64,000 bases of DNA from an uncultured delta proteobacterium (GTDB taxonomy: Bacteria; Desulfobacterota; Desulfobacteria; Desulfobacterales; JAHEIW01). The position numbers and the translations under genes were made by a program. Shown piece after piece: positions 1-64,000 of this stretch. The stretch covers positions 224,001 to 288,000 of the forward strand of contig CAVPNL010000003.1 of NCBI GenBank assembly GCA_963706575.1, given 5' to 3'. Each line of letters begins with the position of its first letter. Within the stretch, counting starts at the first letter, position 1. The notes below the pieces were generated by a model that was given only the letters and a program-made list of their open reading frames with translations, searched no databases and had not been told where the DNA came from.

Positions 1-24
1 CCCTAGACATGAGACTCTATTATG

Positions 25-51
25 TTATCGGCATTTTGCCCAAATACTTAA
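25..51 (-). promoter_or_regulatory. sigma28 (FliA)-type promoter firing leftwards out of the window
   Basis: The minus strand reads TTAAGTAT-N11-GCCGATAA, close to the TAAAGTTT-N11-GCCGATAA consensus. Confidence 0.7.
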
Positions 52-477
52 CCCGATAAAATAATAGACACCTTAGATTCGCAAAATGCAAAAATATAAA
101 TTGCATTTTGCAAATGCCTTCTATTTTGCAAATCATGACCAAATCAAATATAAATTTAACCCGAGTTAAGCTGGCAAGCGAAATCAAAACAGAGCAATTT
201 ATGTTGTAACGTATTTAAATTATATAGGTTATAACTTAAGCACTTATATTTTACAGATCGATTAACAACCGCTGGTGGTGGTAAAATTTTGCCTATTTGT
301 CAGATATTTGACCCCATTTTGTTCAATTTTCTAAACTAGCGCATGGTTAAAAAAAATGACCTTCAAAACCCAACAAGGCCTTAAGTATAATTTAAGCTAT
401 TGAAAACACTAATTATTAGAATTATGACCAACCGTGTGCGCATTCTCTGAACAAACCGGTCTTGAAATATATTAAAA

Positions 478-493
478 TGGCACAGTAGTTGCA
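478..493 (+). promoter_or_regulatory. sigma54 -24/-12 promoter
   Basis: TGGCACAGTAGTTGCA, with GG-N10-GC spacing. Confidence 0.85.
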
Positions 494-503
494 TAGATAT
501 ATA

Positions 504-586
504 GCAAATGGAATGAAGTTTCCTCCTTTCCTTCATTCCCACCTCCGACGAACCCTGTTAGGTACCCCCCCCTAACAGGGTTTTTT
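504..586 (+). ncRNA. candidate sigma54-dependent small RNA with anti-SD loop
   Basis: Starts ~12 nt after the sigma54 site. Hairpin GGAATGAAG(510-518)/CTTCATTCC(531-539) has loop TTTCCTCCTTTC. A second ACCTCC lies at 541-546, followed by an intrinsic terminator. No plausible protein-coding gene. Confidence 0.7.
551..586 (+). terminator. intrinsic terminator
   Basis: 12-bp stem AACCCTGTTAGG/CCTAACAGGGTT ending in a T-tract (581-586). Confidence 0.85.
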
Positions 587-747
587 CTTGGTTCGACAAG
601 ATTTTGGCAAGACCTGTCAAAGCATTGTCAAGATTTATATCGATATCAGTACCATAGATCTGTGGCCACGCTTTATTTTCTCACCGGATCTCGATTTTTA
701 AATGTTCTCGCGGCTGCATTTCGAATAGAAGCCGCAATCCATCATTT

Positions 748-763
748 TGGCACGTCTATTGCT
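748..763 (+). promoter_or_regulatory. sigma54 promoter for the HDOD gene at 944
   Basis: TGGCACGTCTATTGCT, near-perfect consensus. Confidence 0.85.
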
Positions 764-943
764 GTTATTAATAAGCATACCGATAGGATACAGAACTTAT
801 CGCCAAACAACCCAAAACGGCAAGTGCCGTAATGAGCACTCTTGGCCTTTGGTTGTTGGGGTGGCCAGCACTTTAGAAAAACAGCCGGATGAACTGAATC
901 CATAGATCATTGAACATAGACCTTCCAAAAGGAGGGGGCCTTA

Positions 944-1903
944 ATGACAGCCGTAGAAACCATTGAACAGCTCTCAAACAAGATCAACAAACTGCCACTT
1001 GTTGATTCAGAGGTGGTCGATATCATCACCTTGCTCAACAATCCGGCCAGCAATTTTAAGCAAATTGTGGAAAAATTATCACCGAGCCTGGCGGCACGAT
1101 TTTTAAACATCGCGAATTCGGCCTATTATGGCGGACGAGAAGTCCGGTCCATCGACTATGCGGTCAAACTGCTGGGTTACGCCAAGATGAAAGATATTCT
1201 GATCACATCCATTTTAGTAGATCATTTTACCAAACGCCTGAAAGATTTTGATTTTAATAAATTCCTGACACAGGCACAGTTCTGTGCTGCGGTTGCCAAA
1301 GTGTTGGGTGAAATGCTCAATTTCAAGCCGCAGGAAGATCTGTTCACGGTAGCCACGCTTCAAAACATCGGAAAACTGGTTATCGCCGTTTATTTTAAGG
1401 ACCACCATCGCAAAATAGTTGCGTTAAAAAAAGCTAAAGGGCTGCCATCCTGTCAAGCTGAGCAGCAAATTTTAGGCATGAGCCATGGTCAAGTCGGCGC
1501 CGTTGTTCTACAGCGCTTCAAAGTCCCGCAGGATATCTGCGATGCCGTGCGATTTCATGACAGCCGCGACACCCAACTGCCCGTACAAAACAACAACTAC
1601 CTGCTGCATATTGCCCGTCAGGCGACTCGCATTGTCGGTCATTTTTCCCTTCCGAAAGACATGGAACCGATGGACCTTTACCACATGTTACGGGTCACGG
1701 TTGAAGAAGGAAAGAAGAATTACCGCGAACAAATCCAATCCCAGCTGAGATCGAAAGGCTATTCACAAATTTTTGTGTCTTTGCTCGAAGATGCCGCAGA
1801 TCTGGTCAGTGAGGATTTAAAAACACATCTGCGTGAACGTGTTGCAGTACCTGCAATTATGGAAGTGGGAAATGAAGCCTGCACCAATGAGCGCCAGGCA
1901 TAA
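944..1903 (+). CDS. HDOD domain protein with degenerate HD motif
   Basis: LP...LAARFLNIANSAYYG...SIDYAVKLLG; LQNIGKL in place of LHDIGKL; SHGQVG...AVRFH. AAGGAGG RBS. Confidence 0.85.
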   Translation: MTAVETIEQLSNKINKLPLVDSEVVDIITLLNNPASNFKQIVEKLSPSLAARFLNIANSAYYGGREVRSIDYAVKLLGYAKMKDILITSILVDHFTKRLKDFDFNKFLTQAQFCAAVAKVLGEMLNFKPQEDLFTVATLQNIGKLVIAVYFKDHHRKIVALKKAKGLPSCQAEQQILGMSHGQVGAVVLQRFKVPQDICDAVRFHDSRDTQLPVQNNNYLLHIARQATRIVGHFSLPKDMEPMDLYHMLRVTVEEGKKNYREQIQSQLRSKGYSQIFVSLLEDAADLVSEDLKTHLRERVAVPAIMEVGNEACTNERQA

Positions 1904-1942
1904 AGTCCGTGTCCCATGTCGTTTCAGGGGGAAATTCAAGGT

Positions 1943-2182
1943 CTAATCCCTGAGGTTCTCAGGGGGTCCAACTTTATTCGCCTGAACTCCGCGCAGTTTT
2001 TTGCAGGGAGCTTCATTTACTTTTATTGCTGTAAATAAAAGGCAGTCCTTAGCGTTCATAATATTGCGCACTTCATTGATTGGATATCGCCGGCTTTTAA
2101 ATCCCATCGCGCGGCAGCCATGCGGAAAGTTCGCATTCCAGGTGACATAATAATAAATACACTTGTGGCAATCGATAATCAT
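1943..2182 (-). CDS. small Cys-rich conserved hypothetical protein
   Basis: CHKC-x2-YYVTW...PHGCRAMGFKS...C pattern, possibly metal-binding. Confidence 0.65.
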   Translation of the reverse strand: MIIDCHKCIYYYVTWNANFPHGCRAMGFKSRRYPINEVRNIMNAKDCLLFTAIKVNEAPCKKLRGVQANKVGPPENLRD

Positions 2183-2189
2183 TAGGTAG

Positions 2190-2282
2190 GATTTCGGAAT
2201 GCAGATTGCAGATTTCGGATTTTAAATGTGCGACACATCTGATATTTCAATCTACAATCCGCAATCCAAAATCCGCAATCGA
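2190..2282. repeat. inverted array of degenerate heptamer repeats
   Basis: GATTTCG/GAATGCA/GATTGCA/GATTTCG/GATTTTA, a spacer, then CAATCTA/CAATCCG/CAATCCA/AAATCCG/CAATCGA. Confidence 0.75.
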
Positions 2283-2284
2283 AG

Positions 2285-2755
2285 TTAGTCCCCATCTCGC
2301 AAATCGACTCGAATTTCCATGTCCTTGAGCAGGTCGTAAGCCTTTTTGCGCTCGGAATCGGTGCTTTCACCGACAACGTAAAGGATCGCCTGGATGACCT
2401 CATCACTGATCCCGGCCTTCTTGAGTTCGATGACATCCCGGGCAGTGGTAAATTCAATGGATCGAACATCCTTCCCATAAATAATGGGGGCGGTATCTTT
2501 CAGAAAAGAACCTTCCTTAATGACCATCTGGATGGTTTTTTCACTGATCCCGGCCTTTTTCATATCAATAATTTCCTGCACACTGAAGGCCGCCGTTTCC
2601 ACGGCTTTTTCCCTGACCATTATCTGGATCGTGGAGTCGCTGACACCGGCCTCCTTTAATCGTACGATACTTTCACTGTTGAGGCCCGAAATCGGGTGGG
2701 TAATGATGAATAAGAGCCCGGCAATACAACTGATGATAATAAGTGTTTTTTTCAT
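2285..2755 (-). CDS. exported hypothetical protein with three IxxLKxAG(V/I)SxxxIQ repeats
   Basis: Signal-peptide-like MKKTLIIISCIAGLLFII. Repeats IVRLKEAGVSDSTIQ, IIDMKKAGISEKTIQ and VIELKKAGISDEVIQ. Starts 5 nt after flgL. Confidence 0.75.
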   Translation of the reverse strand: MKKTLIIISCIAGLLFIITHPISGLNSESIVRLKEAGVSDSTIQIMVREKAVETAAFSVQEIIDMKKAGISEKTIQMVIKEGSFLKDTAPIIYGKDVRSIEFTTARDVIELKKAGISDEVIQAILYVVGESTDSERKKAYDLLKDMEIRVDLRDGD

Positions 2756-2760
2756 TTTTA

Positions 2761-3675
2761 TTACTTCAGAAAATCAATAAGTCCCTGTTGCGTGATCCTG
2801 GCCGTGGTGGCTAGCGTCGTTTGATACGCCAGCTCGATACTTTGAAGCTCCACCACGGCTTGGGTAACATCCACATCTTCTTCCTTGGCCAACAACTCCT
2901 GGATTTTCGGTTTGTAATTTTGCCAGTGGTTTTCGGAGGTCATCAGCTGGTATAAAATCGGAGAATTGGCCGCTCGCGTATTATTAATCTGTTTCCGGCC
3001 TTGATCTATCAAATCGGCCTGGGCCGAAATAGCGACCGTATCGTCGGTTTCCAGGGCCACAATTAGATCTCGCATGGCATCGAAGATATTGATGCCACCT
3101 CCGGCTGCATTGTGAAACAGCGGTTGACCATCGGCATCAATAGTGATTTCGGTGTTCTGGGCGACGATAAATCGCGCATCCCCGTCATCGCCATTGTAAG
3201 TAACGGTAAATTGGTCAAAGGTCGTGGCCAGCGTATCATCGCGTGAAAAAGGCGCTGTTCGGGTTTGATAGCCGGAAAACATATAATCACCATTGAGTTT
3301 CGAATTGGCCAGATCGAGTATCTGGTCAAACATATTCTTGACTTCTCCAGCCGTCAGTTGGCGGCTTTCGGTTGTTCCGCCGGCCTCCGTCATCGCAATC
3401 GCCCGGACTCCTTGCAACAATTCATCCACCAGATCCAAAGTGATTTCGGTAATTTCCAGCCGCTTTTGCCCGCTTTGAATATTGGTCTCATATTGCTCAA
3501 TCGAGCTAAGGGTTTGGCGATAATCCAGTACCTTGCCCATGCCGATGGGATCATCTGACGGCCGGTTGATTCGCTTCTGGGATGCGATAATCGTCTGTCT
3601 TTCATAGAGTGCTTCATTCTGGGCCGTAAGATAGCGCACCAGCGAATCGGTCATCATGTTATTGGTTACGCGCAT
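2761..3675 (-). CDS. flgL: hook-associated protein 3
   Basis: MRVTNNM...KRINRPSDDPIG; YMFSGYQT; C-terminal AYQTTLATTARITQQGLIDFLK. Confidence 0.95.
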   Translation of the reverse strand: MRVTNNMMTDSLVRYLTAQNEALYERQTIIASQKRINRPSDDPIGMGKVLDYRQTLSSIEQYETNIQSGQKRLEITEITLDLVDELLQGVRAIAMTEAGGTTESRQLTAGEVKNMFDQILDLANSKLNGDYMFSGYQTRTAPFSRDDTLATTFDQFTVTYNGDDGDARFIVAQNTEITIDADGQPLFHNAAGGGINIFDAMRDLIVALETDDTVAISAQADLIDQGRKQINNTRAANSPILYQLMTSENHWQNYKPKIQELLAKEEDVDVTQAVVELQSIELAYQTTLATTARITQQGLIDFLK

Positions 3676-3720
3676 GTTTATCCCCCTTCTGTTGGGATGC
3701 GATCTGCAATTCTTCCCTTC

Positions 3721-5109
3721 TTATATCATCTGCAAGACCGTTTGCATCATTTCGTCGGCAGTTGTAATCAGTTTGGCCGCTGCCGTATAGGCGTTCTGGA
3801 ATTTAATTAAATTAATCATCTCCTCATCCAACGAAACCCCTGAAACCGATTCCCGCTGATTTTCCAGCTGCACCATCATATTCGACTGGTGATTATAATA
3901 AGCGTCTGATTTTAACACTTCATTGCCCACATCCCTGACAATGGCGCCATAGTAATCGTTATAGTCCTGGGTGCCGCCCATGTTCAACTCATATTGTAGG
4001 TTTGCGATATCAGCGGCATTGCGGCTGTCACCGGGAACAGTGGCCGCATCACCTGCCGCGGCAATCAGATTCAGGTCGGCCATAATATTCGGATTGACTT
4101 CCAAATCCGCCGCCGTACCGGTTCCAATAAAAAATACTTCACCTCCGATTCCGTTGAGGTCAAAACCTGCCTGATGCAGCAAGTTGATATCGGTCATTAG
4201 GGTTCCTGCCAGCGTGTCCAACCGCGTCATATAATCTGTGATAATCGTATCACGGACCTCAAGCAACCCCCTTAATTTTCCACCGGAAATTTCAGCGTTT
4301 ATATTGGTGGTGTTGCCGTCATCGTCGACCCATACAACTTCCTGAAGTCCGGCGCCATTCGTCTCGGTGGAAAGCTGCCAGTACTGACCCGCGGTCAACA
4401 GTGGCCATCCATTGGCCACTGATACCGAAACCGCTCCACTTGCATCTTCAAAGCTATCGATATCGATTAATTCCGAGAGCTCTTTCAGCAACAGTTCACG
4501 TTGATCACGGTAATCATTGGCGCTCATGGAGCCGGCCTCGGATGAAATAATTTTTGCGTTCAAGTCGGCAAGCTCCTGCGACAGCCGGTTGATATCCGCG
4601 ACGGTTCCCTGGACGACAAAATCGAGGTTCTGCTGGGATTGTGAAAGATCCGTATCAAGCTGATTAAAGGTGGTGGCCAAAACCTGACTTGCCGTGATCA
4701 GGACCTGTCGTTCGGTGGTGCCGTCGGGGTCGGTTGTCAGGGACTGCCACGCGTTCCAGAATTTGCTCATTGCCTGGTTCAACCCGGACCCATTTGCTTC
4801 ATTGAAAATCATTTCCACCAGCTTTACGGCATCTTTTTGCGCATCCCATCTTCCCAGTCCCTGGCTTTCATTGCTGATCTGGGCATTCAAATAGCGATCG
4901 TATACGCGCTCGATGGCAGCACCGCTGACACCGGTGCCAATCGGCCCGATCGAAGAATCCAGCGGGGTATTCGTTGTCATGTTCAGCTGCTGGCGCGAAT
5001 ACCCGGGGGTATTTACATTGGCGATATTATGACTGGTGACACTGATCGCCTGCTGCTGAGTCAAAAGGGCCTGGCCTGCAAGACTCATTATTGTATTAAT
5101 ATCTGTCAT
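3721..5109 (-). CDS. flgK: hook-associated protein 1
   Basis: SHNIANVNTPGYSRQ; SGVSLDEEMINLIKFQNAY. Start set at ATG 5109 after an AAGGAAG RBS. Confidence 0.95.
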   Translation of the reverse strand: MTDINTIMSLAGQALLTQQQAISVTSHNIANVNTPGYSRQQLNMTTNTPLDSSIGPIGTGVSGAAIERVYDRYLNAQISNESQGLGRWDAQKDAVKLVEMIFNEANGSGLNQAMSKFWNAWQSLTTDPDGTTERQVLITASQVLATTFNQLDTDLSQSQQNLDFVVQGTVADINRLSQELADLNAKIISSEAGSMSANDYRDQRELLLKELSELIDIDSFEDASGAVSVSVANGWPLLTAGQYWQLSTETNGAGLQEVVWVDDDGNTTNINAEISGGKLRGLLEVRDTIITDYMTRLDTLAGTLMTDINLLHQAGFDLNGIGGEVFFIGTGTAADLEVNPNIMADLNLIAAAGDAATVPGDSRNAADIANLQYELNMGGTQDYNDYYGAIVRDVGNEVLKSDAYYNHQSNMMVQLENQRESVSGVSLDEEMINLIKFQNAYTAAAKLITTADEMMQTVLQMI

Positions 5110-5135
5110 CGCTCTTCCTTTTTTGCAAAGCGCTG

Positions 5136-5978
5136 CTAGCCGGAGTTCAGAACTTCGTTGAACTCCTTTACCCATTGCATCGTCTGACTGGCGACTTTCT
5201 CCAGATGGCTGGGTTCAAGTCCCAGCCGCTCCGTCACCTCAACACTTGGCTCGTGCTGAAGACCATCTCTGCCAATGCCGATGCCGATCATCATGCTAAT
5301 AAAATTGGCCACATGCACGATATCTAACATGCTGCTGATCCGCTCGGACGCTTCAGGCGCATGATGAAATTGGACGGCATTGACAATTTCCGGAGGTAGC
5401 AACCACTTGGTTAATATGCGGGCACCGACATCGGCGTGATTGGTGCCCAGCACAATTTTTTCAGCCATCTCAAAGCTGATTCCCTGGGAGACCGCCGTTT
5501 CAATTTGTTTAAATTCATCCTTGACAAAATCGCCCAGGACCAGCTTGCCGACATCATGCAACAGGGCAGCAGTAAATATTTCCTCGGCGGCTTCGACTTT
5601 CAACACTTTTACCAGACCTTCGGCAGCAACCGAAGCGGCTATTGAGTGGCGCCAAAGTTCTCCCGGTGGCAGGTCATAACCCGGAACCGATTTGTCCATG
5701 ATGGCGCTGACACAGGCAGCGATGACCATCTGAATCAAGCGTTTCAGCCCCAATAAGATAACCGCCTGTCGAATCGAGCCGACCTTCGATGGAATCCCAA
5801 AATAGGCTGAATTGGCAAGCCTGAGGACATTGGCGGTCAAGCCCGGATCATGGCGCAATATTTCCTCTATCTGGGACACCCGCATGGCTGAATCATCAAT
5901 CAACGCCAGGAGCTTGACGGCTGTACCCGGCATACCCGGAAACGACTTGATGGCCGATGCGATTTTATTTGCCTGCAT
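5136..5978 (-). CDS. HDOD domain protein
   Basis: DPGLTANVLRLANSAYFG; LWRHS; LLHDVGKL; NHADVG; FHH. Confidence 0.9.
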   Translation of the reverse strand: MQANKIASAIKSFPGMPGTAVKLLALIDDSAMRVSQIEEILRHDPGLTANVLRLANSAYFGIPSKVGSIRQAVILLGLKRLIQMVIAACVSAIMDKSVPGYDLPPGELWRHSIAASVAAEGLVKVLKVEAAEEIFTAALLHDVGKLVLGDFVKDEFKQIETAVSQGISFEMAEKIVLGTNHADVGARILTKWLLPPEIVNAVQFHHAPEASERISSMLDIVHVANFISMMIGIGIGRDGLQHEPSVEVTERLGLEPSHLEKVASQTMQWVKEFNEVLNSG

Positions 5979-6001
5979 TGATTATATCCTTTATCTTTCT
6001 G

Positions 6002-6854
6002 TTAATTAAACGCCAGCGCATCCGACAATTCATCTACCCAGCGGGCCACTTTACCCGAAATGGTTTCAAACTGATCCAGCTCGAATTCCCAGACGATCCA
6101 TTACCGCCGTTGATAGCTCGATCGCGTTTCCGCCAGCCGCACCGCTGGTTTCTGATGTCTGGCACAACAGATTTGCCAGATACACTACATCCATCTCGAA
6201 ATCACAGGCATCTGCTGATTCCGGATCATGGTGCCACCGCACCGCACGGATAACTTCCGCCGGCAGGTTCCAATGCGCCAGTATGCGCGCTCCGATTTCA
6301 GCATGATCCGTCCCGAGGACCATATTTTCAGCAACCACAAAGGGAACGCCTTTGGCAGCAATTCTCTGGATGGCCTCGAGTTCTTCACTAACAAAAGTCC
6401 CTAAAACCAATTTGCCGACATCGTGCAGCAGCGCAGGGGTAAACACATCTATTCTGCCGTGCTTTTTCTTGTCTTTCACCATCGCCTCGCCGGCAATGGA
6501 TACCGCAACCGAATGCCGCCATAGATCTCCCGCCGGCAGGTCATACCCGGCAACGGATTTATCCATCACCGCACTCACGCAGGATGCGACCACCAGCTGG
6601 GTGAGGCGCTTCAATCCCAGCAGAATGACCGCCTGTTTCAGGGAACCGATTTTTGAAGGAATGCCAAAGTATGCAGAATTTGCCAGCTTAAGGACATTGG
6701 CAGTTAAACCCGGATCGTAGCGCAAGATCTCTTCTATTTCGGTCAGTTCGGGATCCTGTTCTTGGAGCAGTCCAAGCATTTTGGCCCCTGCACCCGGCAT
6801 GGTGGGAAATGATTTAACTTTGGCCAGGATTTCGTTAATTTTTTTGTCGCTCAT
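6002..6854 (-). CDS. HDOD domain protein (paralog of 5136-5978), +1 frameshift near 6085
   Basis: Start MSDKKINEIL overlaps the cheD stop (ATGA). Removing one base restores the C-terminus LGIELDQFETISGKVARWVDELSDALAFN, matching the paralog. Confidence 0.85.
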
Positions 6855-7339
6855 AAGACCCTCTCTGTACCATTGCTGTGAACAATGGTCTGGCCGCTGG
6901 CAAGATCGAGAGTGACCTTCCGGTTGATCGTGCCACCGACATCTTCGGCTGCCAGGCAAACCCCCTCTTTTGAAAGCATCTCTTGTAGTACCCGGTAGTT
7001 TCGCTCACCAATTTTAAACACCTCTTTGGCACCCATAGGATTGCCGCAACCGACTGCTTTAACCTTCCACTGGTCTTTGTGGGTGTCGTTTTCGGACAAT
7101 GCCTGAAATAATTCCGGAATACCGGTATCGACAAACATAAACGGATTTAGCGTTGCTTTCTGGGTATTAATCTTTGATAGGGGCAGCATCGCATGTAAAA
7201 GGCCACCCAATTGTGAAATAGAATCATAGACCGTTAAACACAGGCAACTGCCCAAAGTCTCCGTAGCCAGCACCTCCGGTGATTGACCAATCTTCATATC
7301 GCCTATGGGAACAAGAAGCCGCATTTTATCAAATGTCAC
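6851..7339 (-). CDS. cheD: CheD-family glutamine deamidase (alternative start 7324)
   Basis: LGSC catalytic Cys; GGLLHAMLP His; FVDTGI; IGERN; AEDVGG. Confidence 0.9.
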   Translation of the reverse strand: MTFDKMRLLVPIGDMKIGQSPEVLATETLGSCLCLTVYDSISQLGGLLHAMLPLSKINTQKATLNPFMFVDTGIPELFQALSENDTHKDQWKVKAVGCGNPMGAKEVFKIGERNYRVLQEMLSKEGVCLAAEDVGGTINRKVTLDLASGQTIVHSNGTERVL

Positions 7340-7829
7340 CGTTTAATAGTTTTCCGGTCTGCGCATTGTTCTGAACATTGCCGCTCCGGTAATATACAGG
7401 ATTGGCAGCCATCAGGTTATTTAAAAGATTATAGGAGCCCTGGATGAGCTGCATCGAATGCGCCATTAAGAATTTATTTTGCTGGGTGGCATCCTGCAAG
7501 ACCTGGATCAGAGCCGAAAGATCCGCGCTGCGTTCGCGCAAACGCTCGGCATACGGTTCATCAACCAGCAGTGAGAGTTCGGTTATGGTCAGCCCCTGAG
7601 GTGGGCGGCCTAACTCGGCCGTCACCCGATCCATAATCTGTTCGCGCTGTTCTTCGAGGATTCGAAGCTTTAAAAGTAGATTGTCCTTGGCTTTACAAGC
7701 TTCGTTGAGCTGCTGTAAATTCAATCCCACAACCGCATCCTTTTCATTTTGCAATACCCGAAACAGCGATTGATAAAGTTCAGTCGCTTGTTCAAGCGAT
7801 CCCAACAGTTTGTCTAGCAGGTGTTCCAT
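7329..7829 (-). CDS. flgN: flagellar export chaperone FlgN
   Basis: Helical ~166-aa protein between flgJ and flgK; LQNEKDAVV...QQNKFLMAHS...YYRSG. Confidence 0.8.
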   Translation of the reverse strand: MEHLLDKLLGSLEQATELYQSLFRVLQNEKDAVVGLNLQQLNEACKAKDNLLLKLRILEEQREQIMDRVTAELGRPPQGLTITELSLLVDEPYAERLRERSADLSALIQVLQDATQQNKFLMAHSMQLIQGSYNLLNNLMAANPVYYRSGNVQNNAQTGKLLNGDI

Positions 7830-7884
7830 TTGCAAATTTTCCTTCCCTATAAACACCGATCAGGTGCATGGGCCTCCAAAGGGT

Positions 7885-7911
7885 TTATCGGGTAAATATC
7901 GAGAAACTTTA
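7885..7911 (-). promoter_or_regulatory. sigma28 promoter in front of flgN-cheD-HDOD-HDOD-flgKL
   Basis: TAAAGTTT-N11-CCCGATAA on the minus strand. Confidence 0.85.
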
Positions 7912-7920
7912 GAAATAACC

Positions 7921-8304
7921 TTATTGATCCTCATCGGATTGTCCTTCCTTTTCCCGAGAAGAAGGGTTGCTGAGTTGGTGCAGCAACATTTCCGATAAGC
8001 CGATTCCGCCTTTTGCGGATATGTTAACCGCCATTTCCGCATCCAGCATCGATGTATAAATTTCTTCAGCCCGGCCACCGCTGATAAAGCCGGACTTATG
8101 AATGGTGGCCCGCATTTCTTTAAGCAGATGGTGAAGGAACAATGATTCCATCTGGCGGCAGACATCGTGCAGCTTTGGATCGGTTCCCTTGTCCGGGTGC
8201 CCGCTTTTTTTAGCATTCCGCAGGCGCCGAATGCGCTGATCTGTGTCAACAGCAATATCTGACAGATTAACGGGTAACTTGGGTGTGGATAATAGGTCAG
8301 TCAT
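7921..8304 (-). CDS. flgJ: short rod-binding FlgJ (no muramidase domain)
   Basis: QMESLFLHHLLKEMRAT...EEIYTSMLDAEMA...GGIGLSEML. Confidence 0.9.
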   Translation of the reverse strand: MTDLLSTPKLPVNLSDIAVDTDQRIRRLRNAKKSGHPDKGTDPKLHDVCRQMESLFLHHLLKEMRATIHKSGFISGGRAEEIYTSMLDAEMAVNISAKGGIGLSEMLLHQLSNPSSREKEGQSDEDQ

Positions 8305-9446
8305 TAGATGACCTCCAATTCAGCCTGCAACGCCCCTGCGGCTTTCAGGGCTTGAAAAATGGCGATCAGATCACGGGGCGAAACACCAAGGGCATTCAAA
8401 GCCTTGACAAGCTCTCCGATGCTGACACCCGATTCCACCAGAAATATGGGATTTTTTCCTTCCTGAACCACGATATCTGATTCCGGTGTGACAACCGTTT
8501 GCCCGCCGCGCGAAAACGGTAACGGCTGTGAGACATTCTGAGATTCATCTATCTGAATGCTCAAGTTGCCATGGGCGATAGCGATGGTAGCAATACGTAC
8601 ATTTTCACCCATAATCACCGTACCGGTGCGTTCGTTGACCACCACCTTGGATACCATATCCGGGGTTACGCCCAGGCTTTCAACCAGGGTCACAAACTGA
8701 ACCGTATTGCCCAGGTAATTTTCAGGAACAGTGACACAAATCGAACCGGCATTCTCGGTCTGTGCAAGCTGGCTGTAAAACGCACGATTAATGGCCTGGG
8801 CCACCCGGCTGGCGGTTGTGAAATCAGGGTCGTGCAATGCCAGTGTCAGGGATTTTTTTTGATTAAAATTTGAATGGATTTCCTTTTCCACCAGCCCGCC
8901 ACCGACAACTCGACCCACGGTGGGAAAATTCTTTTGGACTTGATCACCGGAATTCCCGCTGACGGCAAATCCGCCGGTGCTCACAGGTCCCTGGGCAACC
9001 GCGTACACGCTTCCGTCAGCGCCTTTTAAGGGGGTGAACAGTAGCGTACCACCCTGCAGATTCTCCGCATCGCCAATGGAACTGACCAGCACATCGATTC
9101 GACTGCCCAGACCTGCAAACGGCGGCAAATCTGTTGTTACCATCACCGCCGCCACATTTTCGACATCGGCAATATCGTCTGGCTGGACGGTTACGCCCAT
9201 TTTTTCCAGCAGGCTGGCCAACGATTGAATGGTGAACATGGAGTCATCGCTGTCTCCGGTGCCTTCCAATCCGACTACCAGCCCATAGCCCACCAGATGA
9301 TTTTGGCGTACTCCTTTGATGTCGGCAATATCCTTGATACGGACAGCGCTGGCAGCGGGTATCAAAAAGATGCCGCTTGCCACGACCAGAATAAGGCAGC
9401 GGATCATTATTAAGAGCCCTGATATTTGTAAACGTTTATTTATCAT
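8304..9446 (-). CDS. flgI: P-ring protein
   Basis: RIKDIA...LVGYGLVVGLEGTGD; NERTGTVIMG; ALKAAGALQAEL. Confidence 0.97.
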   Translation of the reverse strand: MINKRLQISGLLIMIRCLILVVASGIFLIPAASAVRIKDIADIKGVRQNHLVGYGLVVGLEGTGDSDDSMFTIQSLASLLEKMGVTVQPDDIADVENVAAVMVTTDLPPFAGLGSRIDVLVSSIGDAENLQGGTLLFTPLKGADGSVYAVAQGPVSTGGFAVSGNSGDQVQKNFPTVGRVVGGGLVEKEIHSNFNQKKSLTLALHDPDFTTASRVAQAINRAFYSQLAQTENAGSICVTVPENYLGNTVQFVTLVESLGVTPDMVSKVVVNERTGTVIMGENVRIATIAIAHGNLSIQIDESQNVSQPLPFSRGGQTVVTPESDIVVQEGKNPIFLVESGVSIGELVKALNALGVSPRDLIAIFQALKAAGALQAELEVI

Positions 9447-9469
9447 TTATTTTCCCTCGCCACCTAAAT

Positions 9470-10231
9470 TTAGAAGGGCCAGACTGAATTCAGCAAATTA
9501 GCCAGCCAGCCCGGACGCTGCCGGTCATTGACGATACCGCTGCCGCTGTAGGCAATCTTTGCGTCGGAAACAAAGGTGGACAGAATAACGTTATCGTCAT
9601 TGATGTCTCGCGGCCGGATAACCCCGGATAGAATAATCATCTGGGTTTCATGGTTGACCAGCACCTCGCGGGATCCGACGATATAGAGATTACCGTTGGG
9701 CAATACCCGCGTAACCCGGCAGGTGATAAACGCACTGAGATCCCCGCTGCGCGATGTGCTCCCTGAACCATCAAAATCGGAGCTCATACTGCCTTTGACC
9801 GATGGATTTCCAAATGGGTCGGGTTTCGGCAGACTGCTGGGGATTTTATCTAAAACTTTGTCACGGTACCAATCTTCCGTACCGAAAAGGGTGTCAATAC
9901 CGGCTTCTAAACTGGAGGTCCGTCCGGTTTTGGTGTCGGCCGAATTTGTGGCCTTGGATGACTCGGAGATTTTGACGGTAACGATATCGCCCACTTGACG
10001 TGCTTTGGTGTCGATGAAAAAATCATTGAAGGAACTGCCAGCCGCATAGAGCGAACCCTGAAATTCCGGCTGCGCCAGGGGCTCCACTTTAATTTGCATC
10101 TCCTGTTTTACCGTCATTTTTTCGGCCACCGGCGGCAGGGTCTGTCGGGTGGCGGCGCAACCCGTCAGTCCGACGATCAAAATGGCAAACAGCGTGAATT
10201 TGATTAGATATGGGGGTCGTTTTAGCATCAT
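9470..10231 (-). CDS. flgH: L-ring lipoprotein
   Basis: Lipobox LTGC; DTKARQVGDIVTV; VLPNGNL; GVIRPRDI; C-terminal WPF. Confidence 0.95.
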   Translation of the reverse strand: MMLKRPPYLIKFTLFAILIVGLTGCAATRQTLPPVAEKMTVKQEMQIKVEPLAQPEFQGSLYAAGSSFNDFFIDTKARQVGDIVTVKISESSKATNSADTKTGRTSSLEAGIDTLFGTEDWYRDKVLDKIPSSLPKPDPFGNPSVKGSMSSDFDGSGSTSRSGDLSAFITCRVTRVLPNGNLYIVGSREVLVNHETQMIILSGVIRPRDINDDNVILSTFVSDAKIAYSGSGIVNDRQRPGWLANLLNSVWPF

Positions 10232-10255
10232 TGGTTTTCCTTATTGAATGGAGAA

Positions 10256-11272
10256 TTAAAAATCCACTTTAACCGTGTTTGAATCGATCACACGGGCATA
10301 CAGTATTTTTTTCGAGTCCATATTGACCACGGGAATTCGCTCACCCAATCGTCCCCTTTTCTTCACCTGTCCGAGGGTCGTAATCTTCAACCCATTGGCT
10401 TCAGCGATGATCACCACCAGATCACCCCGCTTTACCAATGGTGGCAGTTCAATGAGATCGGCGCGCAATGGCGTTTGGGCCCCCACCGCTCTGCGAGTGC
10501 GTTTGCCTAAAACCGCCCCGGGATCGGTAATGACACCGCCCGGCAGATCAGATAGATCCATGGTTTGCAACTCAATATCATCTTCGGTAATCGGTTTGTG
10601 TCTGCCAAGGGGTTTGCGCGTCACGACCACCGGACCCAGTATTTCTATCGTGGCGGTCGCCCAAACTTTTTTTTGTGACTGTCCGTTGACACTGAAATCG
10701 ACGGCAATGGAACATTTTCCCATCAACTCTTGGCTGCGCGCTGCGGCCACCTTGTAAGCCACGCGTCCTTTCGGCAGGATAACGCTCTGCGGAACCCGGA
10801 TCTCTTTGATCCGCACGGTTTTGTCGTCACGGGAGATATTGCGGAAAATAAAATCAGAGACAATTTGTTTTAAGTCCGCTTCCTCAATCTTGACGGCGCT
10901 ACGCTCCACTTCAACGATCTGAGGAACTTCCAAATTAACGGCGGACAGATCAACATGCTGCTGTTTCAGGCGCATCTCCAGGTAAGGTTGATCGTATTGG
11001 CGCGCTTTGCCCGGCAGCGGTGCTCTGCCAATGACAATGCCCTTTAACTGTTGAATCCAACGGGGATCGCTACCCTCGATTACGGCAATCTCACCCAGCA
11101 AAACTTCGTCACCGTCGATTTCAACCCGATCATGGACCCGGATGACGGCTGTGTGGGTCGCGCCTATTGCTGCCGGCCATGCCCAGAGAGATGCAGCTGT
11201 CAAAATAAAAACGAGTCCGGTGGAAAGATGCTTTCTTATTTTCGTTTTTAAACTATGCGTGTTCATTTTCAT
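10256..11272 (-). CDS. flgA: P-ring formation chaperone
   Basis: SAF-like C-terminal region PPLVKRGDLV...IPVVNMDSKK, located between flgG and flgH. Confidence 0.9.
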   Translation of the reverse strand: MKMNTHSLKTKIRKHLSTGLVFILTAASLWAWPAAIGATHTAVIRVHDRVEIDGDEVLLGEIAVIEGSDPRWIQQLKGIVIGRAPLPGKARQYDQPYLEMRLKQQHVDLSAVNLEVPQIVEVERSAVKIEEADLKQIVSDFIFRNISRDDKTVRIKEIRVPQSVILPKGRVAYKVAAARSQELMGKCSIAVDFSVNGQSQKKVWATATIEILGPVVVTRKPLGRHKPITEDDIELQTMDLSDLPGGVITDPGAVLGKRTRRAVGAQTPLRADLIELPPLVKRGDLVVIIAEANGLKITTLGQVKKRGRLGERIPVVNMDSKKILYARVIDSNTVKVDF

Positions 11273-11275
11273 CCA

Positions 11276-12064
11276 TTATCGTTTAAGATTATTGGCCATC
11301 TGCAACATGTCATCGGCTGTCTGGATGACCTTGCTGTTGGTTTCATAAGCCCTTTGAGCGGTAATCATATTGACCATTTCATCGACAACGCTCACATTGG
11401 ACATTTCCAAAAATCCCTGGGCAATCGTGCCGAATCCGTCTTGACCGGGTGTGCCGATAATTTCATTTCCGGATCCCTCGGTGGGAACGAATAGGTTTCT
11501 ACCCAGACTTCTCAGGCCGCCGGGGTTTACAAAACGCGCCAGCTGAATCGTACCGATCTCGCTGGGGACGGGATCGTCGGCCTGGATGACGGATACGGTT
11601 CCATCCATCCCCACGGTAATCGAAACCGTGTCGGTCGGAATCGTTAATTGCGGCACCAGCAAAAAACCGTCCGCATTGACGATACGGCCATCGGCGTCCA
11701 GCTTGAATTCTCCGCAACGGCTGTAAGACGTTTCTCCGTTCGGTAATTCGATCTGGAAAAACCCATCGCCTTCAATGGCCCAGTCGAGCTCGTTCTCGGT
11801 ATTCTGAAAATCGCCCTGGGAAAACATTTTTTGCACCGCCGATGGCCGGGCGCCATGTCCCAGCTGCACACCGGTCGGAATCGTGGTATCGGCCGATGAG
11901 GCCGCACCGGCGGGTCGCAGGCTTTCGTATAGCAGATCCTGAAACTCCGCCCGGCTTTTTTTGAAACCGGAGGTGTTCACGTTTGCCAGATTGTTTGAAA
12001 TCACATCGATATTGAGCTCTTGAGCCTGCATACCGGTGGCTGAAGTCCACAAGCTGCGTATCAT
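11276..12064 (-). CDS. flgG: distal rod protein
   Basis: [15 protein letters not shown]...[34 protein letters not shown]. Confidence 0.97.
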
Positions 12065-12084
12065 ATTGCCTCCTGCTAATTGAC

Positions 12085-12181
12085 GGTTATTTGTTAATAG
12101 TTAATTGTTATTCGTTGTTTACCATTACTTTCAAATGCAACATTTTCCTGACCCAATCACCAATAACGAATAACCAATAAC
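12085..12181. repeat. inverted array of degenerate heptamer repeats between flgF and flgG
   Basis: GTTATTT/GTTAATA/GTTAATT/GTTATTC ... CAATCAC/CAATAAC/GAATAAC/CAATAAC. Confidence 0.7.
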
Positions 12182-12187
12182 TTCAGA

Positions 12188-12961
12188 CTAGGCCAAGCGA
12201 CCGACATCGTTAATCAGCTTGGCGTTGATATCATCGACGGAACGCATGATCTTCTGATAAGATTCATATCCGCGTAACACTTCGATCATCTCGGTCATCA
12301 TTCTGATCGTATCGACATTGGATAACTCCAGAAATCCCTGACTGACCATCAGGCCTTCATCGAGTTCCTCCAGCGACCTCGGTTTCAAGGCGCGATAATA
12401 GTTGTGACCCGCTTTTTCAAGAGCGTGCGATTGGGTAAAATCGACGACGCGCAGGCGGTCGACTTCAGATCCGTCAACAGTCACCGTGCCGTCTTCGGAT
12501 ATCGAAAATTCGCCTATATCACCGGATGGCTTCGTCAGCTTTATCCGAATCTCCCCACCCTTTCCCAACACCGGGAATCCTTCCTGGGTCACCAACACCT
12601 CGTCTGCGTTAACCGTGAAATCTCCGCGGCGCGTATACATGACGCCATCCGGCGTCCGCACACAGAAAAAGCCGTTGCCGGACAGCGCCAGGTCGAATGG
12701 CCGGCCGGTTTTTTTCAGCGCCCCGGCTGAAAAATCCGTGTATGTGCTATACTCCATCCAATATTCCGGGGCCTGGAGCTGACCCGATCGAAGGGGTAAA
12801 TTTTTGCTATCGGCCGCCGCCGCAAGGCTAAATTCTCGAAAACGACCCCTGTCTTTTTTAAAGCCAGCTGTATTCACATTGGCCAGATTATTGGAAAGAA
12901 GCTGCAATTGTTTTTCGTAGGCCAGGGCCCCGGTCGCAGCCATATAAATCGATCCGCTCAT
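12188..12961 (-). CDS. flgF: proximal rod protein
   Basis: [36 protein letters not shown]. Confidence 0.93.
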   Translation of the reverse strand: MSGSIYMAATGALAYEKQLQLLSNNLANVNTAGFKKDRGRFREFSLAAAADSKNLPLRSGQLQAPEYWMEYSTYTDFSAGALKKTGRPFDLALSGNGFFCVRTPDGVMYTRRGDFTVNADEVLVTQEGFPVLGKGGEIRIKLTKPSGDIGEFSISEDGTVTVDGSEVDRLRVVDFTQSHALEKAGHNYYRALKPRSLEELDEGLMVSQGFLELSNVDTIRMMTEMIEVLRGYESYQKIMRSVDDINAKLINDVGRLA

Positions 12962-13071
12962 TCAAGTACTCCTTAACTTAAATCGCCTATATCATCATTC
13001 GTTAGGCCATGCGGCCTCCGGTAAATCCGTTGACGATAGAAAAGGCCGTTAATCAATCCATCGCTATCATT

Positions 13072-13087
13072 TGCAAGACACATACCA
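13072..13087 (-). promoter_or_regulatory. sigma54 promoter for the flgF operon
   Basis: TGGTATGTGTCTTGCA (GG-N10-GC). Confidence 0.7.
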
Positions 13088-13381
13088 ACAAAGACTTTTA
13101 TTTCTATTGAAACCATGCCGCCCAAAAAAAACGGACGCCGATGGCCATTCAGGATAATTATTTAACAATATCAGTATATTATAAAATCCTTAATGGCTCG
13201 GCCTCAGGAGCCTCAAAATCGACATCCGCACCCATTTAAATTTTTCCCATTCATTCAATCGAATGGGGTATTTTTTGCCGATTCGATCCGGATTTACCTA
13301 GTGTCATCTCCCACAGGCAATTTTCAAAATACGGCTTTCTTTTGGGGGATGGAACGGGGGGGATTACACCGCCAGAATGGG

Positions 13382-13909
13382 TCATTCTTGAGGATTGTCT
13401 TTAACTTTGGCCGATTCGATGCTCAGACGCTTGAGCTTTAAAACCAGATCGACCTCACCCCGGGGAAGGTTTAATTCTTCAGCAATATCAGTCATACTCA
13501 AACCCTGATCGGACAGGCTTTCAATTTCACTGTAGATCGCATCGGCAGCGTCCGGTTCCGGCGCCTCGGTGCCGGAAATCGGTTCAAGCCGCTTAGCTGG
13601 TATGGACTTTAACAAACCGGGAGCAAGCTGGCCTTCTCGCAGCTCAAAATAAGCATCCAGTGTTTGACGTTCTTTATCAATGGTTTCCAGGATATGATTA
13701 AACGCCAGTTCGGTTTGCTGCCGAACGGCTTCAACGACAAATTCGGAATTAAACTTTTGTGATTCTTGACCGGAAGGCGCATTTGAATTCAGCCGCTTTA
13801 ATTTCATGTGGTTTCGAATCAGAAACAACAAAATCAAAGCGCACAGCCCGATTTGAGTTGCATCAATCGTAATTTCCAAAAAATTAAGTGTGTGCAATGC
13901 CATTTCCAC
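13382..13909 (-). CDS. membrane-anchored flagellar-cluster protein, DUF2802/SwrB-like
   Basis: N-terminal TM helix; C-terminal helix-turn-helix-like GLSMTDIAEELNLPRGEVDLVLKL; downstream of fliA. Confidence 0.65.
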   Translation of the reverse strand: MEMALHTLNFLEITIDATQIGLCALILLFLIRNHMKLKRLNSNAPSGQESQKFNSEFVVEAVRQQTELAFNHILETIDKERQTLDAYFELREGQLAPGLLKSIPAKRLEPISGTEAPEPDAADAIYSEIESLSDQGLSMTDIAEELNLPRGEVDLVLKLKRLSIESAKVKDNPQE

Positions 13910-13957
13910 TCCCTGAATATTTTGTTTTCGGTCTTGAACCAGTTTCTATTTGGTGAT

Positions 13958-14103
13958 TAGAAGTGGTTTCAAAATCACAGATCAGGTTCAAGGGCAAGGC
14001 GTGGCGTGCATTGGAAGCGGAGCGTACACGTAGTACTCGAGCATTTCGATGCACGGGACAACGCAGCCATTGGGCCTTAGATGGGGTTTTGAATCCACTT
14101 CTA
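13958..14103. mobile_element. MITE-like element, copy 1 (146 bp)
   Basis: Terminal inverted repeats TAGAAGTGGTTTCAAAA...TTTTGAATCCACTTCTA; homologous to 45571-45717 in inverted orientation. Confidence 0.8.
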
Positions 14104-14394
14104 GACATGGACATCGATGACTTTCTGTTCAGAATTGTCTTGTGTTTCTTCGGCATCGGTTGAGGTTGAAGACTCAGTAAATTTTTGGGCGTGGCGCTTA
14201 TTGGTTTTACCCCGAATATCGACCTTGTCCAGTTTCTTTTTTTTCTTCTTCCTTTTGTCTTCTTGATCTTCCTCATCAAAAAATTTTTCAAAAGGCGGCC
14301 TTTCCTCTTCGCGCTTTTTGCGATTGACCCTTTGGACTCGGCCCGAAGCCGACACCGGCGGCATTCCTTTCGGAAAATTAATGTCGTCAACCAT
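14101..14394 (-). CDS. small highly charged hypothetical protein
   Basis: 97 aa, Lys/Glu/Asp rich, AGAGGA RBS, ends KVIDVHV. Confidence 0.65.
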   Translation of the reverse strand: MVDDINFPKGMPPVSASGRVQRVNRKKREEERPPFEKFFDEEDQEDKRKKKKKKLDKVDIRGKTNKRHAQKFTESSTSTDAEETQDNSEQKVIDVHV

Positions 14395-14556
14395 AATTCT
14401 GTCCTCTAATTGTCGGTTTTATCCCACTCTTTCCACCCTCCCACTTCCGAACCCGGACACTCAGTATTCACAATTCAGTGATCGACATTTGGTATTGATT
14501 CACCACAAATGGTGCTTAACACCTAACTCTCATGATTCAGAACCGAAGATCACCAT

Positions 14557-15312
14557 CTAACCTTCCAGCAATTTTTGTTTCCGCAATTTAGTCCGCAAAT
14601 GCAATATGGCCTGGGAATGAATCTGCGACACCCGTGATTCGGTAATTCCGAGTACTTTACCCGTTTCTTTCATCGTCAACTCATCCAGATAGTACAGCGA
14701 AATCACAAGGCGTTCCTTTTCAGGCAGTTGTTTGATTGCCCGGGCCATGGCTTCCTTTAATTCCTTTAATTTTGTCATGTTGAGGGCATCGTCTTCATTA
14801 TTAACCAGATAACTCAGTAGCTTTTCTTTTTCATCTCTGGAGGATACCCCCAACTCTTCGAGACTGATGAAAGAGATGCTCGACATTTGCTTGGTGCGAT
14901 AAACCTGCTCCAGATCAACTCCCAATTCCCGGGCGATCTCCTGGTCGTCCGCCTCACGACCCAACTTCTGTTCCAGTCGCAGGTAAGCAGATTCCAATTC
15001 CCTTATTTTCCGTCGATTGGACCTTGAGAGGAAATCCCGGGCCCGCAACTCGCTGAGCACCGCCCCTTTGATCCGAAAGATCGCATAGGTCATAAATTTA
15101 TTGTCCCGCCTGGGATCGTAACGATCCACAGCCTGAATCAGCCCGATAACCCCAACATTCATCAGATCATCGATATCCACGGTTGACGGAAGATGAACCG
15201 CCAGTCTTTGAACGATGCGTTTTACATAAGGCAAATATTCGGTAATTAACTGGTCGCGGTACGCTGGGTCTTTGGGAATGAGTTTTTTTGTTCGTGTCTG
15301 TGCCAGTGCCAT
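14557..15312 (-). CDS. fliA: flagellar sigma factor sigma28
   Basis: DDLMNVGVIGLIQAVDRYD; RIKGAVLSELR; ITESRVSQIHSQA. Confidence 0.96.
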   Translation of the reverse strand: MALAQTRTKKLIPKDPAYRDQLITEYLPYVKRIVQRLAVHLPSTVDIDDLMNVGVIGLIQAVDRYDPRRDNKFMTYAIFRIKGAVLSELRARDFLSRSNRRKIRELESAYLRLEQKLGREADDQEIARELGVDLEQVYRTKQMSSISFISLEELGVSSRDEKEKLLSYLVNNEDDALNMTKLKELKEAMARAIKQLPEKERLVISLYYLDELTMKETGKVLGITESRVSQIHSQAILHLRTKLRKQKLLEG

Positions 15313-15330
15313 AGAATTTTATCTCTCCAA

Positions 15331-16233
15331 TTACGAAAAATTATTTTCAATCAAATGGTGCCAGAAAAAATTGGAATCGTCTGCGGGCACATTTTCCGGA
15401 GGTTGGGTGGAAATTTTCCGGGCTAAATTTTCAAAGCATTTGCTGGCGCGCGAATCCGGATAAAGATTACTGACTAGTTTCTGCTGTTTGACGCCCTGAG
15501 TCACCTTGGCATCAAAAAGCACACTTCCTATATAATCGACGGTCATATCCAAAAATCTATCTGCAACCAGATTCAGCTGCCTGAACACCTCTCTTCCCTG
15601 CTGAGCCGTGCCGGCCAAATTGACGATGACTTTGCAACTTTTCTCCGCATACTTCAGGGACAGCACTTTCATTAATGCATAGGCATCGGTAATGGCGGTG
15701 GGCTCGGGTGAAACCACCACGATGATTTCCTGGGCAGTCACGCTAAAGTCCATTACATTTGAAGAAATACCAGCAGCCGTGTCGATGAGCAATAAGTCGA
15801 CCGAATCAATCATGCCGTCCAGTTCGCTTAGAATTCGAACTTTTTGTTGCGAGGTCAGCTGGGTCAACTCTTGAATGCCCGAAGAAGCCGGAAGAATGAG
15901 CATATCGCCCGGTCCTTCAACAATAATGTCGCTGACTGATTTTTCGCCCATGATGACATGCGATAAGTTATATTTCGGTGCCAGACCCAGCAAAACATCA
16001 AGGTTGCCCAAACCCAAATCTGCGTCCAGGATAAGCACTTTTTTACCCATCCTGGCAAACGTATAGCCTAAATTGGCCACAATATTGGTTTTACCGACAC
16101 CGCCTTTACCGCTGGTCACTGCAATCACCCGGGCAGGTATTTCGCGTTTGGATCGGGCCGCACAACCGGTTTTACGAACTTTCCTCCGGTCTGATAGATG
16201 GATGACGTTATCCGAGAGATTATTTGGCTTCAT
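15331..16233 (-). CDS. flhG: MinD-like flagellar number regulator FlhG/FleN
   Basis: SGKGGVGKTN; DADLGLGNLDVLLG; EPTAITDAYALMK. Confidence 0.95.
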   Translation of the reverse strand: MKPNNLSDNVIHLSDRRKVRKTGCAARSKREIPARVIAVTSGKGGVGKTNIVANLGYTFARMGKKVLILDADLGLGNLDVLLGLAPKYNLSHVIMGEKSVSDIIVEGPGDMLILPASSGIQELTQLTSQQKVRILSELDGMIDSVDLLLIDTAAGISSNVMDFSVTAQEIIVVVSPEPTAITDAYALMKVLSLKYAEKSCKVIVNLAGTAQQGREVFRQLNLVADRFLDMTVDYIGSVLFDAKVTQGVKQQKLVSNLYPDSRASKCFENLARKISTQPPENVPADDSNFFWHHLIENNFS

Positions 16234-16270
16234 GAATTTTCAGATTCCTTTCGCAACCCATCCCTTACGA

Positions 16271-17701
16271 TTAGTTTGTAATCCGCAATTTATCGCTCGC
16301 GGATAATCCAGTTTGAAAGTGGCGGCTGCGGGACGGCCGACAATCTTGACAGGGCATAAAATGCTCCCCTTCAGCTGCCTGTACACTTGAAAAGGTGATC
16401 ATGTTTTTCGATTTTATTTTTTGGGTCCATTTGCATTCGGGATGATGAAACACATCTGAATTTTTGTTGGCGACAAAAGTGCGCGCCGCTATACGGTCCG
16501 GCGCCTCTTGGGGGGATTGATCGGGTCTCCCCGAAGCTAAAACTGTTTTACGATTCTTGAAGGTGCCCAGCAGGCGCTCGACAATTTTATCCATGGATCC
16601 GGTTTCGATGGCATTCGGGACCTCACGGCCATTTGTCACAAAAGACAGGGGCAATGGATGGCGGATCAGCACATTGATTAAATTTCCATAGGTGCAGCTT
16701 TCATCAAGCTTGGTGAAAATTAAATGCTGAACATCAATGATATTCAGGCATCTGAGCGTATTGATCAGATCGCTTTCTTTGGATGTCGCCGATAAAGCCA
16801 GGTGAATTTCAATGGCGTCAATGCGATCTAAACATGCCTTGATATCATCGATTTGATCCTGATTTTTAGGATTGAATCCGGATGTATCCACTAGCACGAT
16901 GTCAAACTTCCGCAACGCATTAACAGCCGCCTGAAAAGCAGCCGGCGTGGCCGCAGCTTTAACGGGAACCCCGATTGCTTGGGCATATACCTTCAGATCC
17001 CCGATGCCCCCGACGCGGTCGGAATCCAGTGAAATGAGCGCAACCTTTTTGTGGTGTTCAATGACATACCGGGCAGCCAGCTTTGCAACCGTAGTTGTTT
17101 TTCCGACGCCGGTGGGCCCCACAACCGCTAACATCTTACAACCGGACGCTGTGCGAAGCGGCGCTCCGGCTTCGTTTCTCTTTTGTTTCAGTATATTCGA
17201 AATGCTTGAAATGACCTGGCCGGTGGTATCAAAGCGGGCGTCCGAATGAACGGCTTTTAAGGCGTCAATGATATCATTGGCAATATCCCGTTTAACTTCC
17301 TGAGACAGCAACTGTTGAAAAATATCCGCAATAAAATCATCGTTGCCAGATCCGGTCGTGTTTGCAGGCTGATGGGGCCACTTGCGACCATAGAGGGTTT
17401 TAATTCGACTGCCGACCGATTGCCGAGAATTTCGCTTTGGAGGGGGGCGAAGACTGCGGGTAGCATTGTGGCGGTAACTATTCAAAGCACTGGTGGTTAA
17501 TGCCGGCTTTATTTCAGCCGGGAGATGATAACCATCAACCGCAGCGGTAACCTCAACGCCCACAGATTTTACCCGGCCGATAATTTTATTCTCTTTTTTG
17601 AGGCTGCGTGCCGATAGAATTACGGCGTCTGAACCCAGCTCTGTTTTGATCAACCGCAGGGCAGTCCTCATATCTTTGGCTTCAAAGCGTTTAATCTGCA
17701 T
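16271..17701 (-). CDS. flhF: SRP-type GTPase FlhF with C-terminal Ada-type Zn-binding domain
   Basis: MQIKRFEA; GPTGVGKTTT; DTSG; TKLDE; C-terminal VFHHPEC...PCQDCRP. Confidence 0.93.
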   Translation of the reverse strand: MQIKRFEAKDMRTALRLIKTELGSDAVILSARSLKKENKIIGRVKSVGVEVTAAVDGYHLPAEIKPALTTSALNSYRHNATRSLRPPPKRNSRQSVGSRIKTLYGRKWPHQPANTTGSGNDDFIADIFQQLLSQEVKRDIANDIIDALKAVHSDARFDTTGQVISSISNILKQKRNEAGAPLRTASGCKMLAVVGPTGVGKTTTVAKLAARYVIEHHKKVALISLDSDRVGGIGDLKVYAQAIGVPVKAAATPAAFQAAVNALRKFDIVLVDTSGFNPKNQDQIDDIKACLDRIDAIEIHLALSATSKESDLINTLRCLNIIDVQHLIFTKLDESCTYGNLINVLIRHPLPLSFVTNGREVPNAIETGSMDKIVERLLGTFKNRKTVLASGRPDQSPQEAPDRIAARTFVANKNSDVFHHPECKWTQKIKSKNMITFSSVQAAEGEHFMPCQDCRPSRSRHFQTGLSASDKLRITN

Positions 17702-19787
17702 GGTTAAGCTCCAGCATGTCTAAAGATTGGATTTCAACTTTACTTAGAATTTCATCATATGACAGCACAACGATATGGGGCATAAACCGATCGATCAGCC
17801 GTTTAACGTGATACCGGATCTGGGCGGAACACATCACCACCGGCTGGTAATTCAAGGAAGACATTTTTTCAAAACTGGCGGCCAGATTGTTCATCATCTG
17901 TTGCGCAACGGACGGATCCAGCGACAAAAAGCTTCCATGATCGGTTTGCTGCAAAGCGCCGGATATCGTGGATTCCAGGTTGTGTCCCAGCGTAATGGCG
18001 GCAATATGACCTTCAGGGGTCAGGTGCATTTTGGTGATGGTTCGCGCCAGGGCATGGCGCACATGTTCAGCTAAAATATCCAGATCCTTGGTGGCCGGCG
18101 ACCAGTCCGCCAGGGTTTCCAGTATCGTCAGCAGATCGCGAATGGGAACCTGCTCCCGCAGAAGGTTTTGCAAAACCTGAACGACACCGCCTAATGGTAA
18201 TAGATTGGGGACCAGCTCTTCGACGACTTTCGGATGGGTTTCTTTTACAGTGTCCAATAATTGCTGTACATCCTGTCTGCCAAGCAACTCGTGGCTGTGC
18301 CGTTTTATGATTTCAGAAAGGTGTGTCGTCAACACCGTTGCCAGATCCACCACGGTAAACCCCTTGGCCAGCGCGCTTTCTTTGACTTCTTCCTTTATCC
18401 ACAGGGCCGGTAGTCCGTAGGTGGGTTCCCGGGTGGTAATACCGTCTATTTTTTCATCGGTGGCGTTCGGGTTCATGGCCAGATAATAGTTGGCCATCAA
18501 CTCCCCTTTGGCGATTTCATTGCCCTTGAGCAAAATAGTGTACGCACCGGGTTTTAACTGCATATTGTCCTGAATATGGACTGGTGCGACAATGATCCCC
18601 AGTTCGCTCGCAATTTGCCGGCGCAACGATTTTATTCGATCCAGCAACTGTCCGCCCTGCTCGATGTCAACCAGGGGAATGAGCCCGTAACCCACTTCAA
18701 TCGCCAGCGTATCCAGTGGCGGCAGGACATCAAACTGGCCTGTGGTTATGGCTTTTTCTTCCAGCACTTTCGACTCTTCTTCGATCCTGGCGGATTCCTT
18801 TTGAGACCGAAAAATAACGTATGCCAGCCCGCCTGTTACCGCGGATAAAATCATAAAGGGAATGGTCGGCAGTCCGGGCACCAGACCAAAGCCGAAAAGA
18901 ACCCCTGAAGCAACTGCAATGGCTTTGGGTTGTAAGAGTATTTGAGAGGCAATTTCGTCTCCAAGGCTTGAATCCGCTCCAGCGCGTGTAACAATTACAC
19001 CGGCAGCGGTCGATACGATCAGGGCCGGCACCTGGCTTACCAGGCCATCACCAACGGTCAGCAAGGTGTAATTCTGAGCCGCATTGGCAAAACTCATGTC
19101 TTTTTGAAAAACACCGATGGCAAGCCCGCCGATAATGTTAATCAGGGTAATGACAATTCCGGCAATCGCATCGCCCCTTACGAATTTGTTGGCACCGTCC
19201 ATCGCGCCGTAATACTCGGCTTCCTTGGCAATTAATTCCCGTCGTTCGCGGGCTTCCTGTTCAGTGATCAAACCGGCATTCAGATCAGCGTCAATGCTCA
19301 TCTGCTTGCCGGGCATGGCGTCCAGTGTAAAGCGGGCTGCCACTTCGGCAATTCGACCGGCACCTTTGGTAATTACCAGAAAATTAATGGTCACCAGAAT
19401 TAAAAAAACGATGATCCCCACCAGATAATTGCCGCCGACCACAAAACCGCCGAAAGCCTTGATGACTTTACCGGCGGCCAGAGTGCCTTCGTTGCCGTGC
19501 AGCAAAATAATGCGGGTGGAGGCGACGTTGAGTGCTAACCGAAACAAGGTGATCAGCAGCAGAATTGAAGGAAATGCCGACATCTCCAACGGGTGCTGGA
19601 CATACATGCTGGCTAAAATAATGATCAGCGAAAAGGTAATGCTGAAAGACAACAGTAAGTCCAGCAGCAGAGTTGGCAGTGGCATCACCATAAATGCCAT
19701 AATGCAGATCACTGCCACAGCCATTAAAACGTCACTGTTTTTGGCAACAAATGGAATTTGTCCGGTAAGTTGGTTCTGATTTGCCAA
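17691..19787 (-). CDS. flhA: export apparatus protein
   Basis: RFTLDAMPGKQMSIDADLNAG; YGAMDGANKFVRGDAIAG. TTG start. Confidence 0.97.
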   Translation of the reverse strand: MANQNQLTGQIPFVAKNSDVLMAVAVICIMAFMVMPLPTLLLDLLLSFSITFSLIIILASMYVQHPLEMSAFPSILLLITLFRLALNVASTRIILLHGNEGTLAAGKVIKAFGGFVVGGNYLVGIIVFLILVTINFLVITKGAGRIAEVAARFTLDAMPGKQMSIDADLNAGLITEQEARERRELIAKEAEYYGAMDGANKFVRGDAIAGIVITLINIIGGLAIGVFQKDMSFANAAQNYTLLTVGDGLVSQVPALIVSTAAGVIVTRAGADSSLGDEIASQILLQPKAIAVASGVLFGFGLVPGLPTIPFMILSAVTGGLAYVIFRSQKESARIEEESKVLEEKAITTGQFDVLPPLDTLAIEVGYGLIPLVDIEQGGQLLDRIKSLRRQIASELGIIVAPVHIQDNMQLKPGAYTILLKGNEIAKGELMANYYLAMNPNATDEKIDGITTREPTYGLPALWIKEEVKESALAKGFTVVDLATVLTTHLSEIIKRHSHELLGRQDVQQLLDTVKETHPKVVEELVPNLLPLGGVVQVLQNLLREQVPIRDLLTILETLADWSPATKDLDILAEHVRHALARTITKMHLTPEGHIAAITLGHNLESTISGALQQTDHGSFLSLDPSVAQQMMNNLAASFEKMSSLNYQPVVMCSAQIRYHVKRLIDRFMPHIVVLSYDEILSKVEIQSLDMLELNHAD

Positions 19788-19800
19788 TTTTATTTCCTTG

Positions 19801-20877
19801 CTAAGCAGTCTGATACATACCCTTGAGGCGGTATACGTATGCCAGCACTTCTGCTACCGTTCGATAGAGCTCTACCGGTATAGATTCCCCGATTTCCACC
19901 ATTTTATGTAAGGCCTGGGCCAGCGGTTTATCTTCGACAATCGGCACCTGGTGATTTCTGGCTATCTCCTTAATTCTTTCTGCAAGGTGTCCGGCACCTT
20001 TGGCGACCACCACCGGTGCCACCATCTTGGCCGCATCAAACTGCAGCGCCACCGCCAGATGAATGGGGTTGGTAATGATCACATCGGCCTCTGGAACCGC
20101 CTCCATCATTCGACGGGCTGCCATTTCCATCTGAACCTTGCGAATCCGGCTCTTCACCCTGGGATCACCTTCTTGTTGTCTACGCTCGTCTTTGACCTGC
20201 TGCTTGGTCATCTTGAGGTCCTGCTCGTACTGCCAGCGCTGGTAAATATAGTCGAGGACCGCCAGAATGATGAGTGCCAGGCAAACAAAAAAGAAAACCT
20301 TAAAGGCCAATTTGCCGATAAAAATTAGAATATCGCCAACTTCCTGCTGCATCAGGCCGGGAAATTTTGCAGTCTCCGTTGTGATGACGCCATAAGCGAT
20401 AGCGCCAACAACCATTACTTTAAAAATGGATTTAACCAGCTCCACCAGCGCTTTTATGGAGACAAGCTTTTTCATGCCCGAAATCGGGTTGAGCTTTTTC
20501 AATTTGGGCCGCAGGGGCTCTCCATGAAACTCCAGTCCGATCTGACCGATATTCCCCACCATACCGGCAATCAATACAGGCACGAAAAAAGAAATTAAAA
20601 TTAAGAAGGTCTTTTTAAAAATTTCTGCTGAAAAGGCACTGACATCGGAAATAGCCTCGAGCCGCAAGGTGTCAAGCCGTTCGAAAACACCGCTGATCAC
20701 TTCGGCGATGTTCCAGAACATCCATGACCCGGCGAAATAAAAGACGCCCATGGCAGTCATTAAAATTAAAACAGAGGGGATTTCCCTGCTCTGAGCGACC
20801 TGCCCTTTGCGCCTGGCTTCCTCTCTACGTTTCGCAGTTGCTTTTTCTGTTCTTTCCTGGCCGCCGCTTTCCGGCAT
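19801..20877 (-). CDS. flhB: export switch protein
   Basis: ERTEKATAKR; LKMTKQQVKDE; autocleavage motif NPIH (canonical NPTH). Confidence 0.96.
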   Translation of the reverse strand: MPESGGQERTEKATAKRREEARRKGQVAQSREIPSVLILMTAMGVFYFAGSWMFWNIAEVISGVFERLDTLRLEAISDVSAFSAEIFKKTFLILISFFVPVLIAGMVGNIGQIGLEFHGEPLRPKLKKLNPISGMKKLVSIKALVELVKSIFKVMVVGAIAYGVITTETAKFPGLMQQEVGDILIFIGKLAFKVFFFVCLALIILAVLDYIYQRWQYEQDLKMTKQQVKDERRQQEGDPRVKSRIRKVQMEMAARRMMEAVPEADVIITNPIHLAVALQFDAAKMVAPVVVAKGAGHLAERIKEIARNHQVPIVEDKPLAQALHKMVEIGESIPVELYRTVAEVLAYVYRLKGMYQTA

Positions 20878-20896
20878 AGTTGACCTCGTTTAAAGG

Positions 20897-21676
20897 TTAA
20901 GATGCTGCTTTCATCAGTAGAATAATCATATTGCCAAGGTTGCTGAATATGGCTTTTAAAAAAGATGACAAATACGGCAGGCTGAAACCGATAAATAACA
21001 GACCGATAATAATTTTTAGCGGCATGGCCACCAAGAACACATTCATCTGCGGCACCGTACGGGCGATGAGCCCGAAAGCAACGCTGGTAAGCAATAAGGC
21101 GGCGATGACGGGAGCCCCGACCTTAATGGCGATCACAAACATATAACCGCCGATGTGGATCAATTGCTCAATTAGAGAGCCGCTGACCTTAAACCCAAAG
21201 GGCGGCACCAGCTGAAAGCTGTCGGCCAGCGCCATTAGAAACCAATGATGGGCATTTATGGTTAGAAAAATCAAAAACGCAAATAACTGATAAAATTGCG
21301 ACAGAAGCGGTACCTGCTGACCGGCCGAGGGATCCATCACTCGGGCAAGTGCCAGGCCCATCTGATACCCCGATATCTGCCCGGCCATTTGCAGACCGAC
21401 AAAAATCAAATTAACCGCTATGCCAATACTGATTCCCAGCATGATTTCGCCGACGGCACCAATAGCGAAGCTGCCCAGATCCCTTACAACCGGAAAAGCG
21501 GTTCGGTCCAACAGGGGGTACAAAACGATGCTGGTAGCCAATGCCAGCCCGAATTTAACTAAGACCGGTATGCTTCCGCTTTTAAATATCGGCATGCTCA
21601 TCAATATGGCACCGACCCTCACAAAAATCAGGAAAAGCACCTGTAACTGTATGAATGGAACAGAAATCGATAGCAT
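20897..21676 (-). CDS. fliR: export gate protein
   Basis: AGQISGYQMGL; RTVPQMNVFLVAMPLK. Confidence 0.95.
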   Translation of the reverse strand: MLSISVPFIQLQVLFLIFVRVGAILMSMPIFKSGSIPVLVKFGLALATSIVLYPLLDRTAFPVVRDLGSFAIGAVGEIMLGISIGIAVNLIFVGLQMAGQISGYQMGLALARVMDPSAGQQVPLLSQFYQLFAFLIFLTINAHHWFLMALADSFQLVPPFGFKVSGSLIEQLIHIGGYMFVIAIKVGAPVIAALLLTSVAFGLIARTVPQMNVFLVAMPLKIIIGLLFIGFSLPYLSSFLKAIFSNLGNMIILLMKAAS

Positions 21677-21722
21677 CTTTGAAGGCCGTCACCTTGCATT
21701 TTAATGAAACACTCGCTTTCCA

Positions 21723-21992
21723 TCAGCGAATATAAATCACAATGTTGTTTAACAAATTCGTGGTAAACGTAAGCATGGTTTGCATCATCCACGGCAAAAA
21801 GAATAATAGCGCACACGCCACCGCCAGCATTTTGGGAATAAAGGTCAGTGTCATTTCGTTGATCGAGGTGGCGGATTGGAATATGCTCACCAGCAGCCCC
21901 ACCAGCAGACCCGCCAGAAGCATGGGTGCCGCCAGCAGAATGGCTGTTTTAATGGCTTCAAAAAAGAATCCGGTTAAAAATTCGGTCGTCAT
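21723..21992 (-). CDS. fliQ: export gate protein
   Basis: VSIFQSATSINEMTLTFIPK. Confidence 0.96.
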   Translation of the reverse strand: MTTEFLTGFFFEAIKTAILLAAPMLLAGLLVGLLVSIFQSATSINEMTLTFIPKMLAVACALLFFLPWMMQTMLTFTTNLLNNIVIYIR

Positions 21993-22015
21993 GTCGTTTT
22001 GCTATGCTTTTGGAT

Positions 22016-22879
22016 TTAAATAAAACTCCTGACCAGCGAACCGATCAGCAAATTCCAGCCATCGGCCAGAACAAATAACATCAGTTTAAACGGTAGTGAT
22101 ATCATGATGGGGGGCAACATCATCATGCCCATTGACAGCAAAACACTGGCCACCACCATATCAATGATCAAAAACGGAACATACAGCAACAGGCCAATCT
22201 GAAATGCTGTTTTGACTTCACTGATAATAAATGAGGGAATCAGAACCGAAATGGGAATATCATTGACATCTTTGGGCCGCTCGATTTTCGCAATATTAAC
22301 GAACAGTGCCAGATCCTTTTCGCGGGTCTGCTTGAACATAAATCCCCGCAAGGGTTCGGCGGCTTTTTGCAGCGCCTGCTGCTGTTCAATTTTGTCTTCT
22401 AAATAGGGCTGCAGTGCCGTTTGGTTGATCTGTTGCCAAACCGGAGTCATGATAAAAAAGGTTAAAAACAGCGCCAGACCGATCAGGACCTGGTTAGGCG
22501 GCATTTGCATGGTTCCCAGTGCCCGGCGTAACAACGACAGCACAATCACAACTCGCGTAAAAGAGGTCAGCATAATCAAAATGGCCGGCGCCAGGGAAAG
22601 GATGGTCATCAACAAAAAAATCTGCAGGACGACAGCTATCTTTCCCGGTTCCTGGGTTTGGTCCATGCCGATGCTGATAAAAGGCGCTGCGCTTTGAGGC
22701 TCTGCCGCTGCACCGTCTTCGGGGGCCAATAAAACCGTGCTCAAGCCAATTGCCAGAACCACACCGACAAACAGCAACAGCTGCAGGAATCTGGCACCGC
22801 CGGAAACGTTTTGCTGCCGACAGTCCGGAATAGATTTAGCCCCGGATGGGCGATTTAATGGCCGCTCTCTGAACATCAT
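22016..22879 (-). CDS. fliP: export gate protein
   Basis: [35 protein letters not shown]. Confidence 0.96.
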
Positions 22880-23256
22880 TGATCGTTTCTGTGCCTGATA
22901 AAACGGCTGGTGATTTTATTCAATTGATCGCTAAAAGACGGGGTAATGCGCCCCGATCCCTGGTCATGAATTTGATCCAGAATCGTTTTGTCTTCTATCT
23001 TCGTCAGTAGGCAGATCGAATCAGCGGCAATACCGACGACCAATATGGCCCCGGGAATTTGTACCAGGGAGATGTTTTTTTTAAGACCGATATACTGACT
23101 GGCCAGCACGCGGATCATTCCCCTCCCCGAATTGCCGATGTCCTTACGCATCACCCGCTTGGTAAAGTAAAAAAAGATACCCAGCCCACCCAGCACCAGT
23201 GCCAGAGCAGCCAGCATTTTAAAGGCAGTTGCCAACATATCCGGGGTGGTATTCAT
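22876..23256 (-). CDS. fliO: FliO
   Basis: N-terminal TM helix, [18 protein letters not shown]; located between fliN and fliP. Confidence 0.85.
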
Positions 23257-23654
23257 TTCAGCCTCTCGATACGTTCGATGGGGCTAATTATCTCGGTCAG
23301 ACGGATACCGTATTTTTCATTTACCACGACGACTTCGCCCCGGGCGATGAGTTTGCGGTTCGCAAGAATTTCCAACGTTTCTCCGGCCAGTTTGGAAAGT
23401 TCGAGCACCGATCCCTGGCCCAGCTTCAGCAGCTCGTTGATCAATATTTTGGTGCGACCCAGCTCCACTGAAATTTCTAAGGGAATATCCAGTAAAAACT
23501 CCATGTCACCCGTCATTTTGTCATCGGAGGCACTATTGGATTTCGACTTCTGTGGAGCATCGGATTCCGCCATGGCCGCCGATTCATCGGTGTCGGCCAT
23601 AGTCTCCTCCGGCTGAGTATCCAGTTGATATTCTTCTTTATCCATATCCGTCAT
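23253..23654 (-). CDS. fliN: C-ring protein
   Basis: LLDIPLEISVELGRT...IARGEVVVVNEKYGIRLTEI. Confidence 0.96.
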   Translation of the reverse strand: MTDMDKEEYQLDTQPEETMADTDESAAMAESDAPQKSKSNSASDDKMTGDMEFLLDIPLEISVELGRTKILINELLKLGQGSVLELSKLAGETLEILANRKLIARGEVVVVNEKYGIRLTEIISPIERIERLK

Positions 23655-23656
23655 CG

Positions 23657-24637
23657 CTATTTTTTGCCTCCATTTGAATTTATCAATTTTGCAATTTCGA
23701 CCGCACGGTTTCCCTTAATGACTCCCGGATAGCCGCGGTATTTGGGAACCTGATCAACACTGATAGAAATAAGGTCCTCCGGGCCGGCTTTTAGTTTAAT
23801 AATGTCTTCGACTTGCAGATTTATCAATTCCCGCACGGTCTGCTGCGTTCTTCCCAGTTCAGCAATTATCGTAACCTGCGCATCCTTTAATAATTCTTTC
23901 AACTGTGGACTCCAGGTGTGTCCCGTATCTTTTTCGCGCAGGTACTTCGGTGAAAATTTTTCCTTTATCGGCTCCAGCATCAGGTAAGGAATCGCCATAT
24001 GAAAATTCCCGGAAAACTCCTGACTTCTTATCGTAAAGACAATGATCACCATGATATCGCTGGGCGGCACCAATTGGACAAACGCCGGCTTGGTCTCGGT
24101 CTTTCTTAAAACGATCTTTACGGGATAAATCGTTGACCAGGAATGTTCAAATGCGGTTAAAATATCGAGCGCAAACTTTTTAATCATGCGTTGTTCTATT
24201 TGCGTAAAGTCGCGTACCTGGGTGGAGGGTTTTCCATCGCCGCCGAACATGCAATCGATTAGAGAAAAAACAAGATTGGACTCAATGCACAACAGGGCAT
24301 TGCCGATCAGAGGCTCCATTCTGATCACATTACAGCTCGTCGGGCTAGAAAATGCAGTGATGAATTCCTGATATTTAATCATTTCCGAGGAAACAAACTC
24401 AACGGCCACGGAACGCTGCAAAGCCGATGAAAGCAAATCCCGCAACAATCCGGCGAATTTGTCATAGACTTCTTCCAATGCGGAAAATTGATCCCGCAGC
24501 ATAATATTTTGCGATGCCAGATTGTAAGGCGTCGCTTCAACATCTTTCTTGCCTTCTTGATCAAGATCAACATCGCCTCTTTCCATCGCGGAAAGCAGCG
24601 CATCAATTTCTTCTTGAGTGAGTATTTGATTTGACAT
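23657..24637 (-). CDS. fliM: C-ring protein
   Basis: ILTQEEIDALL CheY-binding motif; FGGDG; FTQIEQ. Confidence 0.96.
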   Translation of the reverse strand: MSNQILTQEEIDALLSAMERGDVDLDQEGKKDVEATPYNLASQNIMLRDQFSALEEVYDKFAGLLRDLLSSALQRSVAVEFVSSEMIKYQEFITAFSSPTSCNVIRMEPLIGNALLCIESNLVFSLIDCMFGGDGKPSTQVRDFTQIEQRMIKKFALDILTAFEHSWSTIYPVKIVLRKTETKPAFVQLVPPSDIMVIIVFTIRSQEFSGNFHMAIPYLMLEPIKEKFSPKYLREKDTGHTWSPQLKELLKDAQVTIIAELGRTQQTVRELINLQVEDIIKLKAGPEDLISISVDQVPKYRGYPGVIKGNRAVEIAKLINSNGGKK

Positions 24638-24648
24638 AGGACAAAAAT

Positions 24649-25110
24649 TTATTGAACGACAAACTCGGTAAAAAAGATATTGGTAACCACATTATTACCG
24701 AACAGACTGTTGAGCTTGGCAAGAATTTCATCTCGCAAAGCAATCTTGCCTTCCATGCCGGCAATCTCATCAAATTGCTTGGAGGGCAGTATCATCAAGA
24801 TGCTGTCTCTGACCTGGGGCAGCCTTTCAGTTAGTTTTCCAGCATCCGCTGAATTAGCCAGCTCAAGATCCATGGTCACTCTCAAATAACGGCTGCGTCC
24901 CGCATCCGCGAGATTGACAATAAAAGTGTCCAGAGAATAAAGCGGCCCCAGTGCCGCGGCCTGAGCCTTCCCGGTCTCTGAGGTGCCCACCATATTGGCC
25001 TGGATGCTTAAAGCCGACAGCTTGTGCCACATCATAAAAAACCCGGCTGCCAGGCCAATCGTCAAGACCATTAAAACCGCTACAACCAGAAATATTAATT
25101 TATTTGACAT
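24649..25110 (-). CDS. fliL: basal-body associated protein
   Basis: TFIVNLAD...YL; PQVRD; FFTEFVVQ. Confidence 0.95.
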   Translation of the reverse strand: MSNKLIFLVVAVLMVLTIGLAAGFFMMWHKLSALSIQANMVGTSETGKAQAAALGPLYSLDTFIVNLADAGRSRYLRVTMDLELANSADAGKLTERLPQVRDSILMILPSKQFDEIAGMEGKIALRDEILAKLNSLFGNNVVTNIFFTEFVVQ

Positions 25111-25853
25111 TTTCCTCTTTGCCCTCCGTTAATAAAAAAATTTCAACCCGCCTGTTTTTCGCCCGATTGGGCCGGGTGTCATTCGCGGCCACCGGCCTCG
25201 ATTCACCATAGCCTACGGCCGAAAGCCTTTTGGGATCTATGTTGCTGACCTCGGCAAAGTACTTTACGACATTTACGGCGCGGGCGACGGACAGTTCCCA
25301 GTTTGACGGGAAGCGGCGTGTCTGGATGGGAACATTATCCGTATGGCCTTCCACCCGCACCGCATACGGTATTTTGTCCAGCGCATCTGCAATCTTATCC
25401 AAAAAGACGAAACCCGCCGGGTTAATCGCCGCTCTGCCAAAATTAAAAAGCACCTGATCCTCAAAAGAAAGTCGGGTTCCCTGATGGGTATGTGTGACCT
25501 GAATATCCGGATCGGCTTCCGTCAGTTGCCGAATCTGGTCAACCAATTTGCCGCCGGGCTGGCTGCTGCCTTGCTTATTTTGCTCGCCTTCAGCCTGGGT
25601 CATGATATGCGACATATCTTCAACCGGTTGGGTTTTTGTCACGCTGATGGATACTTTATTACCGGCTTCCAAAACTCCGAGCCCACTTTGCAGGGCATAC
25701 TGAAAATCCTGCCATTTTTCTAGTATCAACCGTGCTCATCGTAAACAGGAGAACAAAGAACACCATCAGCAGGGTGACAAGATCATTAAAAGTTGTCAGC
25801 CAGATGGACTTTTTACTGCCTTCGTTTTCCAGGTTGCGCCGCAGTCTTCTCAA
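25100..25853 (-). CDS. motB: stator B subunit 2 (MotS/PomB-like, Asp present), +1 frameshift near 25716
   Basis: WLTTFNDLVTLLMVFFVLL TM helix; OmpA-like VEGHTDN...NWELSVARA...NRRVEI. An extra A in an A-run splits the ORF. Confidence 0.9.
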
Positions 25854-26594
25854 AAGATTTCCTCGATGGGCGTTTTCGGTTGTTCTTTCTTAATGAAAAT
25901 AATCTCGACTCTTCGGTTTTTCTCCCGGTTTTCCGCTGTATCATTTGCAACCACCGGATGAAATTCACTGAATCCTTCCGCTGCCAGGCGCCGGGGATCA
26001 ACGTTGTGTTCTTTGATAAAATATCTGAGCACATTTACCGCCCGGGCAGTGGACAGTTCCCAGTTCGACGGATAGCGCTCGGTATGAATCGGAAGATTAT
26101 CGGTATGGCCTTCAATCCGAATCAGGTAGGCGGTTTTTGAAATAATGGCACCCACCTTTTGAAGCAGCGGAAGGGCCTCGGCCGCTATATCGGCCGAACC
26201 CAGTCCAAAGAGCATGTGTTCGGACATCCGCATGACGAGGCCTTCGCGCGTCAGCACAAGGTTAATCTCCTTCTCCAGGTTAAACTCGTAGGCAAGTTCT
26301 TCGAGTGTCTGAAATATTTTGGCCAGTTCCGATTTAGTATCGACCATGTCTGTCGAGTCTGATACAACGGCCAGGCCCGGTTCTAATTTCGTTCCACGCG
26401 GCATAATACTCACCGCTGTGACAAAGGACTTCACAAATTGCATGACTTTGGCTTCTTCCATAGTCGAAAAAGAGCTGAGCATAATAAAAAAGCAAAGCAG
26501 GATGAGGACAAACCCGGAGTAAACGATCTCCCATTTACTAGCCGGTGGAATCTTCTGATTTTTTGGCTCCGGATCTTTGCTTTTTTTTACGCAT
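25850..26594 (-). CDS. motB: stator B subunit 1 (conserved Asp replaced by Gly), +1 frameshift in the first ~20 codons
   Basis: WEIVYSGFVLILLCFFIML TM helix; IEGHTDN...NWELSTARA...NRRVEI. ATG at 26594 is out of frame by one base. Confidence 0.85.
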
Positions 26595-26727
26595 TGGCTG
26601 CCGAAAAATTAACGGTTAATTTATTTTTTCCTACCACATTCAAAGGGTTGCATGAATTGGCATCACTGACGCATTTCCGGCCCCAATCAGAGCAGGACGG
26701 CGGAAGGTTGTCCGGCCCTGAGTCCGA

Positions 26728-27508
26728 TCAGGCCTTGGCCGGTTGGGCATCGGCCGTCATGCGGGCCTTGGGCGCAATAAAGGCTTTTAGCTTTTGCTCC
26801 ACCACCCGATGATTATCGCCGGATTGAATCGAAATAACCCCTTCCAGAATCATCTGTTTGACCAGGACCTCCTGTTTGCTGCGTGTTTTTAGCTTACCGG
26901 CGACCGGCAGGAACAGCAGGTTGGCCAGCAGGGTACCATAAAAGGTCGTCAGTAAGGCCACCGCCATGGGCGCTCCGATCTGGCTGGGATCTTCCATCTG
27001 CATCAGCATTTGCACCAGGCCGATAATGGTTCCCAGCATCCCGATCGCCGGTGCAAAACCGCCCATGGTGGCAAATATCTCGGACCCCAGTCGGTGCCGC
27101 ATTTCCAGGTATTCAATTTCAATCGACATGACTTCTTCGATCGAAGAGGATTCCATACCGTCGATGGCCATCTGAATGCCCCGGGCCAGGAAACGGGTCT
27201 TTGATGTCCTTGAGCTGGGACTCAAATGAAAGGATGCCTTCCTGCCGGGCCTTTTTGGCAAAACCCGACATCAACGGAATCAATTCGCTCGGAATCTGGG
27301 AACGGTGCATAAACACGTTTTTGGCAACCTTGAACACGCCGAGCACTTCTGAAAGTGGATAGGCCAAAAGGGTTGCTCCCATGGTTCCACCCAGGACGAT
27401 CATGACGGATGGATAATTGATAAACCAGGTCCCATCACCACCCATCAAGATGGAAATGAAGACCAGACCAAATGAAACCAAAATACCGATTAAGGTAGTG
27501 ATATCCAC
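26728..27508 (-). CDS. motA: stator A subunit (PomA/MotP-like), +1 frameshift near 27192
   Basis: MDITTLIG; ARQEGILSFE; APAIGMLGTIIGL; MAVALLTTFYG. Confidence 0.92.
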
Positions 27509-27694
27509 TGGTTGACTCCTGTACGACTTTGACGGATAAACAAAAAAATCATCATTATGTCAGTCCCGCATCCGGCGAAAACAGGCGCGGGATCCCTATG
27601 GTTGAAAACCCGAAAGGATCCCGTCATCTCCGGATGCGGATCGCAAAACCACCTACCGGAAATCGGCAGAATCCTTATTATTTTCAATATTTTT

Positions 27695-27710
27695 AGCAAG
27701 TATTGTGCCA
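27695..27710 (-). promoter_or_regulatory. sigma54 promoter for the motA-fli-flh operon
   Basis: TGGCACAATACTTGCT. Confidence 0.85.
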
Positions 27711-28056
27711 CACGCCGGAATAGAAATCCTGAATTTATAAAATGGGCGAGCAGGAAAGATAATTAACTGAAGTTTTTGAAAAAACCGACTGTCTCAAGGG
27801 TCTTGCACGGGGGAATAATGGTTTCGGGCATGGCCCGCATTATGATTTAAATGCCAGGGTCGGGGGTCAACCGGTTTTTAACGTCAAAATTCAGCAGAAT
27901 TTGTCAACAGTTTGACGATAAATGATGAAAAATTCCGGTCAGGTGCGATTCGGCGAAAAAGCGGCAGTTTGCTGAAGGTGGACTATTCGGCCGTCGGTTG
28001 GCCGCCTGCCGAAAAATCACCGATCGGCTACCGCCTGGCAACAAACCGACAGGCCT

Positions 28057-28278
28057 TTACGCAAAATCCGCCGGCTGGCAATCTTCACGGACGGAATTTG
28101 AATAAATCGTGCGCTGATAGTCGACAATTCTCTGAGAGACCTCTTCAAGGGGCTCTTTCACCATAATTTTATCATTATTGGTGAAGGTGATCACCGTCTC
28201 GGGAATGGCCTGCAAGGACTGGATCATATCCACGTTGATCATCAGGGTTGAGTCATTTAGGCGGGTAACTTTTATCAT
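28057..28278 (-). CDS. flbD: FlbD/SwrD-family flagellar protein
   Basis: MIKVTRLN...INVDMIQ...PETVIT...VKE; located between flgE and motA. Confidence 0.85.
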   Translation of the reverse strand: MIKVTRLNDSTLMINVDMIQSLQAIPETVITFTNNDKIMVKEPLEEVSQRIVDYQRTIYSNSVREDCQPADFA

Positions 28279-28395
28279 TTTGGCACCACTTCATCGTGTT
28301 AAGGTTATCTAATTTAGGGAATATTTAAAGGGCGGGGTGTTTAGCAGATGACGCCGAGCCCAACACCCCCCCATTTTTAGAAAGTCAGATCAAGT

Positions 28396-29656
28396 TTAGC
28401 GTTTCAGGTTAATCAGTTCATTGAGAATCTCATCACTGGTGGTAATTACCCGTGAATTGGCCTGAAATGCCCGCTGGGTGGTAATCATTTTAATAAACTC
28501 CGCGGCCAGATCCACGTTGGACATTTCTATCGCGCTGGTGCTGACACTGCCCAGGCGACCGCTTTGCGGTGTACCGAAAAGCGCCGGGCCGGATTCCAGA
28601 GACTCGGAATACAGATTCTTGCCCATTTTGGTCAACCCGTAATAGCTGGGGAAATCGGCCATCACCAGCTGAAAAAGGGGCGTCAGCTGGCCGTTGGAAT
28701 AAGAGCCGGTCACGACCCCCTCTTCATTGACGTCCACCGTCCGCAGGGTGCCGGAAGGATAACCGTTCTGGGTCTGAAAGGTCGTGCCGGAGGGGGATGA
28801 ATACTGGGTGAGGCTGCCGTTACTGGCCCCAGCGGCATCAATCACATCCCAGTTAATGCTCATGGGTGCGGCGCCGTTGATCAACGAAGCTATATCGATA
28901 ACGGGATCAGCGGCAGGGGGGCCGGTTAAATTTCCAAAGGCATCAAACACAAAGGTGGCGCCGCCGCCCCCTATGCTGACGTCTCCCGGCAGAGCCACAG
29001 TGGGTGGAACACTAGGCAGCAACGGTCCAGGTGTTTACAGCGGGAGCAGCACTTTTGGTAAAGGTCAGGGTCAGGGGGATGGTATTGCCCAGCGAATCGT
29101 AAACCGTTGTGGTCGTGGCATAGGTGCCCAGATCGGCTGTAGCCGAATCCAGATTGACATCAACGGAAAGTGAATCGGTAGCAACCGGCGGAGAGGCACC
29201 CTGTGCGGAAGCATTGATATTGGTAACGGCGCCCAGAATCAGCGACCCGTCGGGGTTGGTACCGGTGACTTCATAACCCTGTACGTACAGACCGGACATA
29301 TTCACCAGATCCCCGTTGCGGTCGAAGGTAAATTCACCGGCGCGGGTGTAATAGTTTGCGCCGGTATCATCCTGAACGACGAAAAAACCACTGCCGTTGA
29401 TGGCCATGTCCGTGGGGTTGTTGGTATTTTCAATGGTCCCCTGGGTCCACATCGGTGTGGTCCCCTGGAACTGGACCCCGCGGCCGACATCACTGGATAC
29501 GCTGCCGGCCAGCGAACTGCTCAAAATATTGGCAAACGAAGACCGGTTTGATTTAAAGCCCGTGGTGTTGACGTTGGAAATGTTATCGCCCAGCACTGTC
29601 ATTGAAGTTGAATTGACATTTAAGCCGACCATGCCGGCAAACAATGAACCAATCAT
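28396..29656 (-). CDS. flgE: hook protein, +1 frameshift near 29013
   Basis: GDNISNVNTTGFKS; YYTRAGEF; EMSNVDLAAEFIKMITTQRAFQANSR. The two ORFs join at WTVAA/SVPP. Confidence 0.93.
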
Positions 29657-29658
29657 GT

Positions 29659-30393
29659 TTATAGCCCTCCATTTATGAGTTCATTCGAGTTGGTTTCAAT
29701 CTCGGGAGTTACGGTTTCGAGCGGCGCTTGAACTTCGGAAACGGCAACGACATCATCGATGGCAATCGTCTGAAGGCCGGTAATGAGCCTGGCGGTCTGA
29801 TCTATAAAGGACACGCCGGTTACTACCGAACTCATCAGCGGCGTCACGCTTACAGCCTGGTCATTGGCGTCGACAGCCTGCACCTCAAAGCGGTAAAGGC
29901 CTTCTGAAACCGGGCTGTCGTTTCTATCGGTGCCGTCCCAGGCGGCGGATTGTCTGCCGGCATCCAGCGGCCCGGTTTCAAATGATTTCACAAAGCCGCC
30001 GCTGGCATCATAAACGCTGATCACCGCCAGTGCGGCGTTGGCCTCAAGCTCAAATTGACATTCCGCCGGTTGGCCGCTTTCGAGTTGGACGGTATTGCCC
30101 CTGGCGGTGATTTCCTTGCCGATGAAAGATACGGCCTGGGAGTTGGTCACCGATGTTTGAAACAGCGCCATATTTTTTAAATTATCGTTGATATTGTTAA
30201 GCTGCTCCAAAGAGCTGAATTGAGCCAATTGAGCGGTAAACTCGGTACTCTCAGCCGGATTGAGCGGATCCTGATGCTGCAGCTGGGTGACCAGTAAGTT
30301 TAGAAAATCATTCTTGCCTAATATTTCAGTCGGAGCACTCGTTTTGGTTTCAGTGCTCGCGGCGCTTGAATCTATTGGGGTAATCGACATCAT
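29659..30393 (-). CDS. flgD: hook capping protein
   Basis: FLNLLVTQLQHQDPLNP...AQLAQFSSLEQL; WDGTD. Confidence 0.96.
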   Translation of the reverse strand: MMSITPIDSSAASTETKTSAPTEILGKNDFLNLLVTQLQHQDPLNPAESTEFTAQLAQFSSLEQLNNINDNLKNMALFQTSVTNSQAVSFIGKEITARGNTVQLESGQPAECQFELEANAALAVISVYDASGGFVKSFETGPLDAGRQSAAWDGTDRNDSPVSEGLYRFEVQAVDANDQAVSVTPLMSSVVTGVSFIDQTARLITGLQTIAIDDVVAVSEVQAPLETVTPEIETNSNELINGGL

Positions 30394-30432
30394 TTTATGT
30401 GGTCCTTATTTCATCTGATAAACGATTAAGCG

Positions 30433-32196
30433 TTAAGCGAAATAATCAATGGCCGTCTCCGCCATTGGATCGCCATCCCATGATTGCGTTTGACCGGGCT
30501 CTTCAGAAGACCCATCATCGGAATCGGTGCCATTTTTCACCGCCTGAAGCTTGGCAGTTGCGGCGTTTTTATGCAAATCACCCTTCGCATGGGAGTCATG
30601 GGCCACGGATACTTCCAGTTCGTCAATATCCAGACCCTGAGCCTGCAAATCGGCCTTTAATTGATGTAAATTGTTTTCGAGCATATCCTTGACGAATGGA
30701 AGCTCGGCCACCATTTTGATGGCGACCTGCTGGCCTTCGCTAATAATCTGCATCCGAATATGCCCTAAAAAGTCCGGTTTCAGATGGAGCTGAACCTCAT
30801 GTTGCCCGTTGTGAAGCGAAAGCGCGGCTTTTTGAACGATTTGATTCAGGGTCTGGGGCATCAGGCTGCGCGAGGCGGCTTCGGATGATTGTGCGCCATT
30901 TTCAAGCTTAGCCAGATGTTGCGGCAGCTGATCCTGTGAAAACAAGAAGCCGCTGTCCTTGCTGTCGCCATCGATCTGGCTGATTTTGTTGCCAAGTTCA
31001 TGAACCGGCAACATCTCGCTTTTTTGAAGAGCGCTTTTGATTCCGAAAACCTCTTCCGGCGTTTTGACGGTAATACCTTCATTGGCTGAATTCGGATTGA
31101 CCGGTTGATCCACAGCGGCTTTGAGCGCCGCCTGAATCTTTAACGGCTGAGAATTTTCACTCATCTGCCGGACCTGCGCTTCCAGAAGGGTTTCAGAATT
31201 TGAATCGCCGGTTGCCCAGGATGATAAACTGCCGTCATGGCCGGCGGCCGCTATTTTAGCATTTTCGGATATACTGGTTTGTGCTGACTGAAACAGTGCT
31301 GTCAATCTATCAAGAAGTACTCCATCTAAATGGGCCCCTTCCTGGCCGGCAGCCATTTTCGGACCCTGCGAACTGCCGGTATCCGGATTTAACCCCCATG
31401 CGGCGCCGGTCGTCCCAATTCCCAGCATCTGCAGCAGGGGGTTCAGGGGTGCATTCCCATTGATGCCGGATGATTCTGGCTGACCGTTTATGGTCCCCTC
31501 CTGGGCAGTTGATGCTGATGGGAACATCCACTGCCAGAATCCAAAAAACTGGCCAGGATTGCCCATGCGCCCGGCGCCGTCCTGATAGTGACTGGCCCTG
31601 ACGGCAATCTGTTCAAAGAGAGACCAGTTGGTCGCTTCCGGTGAAATATTGGCCTGCAACTGCTCAAACGGGCCGATACCCAATTGCTCACCCTCAACCG
31701 GCGGCTTTTGAGGATGCCGATTTACGATCAAAGCGGCAAGTATAGACAAATCTGACTCGGTGGGTAGGCCGGATGGCGGTCCCGCCGCTAAAGAACCATC
31801 TTCCGCGATGGAAACATTCATCCGATAGGCAGGCATCAAACCGAATGTCTGCGGCGGTTTAATGGCCTCAGGGGTTTCTTTGGACACGGGCGCTTGATTT
31901 TCTTCAATATGATCATTAGAAGAAACTGTGGTTTTGCTCATTTTTTGCGTTGATGCTGAATCCGTATCCGACTCCCGGGATGTTACCGCCGGTTTCTCTG
32001 CAGATGTCGCCTTTGGTTTACTGCCGTATCGACGCTCGGAAATCCGGTTTAAAGTTGCCGAAAAATTCTCGCTTGGGTCTGATGATTCCCCAGGCGCGTT
32101 GGATTTAAATGCAGCTGGACCTTTGGCAGCGGTTCCATTTAAACCGGAGGCCGGTATCTGGGGTAAAGCAGGCAGTATGAACGCATCAGACGACAT
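30433..32196 (-). CDS. fliK: hook-length control protein
   Basis: Long low-complexity N-terminal part; C-terminal LHLKPDFLGHI...LENNLHQLKADLQAQGL; upstream of flgD. Confidence 0.88.
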   Translation of the reverse strand: MSSDAFILPALPQIPASGLNGTAAKGPAAFKSNAPGESSDPSENFSATLNRISERRYGSKPKATSAEKPAVTSRESDTDSASTQKMSKTTVSSNDHIEENQAPVSKETPEAIKPPQTFGLMPAYRMNVSIAEDGSLAAGPPSGLPTESDLSILAALIVNRHPQKPPVEGEQLGIGPFEQLQANISPEATNWSLFEQIAVRASHYQDGAGRMGNPGQFFGFWQWMFPSASTAQEGTINGQPESSGINGNAPLNPLLQMLGIGTTGAAWGLNPDTGSSQGPKMAAGQEGAHLDGVLLDRLTALFQSAQTSISENAKIAAAGHDGSLSSWATGDSNSETLLEAQVRQMSENSQPLKIQAALKAAVDQPVNPNSANEGITVKTPEEVFGIKSALQKSEMLPVHELGNKISQIDGDSKDSGFLFSQDQLPQHLAKLENGAQSSEAASRSLMPQTLNQIVQKAALSLHNGQHEVQLHLKPDFLGHIRMQIISEGQQVAIKMVAELPFVKDMLENNLHQLKADLQAQGLDIDELEVSVAHDSHAKGDLHKNAATAKLQAVKNGTDSDDGSSEEPGQTQSWDGDPMAETAIDYFA

Positions 32197-32259
32197 AATT
32201 TTCCTTTCTTGCTTTTTCCGCTATAAATGGCTTTGAAAAACGATGCCGGGCTAAGGTTG

Positions 32260-32275
32260 TGCATCAAGCGTGCCA
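32260..32275 (-). promoter_or_regulatory. sigma54 promoter for fliK-flgD-flgE
   Basis: TGGCACGCTTGATGCA. Confidence 0.8.
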
Positions 32276-32570
32276 ACCTTTAATAAAGATAGGCGTTGCA
32301 TAAAAGATACTTTTTTGCCAATTCATAAAACTTGTTATCTATTTGAAATAAAATAGAATAATAATATTTCGACCTCCAGCTAAAAGAAATGCCGCTGCCC
32401 ATTTTATCAATGGCTTCAACCCGCGTAAGGCAGATTTTTTGAGGCAATTTTTTCCTGAACTGGTAATCTTTACCTTCAACACATAGCCCGTGCTCAAGGG
32501 AATGAAGAATGAGAATGAAACGCTTTAATCGGCAGGGTGTCGGCGGATGGTTTAGCGGGTGAAACAGGCG

Positions 32571-33008
32571 TTAGGGTTTCCGGTTAAATTGATGACCGGC
32601 AACTTCGTCCATAAAGCTGCGCTCCTTTTTTAACTGTTCCTGCTCATAGGCTTGCAGGCCCTTTTCTTTTAATCGGTCCAGTATTTTCCGTTTTTTCATG
32701 CCGGCAACCAGATCCAGACGCTTTAGGCTGAAATTGCGTTCAGCTTCCAGGACCTTCTGTCTTTGAGCTTCCATTTCTTTAGAAAGCTGTTCGACAAAAT
32801 CAACATACAGTTTAATTTCCGATGCCGGGCGTCCGTCGGTTTGTTTTTCTTGAAGCTGCAACACGGTTTTACGTTTTTTTTGCCTGAGGACCCATAATTT
32901 ATCCTTTTCGGCGTCAAGACGTATTTTTAAGTCGGCGAGCTCTTTTTGCAGAACCTCTACCAGGTAACGGCGATGATTTAAAAGCGGTTCAAGGTTGAAT
33001 TGATACAT
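32571..33008 (-). CDS. fliJ: export protein FliJ
   Basis: YQFNLEPLLNHR...ERSFMDE coiled coil; follows fliI. Confidence 0.9.
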   Translation of the reverse strand: MYQFNLEPLLNHRRYLVEVLQKELADLKIRLDAEKDKLWVLRQKKRKTVLQLQEKQTDGRPASEIKLYVDFVEQLSKEMEAQRQKVLEAERNFSLKRLDLVAGMKKRKILDRLKEKGLQAYEQEQLKKERSFMDEVAGHQFNRKP

Positions 33009-34330
33009 CAGGATTCAAATAGCTGGGTCAGCTGGGAAATACTTTCATTAAAAGGGGTTGTTTCGTCGATATCCTGTTTCAAATAGCGATTAATTTTTTC
33101 AATCATTTCAATGGCAAAATCGATTTTTGGATTGCTCCCGGCAACATAGGCACCAATGTTGATCAGGTCCTCCGCTTTGCGATAAATGGCCAGGGTTTCC
33201 TTTAACTGATTGGCATACCGGCGCTGTTCAGGATTGATGATGTCATCCATCACACGGCTGATGCTGCTGAGGACATCGATGGCCGGGTAGTGATTCTGGG
33301 TGGCCAGGTCCCGCGTGAGGTTGATATGGCCATCGAGAATGGCGCGCAGGGCATCCGCTATCGGTTCGTTGGTGTCATCGCCTTCCACCAGCACGGTATA
33401 CAGCCCGGTAATTGTGCCCCGGTTGGCGGAAGTCCCGGCTCTTTCACATAATTTGGGCAACAGCGTAAACACGGACGGGGTATAGCCTTTGGTTGTCGGC
33501 GGTTCACCCAGGGCCAGTCCGATCTCCCGTTGCGCCATGGCAAAACGGGTAACCGAATCCATCATTAAATTGACATGACGGCCCTGATCGCGAAAAAATT
33601 CAGCGATGGATGTGGCAATAAATGCACCCCGCATGCGAATCAGCGGCAGATGATCGGATGTTGCCACCACTATGACCGAACGTTCAAGGCCTTCTTTACC
33701 GAGTTCTTTTTCGATAAATTCATTGACTTCGCGGCCGCGCTCTCCGATCAGGGCAATCACGTTAACATCGGCGGATGTTTTACGCGCAATCATTCCCAAT
33801 AAGACGCTTTTGCCCACGCCGGATCCGGCAAAAATACCCAGCCGCTGCCCGCACCCCACGGATAACAAACCATTAATGGCCCGGATACCTAAATCCAGCG
33901 GCTTTGAAATCCGTTTGCGACTCAACGGATTGATGGGAGTTCCGTAGATAGGGTATTCGCGTTCAGCCGCAATCGGTCCTTTGTTATCAATGGGGTTGCC
34001 GAGTCCGTCGATGACCCGTCCCAGAAGCCCCGGACCGACCGGAATAACGGCCCGCTGCTGTCTGGCAACGATGGGGCATCCGGGGCCAATGCCCCGAATT
34101 TCCGCCAAGGGCATCATCAGGACCTTATTGTCCTTAAATCCCAGCACCTCGGCGCTAATTTTGTGAGAATCACCTTTGGTGTAAATATCACATATCGTTC
34201 CGAGTCTGGACACCGGGCCCTGGGCTTCGATCACCAAACCGACGATATTGGTCACCTTACCGTTGGCCTGGAGGGTACACGCTGTATCCACGCAGCGCTG
34301 ATATTTGGCCAGACTGAAAGTCGTTGCCAT
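33008..34330 (-). CDS. fliI: export ATPase
   Basis: GIFAGSGVGKS; GERGREV; MDSVTRFAMAQREIGL. Confidence 0.97.
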   Translation of the reverse strand: MATTFSLAKYQRCVDTACTLQANGKVTNIVGLVIEAQGPVSRLGTICDIYTKGDSHKISAEVLGFKDNKVLMMPLAEIRGIGPGCPIVARQQRAVIPVGPGLLGRVIDGLGNPIDNKGPIAAEREYPIYGTPINPLSRKRISKPLDLGIRAINGLLSVGCGQRLGIFAGSGVGKSVLLGMIARKTSADVNVIALIGERGREVNEFIEKELGKEGLERSVIVVATSDHLPLIRMRGAFIATSIAEFFRDQGRHVNLMMDSVTRFAMAQREIGLALGEPPTTKGYTPSVFTLLPKLCERAGTSANRGTITGLYTVLVEGDDTNEPIADALRAILDGHINLTRDLATQNHYPAIDVLSSISRVMDDIINPEQRRYANQLKETLAIYRKAEDLINIGAYVAGSNPKIDFAIEMIEKINRYLKQDIDETTPFNESISQLTQLFES

Positions 34331-34336
34331 GTTCGG

Positions 34337-35111
34337 CTATTCACTTTCCTGCTGTGGCGGTTCAAACTGGGTTTGGAATGATTCTTCAATCGCCTGAAAT
34401 TGCTTTTCAATGCGGGCGTCAATGTCGCCCCTGTCCGTTTCCACCAGACAGCCCCCGCTTTGAATGGACTCCTCGGCCTCAAAACGAATATTATCGACAT
34501 TGCGTAAAAAGCGGGAAAACTGGAATTGGGTGTCTTTAATAAATTGGAGATCGTCAGGGTTTAGTTTGATTTTAATCTTTGCGGGATTATTCAACTCGGC
34601 TCAGGGCCTCCCGGGCGACGCAAGTGACGGTTTCCTGAGTGGTTTTGACCTCGTGACACACAATTTTTCTGGCAATCGACAATGCCAGCTGAGCCACTTC
34701 TTTTTCAATCTCCTGATAGATTTCCTGCCGAATATTTTCCAGGTGTCCCAGGATCTGGTTAAGACTGTCGACGACCGAATCCGCCTTTTTCGACCCGGAC
34801 TCAAAACCGACCCTTTTACCTTCAAGAAAACCCTTTTGAAACGCAGCTTCTTTGATCTCATCGACCGAAGGCGCATTGTCTTCTTTGTCTTCTTTATCTT
34901 GCGCGGGAGTTTTCGGTACTTCAGCAGCCAAACCATCTTCCGTGCAGACCGGATCCATATCCATATTTTTAAAAAGCGACCGCTGAAAATCAGCGTTGCT
35001 TGTTCGGCTGACGCAAGGATTCGCTGGCTCATCCACCGGAATATTCGGGAAATAATGCAGACGAAAGTCATCCTGCAGCACTTGAGATCCTTTTTTGGCT
35101 TCATCAGGCAA
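34337..35111 (-). CDS. fliH: FliH, +1 frameshift near 34590
   Basis: AFQKGFLEGKRVG repeats; LALSIARKIV; second part LNPDD...GGCLVETDRGDIDARIE. Confidence 0.88.
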
Positions 35112-36078
35112 TGATTGTATCTCCTCTGCGGCCGGCGATAATTAACTCCCCTTTGGTTTCCATCTCCTGGATGATATTGGTAATATTCTGCTGGGAATCT
35201 TCCACTTCTTTCATGCGAACCGGTCCCATATCCTCTATCTCTTCTTTCAGCATCTCCCCGGCGCGCTCAGACATGTTTTTGAAAACCTTTTCCTTGACCT
35301 CCTCGGAGGCCGCTTTGAGCGCGATGGCCAGTTCCATGGTTTCAACCTTGCGCAACAGTTTTTGGACACCGCGGTCGTCGACCAGGATGATATCTTCGAA
35401 AACAAACATGCGTTGTTTGATCTGGGCCGCCATTTCCATGTCGGCCTCTTCCATCTCATTTAATATCAATTCACTTGAAATTTCATCCGTCTGGTTCAAT
35501 ATTTCTGCCAGACGATCAACCCCACCGGTGACCTTGGAAATGGTATTTCGCTTGGTTTTTAAAATGTCTTTTAAAATCTCATTGACCTCATCGACAATCG
35601 CGGCTGTGACTTTATCCAGGTTCACGATACGCATCGAAACTTCCGTTTTAATTTCGTCCGGCAGTCTGGCGATCACATCACTGGCAACGCGGGTATTAAG
35701 GTGCACCAAAATAATGGCAATCGTCTGCGGCTGTTCATTTCGAATGAGGTCATATATTTCTTCAGCGCTTAAGGTGCTGATCGCTTTGAGGCCGCTGCCT
35801 TCGGCGTTTAAATCACCGCTACCGTTTTCTGCCTGAATGCCTTTAGCAGATGCGGATCGGTTCAGCTTTGATTTATACCGCTGGGCGATAAGGGCAAATT
35901 CTTTTGCGACCTGCCCGACGACCTCGGGTGATATGGTCCGGATTTGAGACAGATGGTTGTTGATGATTTCTTTTTCCGATTCACTCAGCCGCTTCAGCAG
36001 TATATCTGCCAACGGTCTACCCAGGGCATGAATCAGGATGGCCGCCTTTACCGGGCCTGCTATTCTTTTAGGATCCAT
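35104..36078 (-). CDS. fliG: C-ring rotor protein
   Basis: KAAILI; EQPQTIAIIL; MFVFEDI; NMSERAG...GPVRMKEVE. Confidence 0.96.
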   Translation of the reverse strand: MDPKRIAGPVKAAILIHALGRPLADILLKRLSESEKEIINNHLSQIRTISPEVVGQVAKEFALIAQRYKSKLNRSASAKGIQAENGSGDLNAEGSGLKAISTLSAEEIYDLIRNEQPQTIAIILVHLNTRVASDVIARLPDEIKTEVSMRIVNLDKVTAAIVDEVNEILKDILKTKRNTISKVTGGVDRLAEILNQTDEISSELILNEMEEADMEMAAQIKQRMFVFEDIILVDDRGVQKLLRKVETMELAIALKAASEEVKEKVFKNMSERAGEMLKEEIEDMGPVRMKEVEDSQQNITNIIQEMETKGELIIAGRRGDTIIA

Positions 36079-36129
36079 ATATGTTTACTTTGCGAATCGA
36101 GCAAAAAAGGTTCAATTGGGCTCGAGTGG

Positions 36130-37737
36130 TTATTCCTTATTCTCTTTCAGCCAGTCACGTACAACCCCGACTGACGCATCGTTGTCCTGGGTTATTAACT
36201 GAGACACCTGATCTTTATATGCCGGTAATTTCGCATCGGTGCCGTACTCGTTTTCAAGTTCGCCGACGGTCCTGGGAAGCTGGTGCAACATTTCAGCTTC
36301 ACCAACGGTATGGGTCGTCAGCCATCTGATCAAAGGTTGAACGACAAAGAAAAACGTTAAGATTAAAAACAAACTCAAAAACGTATATTTAAAATAGGGC
36401 TTGTAATTTTCCAGGCGCGTCAGCCAGGTTTCAACCAACGAATCGTCTTCGGCCGTGGTCATCTGGTTGGTTTCAAAGGGTATATTGACGACCTCTACCT
36501 TATCGCCCCGATCTGCAATAAAATTGACCGCACTTTTGACAAGGTTTTCGATTTTGGTCAGTTCATCGGATGATCGCGGTATGTAGGTCCATTCCAGCTC
36601 CCCATTTTCATTTGGATTGGATTGGTAGGTCCCGTCGACCAGAACGGCAACCGAGACCCGGTCTATGCCACCAACCGGATCCAGGGTGCGGCTGGTCAAT
36701 TTACCAATTTCATAATTAACCGTGCGGTCTTGCTTAGCAAAAGTGGTTTTTTCACTCTCGGTTGTCTGGTTTTGGGCCGGACTGCTCTCGGGCAAATTGG
36801 ATTGAATACCGGGAATCCCCTGGGGAATCGGATCGGCATCCCGCGCAGTTTCATTGAACAGCTGTTCGCTGCGAACAACCTGATTTTCAGGGAGAAAGCG
36901 CTCTTCGGTCATCTCATAACGCTTAAAATTCAGGTCACAGGATACACGCACAATGGCCCGGTTGGCGCCCAGTGCTTTTTCCAGCATGGTCAGCACTCGG
37001 TTTTCCAGTTTGTGTTCGACCTTGGCCTGGTAATCGAGTTGATCCGAGCTCAGTGTGGCAATACCGGTATTATCTTTGGAGCCGGTTAGCAATCGCCCGT
37101 TGCTGTCAACCACGGTGACATTTTCAGGGCCCATTCGAGATACACTGGAAGACACCAGATGCACGATGCCTTGAACCTGTTGTTGCGTCAGCCATTTGCC
37201 GTGGCGCAGTTTCACCACCACCGAAGCCGACGCCGATTCTTCGTCTTTGAGAAAGAGCGATTTTTCCGACATCACAATATGCACCCGGCAGCTGTCAACT
37301 TCTTCGAATCCGCTGATGCTTCGAACCAGTTCTCCCTGAAGCGCTCTTTGATAGTTTACATTTTGGGCAAATTCGGTCATGCCGAGTTTGGTGTTGTCAA
37401 AAAGCTCAAAGCCGATGCTGCCTCCCTGGGGCAGACCTTCTGAGGCCAATTCCATGCGGGTTTCATAAATTTTTTCCTGCGGAACAAGAATAGTGCTCCC
37501 GTTGGCAGAAAGTCGATAGGGAATTTTTTGATCTTTCAACCGGTTGAGGATGATTCCGGCATCGTTGGCATCCAGGTTTGTGTAGAGGGGGTGAAACTCC
37601 GGGTTCCCGGCCCAGTTCATTAAAAAAACAAACCCGGCCGCGAAGCCCACTGCAAGGATCAAAAGGGCAATCCGTTTGCCGATGCTGAGGCTTTTAAACA
37701 GATTTTGAAGCTGCAATAATATTTCACGAATGGGCAT
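36130..37737 (-). CDS. fliF: MS-ring protein
   Basis: GFELFD...TEFAQNVNYQRALQGEL; VRSEQ; VSVAVLVDG. Confidence 0.97.
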   Translation of the reverse strand: MPIREILLQLQNLFKSLSIGKRIALLILAVGFAAGFVFLMNWAGNPEFHPLYTNLDANDAGIILNRLKDQKIPYRLSANGSTILVPQEKIYETRMELASEGLPQGGSIGFELFDNTKLGMTEFAQNVNYQRALQGELVRSISGFEEVDSCRVHIVMSEKSLFLKDEESASASVVVKLRHGKWLTQQQVQGIVHLVSSSVSRMGPENVTVVDSNGRLLTGSKDNTGIATLSSDQLDYQAKVEHKLENRVLTMLEKALGANRAIVRVSCDLNFKRYEMTEERFLPENQVVRSEQLFNETARDADPIPQGIPGIQSNLPESSPAQNQTTESEKTTFAKQDRTVNYEIGKLTSRTLDPVGGIDRVSVAVLVDGTYQSNPNENGELEWTYIPRSSDELTKIENLVKSAVNFIADRGDKVEVVNIPFETNQMTTAEDDSLVETWLTRLENYKPYFKYTFLSLFLILTFFFVVQPLIRWLTTHTVGEAEMLHQLPRTVGELENEYGTDAKLPAYKDQVSQLITQDNDASVGVVRDWLKENKE

Positions 37738-37752
37738 TATCTATCTCCGAAG

Positions 37753-38061
37753 TTAGGCCTGCATGCGCATGACCGTTTCGTAGGCCGAAATGATTTTATT
37801 GCGGACCTGCATCAAGAGTTGAAAAGCAACATCCGCTTTTTCCAAAGCAATCATGGTTGCATGAATATCTTTTTGTTTACCCGCGGCTAAATTATCCACC
37901 GCTTCATCGGCTTCCAGTTTAAGCCGGTTGGCATCATTTAGCGAACGGGCCAGCATATTGCCGAATGACTCCGGGTTCTGTGCTTTCTTGGTTTTGGCAA
38001 CGGTATCCAGACCGTTCCCGTTCAGCGATTCCAATCCTTTGGTGAAGGTAATTTCATTCAT
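37753..38061 (-). CDS. fliE: hook-basal body protein
   Basis: EKADVAFQLLMQVRNKIISAYETVMRMQ. Confidence 0.95.
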   Translation of the reverse strand: MNEITFTKGLESLNGNGLDTVAKTKKAQNPESFGNMLARSLNDANRLKLEADEAVDNLAAGKQKDIHATMIALEKADVAFQLLMQVRNKIISAYETVMRMQA

Positions 38062-38063
38062 GA

Positions 38064-38507
38064 TTACTGTCCGATCTCAAGCGCTTTGAGCGCCATATCT
38101 TTGGCGGATTTAATGGCAGTCACGCTGGCCTCATAACTTCGGGTCGCCGAAATCATGTTTACCATTTCTTCCATCAAGTTGATGTTGGGCATCGAAACAT
38201 AGCCATTTACATCGGCGTCCGGATGCATGGGGTCATACTTTTTTATCGGCGGACGCGAATCTTCAACAATTTCAACAACAGCGACTTCTTTTAACAGCTC
38301 ATTCCGCCGGTTAGTCAACATTTCACGAAATGATGTCTTATGGGCCGGAACCCGGGCCGCAAAAACAGGATCTTTTCTTCGATACGGCCCGCCCTCTTGG
38401 GTGCGGGTCGTATTGATGTTGGCCAAATTAGCCGAAATCAAGTTCATACGCAGCCGTTGGGCCGACAGACCCGAGGAACTAATATGCAATGCATCAAAGA
38501 AATCCAT
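38064..38507 (-). CDS. flgC: rod protein
   Basis: ANLANINTTRT...GPYRRK; YDPMHPDAD...MPNINLMEEM. Confidence 0.97.
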   Translation of the reverse strand: MDFFDALHISSSGLSAQRLRMNLISANLANINTTRTQEGGPYRRKDPVFAARVPAHKTSFREMLTNRRNELLKEVAVVEIVEDSRPPIKKYDPMHPDADVNGYVSMPNINLMEEMVNMISATRSYEASVTAIKSAKDMALKALEIGQ

Positions 38508-38509
38508 GT

Positions 38510-38929
38510 TTATTTACTCCCTCCCTGAATGGCATTTTTAAGCCCTTGAAATTTCTTTTTAATAATCTGGGCGGCGGTCCGATACATCAGCGTGTTTTCA
38601 GCTAATCTCCCCATGGCCCTGTCGAGATCGACGGTATTACCGTCTGCCCTGAAATTGTTTCCAGACGAATCAACGGTTTTAATTTCTATCGGGTTTGATG
38701 ACGAATGACGCCCGGAAAGATGCCTGGGCTGGGTGCGCACCATTTCGATGGGCCGTTTAGCATGGGCGTTGGGTTTGCGGGCATCTTCCATAACCACCTC
38801 AAAAGCTTTGTAATTCGGTGTATCGATGTTGGCGATATTGGATGTCAGGACCTTATGACGCAGGGAACCGGTGTTGAGGCTTTTCTGAAGCGTTGCCATG
38901 GTCTCGTCAAATAGCGATTGTATTGGCAC
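38510..38929 (-). CDS. flgB: rod protein
   Basis: SNIANIDTPNYKA; RADGNTVDLD. Confidence 0.95.
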   Translation of the reverse strand: MPIQSLFDETMATLQKSLNTGSLRHKVLTSNIANIDTPNYKAFEVVMEDARKPNAHAKRPIEMVRTQPRHLSGRHSSSNPIEIKTVDSSGNNFRADGNTVDLDRAMGRLAENTLMYRTAAQIIKKKFQGLKNAIQGGSK

Positions 38930-39007
38930 GACTTAAATTCTCCTAAATTTATCAGTTACTTAGTTAGAAAATTGTTACTTTTTGTTCTAATGCCATTAAT
39001 GTTTATC

Positions 39008-39098
39008 CGCACGCAAAGCCGCTAAGCTCGCAAAGGAAAATACTTTTAAATTAATTAAAGAATCTTTGCGTCTTTGCGTGCTTGTCTTTTTGCGTGAG
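39008..39098. repeat. palindromic element built of degenerate CGCAAAG-type repeats
   Basis: CACGCAAAGCCGCTAAGCTCGCAAAG ... CTTTGCGTCTTTGCGTG...TTTGCGTGAG, in the flgB leader. Confidence 0.65.
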
Positions 39099-39147
39099 GC
39101 CTTTTCGGGTCCGTTTCACCCACTCCAGGCGGTTTAACTTAAAATCG

Positions 39148-39163
39148 AGCAAAATTCATACCA
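39148..39163 (-). promoter_or_regulatory. sigma54 promoter for the flgB operon
   Basis: TGGTATGAATTTTGCT. Confidence 0.75.
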
Positions 39164-39331
39164 GGTGGCATCAGTTCGGTCCGTCAGATGATTGTTAAAA
39201 TATGCTATATCATTTCAAATAGTTTAACCGATTATCCTAAAAGCTATCTGTTCAACCTATAGGCAAAATCTACCGTTTGCAGGCACGCACCGCGCGTTGG
39301 CGGTTTTGCTATTCTGATTTGATTTTATGAT

Positions 39332-40726
39332 CTAACCCCTCTGAGCCGCCGCTTCGGCCTGAGATTCCTCAAGCTCTTGTTGGTATTCTTTTAATTTATT
39401 TCGCAGCGTCCGTATGCTAATGCCGAGAAGCTCGGCGGCATGGGTGCGATTATCATTAACCTCTTCCAGGGTTTTCGTAATCAACTGTCTCTCCATCTCC
39501 TTAACGGTCATGCCAGCCTGCATCGAAATCGCCGAATGGGACCGGCTAGCGGCGCCCGCTGTATCTAAAAAGAGGTGCTCAGGCAGCAACTCAGGACCGC
39601 CGCTAATAAGCACAGCCCGCTCAATTGAATTTTCCAGTTCTCTGATATTGCCCTTCCACTCGTTATTTACGAGCTGTGTCAGCGCTGTATCGGAGATTTT
39701 TTTCTTGTCCTGGTTGTTTAAGTGACAGTATTTTTCCAGAAAATGCTCAACCAGTAGTGGAATATCCCCCTGGCGCTCCCTTAACGGCGGTATGGTAAAG
39801 GGAACCACATTGATGCGGTAATACAGATCTTCGCGAAATTTATTCTCAGATACCGCTTTTTTCAGATCGATATTACTGATGGCCACCACACGGGCATGCA
39901 TCGGAACCGATCGGCTGCCACCCACCCGATCAACTTCCCGTTCCTGCAACACCCGCAGCAGCTTGGCCTGCAGCGGTGGGCTCATTTCACTGATCTCATC
40001 CAGTACCACCGTACCGTGCTTTGCCAGTTCGAATTTGCCCATTTTGCGGCTAACCGCCCCGGTGAATGCGCCTTTTTCATGACCAAAAAGCTCACTTTCA
40101 GCCAGCGTATCAGGCAGCGCCGCACAATTGACCGCCACATAGGGTTCGTCCTTAAAGCCGCTGTGCTCATGGATATAGGCTGCCAGCAACTCTTTGCCGG
40201 TACCGCTTTGGCCCTGAATCAGAACCGTCGAGCGGCTGGTGGCAACACTCTTGGCCAACTTTAAAATATCCAATAACTTGGGGTCCTGGGTGACCAGGGT
40301 TTTGATCGTCGGTTGAGCCGTTGCGTTCTGTTTTGAATGACGATGATCACCGTTGCCGTCAATGCTTCCAAGCACTCTCTTTACTGTGGATCCCAGGGTT
40401 TCAAATGAAAACGGCTTCAAAAGATAATCTGCAGCGCCGGCCTGCATGGCCTCGACAGCATTGTGAATCGACCCATAGGCCGTAATCACAATAACCGGAA
40501 TCTCAGGTGCTATTTTTTTTACGGCCCCTAATACTTCCATACCCGACATTTCCGGCATCTTTAAATCCGTTATCACCAGGCTGACCGGCTCTTTTTTAAT
40601 TTTTAAAAGCGCTTTGGTGCCATTGGCAGCACTTTCAACGGCAAAGCCGTCTCTAGTTAACGCATGCGAAAGCGCGCTTCGCATCTCGGATTCGTCATCA
40701 ACGACCAATATCGGCGCAAGGCCCAT
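39332..40726 (-). CDS. NtrC-family sigma54 response regulator (FleR/FlrC/FlgR-like)
   Basis: REC domain (VVDDE, TDLKMP, LLKPF); AAA+ with GQSGTGKE and GAFTGA; Fis-type HTH (LGISIRTLRNKL). Confidence 0.93.
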   Translation of the reverse strand: MGLAPILVVDDESEMRSALSHALTRDGFAVESAANGTKALLKIKKEPVSLVITDLKMPEMSGMEVLGAVKKIAPEIPVIVITAYGSIHNAVEAMQAGAADYLLKPFSFETLGSTVKRVLGSIDGNGDHRHSKQNATAQPTIKTLVTQDPKLLDILKLAKSVATSRSTVLIQGQSGTGKELLAAYIHEHSGFKDEPYVAVNCAALPDTLAESELFGHEKGAFTGAVSRKMGKFELAKHGTVVLDEISEMSPPLQAKLLRVLQEREVDRVGGSRSVPMHARVVAISNIDLKKAVSENKFREDLYYRINVVPFTIPPLRERQGDIPLLVEHFLEKYCHLNNQDKKKISDTALTQLVNNEWKGNIRELENSIERAVLISGGPELLPEHLFLDTAGAASRSHSAISMQAGMTVKEMERQLITKTLEEVNDNRTHAAELLGISIRTLRNKLKEYQQELEESQAEAAAQRG

Positions 40727-40778
40727 TTCAAATAACCCCGTCTAAAATTTGAAATCGCGTGTTCGCGTATTCATGTAT

Positions 40779-41903
40779 TCATCCTTGCGGATGTCCTTCC
40801 CACAACGGCAGGGATACGATACATTGGGTGCCTTCGGCCGTACGACTGTTAATATCAATACTGCCGCCATGCATTTTGATGATATTATGCGCGATGGTCA
40901 GACCCAGGCCGGTACCTTTTTTACGGGTGGTAAAGAAAGGATCAAAAATTTTTTGAAGATCCATTCGCGCAATCCCGCATCCGGTATCGGAAAGATGCAC
41001 CTCAGCCCAATCCGTACCCTGTTGGCCATTTATTTTGTGGCTTGAAATACGCAGTTGCCCGCCGGCGGACATAGCCTGAATGGCGTTTAATATCAGATTT
41101 AAAAACACCTGTTTGAGCAGCTCCAGATCTCCCTGGACAAAAAGATTTTCATCGGACATATCGGTGACCACTTCAATGCCGTCATGGGCATCAAATATAT
41201 GCCCGGCAAAAAACAAGGAATCTTTCAACGCTTCGTGAATATCGAGCACCTGTTGGTCCAGTTGCTGGTCAGGCCGCACAAAGAGCAGCAGATTGGAAAC
41301 GATATTGTTAATGCTTTTCACCCCCGAGGAAATGTGTTCCGCCAGAGCCTTCAGGTCCTCATATTCTTTCAGATCATCCATTAGCATGGTTGCAAAAAGC
41401 TCGATGCTGCCCAGTGGATTTCGAATCTCATGGGCGATTCTGACGGCCATCTCGCCCATGGCCGTCAGGCGCCCGGTGCGATTCGCCTGGATCTCCAAAT
41501 TTTGCATCCGGGTGACATCATTCAAGGATAGAACGGTTCCAATTTTTCCTTCCGCCCGGGTCGTCACAGGGGAAATCGCAATGTTCAGGTGCAAATTGCT
41601 CCTTTGGTTGTGAGACAACATTGTATTAATTTCAGTTGTTTTTTCGATTCTAAGGATATCTTTGAAATTATTTCCCGAATTTTGAAAATAATCCGGTTTA
41701 AAGACCCCGTCGAAGGTCTCGCCCAGGACCCGTTCTGCCATAAAACCGGTGATCCGCTCGGCGGTCCGGTTAAAGATGACAATCCGGCCTTGATTATCGA
41801 GCGCAATGATACCCGATGGGATGCTTTCAAGAATATGAGGAAGATAGCTATTTAGGGCCGCTGCGTTCGCTGAATCTGTATTCAATTGGGAAACCGTTGC
41901 CAT
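40779..41903 (-). CDS. cytoplasmic PAS histidine kinase (FleS/FlrB/FlgS-like)
   Basis: PAS domain (FNRTAERITG); H-box AHEIRNPL; NLILNAIQAM; DTGCGI; GTGLGL. No TM segment. Confidence 0.92.
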   Translation of the reverse strand: MATVSQLNTDSANAAALNSYLPHILESIPSGIIALDNQGRIVIFNRTAERITGFMAERVLGETFDGVFKPDYFQNSGNNFKDILRIEKTTEINTMLSHNQRSNLHLNIAISPVTTRAEGKIGTVLSLNDVTRMQNLEIQANRTGRLTAMGEMAVRIAHEIRNPLGSIELFATMLMDDLKEYEDLKALAEHISSGVKSINNIVSNLLLFVRPDQQLDQQVLDIHEALKDSLFFAGHIFDAHDGIEVVTDMSDENLFVQGDLELLKQVFLNLILNAIQAMSAGGQLRISSHKINGQQGTDWAEVHLSDTGCGIARMDLQKIFDPFFTTRKKGTGLGLTIAHNIIKMHGGSIDINSRTAEGTQCIVSLPLWEGHPQG

Positions 41904-42012
41904 ACCTATAAAGACGTAATTTTATATTTAACAGTTTGTTATTGTTTAATATTTTAACTTTCATGGCCCGAGCTGTTTTTGGTCTGAAAGATGGTTTTAC
42001 GCGCATGAATTG

Positions 42013-42028
42013 AGCAAATATCATGCCA
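42013..42028 (-). promoter_or_regulatory. sigma54 promoter for the kinase/regulator pair
   Basis: TGGCATGATATTTGCT. Confidence 0.82.
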
Positions 42029-42500
42029 CTGGAACTCGGTCACCCGATCACCATGGAGTGCAGGGGAAGCGAATTTGTTCGCTGGAATCATTTTCATTTT
42101 TATCCTGGGTTTTCCGGGTGATGAAACAAGGTGTAACCATATGAAATGATGTTTAAATCTTAGTTATTTGCCACTCTTTCACGGTAAAAAATGCTGTCAA
42201 CTCAAGCTGGTCTGAATTCTAAAAAAATAAAATTTTATCTAATTTCAGCTACTTCGAGAACAGGCTGGTTTTAAATTCTGTCAATTTTTCAAAGTTTCCA
42301 TGTCACTGCTTTGACGCTGTGAAACCGGTAATAATTGAAGTTGAAAAATCGCTGGTAGGATCAAATCGGCAGAGCCGGAAAAAAAAGAAATGATTCGTAC
42401 ATTAAAATAGCTGGCGTTCTCAGGGGGAGCCTGCAGGTTCGGCGATCATTTTTATCGAAAAAGAGACGATTTTGCGAAAGACCGTGTTAGCGCGATCGAT

Positions 42501-42546
42501 TAGAAGTGGTTTCAAAACCTGATCTGAGTCTTTGAAGCCACTTCAA
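42501..42546. mobile_element. internally deleted copy of the MITE-like element
   Basis: TAGAAGTGGTTTCAAAACC joined directly to TGATCTG...TTTGAAGCCACTTC. Confidence 0.7.
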
Positions 42547-42568
42547 GTAAAAGTGGGAACCGACATCT

Positions 42569-43630
42569 TCAGGCAGAGCATTGCTGAATCCGATGCCGTT
42601 TGATTTTTTCCACCAGGGTCGTTCGATTTAATTGAAGCAGCTTGGCAGCCTTATTTTTTACCCATTTGGTCTTTTCCAGTGACTGAAGAATCAAATCTTT
42701 TTCAAACTCGGTAACAGCACTGTTCAAGCAAATACCATCATCTGAAATTTCAATTGATTGGGTTGCGGTATAGCCATTGGCTGCCTTTAGCTCTTTAGGC
42801 AGATCATTGGCAGAAATTTTGCCGGAACCGATGAGAACCACCAGTCTCTCGACAACATTGCGCAGCTCCCTGACATTTCCGGGCCAGGAGTAGCTGAGCA
42901 TGACCTGCAACGCGCCCTCGGAGATGCCCTCGATCCGTCTATTATTATTATGATTCGACATTTGCATGAAATAAGATGTCAGATAAGGGATGTCTGATTT
43001 GCGATCCCGCAAGGCGGGAAGCCCAATGGGAATGACGTACAGGCGATAAAACAGATCTTCCCGAAAATTGCCATTTTTGACCTCTTCTGGCAGATCACGA
43101 TGGGTTGCGGCAATGACTCTCACATCAACTTTGATCGTCTTGGCTCCTCCAACCTGTTCAAACTCGCCCTCTTCCAATACTTTTAGGACTTTGACCTGCA
43201 GATCAGGGCTCATGTCGCCGATTTCATCTAAAAATATGGTTCCCCCGTGGGCCAGTTCGAATTTGCCCGATTTAGAAACCGTGGCACCGGTAAAGGCTCC
43301 CCGAACATGCCCGAACAATTCACTTTCGAGCAAATTTTCAGGAATTGCCCCGCAATTAATTGAAATAAAAGGTTTACTCTTTCGGTTGGAGTATTGGTGA
43401 ATCGCCTTGGCCACCAAACCTTTACCGGTGCCGGTTTCACCTGTGATCAGGATGGTGGTGTCGCAGTCGGCCACTTTTTCGACCAGATTGAAAACCTCTT
43501 GCATTTTTGGACTGCGGCCGATGATGGCATTGGCTTGTTTTTCATTGTTCAGATTTGCCAGAACAAGAGAATTTTGCGTAAATAGATCGGAATCTTTCGT
43601 TAAGGTTTTACTGACGGCCAAATTTTGCAC
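42569..43630 (-). CDS. sigma54 enhancer-binding protein lacking an N-terminal regulatory domain (FleQ/FlrA-like position)
   Basis: Only ~35 aa precede the AAA+ domain ([22 protein letters not shown]); [24 protein letters not shown] before a GTG start. Confidence 0.9.
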
Positions 43631-43751
43631 CTTCTCCTCCTTATCGCGAATTGAAAAAGCAATTCATAACTTTATCGGGAATGTTGCGTATGGTATCAGG
43701 CATTTGAGTAGATAGCTCGTTAGAGAAGCGAAAACGGACGAAGTATCTTTT

Positions 43752-43767
43752 AGCAATATCCATGCCG
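43752..43767 (-). promoter_or_regulatory. sigma54 promoter for the enhancer-binding protein gene
   Basis: CGGCATGGATATTGCT. Confidence 0.7.
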
Positions 43768-44262
43768 TCATCATTGGGGGATCCACCTTCAGGAGAACTG
43801 CTGAATTTCAATCTCAAGCGGTCAGAAAATCATTGTCAATATGAGGTAATGTGAAAATTATGTGGCACTATATTTTGTGGAGATGGCCCGCACGGATAAA
43901 TTTGAGGGACAGCAAAAAATTAGTAGAGAATCATCATACGGTGAATTTTACGGTCTAAGATTATATTAAATAATTGATTTTTTATTGCAATTTGCAAAAA
44001 AACCATGGTTGCGGTTTGCTAAATCGAATAAAAGAGAAGTTTCCACTTTGCTTCACCCGAACCGGGTACTCGATCGGTTGCTAAGGGGTCTGCTGAGGTG
44101 ATAACCGAAAATTTAATAATATGAATAATATCATATTATTGAACAAAATTCCGGCATTAAGATCCCGGCTGCAGGACGGGTTTGATGAACCGCAACCTCG
44201 GCAGAATTAAAACTCAAATTTTTGCAATTTGCAAAATTATGACACGATGGGATTATAAGGAT

Positions 44263-45120
44263 TTACGGCGTATAGGTGATAAAAAGGCTGATTTCATCAA
44301 ATTCCCGGCTTATCTCCGCCAGTATCGACTCCATCGCCTCGGGTTTAACCCGCAAACTGTCCCAGGCTGCTTTATCCAGTGCGGGCATTTTATTATCGCC
44401 GCCGTAGCCGAAATTTAGCGATCGACAGAGGATATCAGCCAGGTGAACAATCGCGGCTTCAAGCGCGAATCGCCCCGCTTCGCTGGGTTGGTGATGATGC
44501 AAGATGACACTGACCAGCTTCGGGGGCAGATTCCATTTTTCAGCCAGCAATTTACCCACCAGCGGGTGACTGTATCCCAGAATTTTTTCCTCGGCTGCTA
44601 TCATCAAAATATTTTGGTCTTTGACCAGATGATTAATTTCCTTAAATGCCTGCTGCAGAAAAATCATTTCCACTATTTTGCCGATATCATGTAAAAGACC
44701 GGATACAAACAGCTCTTCAACCTTGTCATAACGCAGGTAATTACCGATGACTTTGGCTCCCACGGCACAACCCAGGGAATGGTCCCAGAATTGTTCCTGT
44801 CTGATCAGGCTGGTTTTCCTGCGATTTGAAAACAGGTCAAACACCGAAGTGGTTAAAAGCAGGTTGCGGATGGCGTCAAAGCCCAGCAGCACGATAGCAC
44901 CGGTGATGGTTGAGATTCGCTGGGGAAACCCATAAAAAGATGAATTGACCAGCTTCAGAAGTCTGGCAGCCAGTACCTGGTCATCGGTGATCACCCGGGC
45001 CAGATCACGGGCGGAGGACTTGGGGTCGTTTACGAGCTCCGTAATCCTTAATACCGTTCTTGGAAGCGTCGGCAGATCATCTACCCGGGATATGATTCGG
45101 TCTAAATCAGATGGGTTCAT
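44263..45120 (-). CDS. HDOD domain protein
   Basis: LPTLP; DQVLAARLLKLVNSSFYG; FWDHS; LLHDIGK; HHH. Confidence 0.92.
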   Translation of the reverse strand: MNPSDLDRIISRVDDLPTLPRTVLRITELVNDPKSSARDLARVITDDQVLAARLLKLVNSSFYGFPQRISTITGAIVLLGFDAIRNLLLTTSVFDLFSNRRKTSLIRQEQFWDHSLGCAVGAKVIGNYLRYDKVEELFVSGLLHDIGKIVEMIFLQQAFKEINHLVKDQNILMIAAEEKILGYSHPLVGKLLAEKWNLPPKLVSVILHHHQPSEAGRFALEAAIVHLADILCRSLNFGYGGDNKMPALDKAAWDSLRVKPEAMESILAEISREFDEISLFITYTP

Positions 45121-45457
45121 TTTCCTGTTTCGGGTCGCTTAATCTTTTGTGCAGCTGCCGGCCGGCCGCTTTCATAATCTCCTGCATGATGGGGTCCTCA
45201 ATGACATCTGCAAATTTGGCTTTCAATTCCTTTTCGATGGTATCTTTGTTCTCTAATTCGGCCTCGAAATCGGTTCGGTTATCTTCTAGCGGTTTGCCCT
45301 TGATGCTGACCTGATCGATTCCCCAGGTCTTGATCATCCAGATTCGCTTTTTTGTTAGAGCGCTATCCTTCTCCAGCAACAGTAAATCCTGCTGATTGTA
45401 CACCGATCGGGCCAAAATCATGCCCGGCTTTAATTCATCTATTTTTAAACGAATCAT
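45107..45457 (-). CDS. small protein resembling the N-terminal domain of HD-GYP proteins
   Basis: MIRLKIDELKPGMILARSVY...LLL...LT...WGI; overlaps the HDOD start. The longer track ORF runs through a MITE and is not credible. Confidence 0.7.
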   Translation of the reverse strand: MIRLKIDELKPGMILARSVYNQQDLLLLEKDSALTKKRIWMIKTWGIDQVSIKGKPLEDNRTDFEAELENKDTIEKELKAKFADVIEDPIMQEIMKAAGRQLHKRLSDPKQENEPI

Positions 45458-45570
45458 AAAATCTTCAGTCCAGCTTAATATGCAAATCTTAATAAAGGTA
45501 GTTGCATACACCACCACACCGCCAATTACAATGTTCTCGAAAACCGAATGCGACTGTACGGTGTTTTTAT

Positions 45571-45717
45571 TAGAAGTGGTTTCAAAACCCCATCTAAGGC
45601 CCAAGGCCTGCGTTGCAAGCCTCCGATAAATGCTCACATACCCATGTATGCTGCGCTTTCTCGATGGGCTTGACGCCTTGTCCTTGAACCTGATCTGGAA
45701 TTTTGAAACCACTTCTA
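45571..45717. mobile_element. MITE-like element, copy 2 (147 bp, inverted relative to copy 1)
   Basis: Perfect 17-bp TIRs TAGAAGTGGTTTCAAAA/TTTTGAAACCACTTCTA. Confidence 0.8.
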
Positions 45718-45814
45718 AAAAATAATTTTAATTCAATTGTTTATGACTTTCAAGTCGATAATTTCAAATGATTCTTTTCATGAATGTAACGATTTTCCAA
45801 TCATTTAAAAATAC

Positions 45815-45841
45815 TAAAGAAAAAAGCACAACCGCCGATAA
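45815..45841 (+). promoter_or_regulatory. sigma28 promoter P1 of flagellin
   Basis: TAAA-N15-GCCGATAA, a perfect match. Confidence 0.88.
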
Positions 45842-45926
45842 CAGCGTACAATCACGAAAAACCACCTGGAATTAACGATCATAAATCAAGGGCGCCCCGG
45901 TTGGAGCGCCGCAATGCAGAAAACAC

Positions 45927-45953
45927 TAAAGTATTTTGGAATAATTCCGATAA
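45927..45953 (+). promoter_or_regulatory. sigma28 promoter P2 of flagellin
   Basis: TAAAGTAT-N11-TCCGATAA. Confidence 0.82.
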
Positions 45954-46106
45954 CAACATCGTAGCCGAAAAAAATATGGTCTGAAAGGAGGCGGGGTGAG
46001 TACTTCGAGACCAGATACGGCAACCACGAACGAAGAATTTAGCGGTATTTTAATAACCCGATTGGCAGAAACGCCAAAATAAACACCTAGGAAAGGAAAC
46101 CTTATC

Positions 46107-46959
46107 ATGGCACTAAGTACAATAAGCTTAACTCCCGGCATGCGGGCCAATCTATTCAGCCTGCAGCAAACGTCCAAGGATTTTGAGATTGTCCAGAAAC
46201 GTTTATCCACCGGCCTGAGAATCAACAGCGCCCTGGATGATCCCATCAACTTTTTCACCGCTCAGGAACACCGGTTGCGGGCAAGTGACCTGGCGGCACG
46301 CAAAGACGGCATGTCTGAAGCCATTCAGACAATCAAAGCCGGCAACGTCGGTGTTGAAAACATCAACAGCCTGATTGCCCAGGCCAAATCGCTGGCTCAA
46401 TCGGCCCTGTCCGCCACATCAACGGATGCCATAACTTTTCGCAGTCAGTATAATACGGTTCTGAACCAGATCAGCCAGATGGCGGCGGATTCCGGTTACA
46501 AGGGCATCAACCTGCTTCAAAGTGCCGAACTAACAATCGAGTTCGCATCAGAAGCTGGCAAATCGACTTTGAAGCTGACCGGTTTCGGAGACACATCTAC
46601 AACTTTCAATATTAATGGTTTGGATACTGAAATGAGCGCTATGGGTTCTGCTTGGATTTCCGGTACGACAATTGATGCGACCGAATATTCAAAATTCCAT
46701 CGACAATCTTGAAACAGCGCGGGGCGAGCTCAGAGTTAGAAGTAAAACGCTGTCCAGCAGTCTGTCAATCATTACGGCGCGCGAAGAGTTCACTGCGCAG
46801 ATGATTAATACGCTGGGCGACGGTGCCTCCAAGCTGACGGAAGCCGATATGAATGAGGAAGGCGCCAACATGCTGATGCTGCAAACGCGTCAGGCACTGG
46901 GTACAACCTCATTAAGTCTGGCCTCTCAGGCAGCTCAAGGGGTTTTGAGACTGTTCTAA
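46107..46959 (+). CDS. fliC: flagellin, Alphaproteobacteria-like type (~283 aa), +1 frameshift near 46683
   Basis: RLSTGLRINSALDDPINFFTA; DSGYKGINLL; C-terminal ADMNEEGANMLMLQTRQALG...VLRLF. Confidence 0.92.
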
Positions 46960-46970
46960 GCGAAATGGAT

Positions 46971-46998
46971 TCAGGAGGGGGAGCAATCCCCCTCCTGA
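46971..46998 (+). promoter_or_regulatory. GNRA-capped hairpin after flagellin (no U-tract)
   Basis: TCAGGAGGGGGA-GCAA-TCCCCCTCCTGA, 12-bp stem. Confidence 0.7.
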
Positions 46999-47119
46999 TC
47001 TGACTGACCTGATATCCGAATCTTTATATTCTACAAATGATTCAGCCTGATTTGATACCAGCACAAAGATTCGCTCATGATTGATCAACCAGCGGTTTGA
47101 AAGCGGTGCTGATTAGCGG

Positions 47120-47554
47120 GTGGCAAAAAAAATGGCCCTAAAAATCACATTAAAACCAAATGAAAAAATGATCGTCAGCGGCGCCGTGGTTACCAACGGT
47201 AATACCAAAAACACCGATTTGATCATTGAAAACAATGTGCCGGTTCTACGCCAGAAAGATATTTTGAGTGAAGCGGATGCGACATCGCCCTGCAGCCGAA
47301 TCTATTTTATCATTCAACTCATGTACATCGATGAAGATAATCTAACTGATCACCAACCCATCTATTGGAAATTGGTTCGCGATTTGCTGGATGCAGCCCC
47401 CAGGTTAGCCGGACACATCAATCAGATTAACGAAAATATCCTGGGGGGCAACTTCTACCGGGCCTTAAAACTCGCCGGCGAATTAATCGATTATGAACAG
47501 GAGGTTCTTAAACATGTACGCGAATACACAGACCCAATCGCTCAAAACATATGA
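47120..47554 (+). CDS. flbT: FlbT-family flagellin translational regulator (alternative start 47132)
   Basis: MALKITLKPNEKMIVSGAVVTNG...VLRQKDIL...ATSPCSRIYFIIQLMY...FYRALK...LIDYE. Confidence 0.9.
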   Translation: MAKKMALKITLKPNEKMIVSGAVVTNGNTKNTDLIIENNVPVLRQKDILSEADATSPCSRIYFIIQLMYIDEDNLTDHQPIYWKLVRDLLDAAPRLAGHINQINENILGGNFYRALKLAGELIDYEQEVLKHVREYTDPIAQNI

Positions 47555-47900
47555 AAGCGTCGACAAAGCCACCCAGTCCGGCCGCGAAATCGAAGCGGCT
47601 GTGCTTACCAAAGCAGCCGTTAAGCTCAAAGAATGCCAGGACGGCTGGGATGCGCCGGATCGGGATAACAGATTAGAGGAAGCGCTGAAATACAACCAGC
47701 GGATCTGGAGTATCTTTCAAAGTGAACTGTCGCGCGAGGATCACGAGCTGCCCAAGAAATTACGTCTGGACATTCTGCGATTGGCGGCATTTATCGATCG
47801 GCGAATTTTCGAAACCATGGCATCACCGGCACCGGACAAACTCAATATCGTCATCGATATAAATAACAATCTGGCCTCCGGCTTGAGAGGTTCACCCTGA
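47514..47900 (+). CDS. flaF: FlaF-family flagellin regulator/chaperone
   Basis: SGREIEAAVL...EALKYNQRIWSIFQ...LPKKLR...IDINNNLASGL. GGAGG RBS before ATG 47514. Confidence 0.9.
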   Translation: MYANTQTQSLKTYESVDKATQSGREIEAAVLTKAAVKLKECQDGWDAPDRDNRLEEALKYNQRIWSIFQSELSREDHELPKKLRLDILRLAAFIDRRIFETMASPAPDKLNIVIDINNNLASGLRGSP

Positions 47901-47975
47901 GACGTCTCGGGTGGCATCATCTTAAAAAATTGCCTGTCGGCTTGCCTCCGCATGACCAAAACTCGATATAATAAT

Positions 47976-48006
47976 AAAAAAAGGTCTCGATTAGAGAGAC
48001 CTTTTT
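47976..48006. terminator. bidirectional intrinsic terminator
   Basis: AAAAAGGTCTC-N7-GAGACCTTTTT between convergent genes. Confidence 0.8.
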
Positions 48007-48050
48007 CATTTTAGATTTAAGCGTTAATGTCTTTAGCGCAATCTGCGTGT

Positions 48051-50507
48051 TTAAACTTCAAACACTTCGATCTGCGTCGGCGCCCTGCCCTCCAAAAATA
48101 TCCGCCACATCTCGCTGTAACCGAGCTCCAGGTTCCTTACAAAACGAGCTGTATCGAAAAGCGGCTTTTTCAGGTGATTGATGTGGAGCTTTTGCCGAAC
48201 GGCATTTAGCTCGGATGGATGTGATGCCAGCTGAACCGCCAGTTTCTCATATTCTTCAAGACAATCAGCGACCAATTCCGGTAGTCCGACGGCACGCAAT
48301 AAACTGGATGACACCCGCGACGCAAAATGACTGCCCTCTATGGTAATCACCGGCACACCGGCCCACAATGAATCGCTGGTGGTCGTGTGGCCGTTGACAA
48401 TCCGGGTGTCCAGAGCCAGATCCGCCCATTTCAGACGTGACAGATGTTGCGCTTTTTCTATCTTCTGTGCAAACACCAGTCGATCAGGGTCGACGCCTCT
48501 ATTGGCGGCCTCCCGGCGCAGATTGCGCCTGGCATTCCGGTTCTCATCAAAAAGCCATAATACGCTGCCGGGAACCTGCTGCAATATCCGCATCCAGCTG
48601 TCAAACAAGACAGGATCAATTTTGTAAGGGAGATTGAACGAGCTGAACACAAAACCTTTATCCGGCAAACCCAGTGCTTTCCGAGTCCAATCCCGAGCTG
48701 CAATTTCCTGTTGATCGTCATTGACCTGATAACAGTGGGGCAAAAAGACCAGTTTTTCATTGTAATAAGGCGCATGGTCCTCAGGGGTAACAATCCTGTC
48801 GGTGATCATATAATCAATGAAATCGGCACCGGTGGTGCCCGGATAACCCAGGTAGTGGACTTGAATGGGAGCCGGGCGACAGGCCAAAATGCCCAGCCTG
48901 GCACCTTTGGTGTGCCCTTTGAGGTCAACTAAAATGTCGACCTCTTCCTCGTAAATGCGTTTGGCCGTATCAATATGAGAGCGTTCACGAATGTCAAAGA
49001 ATTGGTCGCTTTCTTCTATAATCTGATTTCGATAGTGACTGTTATCTTTCGGGCCATAAGAGTAACAATGAACTTCGAATTTTTCCCGGTTATGGAGGCC
49101 GAAAAGACTCCGCATCAAATGAGCAGTGGCATGATCATGAAAATCGCAGGAAAGATAGCCGATTGTAAGCTTAGGCTTTTTTTGTCGTCTGGTTTCAAAT
49201 GCAAAAGGCAGTTTTACGTTTTGTAGTGGTTGTTCAATTTTGCGGCTCCATGTTTTTGCTACGGTCAAATTCATTGCCGGGTCGGAATTTGTTGCCATGC
49301 AAATAAACGGCGGTTGGATGATGGATTGCCCATTATCCGTTGCACGCCGAATCAAAAGATCCAGTTTTTCTGAAAAGCAAGACATTAGGTGCCAGTCGCA
49401 AGTGTGCTGTACCTGATGAATGAGATAACTGTATGCTTCAGCGTAATCGGGGTTGATCGCAATGGCTTTTTGAAAGCAGTCAATTGCTTCATCGCGCCGG
49501 CCCTCTTCGGCTAATACGACGCCCATATAGTTGTATGCCTCGGCAAACTGCGGATTTAGCTGAGTGGCTTTTTGAAAACATCCGATCGCTCCAGCCGTAT
49601 GCTCGGCTTCAGCATAGGTGACTCCTAAATTTAAATACGCTGTGGCGTTTGCAGGGCGGATTTGCAAAGCCTTCTGATAGCAGTCAATTGCCTTACTGAA
49701 ATCACCCTGGTCTTTAAATGTGTTACCCAGGTTAATATGGGCTTCATCGAGCTCTGGTTTTAGTTGAATGGCCTTTTGGCAGTAGAAAATCGCATCGTCT
49801 ATGAAACCCAGCTGTTTTGACAAATTGCCCAGGTTATTGTGGGCTTCGGCCCAGTCCGGTTTGAATTGAATGCAGTGCTTCAAGCAGGTAATGGCTTCGT
49901 CAAAGCGGTCTTTCTTTTCCAAAATATTGGCCTGGTTGTAAAACGCTTCAACCAGCATGGGGTTTAAAGAGGTTGCCTGCCGGTAGCAGGAAACGGCCTC
50001 ATCGAAAAGTCGCTGTTCTTTGAGGGTATTCCCTAAATTATAGTATGCTTCAGCGCTGTTCGGTTTAAGCGCAATCGCTTTTTGATAGGCAGAAGCGGCC
50101 CGGTCAAGGTCGGCCAATTGATGATAGGCAATGCCCATATTGATATAAGTTTCAACGAGATCGGGTTTGATTTGAAGCGCTTTTTGATAGCAGGCAATGG
50201 CCTGCTCGCAGCGGTCGCTATCGCGGTAGGCATTGCCCAGGTTGTTGTGGAAAATGGGTTGATCGGGGACGATTTGAATGGCCCGGCTGATTAAATCAAT
50301 AGCCGCTAAGTTGTCTTGCATCTGATTTAAAAGCACGCCCAATAGATGCAAGGCGTTCGCATTCTCGGGCATAACATCCAGTATCTCTCTGTAATTCTTT
50401 TCGGCCAGTTCCAAATCACCTTGCTGGTGATAATGTAACCCGCGTTCCAGAATTGAGGTCAGATGTGTGGCTGAAGCTTTTTTTGAATGATCCGATCTAA
50501 AATTCAC
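48051..50507 (-). CDS. TPR + GT41 O-GlcNAc transferase-like protein
   Basis: About 10 TPRs, then IGYLSCDFHDHAT, DILVDLKGHT, PAPIQVHYLGYPGTTG, FNLPYKI, GHTTTSDSLWAGVP. Confidence 0.92.
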   Translation of the reverse strand: MNFRSDHSKKASATHLTSILERGLHYHQQGDLELAEKNYREILDVMPENANALHLLGVLLNQMQDNLAAIDLISRAIQIVPDQPIFHNNLGNAYRDSDRCEQAIACYQKALQIKPDLVETYINMGIAYHQLADLDRAASAYQKAIALKPNSAEAYYNLGNTLKEQRLFDEAVSCYRQATSLNPMLVEAFYNQANILEKKDRFDEAITCLKHCIQFKPDWAEAHNNLGNLSKQLGFIDDAIFYCQKAIQLKPELDEAHINLGNTFKDQGDFSKAIDCYQKALQIRPANATAYLNLGVTYAEAEHTAGAIGCFQKATQLNPQFAEAYNYMGVVLAEEGRRDEAIDCFQKAIAINPDYAEAYSYLIHQVQHTCDWHLMSCFSEKLDLLIRRATDNGQSIIQPPFICMATNSDPAMNLTVAKTWSRKIEQPLQNVKLPFAFETRRQKKPKLTIGYLSCDFHDHATAHLMRSLFGLHNREKFEVHCYSYGPKDNSHYRNQIIEESDQFFDIRERSHIDTAKRIYEEEVDILVDLKGHTKGARLGILACRPAPIQVHYLGYPGTTGADFIDYMITDRIVTPEDHAPYYNEKLVFLPHCYQVNDDQQEIAARDWTRKALGLPDKGFVFSSFNLPYKIDPVLFDSWMRILQQVPGSVLWLFDENRNARRNLRREAANRGVDPDRLVFAQKIEKAQHLSRLKWADLALDTRIVNGHTTTSDSLWAGVPVITIEGSHFASRVSSSLLRAVGLPELVADCLEEYEKLAVQLASHPSELNAVRQKLHINHLKKPLFDTARFVRNLELGYSEMWRIFLEGRAPTQIEVFEV

Positions 50508-50564
50508 TTTTCATGATTTTCACGGACACGAGACAATCGTGACCGAACTTTTATCTGAAAATAT

Positions 50565-53500
50565 CTATTGGGGTAAATTTTCAAATTTAATCGGCTGTCG
50601 ATCCGTTAGCCCTGTTGGCGGGATTTCCGATAATTGTTGGGCCATGTCGTTCATTTGAATGCATTCGGTGAATAAGTCCAAAATCCCTTTATTAATGATA
50701 TCGCATTCAATCGCAGCCCCGAGCACCCGCATGGCATATTCCACTTTTTTAGCCGCCAGGAGGCTCTGTGCGAGTTCAAGGCACGGAATTTCAAGGTGAG
50801 AGCCCAAAGGAGTATTTTTTAATTTTCGGATGCCATCAAGTCCCTTTTCTTTCGGACCTGCACAGCAGTATGCAGCCGATAGAATAAACTGAGCCGGCGG
50901 GTAATCTGGAAAACTGTTCAACAGGCCCTCGAGAATGCTGATGGTTTTGGGTGCATCGCCGCACTGCAACTCAGCCAGTGCTTGGTTGTATTGCGCTTCT
51001 TTCAGATCCGGGTCGTACTCCACGGCCTTTTTGCCTGCATTAAGGGCGTCTTCAAATATACCAAGCCGATTATAAATGTTTCCCATATTCACATAGGCAT
51101 TTGCAGCCAGCTTCGGATTTGGATTAAGGGCAAGCAGTCTTTGCCACAACTCAAGAGCTTGCTCGTTTTTCTCCAGAACGGTTGCTTGTATCGCCAATTC
51201 CCATAGGGCACGAATATCCTCACCCATCTCGGATAACTTTTTCAGGCCGATATCAAAATAGGTTTCCCCTTTGCGCCCCAGTTTTTCTTGATCCAGCCGG
51301 CCGTAATGGTGTACCGGAATACGGCATTTTTTGGTTTCGATACCATTTCTTTTCAAAAGCGGATCGACCATCTCATGCACCGCCCCTTCAAACCGGATCT
51401 GATCCTTGCCGTAAAACAGCCTTACTTTTTCACTGGGCAGCCACCCGAAAGTCGCTTCTTCATCAGGATATTGTCCATCATTGGGCACCCACCCTACAAT
51501 ATTGGGCACTTTGCTATAGTTTCGGGTGGTAATGGAGTATGCGATCGGCGCCCGGGGTATCTTTTTCACAAGTCTATTAAAATCCGCATGGTCCAGGTGA
51601 GAAATCACCTCATCGCCGTCCAGAATTAAAATCCACTCAGCGGATGCTTTTGATATCGAATAGTTGCGCGCTGCGGCAAAATCATCTCTCCACTCATAAT
51701 CATAGACTTGGGCCCCAAAAGTAATGGCAATATCTTTGGATCGATCCGTGGAACCGGTATCAACGACAATCATTTCATCAACAATCGGCTTTACACTGGC
51801 CAGACATCTGGCGAGATACGTTTCTTCATCTTTAATAATCATGCACAAAGAGACAGGCGCCTTCTTCGAGGATTTGTTAAGGGTCATTGCCCCCAGTTTC
51901 TCTCTGACCTTCAGCGCGGCGCCCAGGATGCCATCCGCAATACCGAATTTGATAATTGCATCTTCAATTTCAAGCATCGCCACCTCATATTTGCCCTGCC
52001 GGATGAGAGAATCGATCAGTATATATTTTATTTTCTGGTTGTTCGGGTACAGCTGCGCCGCCTGACGTGCAACGTCTTCAGTCTTTTCAAAATCACCGAG
52101 CCCTTCGATAAAAGCATGATAATTGGTTGCAATATCTAAATCCGTCGGTGACAGGATGAAACCTTTTTCAAAAAACTTTAGGGCCTCTTCAGGTTGCTTT
52201 GTCTCCAGCTGTAACATGCCTAAATTTGTGTAAGGCTCTCCATACCCCCGATCAGACGTGATTGCTCGTTTGAAGTATTTTTCAGCAGAATCGTGGTCAT
52301 TGTTGCGGTAGGCCAGAATGCCTTTGAGGTTCAAGCCCCGCGCATGGGCGGGATCCATTGCAAGCACCTGTTCAACGCTGGCCCTTGCCGCCTCATAATT
52401 TTCCAGACCTTCTTCCGTATATCCTGAAAGTAAAACTTTTTTTATTTCCGGGTTGCCGTTTTCCGAGGGCATCTCATTTAAAACATCCTTTGCATCCTGA
52501 AATCTTTTTGCAGCCACTAAGATCTCTGCAAGCTCAAGGTAAAGACGCTTTTCTTCAGGTTGAACCCTTATTGCATTCAACAATATCTCTACCGCCTGAT
52601 CAATTTGGCCTTTCTGACTTAATTCATTTGCGTTCGATATATATTGTACGGTCTGTAATGCTTTGGCTTCCGGGTTTTGAGTGCCATTCCATGTTTCATT
52701 ATATTTCTTTCGGTCTTCGCCGGCCGATTTTTCCGTTGAAGCGTTCTTTTTGACTTTGTGCCGATCGTAATGAAAAACATATGTATCAGCGGCAATCAAA
52801 TTCTGATAGCCCCCTGCGACCGACCGGTTGCAAAAGTCTTCGACAATCATTTCTTCTGAAGCAAACTGTTCATCAAAATATCCGATTGTATCGGGTAAAT
52901 CTCGCCGGAAAGCCAGACAAAAACCGGCGAGTTTTCGGGTTGCCACCCGTCTATATTGGTTTTGTTCACGAAACGCTTCTGCAGTGGATTCGAACTCAAG
53001 CCGATCGGAATCGTCAGGATGCATCAGTTGCTGAATGCCTGCTGCCCGATTGGACATGGGGCCCACGACACCGATATTCGGCTCAAGTTTGAAACACATT
53101 TTAAACGCTTTAAGCCAACCTTCCGGTACCGCCACATCATTGTGCATCAAAACAATAATCTCGCCGGCGGCTTTCTGGATCGCCTGATTGAGAGATTCAG
53201 CCCGGCCCTCCGGTCCGGCACACTCAATAATGTGGTAACGGTCGTTATCATTTATAAGTTGTTGCGCCCATTTGAGCATGCCTTTCGTTGACCCGCGATC
53301 GATAAGCAACAACTCGTAAGGATCTGCCGTGTGCGCCTGAATGCTTTTTACGCATTCTTTTACGCGATTTTGGATCCCGTCGAGGCTGATTACAATTGAT
53401 GCGGTTGTTTTGCGGTCAATATCCTGGTTTTCAGATTCTCCTGAATTGATATCCGTTGATTCAATTTTCGCACTTGAAACGCTCACATCGATTAAAGAAT

Positions 53501-56500
53501 CTACGCTCGCTGATGGCGGCTCAATTTGCCGGCTATTCAGGGCCTGAAGATTTTTGCCGGCATCTTCATTGTCCGGCGCCAACGATAGAACCCGTTCATA
53601 AAAACCTTTAGCATCGTCAAACTTTTTGAGCGCCACGCATATGTGACCGGTAATCAGCAGCGTCTCTACATCATCGGGGTGTGTTGCCAGGATGTTCACA
53701 TAAATTTGAAGGGCCTCTTCTACCTTTCCCTGTTCTACGAACAAAAAGTCCGCCTGGTTTTTTTGAAAGTTAATATTATCGGGCATTAATTCAACGGCAC
53801 GTCCATAATGATGCCGGGCTTTTTCTTTGTCACCCGTATGATAATGAAGCACGCCCAGATCATTGTGCGCCAGAGCAAAGCCCGGATAGGTTTGCAGCAA
53901 TTCTTCTAATAGTGAGATCGCTTTGTGCGGATCTCCGTTATTTAATAACGGCTGAATCTCCCGATACAGTTCTTCGGGCGATTTAAGTTCTGGTGTAATC
54001 GGGTTCATTTTGTCCAATTTATTCAGATTGCTTTGGGCAGCTTCATTCTGCGGTTCAAGCTCCAATATGCGTTGATAAAACACTTTGGCATCCTCAAACT
54101 GATGCAATGCCAACGCAAATATGACCGGTGATCAGCAACGTTTCGACATCCTGTGGATCGAGTTCCAAAATTTTAACATAGATTTGCAGGGCCTCTTCGA
54201 CCCTGCCCATTTCAACAACGTAAAAATCGGCCAGATTCTTTTGAAACACCATGTTCTCTGGATCCAGTTGAACGGCTTTTTCATAAAATTGCTGCGCTTT
54301 TTCTTTGTTGCCGGCTTGATAGTGCAAAACGCCCAAATCGTTGTGCGCCAGCGCAAATTGAGGGTAAGATTCTGCCAGCATTTCAAGCTCATTGATCAAT
54401 TGCTCGGGTGTCTTATTTTGCATTGATTGCTGGATCGCTTGATAGATCTCCTGCGGTGTTTTCATGGCTTGAGCCGCCTGACTGTCTGATGGATCGGCAA
54501 ACCGGCGCAGCGGTCTGTCTTTTAAGGTTGTTAAACGCTGCAAAATAAGATCTGTTGACATTTCCCAATCCACTTTTGTCTTAATTTGATTCGCTGCAAT
54601 CAGGCCCCTGTGTTTTGCTTGCTCGGGACGTTCATATACCTGCTTTAATAATTGGATCAAATGAGCCTTGTCGGGCTCCAATAACCAACCGGGTGCTCTT
54701 AAAACATGTCCGTTCAGTTGAACTGATCTTTTGGTGCTGTCGATAAAAAATGCGGTTTCTTCAGAGCAGAAATCGTCACAGGCCCCGCCTTTGGTGACAA
54801 TAACCGGCAACCCGCAGGCCATGGCCTCGGCCACCGGCAGTCCAAACCCCTCCCCGCGATAAGGGTGCACCAGACAATCACAGGCCGTGTATAGGCCGGC
54901 AATTTCCTCATGTTTAAGTGTTTCGGTCAGGTATAAAATTTCCGGCGCGGCCGGATCCTTCTGGATATCTTCAATCATCTGCGCGGCATTTTGTCCCTTG
55001 TAAAAGGACTCCCCCCCCATGTCCTTGATCACAAGGCAAACATCATCTTCGCTGGTAAAGGCCTCTGCATAGGCGCTCAGCAAAATATCTATGCCTTTGC
55101 GCATGATGGTGCCGCCGACAAATAAAAATTTGAACTTTTTATTTGTAGTAACTGGGAGTTTTGCTATTTCCGGATGGAATTGGTTATAATTTACACCGTT
55201 AGGAACAACGAATACCTTATCCGATGATATTCCACTGTTTATGTAAACATCACGAACATAATTGCTCGGCACCCAGAGTTCATCGACCAGGGTTTCCATG
55301 GGCTCTACCCAATCCTTTGGCAGAGCACCGAATTCCCAGGGTTGAATGATAATCCAGTGACCCTCGGGCGGGGGGGTGAAATTGGGCGGCCACTGGTGCC
55401 GCACACAAAAATCAGCCGCACCTGATAGCGGTTTTCGCAGTCGCTCTTCGATCAGGCCGAATCGTTCGGGATCTTCTTCCGGGCCAAACTCATGCGGTTC
55501 ATAGGGAATAAGGGAAAGTTCAATGTCATGACGTCCGGCCAGTTGGACACACAGCTCTCTATTTACCAGAGCCAGACTGTGATTGACGAACTGAGAGCCC
55601 TCCCATTTAACCACTATTTTTTTATTTTTGGCCTTATCGATAAATCTTCCACTATCATCGAAATAATCGCCCCAGCGAGCGAAAAAGGTTTGCAAATTTT
55701 CTTTTACATGATCGAATCGACCCTCTGTTCTTCCTTCATAGTGATATAAGGTACTTTTGGGGTTATAAATAACCTTAAAGCCTTTTGATCTGACTTTCAG
55801 ACACAGATCAATATCTTCGACTCCGTTTTTGTATTGCTCGTCAAAACCGGCACATTCGAAAAACAAATCCCTTTTAATTAACAGGCATGCGCCGGTCACC
55901 ATGTCCAGTTCTTTAAGTTCATTGGCCTCAGGATGGTCGCCCGGTAAATTTCTAAAGGGATGATCCGGTATACCGTTTATAAAACCAATTCCTGCGTGTT
56001 GTATTGTATCGTCAGGATAAAGTAGCTTGCTTCCAACGATCCCCACATCGTCATCGGAATCTGCGGAACCGACCATTTCTTCGAGCCAGCCTTCCTGCGG
56101 CAAGGTATCATTATTCAAAAAAACAAGGTGATGCCCACGACCAAGTCTGGCTCCCTGGTTACAGGCCTTGGCAAATCCCAGATTCTCTTTGTTTGTTATC
56201 ACTTTAACCTTTTCGGGGATGCCGGATAGATATTCCCTGGTTCCATCTGTGGAATTATTATCTATAACGATAACTTCAAAAGAGGAGTTTGTTGAATTCT
56301 TATATAGGGCTTCAATACATCGCTTGGTGTAATCTAGCTGGTTAAAGACCGGGATAATTATCGAACACAACTTGGTTTGTTTGGTATTGATTTTTGAATA
56401 GCGTTTTTGATAATTCGATTGTATATGCAGGACTTCTAAATCCGGTAAAATGCCTTTTCTGCTGATGGCATCATCCGTTATCCATTGAAGGCCTGTAAAT

Positions 56501-58482
56501 TCAGTAATATGTTCTATATTGAATTTTTCACCAATACGTAACCAAAATTCTTGATCCCCATCGGCGATGTAGCGTTCGTCAAAAAATCCAATTTGCGGAT
56601 GCAGTTGTTTTCGCCACATGGGATGGGGTCCCACTAGACAAGTATTCAAGTGGTTTTGAAAGGAGTACGGTGGCCATCTATAGGCGTCAGTATGGGTATT
56701 GTTTTCAAAACTTTCATGCGGTGTTTTTGTAAGATAGGTATCACCGTATACAAGCATGCAGTCAGGATTTTCGTCTAGATATCGGGCTAAAATCTCACAC
56801 GCTTCCTGGTTGAGGATATCATTCGTACTTGCGCTTATGCAGTACCTTCCAGAAGCCTCCCTTATAGCGATATTCCAGGCCGTATATATCCCAATACGAC
56901 CCTTTGTTTTGATGTAAGTAATATTTGAGTATCGCTTCTGAAATTCTTGAACAATTGTTTCTTCATTCTGAGGAGAATGGGCGTCAACAACTACGATTTC
57001 CAAATTTTTACTGATCGTCTGGGACTCTAAGTTCTCCAAACATTCGCGAATAAATTCTTCGGAATTATAGGTAGATACAATAGCGGAAACAATATAGTCT
57101 TTTTTCTCGGCTTTGACTTTTTTGATAATTTGCTTGTCTTTTTCAGTATCTTGCAATTTTTCCCAGTTTTTCGTTATTTGATCATCTTCAGGATTTCGCA
57201 TAAGGTAATAAAGATATATTTCCCTGGCTTTATTGACCTCTCCTGATAATTCAATTTTTTCTCCAAGTTTCAAAAATACATCTCTTACATCGATGTTTTT
57301 AGGGGCAATTTCCAGTGCTTTTTGGCAAAAAATAATGGCGTCATCAATTTTTTCTAAATCCATTGAAATAAGGCCCAGAACCAAAAGAGCTTCCAAATCT
57401 TCAGGATTTTTTCTTATTATATTAAGATATTTTTCAAGTATTTGTTCACGTTTATCAGGTTTATCATAATACGCTGCAAGGTCTTTTCGAAAGTTATGGC
57501 CTTTAGTATAAAGACCTTCCCCTTCTTTGTCTGGAGCCTTGTTCTTTTCAAAATCGATTTGCTTGTTGTTGCCTAATCTTCTCTGTGAATCCAATTTTTG
57601 CTTTAGCTCTTGAAAATCGTATCCCATTTTTGAGACAATATCTGGACCTAATGTCTCTAGATACTGATCGGCAAATCCAACAAGCTCTGGAGACGAAATG
57701 TTTTTTAACCACTTGTCGATATTGTGGGTTACTGGCCGGCTATGTTGATAAATACCAACCGGGTCACCAAATCTCCCTATTGGTTTTGGTTTATCGCCAT
57801 AAGTCAGCATTTCTGGTCGAAAGGAAATTCCAAGTTTGTTGCAAATTGCTCTTACAGAATTTTCTGAATACTCAACCAATTCCTCATATTTTACAACAAT
57901 GGCATCTCTTGCCAATAGTTGCATTCCCTTGACTAAGTTGGACGGACCCTGGAGGATATCTAAATAATTTGGACTTTTTTTGAGGGTTTCTGGATTGTTT
58001 TGAAACCATGTTTTTAAGGTAGATGAAAGTACAGCCAGCGGATTTCTTAAAAGAAAAATGAATTTGGCTTCAGGAAAAACCTTTTTGAGTTCAGGAATGA
58101 TCAAATGATACCTTGGGGTTTTATCCAAGAATAATCGTTTACCCGATACCTCAAGTGCACGGTTATACAGGGTCGAGCCCATATGTCTCAAAGCCTTATA
58201 ATACAGTTCCTGACCTTCGGGCACCTGTGAAAGAAAATCTTCTAATCCTTGCCTGGCTAGATTGGAATCGAATTCTGCTAGTAAACCGTTATTTTTTAAT
58301 GCATAAATCGGATAAAGCATAATCCAAGGTTCTGCAATGGTGTGAATGTCCGAGTGCCCACTTAATATTCGCTGCAAAAGGGTGGAACCGGCTCGCGGTT
58401 GTGAAATCAGAAAAATAAGGTTTTGGCCAAACATATCCATCTCCGATGTATTTTCCTGCTTTGAAGGGTTAACGTTTTGCAT
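50565..58482 (-). CDS. giant multidomain sulfotransferase/TPR/glycosyltransferase (~2,640 aa), +1 frameshift near 54112
   Basis: Sulfotransferase (PRAGSTLLQR, DKTPRY); TPR; GT2 (IVSTYN); GT2 (IIIPVFNQ, FLNNDT); GT4 (RKGID, EGFGLPVAEAMACG); TPRs; GT2-like; TPRs; GT2 (SLCMIIKDE, LDGDE); TPRs. The junction LLITGHICV/ALHQFEDAK matches an internal duplicate LLITGHICVALKKFDDAK. Confidence 0.8.
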
Positions 58483-59345
58483 AACTTGGTGAATTCGATC
58501 GAATTTGCCTGAATTTATAGTTGGACTTGACTATTCTATCATCCAACTCTACATCACCATTAATCTCAAACTCGGATCTTGTCCCATAAATCCACGTCGA
58601 ACTTGTTGGTTTGAACACAGTGTATTCCGCTACCATCATGACCAATATTCTTTACTAATGACTTTCTTGGGTAGATAGTATATTTTTCATTCAAAAACTG
58701 ATAGTAGAAAATCTTTACATCAAGTGCATCCATTTTGCCGGCTGCATCCAACAAAATCATATTTAGTAAATCTTCACCATATTTTGATAATTCTTCAACT
58801 TCTTTATTATTTGAGAATCTTTTCAGAACTTCAGCATTATCTAAATAAGAAATCTTCTTAAATCGGTCATGCCAGATACCCATGCCCCAGGCACAAGCTC
58901 TTCGCAGTAAATAAATTTCAGGAATATAGTCAGCAGGAATACTTATTGGTGGAGAGTATCCGGAAATGCTAAATATTTTCTCATCTTTCTCATAAAAATT
59001 TAACGATTCATTCATGAATTTGAGAAAACCGGGGGCTGTAACAATGTCTTCTTCCAAGTATATGCACTTCCCATAATTTTCAAGAAGTTCAAAAATTCCA
59101 TCCCGATTATTTCGTATTCTACTATTTTGCGTCTTTTTAAAGACATGCACATTTTTGAAACCATTGATTGTATCTACATACTTCCTGATTGCATCTACCT
59201 TTTTTTCGTCGCCTGGTTTTGCTCCATCTGAAAATATATATAAATCACTTTCTTTCGCCAATGTATTAGCTTTTAGAGCTTTTATGGTTTGTTTTAGGTG
59301 TAGCAATCTTGAATATGTTGATAATCCTATTGGGGCTAAGCTCAA
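58469..59345 (-). CDS. GT-A fold sugar transferase, +1 frameshift near 58573
   Basis: LAPIGLSTYSR...FSDGAK...LEEDI...SISGY...NIGHDGSGIH. The repaired C-terminus ends at 58469. Confidence 0.8.
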
Positions 59346-59491
59346 AATGCTCTCCTTCTAAAAGTTAAAAATGGATGCATAACTTGACCGATCCGTAGAT
59401 TAAATTTTTCTAAAAGTCATTTGATTTCCCGCCCAATTACTTGATCAAGAACGGCTTAAAAATAAAACGCGGACTTCGCTTGTTACAATCT

Positions 59492-60483
59492 CTATGATGT
59501 TTGTATGCATGACAACGCCTTCTTTGCTTCGGCTTCGTTGAATTCATCATCAAAATTCAAGCTTGGCTTAAAATAAGTTGGGCCGGTATATGCCTTATTT
59601 GTGTTGTACCCAAGCAATTGTAATCGGGAGAGTATCTCGTGGTACTGTCGTTGCAGGATCTTTACAGAATTTTTCATATGATATAACGATGCTGTGTTCG
59701 GGCTGAATTCTATGAAGCGTTTTTTCGATATGTTTGTTGGTGTAATAGACTTGACCTGCTAGTTGCATATAAACATTTTTGGTTTTCAATGTTTCGTATT
59801 CAGGTGGTTTGAACGAATACCATTTACTAAGATCATTAAAAAATATTTTGCGCGTTTTAAATAACGATGCCATATTGTGTACAGCGTTTCTTTTGATCAA
59901 TAGGAACAAAGGCTTTTGCAATATATGATTTAAATAATCAATATTCCAATTCATAATAAGTGCTTTGAGTAATAGCGGTTTTTCAAAACAACTTTCTATC
60001 GCGGCTAATTCTTTAAGGAACAATTCATGATTAACTTCTGCCAGTTTCGCTTTGCTCAGCGACTGGATTTTGCCGAAATGGAAGAATCTACGCCAAAAAT
60101 ACCAAAATTCGTGAGGTGAGTGAGCACCCTTTGTTTTGCCCAGCCGGGACGTGAAGTCAAACTGCTTGTTACCGTACAGTTCTCCGTGCTTATCAAAATC
60201 AACGAATATTTTGTGGAGCAATCCCCCGATATACGGGGCATTGTAAAAGCGAGACATAATATTGCTGGGATATGCAAACAAGCCTGTAGCAGCTAACCAT
60301 TGATATAGCAAGTGTTGTTCCGCTACGGGGGTTTCCAACAATAAACACAGCAGGTAGTTTGGGCTGGGTCAGGTTAGAAACCTCATGGAGCTCTGGCTCT
60401 TCAAACAAGCAGTTGACTTTGTCGAGCAGATCTTCTAAAGCTTTCGCACGTTTATGCGTGTCCGTTCGCAAGTCGTTATCCAT
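59492..60483 (-). CDS. sulfotransferase family protein, two +1 frameshifts (~60315, ~59650)
   Basis: FIVGNPRSGTTL 5'-PAPS-binding loop; PHEFWYFW; ISYEKFCKDP. Confidence 0.8.
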
Positions 60484-61455
60484 TACATTCCTTAATAACA
60501 GAAACAATACGATGCATATCGCGTCGACCATACCGTTGGTCAATGGGAAGCGGTATCAAGTGTTCTACCAGATACGATTCAAAAACGTTCGAACCATTAC
60601 CCATTTCAGATATTTGTGGCCAATATGTGGGGGTAAAAATATTATTTTCTTGCAAGCGTTCTCTGAGGTGTTTATTATCGCAGAGATATGGATACATCAT
60701 GGGACCAGTGATTGTGCCGCCATCAATCATAGGGGAAAGTTGGTTGAACTTATGCAGAGCCTTGTGTAGCTCATTGAAATTTTTATTTCTCTTGCTGCGG
60801 ACCCATTCATAATCAATGTTTAATAATATTTTCTTTGTTAAGCGTGACATGCCGGCCATAGATCGATTGTCGAATTCTTGCTCATGGGATCTGAAGTCAG
60901 AAAAACCTTCCGAGGCTCCAAGTTCAATTCTTTTTAACAGATGCAAGCATCGCTCATAAGAAGCCTGGTCTTGTGGCAGGGATAGAGTCGAGTCCTCTGT
61001 TTGCATAAGCAAAACCACCATCAGGGACGCCAAAAAATTTTCTCGGCGAATAAAAGGTTGGTGCGTGGCTGCAGGGTAAATTAAAAAAGGCCTGGGCATT
61101 GTCTATAATAGTATTGGTATATTTCTGTGCCAACTTCTTAGCCGTTTCATTTTTAAGGCCAAAATAATTAATATACAATATATACTCATCACTACCGACC
61201 GTGAAGTTTTGATCCGGTTCAAGATCCTCATTGATAGAATAAAAATGCATAGTCTATCTGTAGTTTTTGAAGCGGCTGAAGCATTACGGGACATATATAC
61301 AATGGTATGTATACCTTTTTCACCGCAAGGCTTTCTAAGATATATGCGAACGCATTTCTCCCGCTATTAAGAGCTGCGGCGTTGTCATGAAAAAGGCTAT
61401 CGTATTGACGCAACTCTAACTCAAAATAACCACCTATTGGCTGTGTGCTGCTCAT
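60476..61455 (-). CDS. PLP-dependent aminotransferase-like (DegT-related) protein, two +1 frameshifts (~61245, ~60980)
   Basis: IGGYFELE; NSGRNAF; INYFGLK; IDNAQAFF; FYSPRKFFGVPDGG; LPIDQRY. Confidence 0.75.
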
Positions 61456-61462
61456 GGATTAC

Positions 61463-62609
61463 TCAACTAAAATTAAAAGTAAGCTTCAGAGAAACTTCCT
61501 TTAGAGAACCTTCTTCTAACGAAACCTCAAAACTGTCATCATCGTAAAGAGTGGGACGGTTGAGTTTGTGAACTAATTTGTTTTTTTCAAGAAAGGATAT
61601 AATAATTTTTATAACGATCTTTGTAAGTTTTTTTGAAGTTGGAGAAATCAACTTCGTCAAATATCTGCCCAATTGACTTTTTTTGTATATCCTCAATTGA
61701 AACTGTCGGGATATTGTAAAAATCAGCTATTTCCATCATTCGCAAATCGCGCGGCACAAGTACTGCCGGAACTCCCTGGATTAGTGCAGCAATGCATCCA
61801 TGCAGTCGCGCGCCAATCACAAAGTCATGTGCTCCTATAATGTCAAACCACAATTTGTACCGGTTCGGGAAAATTCCGTTTCTATTAATTGTCGTCAAAA
61901 CAGTTTTGTAATCGTAAAATTGTAGATACTGAGACATCTCCTGCTTGTGCAGCAAATCATCATTGTTGCGATTATTGGTAAATATAACCTCATCCAAAAA
62001 ATCCTGACCGAGAATTGTTGCCGATTTCATAGCCTCAAGAGCATATGCGGACATTGTCCGGTGATAGGCAATCAGTGGTTTAGTCATCGACTTATTTTTG
62101 TGTATGTGAATATTGTCCTTGAGTTGCCATTGTAATGAAGGACATCCGACGGGGATAATATTGTCAAAACCATGTTTTTGCAGTATTGATGCGGTGTGCG
62201 GACCCCGTACGCCTATTGCTTCTGAACGTTCTGAAACAAGATGTAGCAATCTGATTACTGAAGGATGCAATTCCACGATATCATTTGCTGCTGCAATATA
62301 ATCCTCCATACCGAGGGACAGGGCTATTGTTTTCATGTCCAGTTTTTCAACAACATCTGCTAGATAGGAAATATCCCGTTTTCTGTGGATGTGCGTTGAA
62401 AGCGCAAGCACGCACACATCGTATTTATTTCGCAAGGAAGATATGTCAGAAAAATCATCAATGTAGTCCGCATCAAACTGACGCAACAATGCTTGGCAAA
62501 TAAAAGATGCACCATGATTGCTTGCGTAATACGTATTATTTGACTTCCATTTTTCGAATGAGCCCGGATAGTTGTATTCAGGGCTTAGCCCAATAATCAT
62601 TGTTTTCAT
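61463..62609 (-). CDS. polysaccharide pyruvyl transferase-family protein, +1 frameshift near 61600
   Basis: IGVRGPHT; GCPS; GARLHGCIAALIQGVPA; DLRMMEIADF. Confidence 0.75.
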
Positions 62610-62622
62610 GGTCGGAATTCCT

Positions 62623-63318
62623 CTAATTTAATTCATAGATATTAAGCAGTTCTTTTATTCTTTCCTTTGAATTAAACATCATAACATCAATGATGGAAAG
62701 GTTAGGTATAAACGGATCTTTAAATTGACTGTACGTAATGTCAGATATGCGATGGAATGATAATTCGATGCCTGACTTTGCGAATGAGCTTTTATCATAC
62801 AAGGTTTGCCCGCCAATCGGGTTTATGTACTCATCTGCATTAAGAGCAGTGCACAAGGCGATGACTTTTTCCTGTGCTTTGAGCGAATGGTTAATGCTTA
62901 TCGAAGAAGAAATAATAAATTTAGTTTGTATTTCAAGATAGGCACACAGACTTTTAGTAACGCTTAAAAGGTAGTCAAAAAGGTGATGATTTACCGGCGG
63001 GATGATGTCCTTTAGTAATTGGAAGGTATCATTGAAGTATGGAGAACGTTCATACGCGCCTTTAATGACTCGCAATATTTTTTTATAATCATATGTTTCT
63101 GCTATTTCCAAATCACACACGTGAGAATAATCAGACGCTTTCTTTAACGGAACAACAATATAGCGGTCGCGGTCAAAATTTAAAATTCTGTTGCGGCGTA
63201 TCCAGCCGGTTTTTGTGAATTCGATGTTGTCATATATGACAAATGTATCGACACAGTTAATAAGCTGAAAATAACCCAAGTATGGGAAGAAATATGGCTG
63301 CATAATTGCCAGTTTCAC
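62623..63318 (-). CDS. WbqC-family protein
   Basis: MKLAIMQPYFFPYLGYFQLI; WIRRNRIL; YINPIGG; NLSIIDVMMFN. Confidence 0.9.
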   Translation of the reverse strand: MKLAIMQPYFFPYLGYFQLINCVDTFVIYDNIEFTKTGWIRRNRILNFDRDRYIVVPLKKASDYSHVCDLEIAETYDYKKILRVIKGAYERSPYFNDTFQLLKDIIPPVNHHLFDYLLSVTKSLCAYLEIQTKFIISSSISINHSLKAQEKVIALCTALNADEYINPIGGQTLYDKSSFAKSGIELSFHRISDITYSQFKDPFIPNLSIIDVMMFNSKERIKELLNIYELN

Positions 63319-63406
63319 ACCGAATACCTTTGATGTATGTTGTTATTTACTGTCAAGAGATGGTGTTTCATAGTAATTGCATAAGAGGTATAAGTCGCCG
63401 GCTATT

Positions 63407-64000
63407 TTAATGTGAAAAACAAGCTGAACGTATATTGAAATCCCACGTATTTCTTTTGGCGTGTAATGCTATGACGTCGCTGATTTTATGGATATCTTCT
63501 TCCCTCAGGGAACCATAGAGCGGTAGTGTTAAAATTGATTTTGATATCTTTTCCGCAACAGGCAGGTTTTCCGGAGCGGAGGATGGATAGTTGCTGTAGC
63601 ATTGAAATTGGCTGCACAGCGGATAAAAATATCTGCGGGTGAAGATATTGTATTTTTTCAGTTCATTGTAGAGCTCATCTCGACTGATACCAAACTTGTT
63701 TTGGTCGACAGTAGTAACAAAATTGTAATAGTTGTGTTTGACTTTCGGCATCTCGGTTCTGAAGTTAATTCCAGGAATTTCACTTAGCCTATCACGATAG
63801 ATCATTGTTAGATGTTTTCGTTTCTCGATTTCTTCTCCAACTAAATCAAGCATTAATAAACCGATAGCTGCCTGAAATTCATTCATCTTGGCATTAATTC
63901 CTGGAACAACAATATTTTCTTCATTCTTAAAGCCAAAATTTTTTGCAAACTCGAGACGTTCCCTGAGGCTTTCGTCCTTAAAAGTTAAAGCACCGCCCTC
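63407..64000 (-). CDS. DegT/DnrJ/EryC1 sugar aminotransferase (VioA-like), 5' end outside the window
   Basis: The frame is open to the window edge: EGGAL...NFGF...GINAKMNEFQAAIGL...RRYFYPL...LTLPLY. Confidence 0.88.
   Translation of the reverse strand, partial: EGGALTFKDESLRERLEFAKNFGFKNEENIVVPGINAKMNEFQAAIGLLMLDLVGEEIEKRKHLTMIYRDRLSEIPGINFRTEMPKVKHNYYNFVTTVDQNKFGISRDELYNELKKYNIFTRRYFYPLCSQFQCYSNYPSSAPENLPVAEKISKSILTLPLYGSLREEDIHKISDVIALHAKRNTWDFNIRSACFSH

Follow-up and report, generated by a model that had tools for sequence, protein, structure and literature searches.

The question raised by this locus is whether the short segment that closes a large flagellar gene cluster encodes an RNA in its own right and, if so, which message that RNA acts upon. 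The segment lies near the start of the window, as we term the whole 64,000-nt stretch of DNA analysed, and was originally predicted to be a sigma54-driven small RNA that exposes an anti-Shine-Dalgarno (SD) loop and represses late or regulatory flagellar genes by blocking their ribosome-binding sites (RBS). The elements named in that prediction are found in place, at the end of the flagellar cluster as claimed (Table 1): the sigma54 box, a 9-bp hairpin with a 12-nt loop (UUUCCUCCUUUC, 519-530), the terminator, and a second sigma54 box further downstream. One boundary required correction, in that a second single-stranded motif had been placed at 539-546; the motif is real, but C539 closes the hairpin stem and leaves CACCUCC as the unpaired portion.

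Table 1. Features of the window that bear on the RNA gene and its candidate target
Feature	Position	Strand	Basis or remark
FleQ-type palindrome GTCA-N6-TGAC, predicted enhancer of the RNA's sigma54 promoter	299..312	+	sequence, recurrence
sigma54 -24/-12 box of the RNA gene	478..493	+	sequence; conserved across loci
Predicted small RNA, ~83-85 nt	504..586	+	start inferred from sigma54 spacing; fold, alignment, model
5' hairpin, loop 519-530 bearing CCUCCUUUC	510..539	+	fold and alignment
Second anti-SD motif CACCUCC, single-stranded	540..546	+	CCUCC invariant in 42 aligned sequences
Intrinsic terminator	551..586	+	both-side changes in 6/12 pairs; G-U pairs on + strand
Separate sigma54 box of downstream HDOD gene (944-1903), outside the RNA	748..763	+	conserved ahead of the HDOD gene in the genus
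fliA	14557-15312
sigma54 activator of the flagellar cluster	42572..43630	-	Sigma54_activat and HTH_8 domains
sigma28-type promoter of flagellin gene	45927..45952	+	sequence, leader alignment
Candidate target, SD-like GAAAGGAGG in flagellin leader	45983..45991	+	exact complement of the RNA loop
Second conserved hairpin of flagellin leader (possible protein-binding site)	46062..46077	+	leader alignments
Flagellin gene, frame broken near 46700 in assembly	46107..46959	+	followed by flbT, flaF
flbT	47120-47554		3' of flagellin gene
flaF	47493-47900		3' of flagellin gene

The RNA gene and its family

The predicted RNA folds at -30.9 kcal/mol (z = -6.06, with 0 of 200 shuffles as good) into the 9-bp hairpin and the long terminator stem, and is assigned to the plus strand because the terminator fixes its direction. 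Its loop is predicted to be ~90% unpaired, at an opening cost of 0.0 kcal/mol, and carries a motif, CCUCCUUUC, that is identical to 9 nt of the 3' tail of the 16S rRNA of its own genome. The strict promoter box (TGGCAC-N5-TTGC) has only 25 copies in this 5.67-Mb host genome, in which neither BLAST nor a relaxed scan for a sigma54 box plus CCUCC found a paralogue of the RNA. A promoter and an intrinsic terminator enclose a conserved, structured, non-coding core, which is the arrangement of a trans-encoded sRNA gene and the self-contained unit that had been predicted.

A DNA query gave matches in 24 of 61 genomes, the host included (18/24 other members of the host's family); one of the 24, in G026, falls on the second promoter, outside the RNA. 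An exact pattern for the core, written without the promoter, matched 70 stretches in the genome collection, whose record titles name Desulfobacterales, Desulfobacteraceae or Deltaproteobacteria with only a few exceptions. After removal of 21 duplicates 73 distinct loci were left, nearly all in Desulfobacterales-like genomes, and in these the hairpin with its loop, the single-stranded CACCUCC and the terminator recur. A sigma54 box precedes 70 of the 72 distinct loci that have upstream DNA, in 67 cases 17-21 nt 5' of the core, and it precedes 47 of the 49 loci found by the pattern alone, of which the box was no part; promoter and loop are thus conserved jointly in relatives, as predicted. The expectation of covarying stems held for the terminator, where 6 of 12 pairs have changed on both sides, and failed for the 5' stem (0 of 9 pairs in 42 aligned sequences), the sequence of which was selected by the search pattern itself. 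No Rfam 15 match overlaps 478-586 at E values up to 10, and none reaches gathering scores anywhere in the window, so that the RNA belongs to no known Rfam family. Neither the literature searched nor Rfam yielded a description of an sRNA for motility in Desulfobacterales; subscription journals and motif-survey supplements, which lay outside this scope, could hold one. At the level of sequence we regard the RNA as a real family, previously uncatalogued, that belongs to the flagellar regulon of sulfate reducers.

A looser pattern scan, which covered 33 of the 64 parts of the collection, returned mostly chance loci (35 of 120 belong to the core family and ~10 more are variants or analogues), together with one subfamily that keeps the loop and re-pairs the stem differently, and two loci with a different stem and the same layout. 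The loci L142 and L207 each present a sigma54 unit of different stem sequence, with a UCCUCC-containing hairpin top followed by CCUCC and a long terminator, and could be either a distant homologue or an analogue. A model match in G097 (E = 2e-4) lacks the loop and was removed before carriers were counted.

The unit is flanked by a divergent upstream gene without assigned family and by the HDOD gene with its own sigma54 box. Instead of a trans-acting RNA, it might be a cis-acting element of the gene that follows, whether leader or attenuator, or it might supply the RBS and start of a minus-strand gene for a small peptide. In the window that strand does read GGAGG, 5 nt and ATG, opening a 51-codon frame. 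Across the 73 loci, however, this frame varies from 5 to 125 codons, with nothing shared outside the RNA core, and promoter, U-tract and G-U pairs all point to the plus strand. The first downstream ORF lies on the opposite strand in 33 of the 73 loci (on the same strand in 28, with none in 12), and in the genus the downstream gene is served by its own sigma54 box. The convergent ORFs and the variable minus-strand frame therefore argue that the unit is neither leader nor peptide gene, either of which we regard as highly improbable, in keeping with the earlier view that it was unlikely to be a mere leader. A minus-strand sponge of the CsrB/RsmZ type was also considered and rejected, its GGA motifs lying opposite the strand of the promoter and terminator, with PF02599 not found in the host genome. 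Seven protein clusters recur among the neighbours (FlgL, FlgK, a GGDEF protein, an HTH protein, one that we take to be CheW-like, and two uncharacterised proteins), and at least 59 of the 73 loci lie next to a member of one of them; no member of the RNA family was found 3' of flgL in 13 non-carriers. Directly past the terminator, at 592-640, lie conserved TGTCAA/TTGGCA repeats, at which an activator of the sigma54 box at 748 probably binds.

Parts of the stretch occur in 19 sequencing runs, of which 12 are recorded as RNA. The core is covered by contigs from 8 RNA libraries, but these extend through the promoter or beyond the terminator and are therefore no evidence of expression, DNA carry-over being possible. 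Three RNA runs listed as the same sample contain almost none of the stretch's words, which is not proof of absence.

Link to the flagellar regulon

The FleQ-type palindrome lies ~175-179 nt 5' of the RNA promoter, and a copy within one mismatch occurs at -190..-161 in 43 of 70 loci, as against a mean of 0.8 and a maximum of 4 in shuffled sequence. In its strict form it precedes 4 of the 37 intergenic sigma54 boxes of the host genome, all four of them at the flagellar cluster. It resembles the proposed FleQ consensus GTCaNTAAAtTGAC (PMC6120874), which the available part of that report calls unreliable in two pseudomonads, the study's own species. The sigma54 activator encoded in the flagellar cluster is, by its domains, a candidate FleQ/FlrA-like activator of the RNA.

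The distribution of the RNA points in the same direction. Carriers, defined by a strong model match, number 14 among 151 evenly sampled genomes of the order and come from 8 families; flhA is present in all 14, as compared with 77 of the 151 genomes overall (Fisher p = 6.6e-5, a value overstated by kinship, since kin are not independent). The assignment of the RNA to the flagellar class is thereby upheld, by an enhancer-like palindrome common to flagellar promoters and by co-occurrence with flhA; at the level of sequence it has the -24/-12 box, the shared enhancer and the restriction to flagellated genomes of a sigma54 flagellar regulon member. It is, then, a conserved stand-alone sRNA gene of flagellated Desulfobacterales, whose transcription probably depends on sigma54 and on the flagellar master activator. 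The FleQ-type palindrome, the restriction to genomes with flhA and the candidate target in a flagellin leader are new elements for this RNA family.

The flagellin leader and its candidate target site

When 4,994 genes of the host genome, called by a simple ORF caller, were ranked by energy of the loop duplex at their start sites, no flagellar gene was singled out (flagellin ranks 544/4,994 and flgM 1,226/4,994), and the ranking is uninformative because strong SDs are common. The longest perfect complements of the RNA genome-wide are at most 16 nt, with nothing specific among them. Two nearby candidates were rejected: the downstream HDOD gene, which ranks 96 in the host genome but has an SD that is not conserved, and a response-regulator gene, whose upstream 9-mer was found in neither of the two relatives that offered usable sequence. 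The predicted blocking of ribosome-binding sites thus survives in altered form, the best candidate being not the RBS at a start codon but an SD-like site in the flagellin leader. In this leader of ~148 nt, GAAAGGAGG lies ~120 nt (124 here) 5' of the AUG, without a conserved start codon of its own; any start codon is found 3-12 nt 3' of it in only 8 of 36 leaders, at varying offsets. The site occupies +21..+28 from the inferred start, exposed on the 5' side of a hairpin loop, and net pairing with the RNA is predicted at ~-12.4 kcal/mol there versus ~-3 at the true ribosome-binding site.

Of 31 carriers, 29 have the exact site and the remaining two differ from it by a single base, whereas only 5 of 20 non-carriers have it in exact form; the background is 14 of 4,994 host genes with the 9-mer upstream. 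These counts leave out G009, which has no start in its locus, and G014 and G018, which are 74-78% complete and have the site, with the RNA not found; taken as non-carriers, the latter two would bring the figure to 7/22. The site is likewise present in two carriers with another, FliC-like type of flagellin (L295, L296). On a quick FlhA tree, in which the G131 row (wrong frame) was ignored, presence of the RNA requires at least five changes; RNA and site are jointly present or jointly missing in the sister pairs G082/G146 and G042/G081, and G122, which stands beside G027, lacks both. Loop and site gave no sign of compensatory change, since G082 and G181 have altered loops but unchanged sites. 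In the re-paired subfamily (G073, G141) there were only weak Flagellin_N matches, of FlgL-like size.

Non-carriers with the site, which number seven if near variants are counted, fall into four lineages; a sensitive model search for the RNA family found nothing in four of the seven, and one of the four site-only lineages has an unrelated sigma54 anti-SD RNA. Within the host genome, this 9-mer also lies upstream of 13 other genes, roughly half of which appear to encode periplasmic or secreted proteins, and 59 of the 92 genomic copies are ordinary SDs. As the loop matches the 16S tail, pairing with the ribosome may be enough to explain why the leader site is retained, and complementarity by itself proves nothing. 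The pattern in which the RNA implies the site, and the site does not imply the RNA, fits a leader element with a ribosome-dependent role of its own that was later opposed by the RNA, and it therefore favours an early RNA of the sigma54 class that competes with the 30S subunit.

The reading that we prefer, at a probability of roughly 0.45, is that a sigma54-dependent sRNA pairs through its 16S-tail-mimicking loop with the upstream leader site and so delays flagellin synthesis. The RNA would be made early, alongside the basal-body and motor genes. Ordinarily 30S subunits would dock at the leader site, which would serve for standby or stabilisation and so raise flagellin output, and the RNA would compete with them there through a loop-loop contact of 9-10 bp for which no chaperone should be needed. 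Flagellin would be damped until its sigma28-driven message exceeds the RNA, in action beside FlgM, which is found in the host genome, and FlbT, itself a partial precedent as described in the available part of one report (PMC3930126).

Alternatively, an RNA of the flagellar regulon might repress many messages with strong SDs at their start sites, those for periplasmic binding proteins for example, with flagellin at most one target among them. The 3' arm and tail of the RNA would then cover SD, spacer and AUG, and their complement does read SD, spacer, AUG and AAG; the best start-site matches in the host genome include several Met-Lys or Met-Arg proteins of secreted appearance, and unrelated sigma54 RNAs in the order share a layout of anti-SD plus anti-AUG. 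Moreover, both anti-SD motifs are invariant, and pairing with the flagellin leader accounts for only one. We nonetheless think broad repression somewhat unlikely: the energies behind those matches are uninformative for the reason already given, and the association of 29/31 versus 5/20 would be left unexplained.

That pairing at the leader site would repress flagellin, rather than activate it, is suggested by analogy. The sign could be the opposite, with the RNA shielding the leader from RNase J or loosening repression by FlbT and so raising flagellin, in the manner of RoxS and yflS (PMC5419742, in the part of that account available). The host genome encodes both RNase J and FlbT, and the site is only 21-28 nt from the inferred 5' end of the message; RoxS, however, binds at the extreme 5' end, whereas the present site stands behind a 5' stem, and its persistence without the RNA in four lineages better fits a ribosome-dependent enhancer that the RNA opposes, which makes a stabilising role improbable. 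We consider it quite improbable that the leader is instead a sponge, an abundant sigma28 message that titrates the RNA and frees other targets after hook completion, or that the RNA is a decoy for a protein reading the 16S tail. A loop-exposed site far from the start codon would suit a sponge, and the 5' stem, fixed in sequence and not covarying, would suit a decoy, as protein-bound RNAs often have stems fixed in sequence rather than covarying. Yet the search pattern selected this stem sequence, one subfamily re-pairs the stem, and neither a further target nor a protein partner was identified.

Returning to competition between RNA and ribosome at the leader, neither Hfq, LSm, CsrA (PF02599) nor ProQ (PF04352) was found in the host genome, which is 91.8% complete. 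It is possible, and proposed only tentatively, that a chaperone-free and literal mimic of the 16S tail gates flagellin at a 30S docking site within a hybrid circuit, as one of several sigma54 anti-SD RNAs that evolved separately across Desulfobacterales. The flagellar genes themselves have a hybrid character (46107-47900 with 14557-15312), combining a flagellin of alphaproteobacterial type, flbT and flaF with a sigma28-type promoter and FlgM; only one flagellin gene was found in the host genome. The flagellin of most relatives has an open frame of ~270-310 aa, and because these are intact, the broken flagellin frame near 46700, like the split flgE (28396-29656), probably reflects assembly indels.

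The leader (45959-46106) is itself a conserved, structured RNA, with a nested hairpin at its 5' end and a hairpin of GGC-AAGAA-GCC type near the RBS, and has no match in Rfam. The latter hairpin may be the FlbT site in leaders of the FlbT type, whereas its loop reads AAGGAU in the FliC-type leaders L295 and L296, which we take to resemble a CsrA site. In the flagellin leader of G053 (L229) the SD-like site is duplicated, and for the second copy the potential pairing with the RNA runs to 14 contiguous bases, reaching the stem. Elsewhere in the host genome, nine genes (on C1, C5, C6, C9, C14, C15 and C18), most of them for apparently periplasmic or secreted proteins, have GAAAGGAGGTG 75-160 nt 5' of the called start; these copies are possible stabiliser sites or short upstream ORFs.

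Known systems and related RNAs

Among known systems the closest in action is FlaX of Vibrio cholerae, an RpoN-dependent sRNA that acts as a repressor of flaB, a FliA-class flagellin gene, by way of the RBS plus two SD-like standby sites (PMC11879080). The predicted likeness extends to an RpoN-dependent flagellar sRNA, a FliA-class flagellin leader, SD-like single-stranded sites 5' of the RBS and a reinforced order of the hierarchy, the Desulfobacterales RNA having a complementary SD-like site, with pairing predicted, upstream in a sigma28 flagellin leader. FlaX, however, is released by RNase E from the flaA 3'-UTR, depends on ProQ and acts at three sites (PMC11879080), whereas the RNA described here has its own promoter and terminator, one predicted upstream site, a divergent upstream gene, a flagellin gene 45 kb away, and a host genome in which ProQ was not found. 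Because it is stand-alone and without ProQ it is not a member of FlaX; it would appear to work most like FlaX, a likening made by description and predicted site.

The STAB-SD of cry3A mRNA presumably has the same 9-mer as the flagellin leader site. It too is SD-like, lies far upstream and binds 30S without initiation, but it stands at a processed 5' end in Bacillus, and the available part of the report mentions no antagonist sRNA (PMC4113751); RNase J, which is relevant to this likeness, is present in the host genome as noted. The Campylobacter jejuni RNAs CJnc230/FlmE and CJnc170/FlmR (CjNC1/4) are likewise sRNAs of the flagellar hierarchy that pair with SD regions; as far as the available text goes, CJnc230 is RpoN-dependent and CjNC1/4 repress reporters without dependence on Hfq (PMC11187230, PMC4626219). 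In the same accounts CJnc230 is processed from the flgE mRNA and represses flgM, leading to more flagellin, whereas flgM ranks low in the present case, and CJnc170 is driven by sigma28. The cuckoo RNAs (PMC4615179) and NfeR1 of alphaproteobacteria also carry an anti-SD motif in a hairpin loop; cuckoo RNAs have 2-4 hairpins, each with CCUCCUCCC, on variable stems, as distinct from the single hairpin here, with its fixed stem, its loop UUUCCUCCUUUC carrying CCUCCUUUC, and no Rfam match. Pxr, an sRNA of the former deltaproteobacterium Myxococcus, likewise stands alone and has a predicted sigma54 promoter preceded by an enhancer region; it differs in that it controls fruiting-body development and has three stem-loops (PMC5684412).

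If the preferred reading is correct, a distant phylum would have evolved its own control of flagellin in the manner of FlaX, through standby sites and with neither Hfq nor ProQ, and SD-like sites upstream would form a class of sRNA-controlled elements. The whole predicted circuit is at hand, comprising enhancer, promoter, RNA seed and target site, and can be tested without culturing the host.

Other Desulfobacterales (L302, L305, L308, L310, L311, L312, L336-L338) have short sigma54 units with a single-stranded anti-SD motif and a hairpin, and without the 5' stem of this family. Possibly these are separate sRNA families, in which case sulfate reducers would have turned repeatedly to mimicry of the 16S tail as a means of regulation. 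Most of them include an anti-AUG (UUCAU...CCUCCUU), and for the first six the terminators were folded.

Follow-up and report, generated by a model that had tools for sequence, protein, structure and literature searches.

The mot genes of the flagellar operon

The window, a stretch of 64,000 nucleotides from an uncultured delta proteobacterium (contig CAVPNL010000003.1), carries on its minus strand a flagellar operon with the gene order motA-motB1-motB2-fliL, in which the mot genes are located between flbD and fliL. The gene motA (26728..27508) encodes a PomA-like protein, of sodium type by its sequence (Pfam MotA_N and MotA_ExbB, split over two frames). It is followed by motB1 (25850..26594), which encodes a B subunit devoid of the ion-binding aspartate (Pfam MotB_plug and OmpA), and by motB2 (25100..25853), which encodes an Asp-bearing B subunit (Pfam MotB_plug and OmpA, in two frames). 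In the relative L034, the orthologues of both genes are intact (247 aa and 250 aa, respectively). The context is provided by flbD/swrD upstream (28057..28278; Pfam FlbD) and by fliL downstream (24649..25110; Pfam FliL), the latter overlapping the motB2 stop; all these genes lie on the minus strand. Pfam matches and gene order thus bear out the association of a single MotA with two MotB paralogs proposed by the first-pass annotation.

The stop codon of motB1 (TGA, 25852-25850) overlaps the start codon of motB2 (TTG, 25853-25851), an overlap at 25850-25853 already read from the sequence, and a GAGGA motif is found 6 bases upstream (whole feature 25850..25864, minus strand). L034 has the same overlap at 1560-1563, and 18-104 bases separate the stop of the first copy from the Trp codon of the second in 62/64 operons. 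Translation of motB2 would be coupled to that of motB1.

The genes motA, motB1 and motB2 each contain one additional base (near 27189-27194, 26539-26542 and 25710-25712, respectively) and, as assembled, none of the three (0/3) is an intact reading frame. The three bases are absent from L034 and from contigs of near-identical organisms (runs X1, X2, X3 and X15). Because these relatives are intact, the extra bases are probably assembly errors. Frameshifts affect the source assembly in patches (28 of the 182 genes tested, and 20 of 35 on contig C2). The 5' frameshift initially noticed in motB1 is present as an extra base but is not peculiar to this gene, as motA and motB2 are also affected. Contigs of the RNA run X15 cover parts of motA, motB1 and motB2, which does not demonstrate transcription.

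Three MotA threonines are described as tied to Na+ selectivity (PMC10374538). Their equivalents are the TM3 threonine of a GT motif (PomA T158; 27028..27030, minus strand) and the TM4 pair of an LLTT motif (PomA T185/T186; 26944..26949, minus strand). In the MotAs of operons with an Asp-less copy, each of the three is a threonine in 60/60 proteins, the rotor-facing Arg is present in 60/60 and the rotor-facing Glu in 54/60. The hint of Na+ coupling first taken from these threonines is thus strengthened, and the assignment of this MotA to the Na+-type MotA/PomA proteins is supported by sequence. No compensating new acidic residue was seen among the columns listed for MotA TM3/TM4. Furthermore, only one MotA match was found in 27/53 sampled genomes having an Asp-less copy.

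Loss of the ion site in MotB1

The transmembrane helix of MotB1 (E. coli columns 26-46) corresponds to 26471..26533 on the minus strand and, within WEIVYSGFVLILLCFFIML, the codon at the E. coli Asp32 column is GGG (Gly; 26513..26515). In the MotB2 helix, WLTTFNDLVTLLMVFFVLL, the ion-binding residue is encoded by GAT (Asp; 25782..25784, minus strand), and it is an Asp in 77/77 second copies. Both assignments agree with the first-pass annotation. Only the downstream half of the helix was used to set the register, with a profile scored without the Asp column. The orthologues of MotB1 carry G, C, S, A or N at this position and not D. In the best-listed 120 MotB1 homologues, the column comprises 110 G, 8 C, 1 S and 1 W. 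The absence of Asp from all 120 makes a read error unlikely, as initially argued, and the close homologues do not retain the aspartate.

Complete motB pairs were surveyed in other genomes of the phylum, a comparison suggested by the first-pass annotation: of 138 pairs, 122 (42 family codes) have an Asp-less first copy and the other 16 an Asp in both copies. Neither a second copy without Asp (0/138) nor a pair in which both copies lack it (0/138) was encountered, and the three Asp-less copies without visible partner are all located at contig ends. Asp-less MotB1 thus forms an old and conserved family and is no local trait. It evolves under purifying selection, with a dN/dS of about 0.09 similar to that of MotB2: for the transmembrane helix and plug of 12 operons from the window's family, the values are 0.092 for MotB1 and 0.098 for MotB2, and in these operons the Gly at the Asp32 column is written by three different codons. 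Higher values are found in family f57 (0.39 for helix and plug, 0.69 for the whole gene), those of MotB2 being about the same.

That the Gly stems from a read error, or that motB1 is a duplicate in decay, is extremely improbable. All three mot genes of the source assembly are frameshifted, and this could be real in one strain; however, the Asp-less orthologues of 42 family codes are intact and under selection, contigs of near-identical organisms do not have the extra bases, and the shifts among the tested genes are patchy. At the family level, intact relatives, selection, the homologue column and the patchiness of the shifts rule out both a read error and a pseudogene.

The residues that replace Asp are only small or polar in the two sets analysed (S34, A17, G12, C1 and N1 for n=65; S33, G24 and A1 for n=58). 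In the first set, Trp26 is lost from 43/65 and Thr29 from 61/65 Asp-less copies, Phe40/Phe41 being kept in 63/65; counted by family, Phe40 and Phe41 are both present in 21/21 MotB1 and the plug Ser in 18/21. This combination argues that the MotB1 helix is a packing helix and not a product of drift. The entire ion site (Trp26, Thr29, Asp32, Thr35) is gone from MotB1, with the dimer core, plug and wall-binding domain retained. Conservation of the protein is highest in the plug and in the half of the helix on the periplasmic side; the cytoplasmic half shows free divergence. Columns 26-46 of the 65 Asp-less copies contain no acidic residue except Glu27, found in 15 of them. Glu27 was considered as a shifted stand-in for Asp32, being present in 116/120 close homologues, yet its low frequency overall indicates that it is not a general solution; a role within the lineage of the window is conceivable.

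MotB1 lacks the transmembrane ion-binding Asp of canonical B subunits (E. coli D32, PomB D24). It nevertheless has a transmembrane helix followed by a plug and linker and matches Pfam MotB_plug with 42.1 bits for a cut-off of 24. The best NCBIfam score of its L034 orthologue against the MotB/MotS/MotD models (159.8 bits for a cut-off of 264) has little weight, these models being lineage-specific. By its sequence, MotB1 is a MotB homologue but not a canonical ion-carrying member. MotB2 has the transmembrane Asp, the plug segment as well as the OmpA-like domain of B subunits, the second half of its plug being atypical.

Could MotB1 conduct Na+ without an acid? The threonine site of MotA, together with a side chain that is small or bears a hydroxyl, would then be sufficient, in a homodimer or on one side of a heterodimer, and both half-steps would stay ion-driven. 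PomA alone is described as forming one Na+ site in PomAB (PMC10374538), the MotA threonines are invariant and Ser is the commonest substitute of Asp. However, hydroxyl-free Ala or Gly occupies the column in 29/65 and 25/58 copies, Thr29, a Na+-binding helper in PomB, is also lost, and no other acid is available in columns 26-46 (apart from Glu27 in 15/65) or in the listed columns of MotA TM3/TM4. Conduction by MotB1 is therefore very unlikely.

First copies with and without Asp interleave on the tree. A single origin of the Asp-bearing ones was rejected by an AU test (p 4e-35) done on a quick tree of 57/81 first copies, from which 24 near-duplicate or long-branch rows were omitted. An origin of the Asp/Asp pairs by recent gene conversion was also rejected, synonymous sites giving no sign of it (in L143, 9/21 codons are identical for 24/24 matching residues); an older conversion is possible in L146. 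No natural B1-B2 fusion was found, the three long or doubled matches examined not being fusions.

Plug motif, wall-binding domains and predicted complex

The plug helix of MotB1 (columns 51-67; 26408..26458, minus strand) carries the canonical motif, S-hydrophobic-x3-hydrophobic. This motif, first defined after inspection of the data and counted among kin that are not independent, is present in 60/65 Asp-less MotB1, 2/77 MotB2 and 52/58 single MotBs or, with one operon per family, in 18/21, 1/21 and 31/35. With the motif fixed beforehand, a hold-out set gave 44/58 MotB1 vs 8/58 MotB2 in new operons and 17/20 vs 3/20 in new families. The whole-plug profile score does not separate the two copies (MotB1 higher in 26/60 pairs and lower in 34/60). 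In the window's lineage, the MotB2 plug deviates mildly, with Ala for Ser, and the Asp/Asp pairs share the asymmetry, Ser being kept in 14/16 of their first copies. Because plugs are reported to act in trans (PMC11940233; PMC10374538, section 7), this reciprocal split, in which MotB2 holds the ion site and MotB1 the plug motif, fits a heterodimeric MotA5-MotB1-MotB2 unit.

Both B subunits end with an OmpA-like wall-binding domain (25913..26212 for MotB1, with GHTD, NWELSxxRA and NRRVE; 25151..25450 for MotB2; minus strand). Both domains exceed the Pfam cut-offs (64.8 bits for MotB1), in agreement with their earlier description as intact. The wall-binding Asp and Arg are found in 49/60 MotB1 orthologues, the window's family included, and in both copies of 48/60 Asp-less pairs; MotB1 lacks them in 11 pairs and MotB2 in 2. 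A division of labour between ion site and wall binding is thus not general, since 48/60 pairs keep both residues in both copies.

When the B1-B2 pair alone was folded, the predicted complex obtained a score of 0.66 (best control 0.00, partner pLDDT 71, runs sharing at least 20% of contacts). The mark for this score is reached by 116/157 solved pairs vs 2/215 mismatched pairs; the MotB1-MotB2 prediction may reach it through its resemblance to MotB/PomB dimers of solved structure. All its confident contacts are between the OmpA-like domains, and no heterodimer-specific charge pattern was found at the predicted interface.

The location of these contacts would also suit a MotB1 acting outside the MotA ring, as a membrane-tethered protein that anchors to the wall or helps assembly and that meets MotB2 solely by its periplasmic domain, or takes part in FliL-type scaffolds. 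The free divergence of its cytoplasmic helix half and the wall-binding Asp and Arg of 49/60 MotB1 would suit this role too. Nevertheless, its best-conserved part, the periplasmic helix half and the plug, packs inside and atop MotA in solved units. Furthermore, the interleaving of Asp-bearing and Asp-less first copies implies that first copies were channel subunits repeatedly or recently, and the wall-binding motif itself has decayed in 11/60 MotB1. Such an external role is thus quite unlikely.

A proposed mixed stator unit and its relation to known systems

The best explanation, to which we give a probability of about 55%, is that the operon encodes a sodium-type MotA5-MotB1-MotB2 stator unit with one ion site. 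Five MotA would enclose one MotB1 and one MotB2 in place of an identical MotB pair. MotB2, as the sole complete ion site (Trp26, Thr29, Asp32, Thr35), would take the Na+ passed from the MotA threonines. MotB1 would be a non-conducting half of the axle that retains the helix core, wall anchor and canonical plug, and its plug, in a crossed arrangement, would gate the MotB2 side. Such a mixed unit would keep turning with one Asp per cycle. Sequence features, conservation, selection and co-occurrence are observed directly; from them it is deduced that MotB1 and MotB2 pair within a single MotA ring, which ion drives the unit and that this unit gives torque.

Several observations argue for the heterodimer: the one-way loss of Asp (122 vs 16 vs 0 pairs), purifying selection on MotB1 like that on MotB2, the single MotA match in 27/53 genomes together with the kept rotor-facing residues of MotA, and the score of 0.66. 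Other points count against it. Current models require two alternating Asp sites (10.1101/2020.05.12.089201) and another one assumes that both Asp must be protonated (10.1101/2023.03.05.530362); Trp26, essential to MotB of E. coli, is lost from most MotB1. The null result of the whole-plug score, the same plug asymmetry in Asp/Asp pairs, the mild MotB2 plug change in the window's lineage, the lack of a heterodimer charge pattern and the higher dN/dS of f57 also weigh against a mixed unit.

The first-pass annotation had left the choice between a B1/B2 heterodimeric stator and a brake; the heterodimer has gained indirect support from the split of ion site and plug and from the predicted interface. 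As a built-in brake or tuner, MotB1 would form inactive or slow units that occupy stator slots or consume MotA, setting torque and ion cost, while MotB2 homodimers work. MotB1 indeed retains all that assembly, plugging and anchoring require and nothing for conduction, the standard two-Asp mechanism would be preserved, and the Borrelia motor is reported to retain idle stators, via another protein (10.64898/2026.10.14.759253). However, motB1 is fixed in the operon and closely coupled to motB2 (18-104 bases in 62/64), with no sign of separate control, and random equal pairing would, by arithmetic, disable about three quarters of the units, also in genomes with a single MotA match (27/53). Moreover, the 16 Asp/Asp pairs indicate that the pair is maintained also in cases that leave no room for MotB1 as a dead subunit, and the loss of the plug motif from MotB2 would have no explanation. 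A brake is therefore unlikely.

The models of 5:2 ion motors (MotAB, PomAB, ExbBD, TolQR) all assume two equivalent, alternating aspartates, and removing one ion site alone is difficult when B subunits are homodimeric. The mixed unit may be a motor that naturally runs on one ion site rather than two. It is conceivable, with somewhat less than even odds, that it represents a widespread natural 5:2 rotary motor with an obligate-heterodimer axle and a single Asp, in which one subunit handles the ion and the other the gate. If so, rotation does not need two alternating ion sites, and step size or ions per turn differ from those of 36-degree, one-ion-per-step models. Natural one-site pairs, found beside related two-site pairs, would allow direct comparison of step size, ions per turn, torque and trans plug action. 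Should MotB1 turn out to be a brake or an anchor, the operon would encode a stator regulator of a kind not yet described, in a large group of bacteria from sediments.

Like the canonical MotA5MotB2 and PomA5PomB2 stators (sequence-matched solved structures 8ucs, 6ysf, 8bri and 6ysl), the system is located in a flagellar operon, its MotA has the rotor-facing Arg/Glu and Na+-type threonines, and its B subunits consist of one helix, plug, linker and OmpA-like domain. Unlike them, it combines one A gene with two dissimilar B genes, its MotB1 lacks Asp, Trp26, Thr29 and Thr35, and its MotB2 mostly lacks the canonical plug motif. The MotB Asp is called universally conserved in a passage of PMC10374538, a claim that the Asp-less MotB1 family corrects; no Asp-less MotB was found in the literature searched.

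The three-gene layout is already known from Aquifex aeolicus, where one motA precedes two tandem motB in one operon (PMC4525482). This Aquifex system is described as Na+-driven, its MotB periplasmic parts being 23% identical and its N-terminal and transmembrane regions 97% identical, and each chimera works alone in E. coli (PMC4525482). The 16 Asp/Asp pairs resemble the Aquifex pair, for which the available part of PMC4525482 reports neither an Asp-less copy nor a heterodimer. Unlike the near-identical Aquifex helices, those of MotB1 and MotB2 in L034 share 8/24 residues, with 36% identity in the periplasmic part. In the same way, the AglR-AglQ/AglS gliding motor of Myxococcus associates one A-type with two B-type paralogues, whose hetero- or homodimeric state is described as unsettled (PMC9389320); according to the same source, AglQ and AglS both have the conserved aspartate and are TolR-like, not flagellar. 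Finally, dual stators (MotAB/MotCD, MotAB/PomAB) also provide more than one B type per motor, but in the account of PMC9039648 every B comes with a separate A and carries an Asp, whereas here both B subunits share one A and one of them is Asp-less.

The mot genes and their frameshifts

The mot genes are located on the minus strand in a complete flagellar cluster (FliI-type ATPase, FliG, FliF, FlhA, FlgI and FlgK, by Pfam), in the order flbD, motA, motB1, motB2, fliL, fliM. Sequence and Pfam matches place motA at 27508-26728, motB1 at 26594-25850 and motB2 at 25853-25100. The overlap of the motB1 stop with the motB2 start and the OmpA-like domain of each product (Pfam), both described in the first-pass annotation, were found again. 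The same holds for its central claim, a Gly of MotB1 at the Asp32 column of E. coli MotB. The MotB1 helix WEIVYSGFVLILLCFFIML carries GGG as codon 26513-26515, the corresponding MotB2 helix WLTTFNDLVTLLMVFFVLL carries the Asp, and both residues fall in one column with a position profile lacking the Asp column and all residues upstream. The E. coli numbering comes from the alignment of that annotation and a printed peptide. MotB1 of the closest named relatives (Desulfobacterales and Desulfobacteraceae genome bins) shows 68-89% identity.

The motA-motB1 spacer (26595-26727, 133 bases) is about 40 bases longer than in a relative's operon L035, and the two genes abut in several other lineages; no clear ribosome-binding site was found in the window directly before the motB1 start. 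Beside the flagellar cluster lies a run of very large TPR-glycosyltransferase genes (48051-62609, minus strand) with GT41, GT2, GT1/4, sulfotransferase-like and pyruvyl transferase domains, probably devoted to flagellar or surface glycosylation.

The motB1 frameshift mentioned in the first-pass annotation has company: compared with a relative's operon L034 (92.8% DNA identity), motA, motB1 and motB2 each contain one extra base. Those at 25712 (motB2) and 26540-26542 (motB1) are absent from near-identical relatives' contigs of sequencing runs X2 and X3, and that at 27189/27194 (motA) from those of X1, X2, X3 and X15. Shifted genes are patchy in this assembly: 28 of the 182 matched to proteins of the relative G004, including 20/35 on contig C2 and 5/47 in the window. 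The three extra bases are thus very probably assembly errors. flgE (28396-29656, minus strand), split near 29012-29022, shares the patch of the mot shifts; two further genes, at 46086-46956 and 50568-54576 (a large TPR/glycosyltransferase gene), have one frameshift each against G004 proteins.

Distribution and history of the Asp-less copy

The family-level result is independent of whether these frameshifts are errors. Asp is missing in all 120 of the best 120 among 426 MotB1 homologues found; in a 50%-identity library, 141 of the 150 best matches could be scored, and these comprise 124 Asp-less and 17 Asp-bearing sequences. That the Asp-less MotB1 is an artefact is hardly credible.

Loci were collected from 60 relatives and a 400-genome phylum sample, whose first pass used the MotB1 profile for 70 of the places, tilting it towards the trait, and whose second pass used MotA (90 of 150 listed places newly fetched, most others being already in the set). 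Merging loci that share the first 40 helix residues left 156. Of these, 64 held an Asp-less/Asp pair and 16 an Asp/Asp pair; 2 had an Asp-less copy at the end of a contig, 60 a single MotB with Asp, and 14 a motA without adjacent motB. Counted per motA, the phylum sample (n=124) gave 51 Asp-less/Asp, 4 Asp/Asp, 2 Asp-less at contig ends, 52 single MotBs and 15 none. In a second, MotA-anchored class sample (69 loci, 63 after skipping 6 from genomes used before), 58 were Asp-less/Asp pairs, 1 was Asp-less with the contig ending, 3 were single and 1 had none; these shares are not frequencies, since the sample consists of closer MotA matches chosen for family spread. Among all 122 Asp-less/Asp and 16 Asp/Asp complete pairs, an Asp-less second copy was never seen. 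Asp-less first copies occur in 42 family codes (22, plus 20 new from the second sample).

In families f81, f116 and f130, the motB pair has Asp in both copies and is separated from motA, by about 15-17 kb where one contig carries both (L067, L069, L072, L077, L081, L083, L084, L086, L087, L096 with L115, L119, L127, L128, L131, L139, L149, L150).

In a FastTree phylogeny of 216 periplasmic parts, whose deep forks are weak, the first copies group largely apart from the second, and the sub-branches of the two groups mirror each other, which indicates an old duplication. A single clade of Asp-bearing first copies was rejected (AU, p 4e-35; 57/81 rows), so first-copy Asp was lost or regained several times, and well-supported branches force at least 3 changes of this column (57/81 rows). 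As judged from these sequences, second-copy Asp never moved while first-copy Asp changed several times. The Asp-bearing first copies of L146 (f79), which nests among Asp-less copies, and L143 (f104) match the helix of their own second copy at 19/24 and 24/24 residues, their periplasmic parts being about 30% identical; old gene conversion is possible for both. The first copy of L065 (f74), near Asp-bearing relatives, has Asn at the Asp column with Trp26 and Thr29 still there, and is a natural D-to-N intermediate.

A putative one-site stator

MotB1 would be a non-conducting-type B subunit, and the Asp-less copy is, on this comparative evidence, a real, old and conserved stator-operon variant. 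The first-pass annotation had proposed examining relatives' tandem pairs for purifying selection, and the loss of Asp is indeed conserved under it: across 12 operons of the window's family, helix-plus-plug dN/dS is 0.092 in MotB1 and 0.098 in MotB2 (dS being usable in 31/66 and 42/66 pairs, respectively), with whole-gene values of 0.144 and 0.179. In other families, MotB1 helix-plus-plug values are 0.04-0.39 and those of MotB2 similar.

The Asp is replaced by S, A, G, C or N only, and Trp26, Thr29 and Thr35 are lost with it; MotB1 retains Phe40, Phe41 and the signature Ile36/Ala39/Ile42. Conduction by an Asp-free MotB1 appears improbable. MotA is, by its sequence, a normal sodium-type subunit according to the criterion, including three threonines, in the available text of PMC10374538: the threonines are present in 60/60 MotAs, as the earlier hint of Na+ coupling implied, the rotor-facing Arg in 60/60 and the rotor-facing Glu in 54/60. 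MotAs of paired operons form one branch (support 97) that includes a few single-MotB operons. The window's genome has one further MotA/MotB-like pair (L003, G000:C6:51398-54499), with Asp and a 331-codon open frame; on long branches of both trees, far from flagellar types, it is probably not flagellar.

We favour, with a probability of about 0.55, a MotA5-MotB1-MotB2 unit that would have one complete Na+ site and in which MotB1 would provide packing, anchor and gate. The main case against it is that present stator models need two alternating Asp residues (10.1101/2020.05.12.089201 and 10.1101/2023.03.05.530362, as far as their available text goes). Wall-binding residues are present in both copies of 48/60 pairs, and MotB1 might serve as an anchor outside the ring, a rather improbable role. 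In f98 (L092, L093, L097, L099, L169), Asp-less first copies have a decayed wall-binding motif too, with helix and plug under strong selection (dN/dS 0.04). A brake is unlikely, although less so; what chiefly speaks against it is that the coupling is fixed in many genomes' only stator operon (27 of 53 phylum-sample genomes with an Asp-less copy, 89-100% complete, gave a single MotA match, at most 6 candidates being scored per genome) and that both paralogues are retained even where each has Asp.

For the MotA5-MotB1-MotB2 unit, the plug provides a further indication. The motif S-hydrophobic-x3-hydrophobic, the second half of the canonical plug, ends at the PomB M54, F58 and G59 columns by a fixed offset from D24. 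It occurs in 60/65 Asp-less MotB1, 2/77 MotB2 and 52/58 single MotBs (per family 18/21, 1/21 and 31/35). Because it was first defined after seeing the data, it was fixed beforehand and tried on new genomes, where MotB1 had it in 44/58 operons and MotB2 in 8/58 (17/20 and 3/20 new families). Plugs in a MotB dimer act in trans (available text of PMC11940233); in PomAB they cross and occupy unequal sites (PMC10374538, section 7). A mixed unit would therefore have its conducting MotB2 side guarded by the plug of MotB1 and its dead side by that of MotB2, and the split matches such gating at the level of sequence. Several observations speak against it: a profile score of the whole plug did not tell the copies apart, MotB2 retains the plug's first half and final Gly, its departure is only mild in the window's lineage, and a like asymmetry exists in Asp/Asp pairs.

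A predicted complex of L034 MotB1 and MotB2 (60-row alignments each) scored 0.66 against 0.00 for the best control, with partner pLDDT 71 and contact agreement between runs of at least 20%; the mark for this score is reached by 116/157 solved and 2/215 mismatched pairs. In the model, the two chains touch at their OmpA-like domains, and no telling charge pattern was found at this interface. As solved MotB and PomB dimers exist, the score may reflect likeness, and the model gives no ranking of heterodimer over homodimer.

Comparison with known systems

In the main texts of papers in a mostly open-access library, we found no Asp-less MotB and no printed description of such a stator operon; the PMC12505986 alignments and PMC4525482 Fig. 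S2 may hold relevant data. The available text of PMC9039648, PMC9541039 and 10.64898/2026.10.14.759253 has nothing on one, the MotB1/MotB2 of the last being two chains of one protein. The stator phylogeny of PMC12505986, as its available text describes it, counts as B the gene that immediately follows motA and no other, and its main text, as available, does not contain the word aspartate. One-site and two-site natural versions of one motor may now be on offer. The AglQ/AglS system raises a like question, hetero- or homodimer, but there both partners keep the Asp (available text of PMC9389320). Aquifex aeolicus shares the layout motA-motB1-motB2; its two MotB transmembrane regions are nearly identical and each is functional alone, according to the available text of PMC4525482 and PMC4987623. 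This pair, too, may represent an old gene conversion.

Follow-up and report, generated by a model that had tools for sequence, protein, structure and literature searches.

The window (the whole stretch of 64,000 nucleotides that was analysed, from an uncultured delta proteobacterium of the Desulfobacterota) carries one flagellin gene followed by flbT and flaF, set behind two sigma-28 (FliA) consensus sites and accompanied by host-type flagellar genes:

45815..45841, + strand: distal sigma-28 (FliA) consensus site, 0 mismatches
45927..45953, + strand: proximal sigma-28 consensus site with 1 mismatch, some 180 nt upstream of the flagellin start
46062..46077, + strand: AGAA-loop hairpin some 40 nt upstream of the start codon, candidate FlbT operator site 1, present in both the MFE and the centroid fold
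46086..46097, + strand: second conserved purine word, candidate operator site 2, abutting and running into the Shine-Dalgarno sequence
46107..46959, + strand: single flagellin gene, minimal type of about 283 aa, alphaproteobacterial 'SALD' clade
46971..46998, + strand: G+C-rich stem-loop (11 bp), read from the sequence, 3' of the flagellin stop
47132..47554, + strand: flbT, 140 aa (PF07378, 135 bits against a cut-off of 27)
47514..47900, + strand: flaF, about 128 aa (PF07309, 109 bits; start read from the sequence), overlapping flbT at its end
48051..58482, - strand: three large TPR and glycosyltransferase genes, convergent on flaF
14557..15312, - strand: fliA (sigma-28), TIGR02479 above its cut-off
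2761..7911, - strand: sigma-28 site (7885-7911), then flgN, cheD, two HDOD genes, flgK and flgL (host-type junction genes)

The flagellin matches both the Flagellin_N and the Flagellin_C signatures of Pfam, shares about 20% identity with canonical FliC, and has PRK12688 and PRK14708 as its best NCBIfam models (scoring below the cut-offs of both). FlbT scores below both alphaproteobacterial equivalog cut-offs of NCBIfam, and FlaF surpasses that of NF009435 (121 against 91). An earlier note had read from this DNA the flagellin signatures, the flbT and flaF homologs behind them, two sigma-28 promoters, fliA and a mixed hierarchy (sigma-28 motifs together with FlbT/FlaF); the profile and consensus searches bore out each of these. 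The stem-loop behind the flagellin stop is likely to be a partial terminator or mRNA stabiliser, and the TPR-glycosyltransferase genes are likely to serve flagellin glycosylation.

The window holds 4 sigma-28 consensus matches where 0.52 are expected (0 of 100 shuffles reach 4). Across 17 distinct relative loci the distal site recurs with at most 2 mismatches in 9 and the proximal one, at -173 to -184, in 14, and the motif is found in 49/73 leaders of FlbT-type flagellins, 13/16 of the FliD type and 0/16 from alphaproteobacteria. As regards flgM, the gene is indeed lacking in the window, but its suspected absence from the genome did not hold, since a profile search located it on contig C9 (match at 150212-150376, E 3e-17; gene at about 150185-150490), preceded by a sigma-28-type site of its own. 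With fliA, flgM and consensus sites ahead of flagellin, flgM and flgN-flgKL, the class III set is complete, whereas the alphaproteobacterial FlbT/FlaF hierarchy runs without FliA and FlgM.

The remainder of the standard filament kit is missing, as the earlier note had stated for the window: fliD, fliS, fliW and csrA are found neither in the 64 kb nor, by FliD_C, FliD_N, FliS, FliW and CsrA profiles, anywhere in the genome (91.8% complete, 6.4% contamination). Searches by tblastn with the FliD, FliS, FliW and CsrA proteins of relatives gave no match in the genome (the FlgM control matched; the FliT query consisted of one unannotated protein from the usual fliT position), no csrA-fliW pair was found behind flgL at 2761..7911, and the rest of the genome yielded no canonical fliC-fliD-fliS locus. 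On this gene content the filament would be built without any known cap.

It is possible, although we rate it as doubtful, that the filament is capped by an unannotated flagellin paralog or an unrecognised FlaY-like factor, i.e. that the cap is substituted and not dispensed with. The paralog, for which neither Pfam nor NCBIfam has a family, resembles flagellin D1 in its fold and has disordered ends, lies between flagellin and flbT in most carriers, and is nearly confined to FlbT genomes (17/24, against 1 weak match in 277 others); moreover, Caulobacter uses FlaY as its cap analogue. A universal cap it is not, since it was not found in G304, G307, G315, G312 or the present genome (G000), all of which also lack FliD, and it is missing from this genus. 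In the present genome hmmsearch --max returned a best E of 0.98 and a wider profile matched flagellin alone, so that no dedicated FljJ-like regulatory paralog was found here. DUF1217, another candidate, was not found (profile: 0/5 genomes, with the control genomes also silent; tblastn with three DUF1217 proteins: no match in the genome), and a sigma-28-linked ORF of 153 aa just left of the window was rejected as a cap, since it is present in two genomes of the FliD type and in one of the FlbT type and, with this query, gave no match in two FlbT genomes. Table S1 of the preprint PMC13277936 has rows for two organisms, BuS5 sp000472805 and Desulfatitalea tepidiphila, in which FliA, FlgM, FliC, FlaF and FlbT are filled and FliD, FlaY, DUF1217, FliS and FliT are blank, which again speaks against a FlaY-like factor.

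Across genomes the FlbT and the FliD kit practically exclude each other. FlbT occurs in 24/301 genomes of the phylum (10 family codes) and in 10/151 of Nitrospirota, and FliD in 145/301, with an overlap of 1; these absences are soft and the kin not independent, most of the surveyed genomes being incomplete MAGs. The 23 other FlbT genomes include one with FliD and one with FliW (22 have neither), and CsrA and FliS were each met in 1/31 genomes; every such exception is G260, where a short contig carries a mere fragment of FlbT. FlgM is present in 21/23, and the two genomes without it are the same two that gave no FlhA match. Cultured carriers named in the records are Geotalea toluenoxydans and Desulfatitalea tepidiphila. 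Behind flgM-flgN-flgK-flgL, two genomes of family f10 have one or the other kit in the same chromosomal slot.

In the flagellin tree the FlbT-type sequences nest with the alphaproteobacterial 'SALD' flagellins (support 100), the AU test rejects monophyly of the alphaproteobacterial flagellins (p=0.003), and rooting with canonical FliC places the delta clade two levels inside them (quick-mode trees with a single outgroup type; the flagellin tree drew a long-branch warning). FlhA, FlgK and FlgL, on the other hand, follow the host: the FlbT label needs 8 changes on the FlhA tree (starred branches force at least 6; alphaproteobacterial FlhA stands apart at support 100) and 6 each on those of FlgK and FlgL. 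As the flagellin nests in the alphaproteobacteria while these three proteins follow the host, the swap was likely repeated. FlbT identity amounts to 44-63% across its own phylum and, among the matches listed, to 25-36% with alphaproteobacterial copies, and the cassette is therefore regarded as old and widespread. The flagellin, then, groups apart from the ordinary FliC of deltaproteobacteria, and of the exchange or shared ancestry with an alphaproteobacterial module that the earlier note had proposed, the alpha-nested flagellin stands, but a recent or one-off exchange does not. An alpha-to-delta direction is favoured, on a thin alphaproteobacterial sample drawn from plasmid and chromid records only (16 flagellins, 13 FlbT and 5 FlhA).

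The opposite scenario, in which the ancestors of Desulfobacterota and Nitrospirota already had the cassette beside the FliD kit, differential loss made its pattern patchy, and some alphaproteobacteria obtained their 'SALD' flagellin from this pool, appears improbable to us. Its presence in 10 family codes and in a second phylum would agree with this, as would the FlbT tree (quick mode), where all sampled alphaproteobacteria fall on one side (support 92), and one Azospirillum and one Methylobacterium flagellin, which lie inside or beside the delta group. However, long co-existence would need more than the one doubtful genome in 301 that holds both kits, the delta FlbT branches are short against the alphaproteobacterial diversity, and the FliC-rooted position of the delta clade points the other way.

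The earlier note overlooked that an extra base near 46680-46685 breaks the flagellin gene, the only one of this genome, into two frames (46107-46712 and 46672-46959). Most likely the extra base is an assembly error. Decay of this strain's flagellar cluster, with the flagellin as a true pseudogene, is very unlikely: flagellin, motA, flgE and fliH are all split in the assembly, but split genes are equally common inside the cluster (3/33) and outside it (19/173), and decay is rejected on this genome-wide frameshift rate. Furthermore, 14/14 complete flagellins of relatives are intact, and among four sequencing runs (sharing at most 0.35 of their words) a contig from an RNA run, which differs in 2 other letters, has 357 letters and one gap where the reference has 358 bases, and one from a DNA run has 281 letters for 282. 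A misassembly or binning contaminant is scarcely credible in spite of the 6.4% contamination and of the fact that no sequencing-run contig spans the whole stretch, because the locus sits inside a 556-kb contig of even GC, adjoins the basal-body cluster, and is matched in 22/40 relatives (17/21 within the genus), in the same gene order in many of them and, in G304, again next to that cluster, a conserved synteny that refutes a chimera.

The flagellin leader contains a conserved hairpin that covaries among relatives and is a candidate for the FlbT operator. Its AGAA form occurs in 46/73 FlbT-type leaders (1.8 expected), 0/16 of the FliD type, 5/9 Caulobacter-type alphaproteobacterial leaders and 0/7 of the 'SALD' type, though the last belong to the nearest flagellin kin; the patterns were composed after the sequences had been inspected. 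The flanking pairs are Watson-Crick in 46/61 leaders versus 25-26 in shuffles, counted on core-anchored flanks because MAFFT had misaligned the 3' stem of the leaders. On the same stem the loop letters are GAA in 55/61 FlbT-type leaders and the CsrA-type GGA in 10/10 FliD-type ones, and the purine word of site 2 recurs in 66/68 versus 0/16. The two-site pattern is found once in this genome, where site 2 reads GGA and the stability of the leader does not exceed that of shuffles (z 0.20).

FlbT itself is predicted to consist of a five-strand N-domain and a helical bundle. Its predicted homodimer, with a strand-mediated contact through the N-domain, scores 0.49 (best control 0.13; the dimer mark was attained by 20/30 solved pairs and 1/23 single chains), and at least 92% of the contacts are shared between runs, with a pLDDT of at least 84. 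The N-domain matches CsrA weakly by hhalign (probability 7-9%, E 0.004-0.005; 1/100 column shuffles as high). CsrA is absent from the structure-search matches, Foldseek with the FlbT fold gave no match at E<=0.001, VIA matches are restricted to the helical part (Z up to 8.1), an Atlas search with residues 1-48 had no match, and a sequence search for a solved FlbT relative found none; these outcomes are neutral as to a CsrA fold. The FlbT passages that were searched in the literature contain no claim of homology to CsrA. A 2015 review (PMC4347634) lists the FlbT binding site and mechanism as unresolved and, because it reports Brucella FlbT as a proposed activator, the sign of control by FlbT is uncertain.

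Taken together, the gene content, the exclusion of FliD/FliS/FliW/CsrA, the co-occurrence of FlgM, the sigma-28 motifs, the incongruence of the trees and the covarying hairpin make it probable, in our judgement, that flagellin, FlbT, FlaF and the leader hairpin form a self-contained cassette, likely of alphaproteobacterial origin, that likely displaced fliC-fliD-fliS and csrA-fliW several times on native basal bodies of Desulfobacterota and Nitrospirota and would be transcribed by the host FliA/FlgM. On hook completion FlgM would be secreted and FliA would fire both flagellin promoters; an FlbT dimer on the AGAA hairpin and the Shine-Dalgarno site would restrain translation (the role of CsrA), FlaF would bring flagellin to the export gate (that of FliS), and export of a flagellin-type co-repressor would relieve repression, as the FliW/flagellin switch does. 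The co-repressor may be the paralog between flagellin and flbT in most carriers and, in this genus, would have to be flagellin itself; polymerisation of the filament would take place on host FlgL, with no FliD involved. We put forward a wider proposal tentatively: that two filament cassettes are interchangeable plug-ins, the FlbT one having moved onto native hooks by six or more swaps and growing on host FlgL without any cap, and that FlbT may be a CsrA-derived dimer, its operator a CsrA hairpin re-spelled from GGA to GAA, and the truncated flagellin a secreted co-repressor in most carriers. With natural sister pairs that differ in filament kit, and cultured hosts, available, the recognition target of FlbT, cap-free filament growth and the modularity of the flagellum at the FlgL-flagellin junction become testable.

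The partner switch of CsrA, FliW and flagellin is a mechanism from work on Bacillus and Campylobacter, and FliD-free filament assembly has been described mainly from Caulobacter. Our literature searches for FlbT/FlaF in Deltaproteobacteria and for FlbT with FliA in sulfate-reducing bacteria found no paper, none of the papers listed for FlbT with the phylum names contains FlbT, and the search for FlbT with Geobacter flagellin matched a single paper, on Shewanella; in its available text, PMC13277936 mentions FlaF-FlbT co-presence only, with no mention of Desulfobacterota and no analysis of swap, promoter, operator or paralog. Flagellin control by FlbT, FlaF and FljJ in Caulobacter crescentus is treated in PMC7591256 (citing Ardissone et al. 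2020 and Anderson & Gober 2000), and the present locus shares with that organism the FlbT and FlaF families, the lack of FliD/FliS and the nearby TPR-glycosyltransferase genes; most carriers also have a divergent flagellin paralog, like FljJ, which this genus lacks. Unlike Caulobacter, it combines sigma-28 motifs with FliA and FlgM, has one structural flagellin (of the 'SALD' clade) in the order flagellin-flbT-flaF, and yielded no DUF1217. The alphaproteobacterial 'SALD' loci (Methylobacterium, Pelagibacterium, the Azospirillum polar flagellin; PRK12688/PRK14708) have the order flagellin-flbT as here and the flagellins nearest to the FlbT type (about 44% mean identity over conserved columns), but their FlbT is distantly similar and their leaders, unlike ours, carry neither the sigma-28 motif (0/7) nor the strict hairpin. 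With the FliD-type Desulfobacterota the locus has in common the FliA/FlgM tier, the chromosomal slot and, in their leaders, a GGC/GCC-type hairpin stem at a similar position, whereas all five of their genes (FliC/FliD/FliS/CsrA/FliW) are replaced here. Set beside these systems, the cassette would represent a one-flagellin, three-gene, FliD-free version on a sigma-28 background, with a two-site candidate operator.

The earlier note placed a flagellin-flbT-flaF cassette behind two sigma-28 consensus sites, and this arrangement is present at 45815-47900 (+):

45815, upstream of flagellin: sigma-28 consensus site, perfect
45927, upstream of flagellin: sigma-28 consensus site, one mismatch
46107-46959, +: flagellin gene
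47132-47554, +: flbT
47514-47900, +: flaF

The window contains four sigma-28 consensus matches (0.52 expected; genome-wide, 10 perfect and 130 with one mismatch), and its remainder carries a complete cluster of basal-body, hook and junction genes that includes, on the minus strand, two sigma-54 activators and fliA (the note had stated that fliA is present). By FlbT, close relatives (84-92% identical) are labelled Desulfobacterales. Large TPR-glycosyltransferase genes (GT41, GT2, GT1, sulfotransferase; 48051-58482, -) converge on flaF, and similar genes lie 3' of flaF in several relatives. Four HDOD-domain genes occur in the flagellar cluster (944-1903, 5136-6959, 44263-45120), two of them sharing the flgN-flgKL operon with cheD, and FlhF (16271-17701, -) is extended at its C-terminus, where there is a weak match to Ada zinc-binding. 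Immediately 3' of flgL stands a conserved ORF (2285-2755, -) whose product likely carries a signal peptide, a similar ORF being found there in two compared genomes (G304 and G300), while csrA-fliW occupy that place in FliD-type genomes. A 153-aa ORF (G000:C3:223246-223704, -; L296:246-704) follows the sigma-28 site at 25-51 of the window; it has no Pfam family, shows a weak FliX-like match and occurs in FliD and FlbT genomes alike. In all sequencing runs compared, contig depth is very high and loose ends are numerous over the short stretch 45570-45717, which is likely a genome-wide repeat family.

An extra single base near 46680-46685 splits the flagellin reading frame and is likely an assembly error. 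The copies of relatives are intact (14/14 complete; contig ends truncate three others), and contigs from an RNA run (with two other differing letters) and a DNA run are each one letter shorter than the window across the site, in a comparison by letter count with runs other than the source sample. With 400 kb of G304 as the source of orthologs for comparison, split genes number 3/33 in the cluster vs 19/173 elsewhere, tblastn undercounting in both sets. Single-base errors split motA, flgE and fliH (26728-27508, 28396-29656, 34464-35111) and probably the gene after fliA (13382-14390); they hit about one gene in ten of the assembly, contig C2 being the worst.

The absences noted in the 64 kb recur in genome-wide searches for fliD, fliS, fliW and csrA, whereas flgM is present, on contig C9 behind its own sigma-28-type site. 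Profiles of FliD_C, FliD_N, FliS, FliW and CsrA gave no match in the genome under study (91.8% complete) while matching control genomes, and tblastn with relatives' FliD, FliS, FliW, CsrA, FlaG and three DUF1217 proteins yielded nothing below E 0.06 in a search in which the FlgM query matched. The Flagellin_N profile matched the cassette flagellin and flgL only. Contigs C16 and C17 bear identical sigma-28-type sites in mirrored positions, suggesting that they overlap or duplicate one another, possibly as part of the 6.4% contamination figure.

Across the phylum sample, FlbT occurs in 24 of 301 genomes (10 family codes), FliD in 145 and Flagellin_N in 178 (a count that takes in FlgL). FlbT and FliD coincide in one genome vs about 19-20 expected under independence among flagellated genomes, an assumption that kin do not satisfy. 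The other FlbT genomes (n=23) comprise one with FliD, one with FliW and 21 with FlgM; CsrA and FliS were each found in 1/31 (these 23 plus eight relatives), in both cases in G260. This genome is also the sole FlbT/FliD overlap, and its FlbT is fragmentary, lying at the end of a contig. A profile scan recovered 550 relatives, and the 79 loci displayed carry the labels Desulfobacterales, Desulfosarcina, Desulfatibacillum, Desulfatitalea, Desulfofustis, Geotalea toluenoxydans, Geobacteraceae, Syntrophales, Syntrophorhabdus and Nitrospirota; flaF is present in 78, flagellin in 74 and FliD (one query) in none. In Nitrospirota, FlbT occurs in 10/151 genomes, and FliD was found in none of five FlbT genomes checked (four Nitrospirota and Geotalea). 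Two loci (L110, L111) have duplicated flbT and flagellin genes. Two FlbT genomes (G195, G202) gave neither FlgM nor FlhA matches, so the cassette may exist there without a full flagellar system.

The exchange with Alphaproteobacteria, one of the two origins offered in the note, is favoured by the flagellin, although not as a recent event. The nearest intact relative copy (L031) has a mean identity over conserved columns of 57% to FlbT-type flagellins, 44% to the alphaproteobacterial 'SALD'-type, 27% to the Caulobacter-type and 20% to canonical delta FliC. In the flagellin tree (49 rows, rooted on canonical FliC) the FlbT-type nests within the 'SALD' clade (100), and grouping all alpha flagellins together is rejected (AU test, p=0.003). 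In the FlhA tree (69 rows; 62 genomes with a match, G191 and G121 left out) five alpha rows form a separate clade (100) and FlbT-type genomes are dispersed, requiring 8 changes, at least 6 of them forced by starred branches; FlgK and FlgL trees require 6 each (26 and 25 rows). These are quick trees, with alpha rows from plasmid records only, one outgroup type and a long-branch warning; resolution is poor in the FlbT tree, which is unrooted. Since the window FlhA clusters (100) with four other FlbT genomes, the exchange is older than this genus. Within family f10, G144 (flgM-flgN-flgK-flgL-flagellin-flbT-flaF) and G175 (flgM-flgN-flgK-flgL-csrA-...-fliC-flaG-fliD-fliS) share their order up to flgL, which sets the swap boundary after FlgL. 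Taken together, the cassette is a real and old filament module, likely exchanged repeatedly, with a mixed sigma-28 and FlbT/FlaF hierarchy.

Judged by motif, sigma-28 wiring is general among FlbT-type flagellins (<=2 mismatches: 49/73 upstream regions vs 1.8 expected; 13/16 canonical delta, 0/16 alpha), unlike the tandem arrangement, which is a genus trait, as double sites occur in only 10/73 leaders, mostly of this genus. An AGAA-loop hairpin near -40 marks 46/73 FlbT-type leaders (1.8 expected), 5/9 Caulobacter-type, 0/7 'SALD'-type and 0/16 canonical ones. With patterns composed after the leaders had been viewed, a core-anchored hairpin fits 61/68 de-duplicated FlbT-type leaders (loop GAA in 55, GGA in 4), its two flanking pairs being Watson-Crick in 46/61 each vs 25-26 in shuffles and alternating between C-G and T-A; a second word 5' of the Shine-Dalgarno sequence is found in 66/68 vs 0/16 FliD-type. 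The two-site pattern occurs once in the genome, at the flagellin, and whole-leader folding there was no better than shuffles. FliD-type leaders carry a comparable stem whose loop holds GGA, the CsrA-type site, in 10/10 matching (of 16).

The FlbT model (pLDDT 88.9) has five strands within residues 3-40 and a helical bundle, and a homodimer is predicted via residues 15-24 and 28-36 (score 0.49 vs best control 0.13, a score attained by 20/30 solved pairs and 1/23 single chains; contact agreement at least 92%, pLDDT at least 84). A profile alignment pairs FlbT with CsrA over 41 columns, starting at the N-terminus (probability 7-9%, E 0.004-0.005; 1/100 column shuffles scored as high). The predicted FlbT dimer pairs strands between chains differently from CsrA; homology is a tentative lead, more probably wrong than right.

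An unannotated ORF representing a flagellin paralog family (150-290 aa, proline-rich motif, degenerate termini; e.g. L004:650-1489, L096:1252-2085) occurs in 34/79 loci, nearly always between flagellin and flbT, with additional short variants. It belongs to no Pfam or NCBIfam family; flagellins are the best structural matches of its model (top Caulobacter FljK, E 2e-4), some copies retain flagellin motifs and Atlas neighbours bear Flagellin_N. Its profile, seeded by 13 of the 17 positive genomes, matched 17/24 FlbT genomes and, weakly, one of the other 277. It was not found in the genome under study or four congeners, which rules it out as a universal cap. FljJ, as described in PMC7591256, does not assemble a filament by itself and acts with FlbT as a co-repressor until it is secreted; by this likeness, the paralog is most likely a secreted co-repressor.

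Starting from what is directly observed (cassette parts, exclusion pattern, tree incongruence and motifs), we propose that FliA/FlgM would gate flagellin transcription upon hook completion, that FlbT may repress translation at the two candidate leader sites, with FlaF as putative export chaperone for flagellin, and that secretion of the paralog (or, in this genus, of flagellin itself) would lift repression, the filament extending on host FlgL without FliD. Every replaced gene would have a functional counterpart, the cap excepted. In the literature searched, with most subscription journals outside its scope, we found no description of the cassette outside Alphaproteobacteria; the comparison drew on PMC13277936, PMC8306008, PMC11974857, 10.1101/2024.09.25.614892, PMC4347634 and PMC7591256. 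A table of PMC13277936 includes at least two Desulfobacterales genomes with this gene set, which receive no remark in the text passages searched; further orders with FlbT may appear in the figures of that preprint. The constituent parts are already known, and the interest lies in a putative cap-free filament and a testable candidate FlbT operator.
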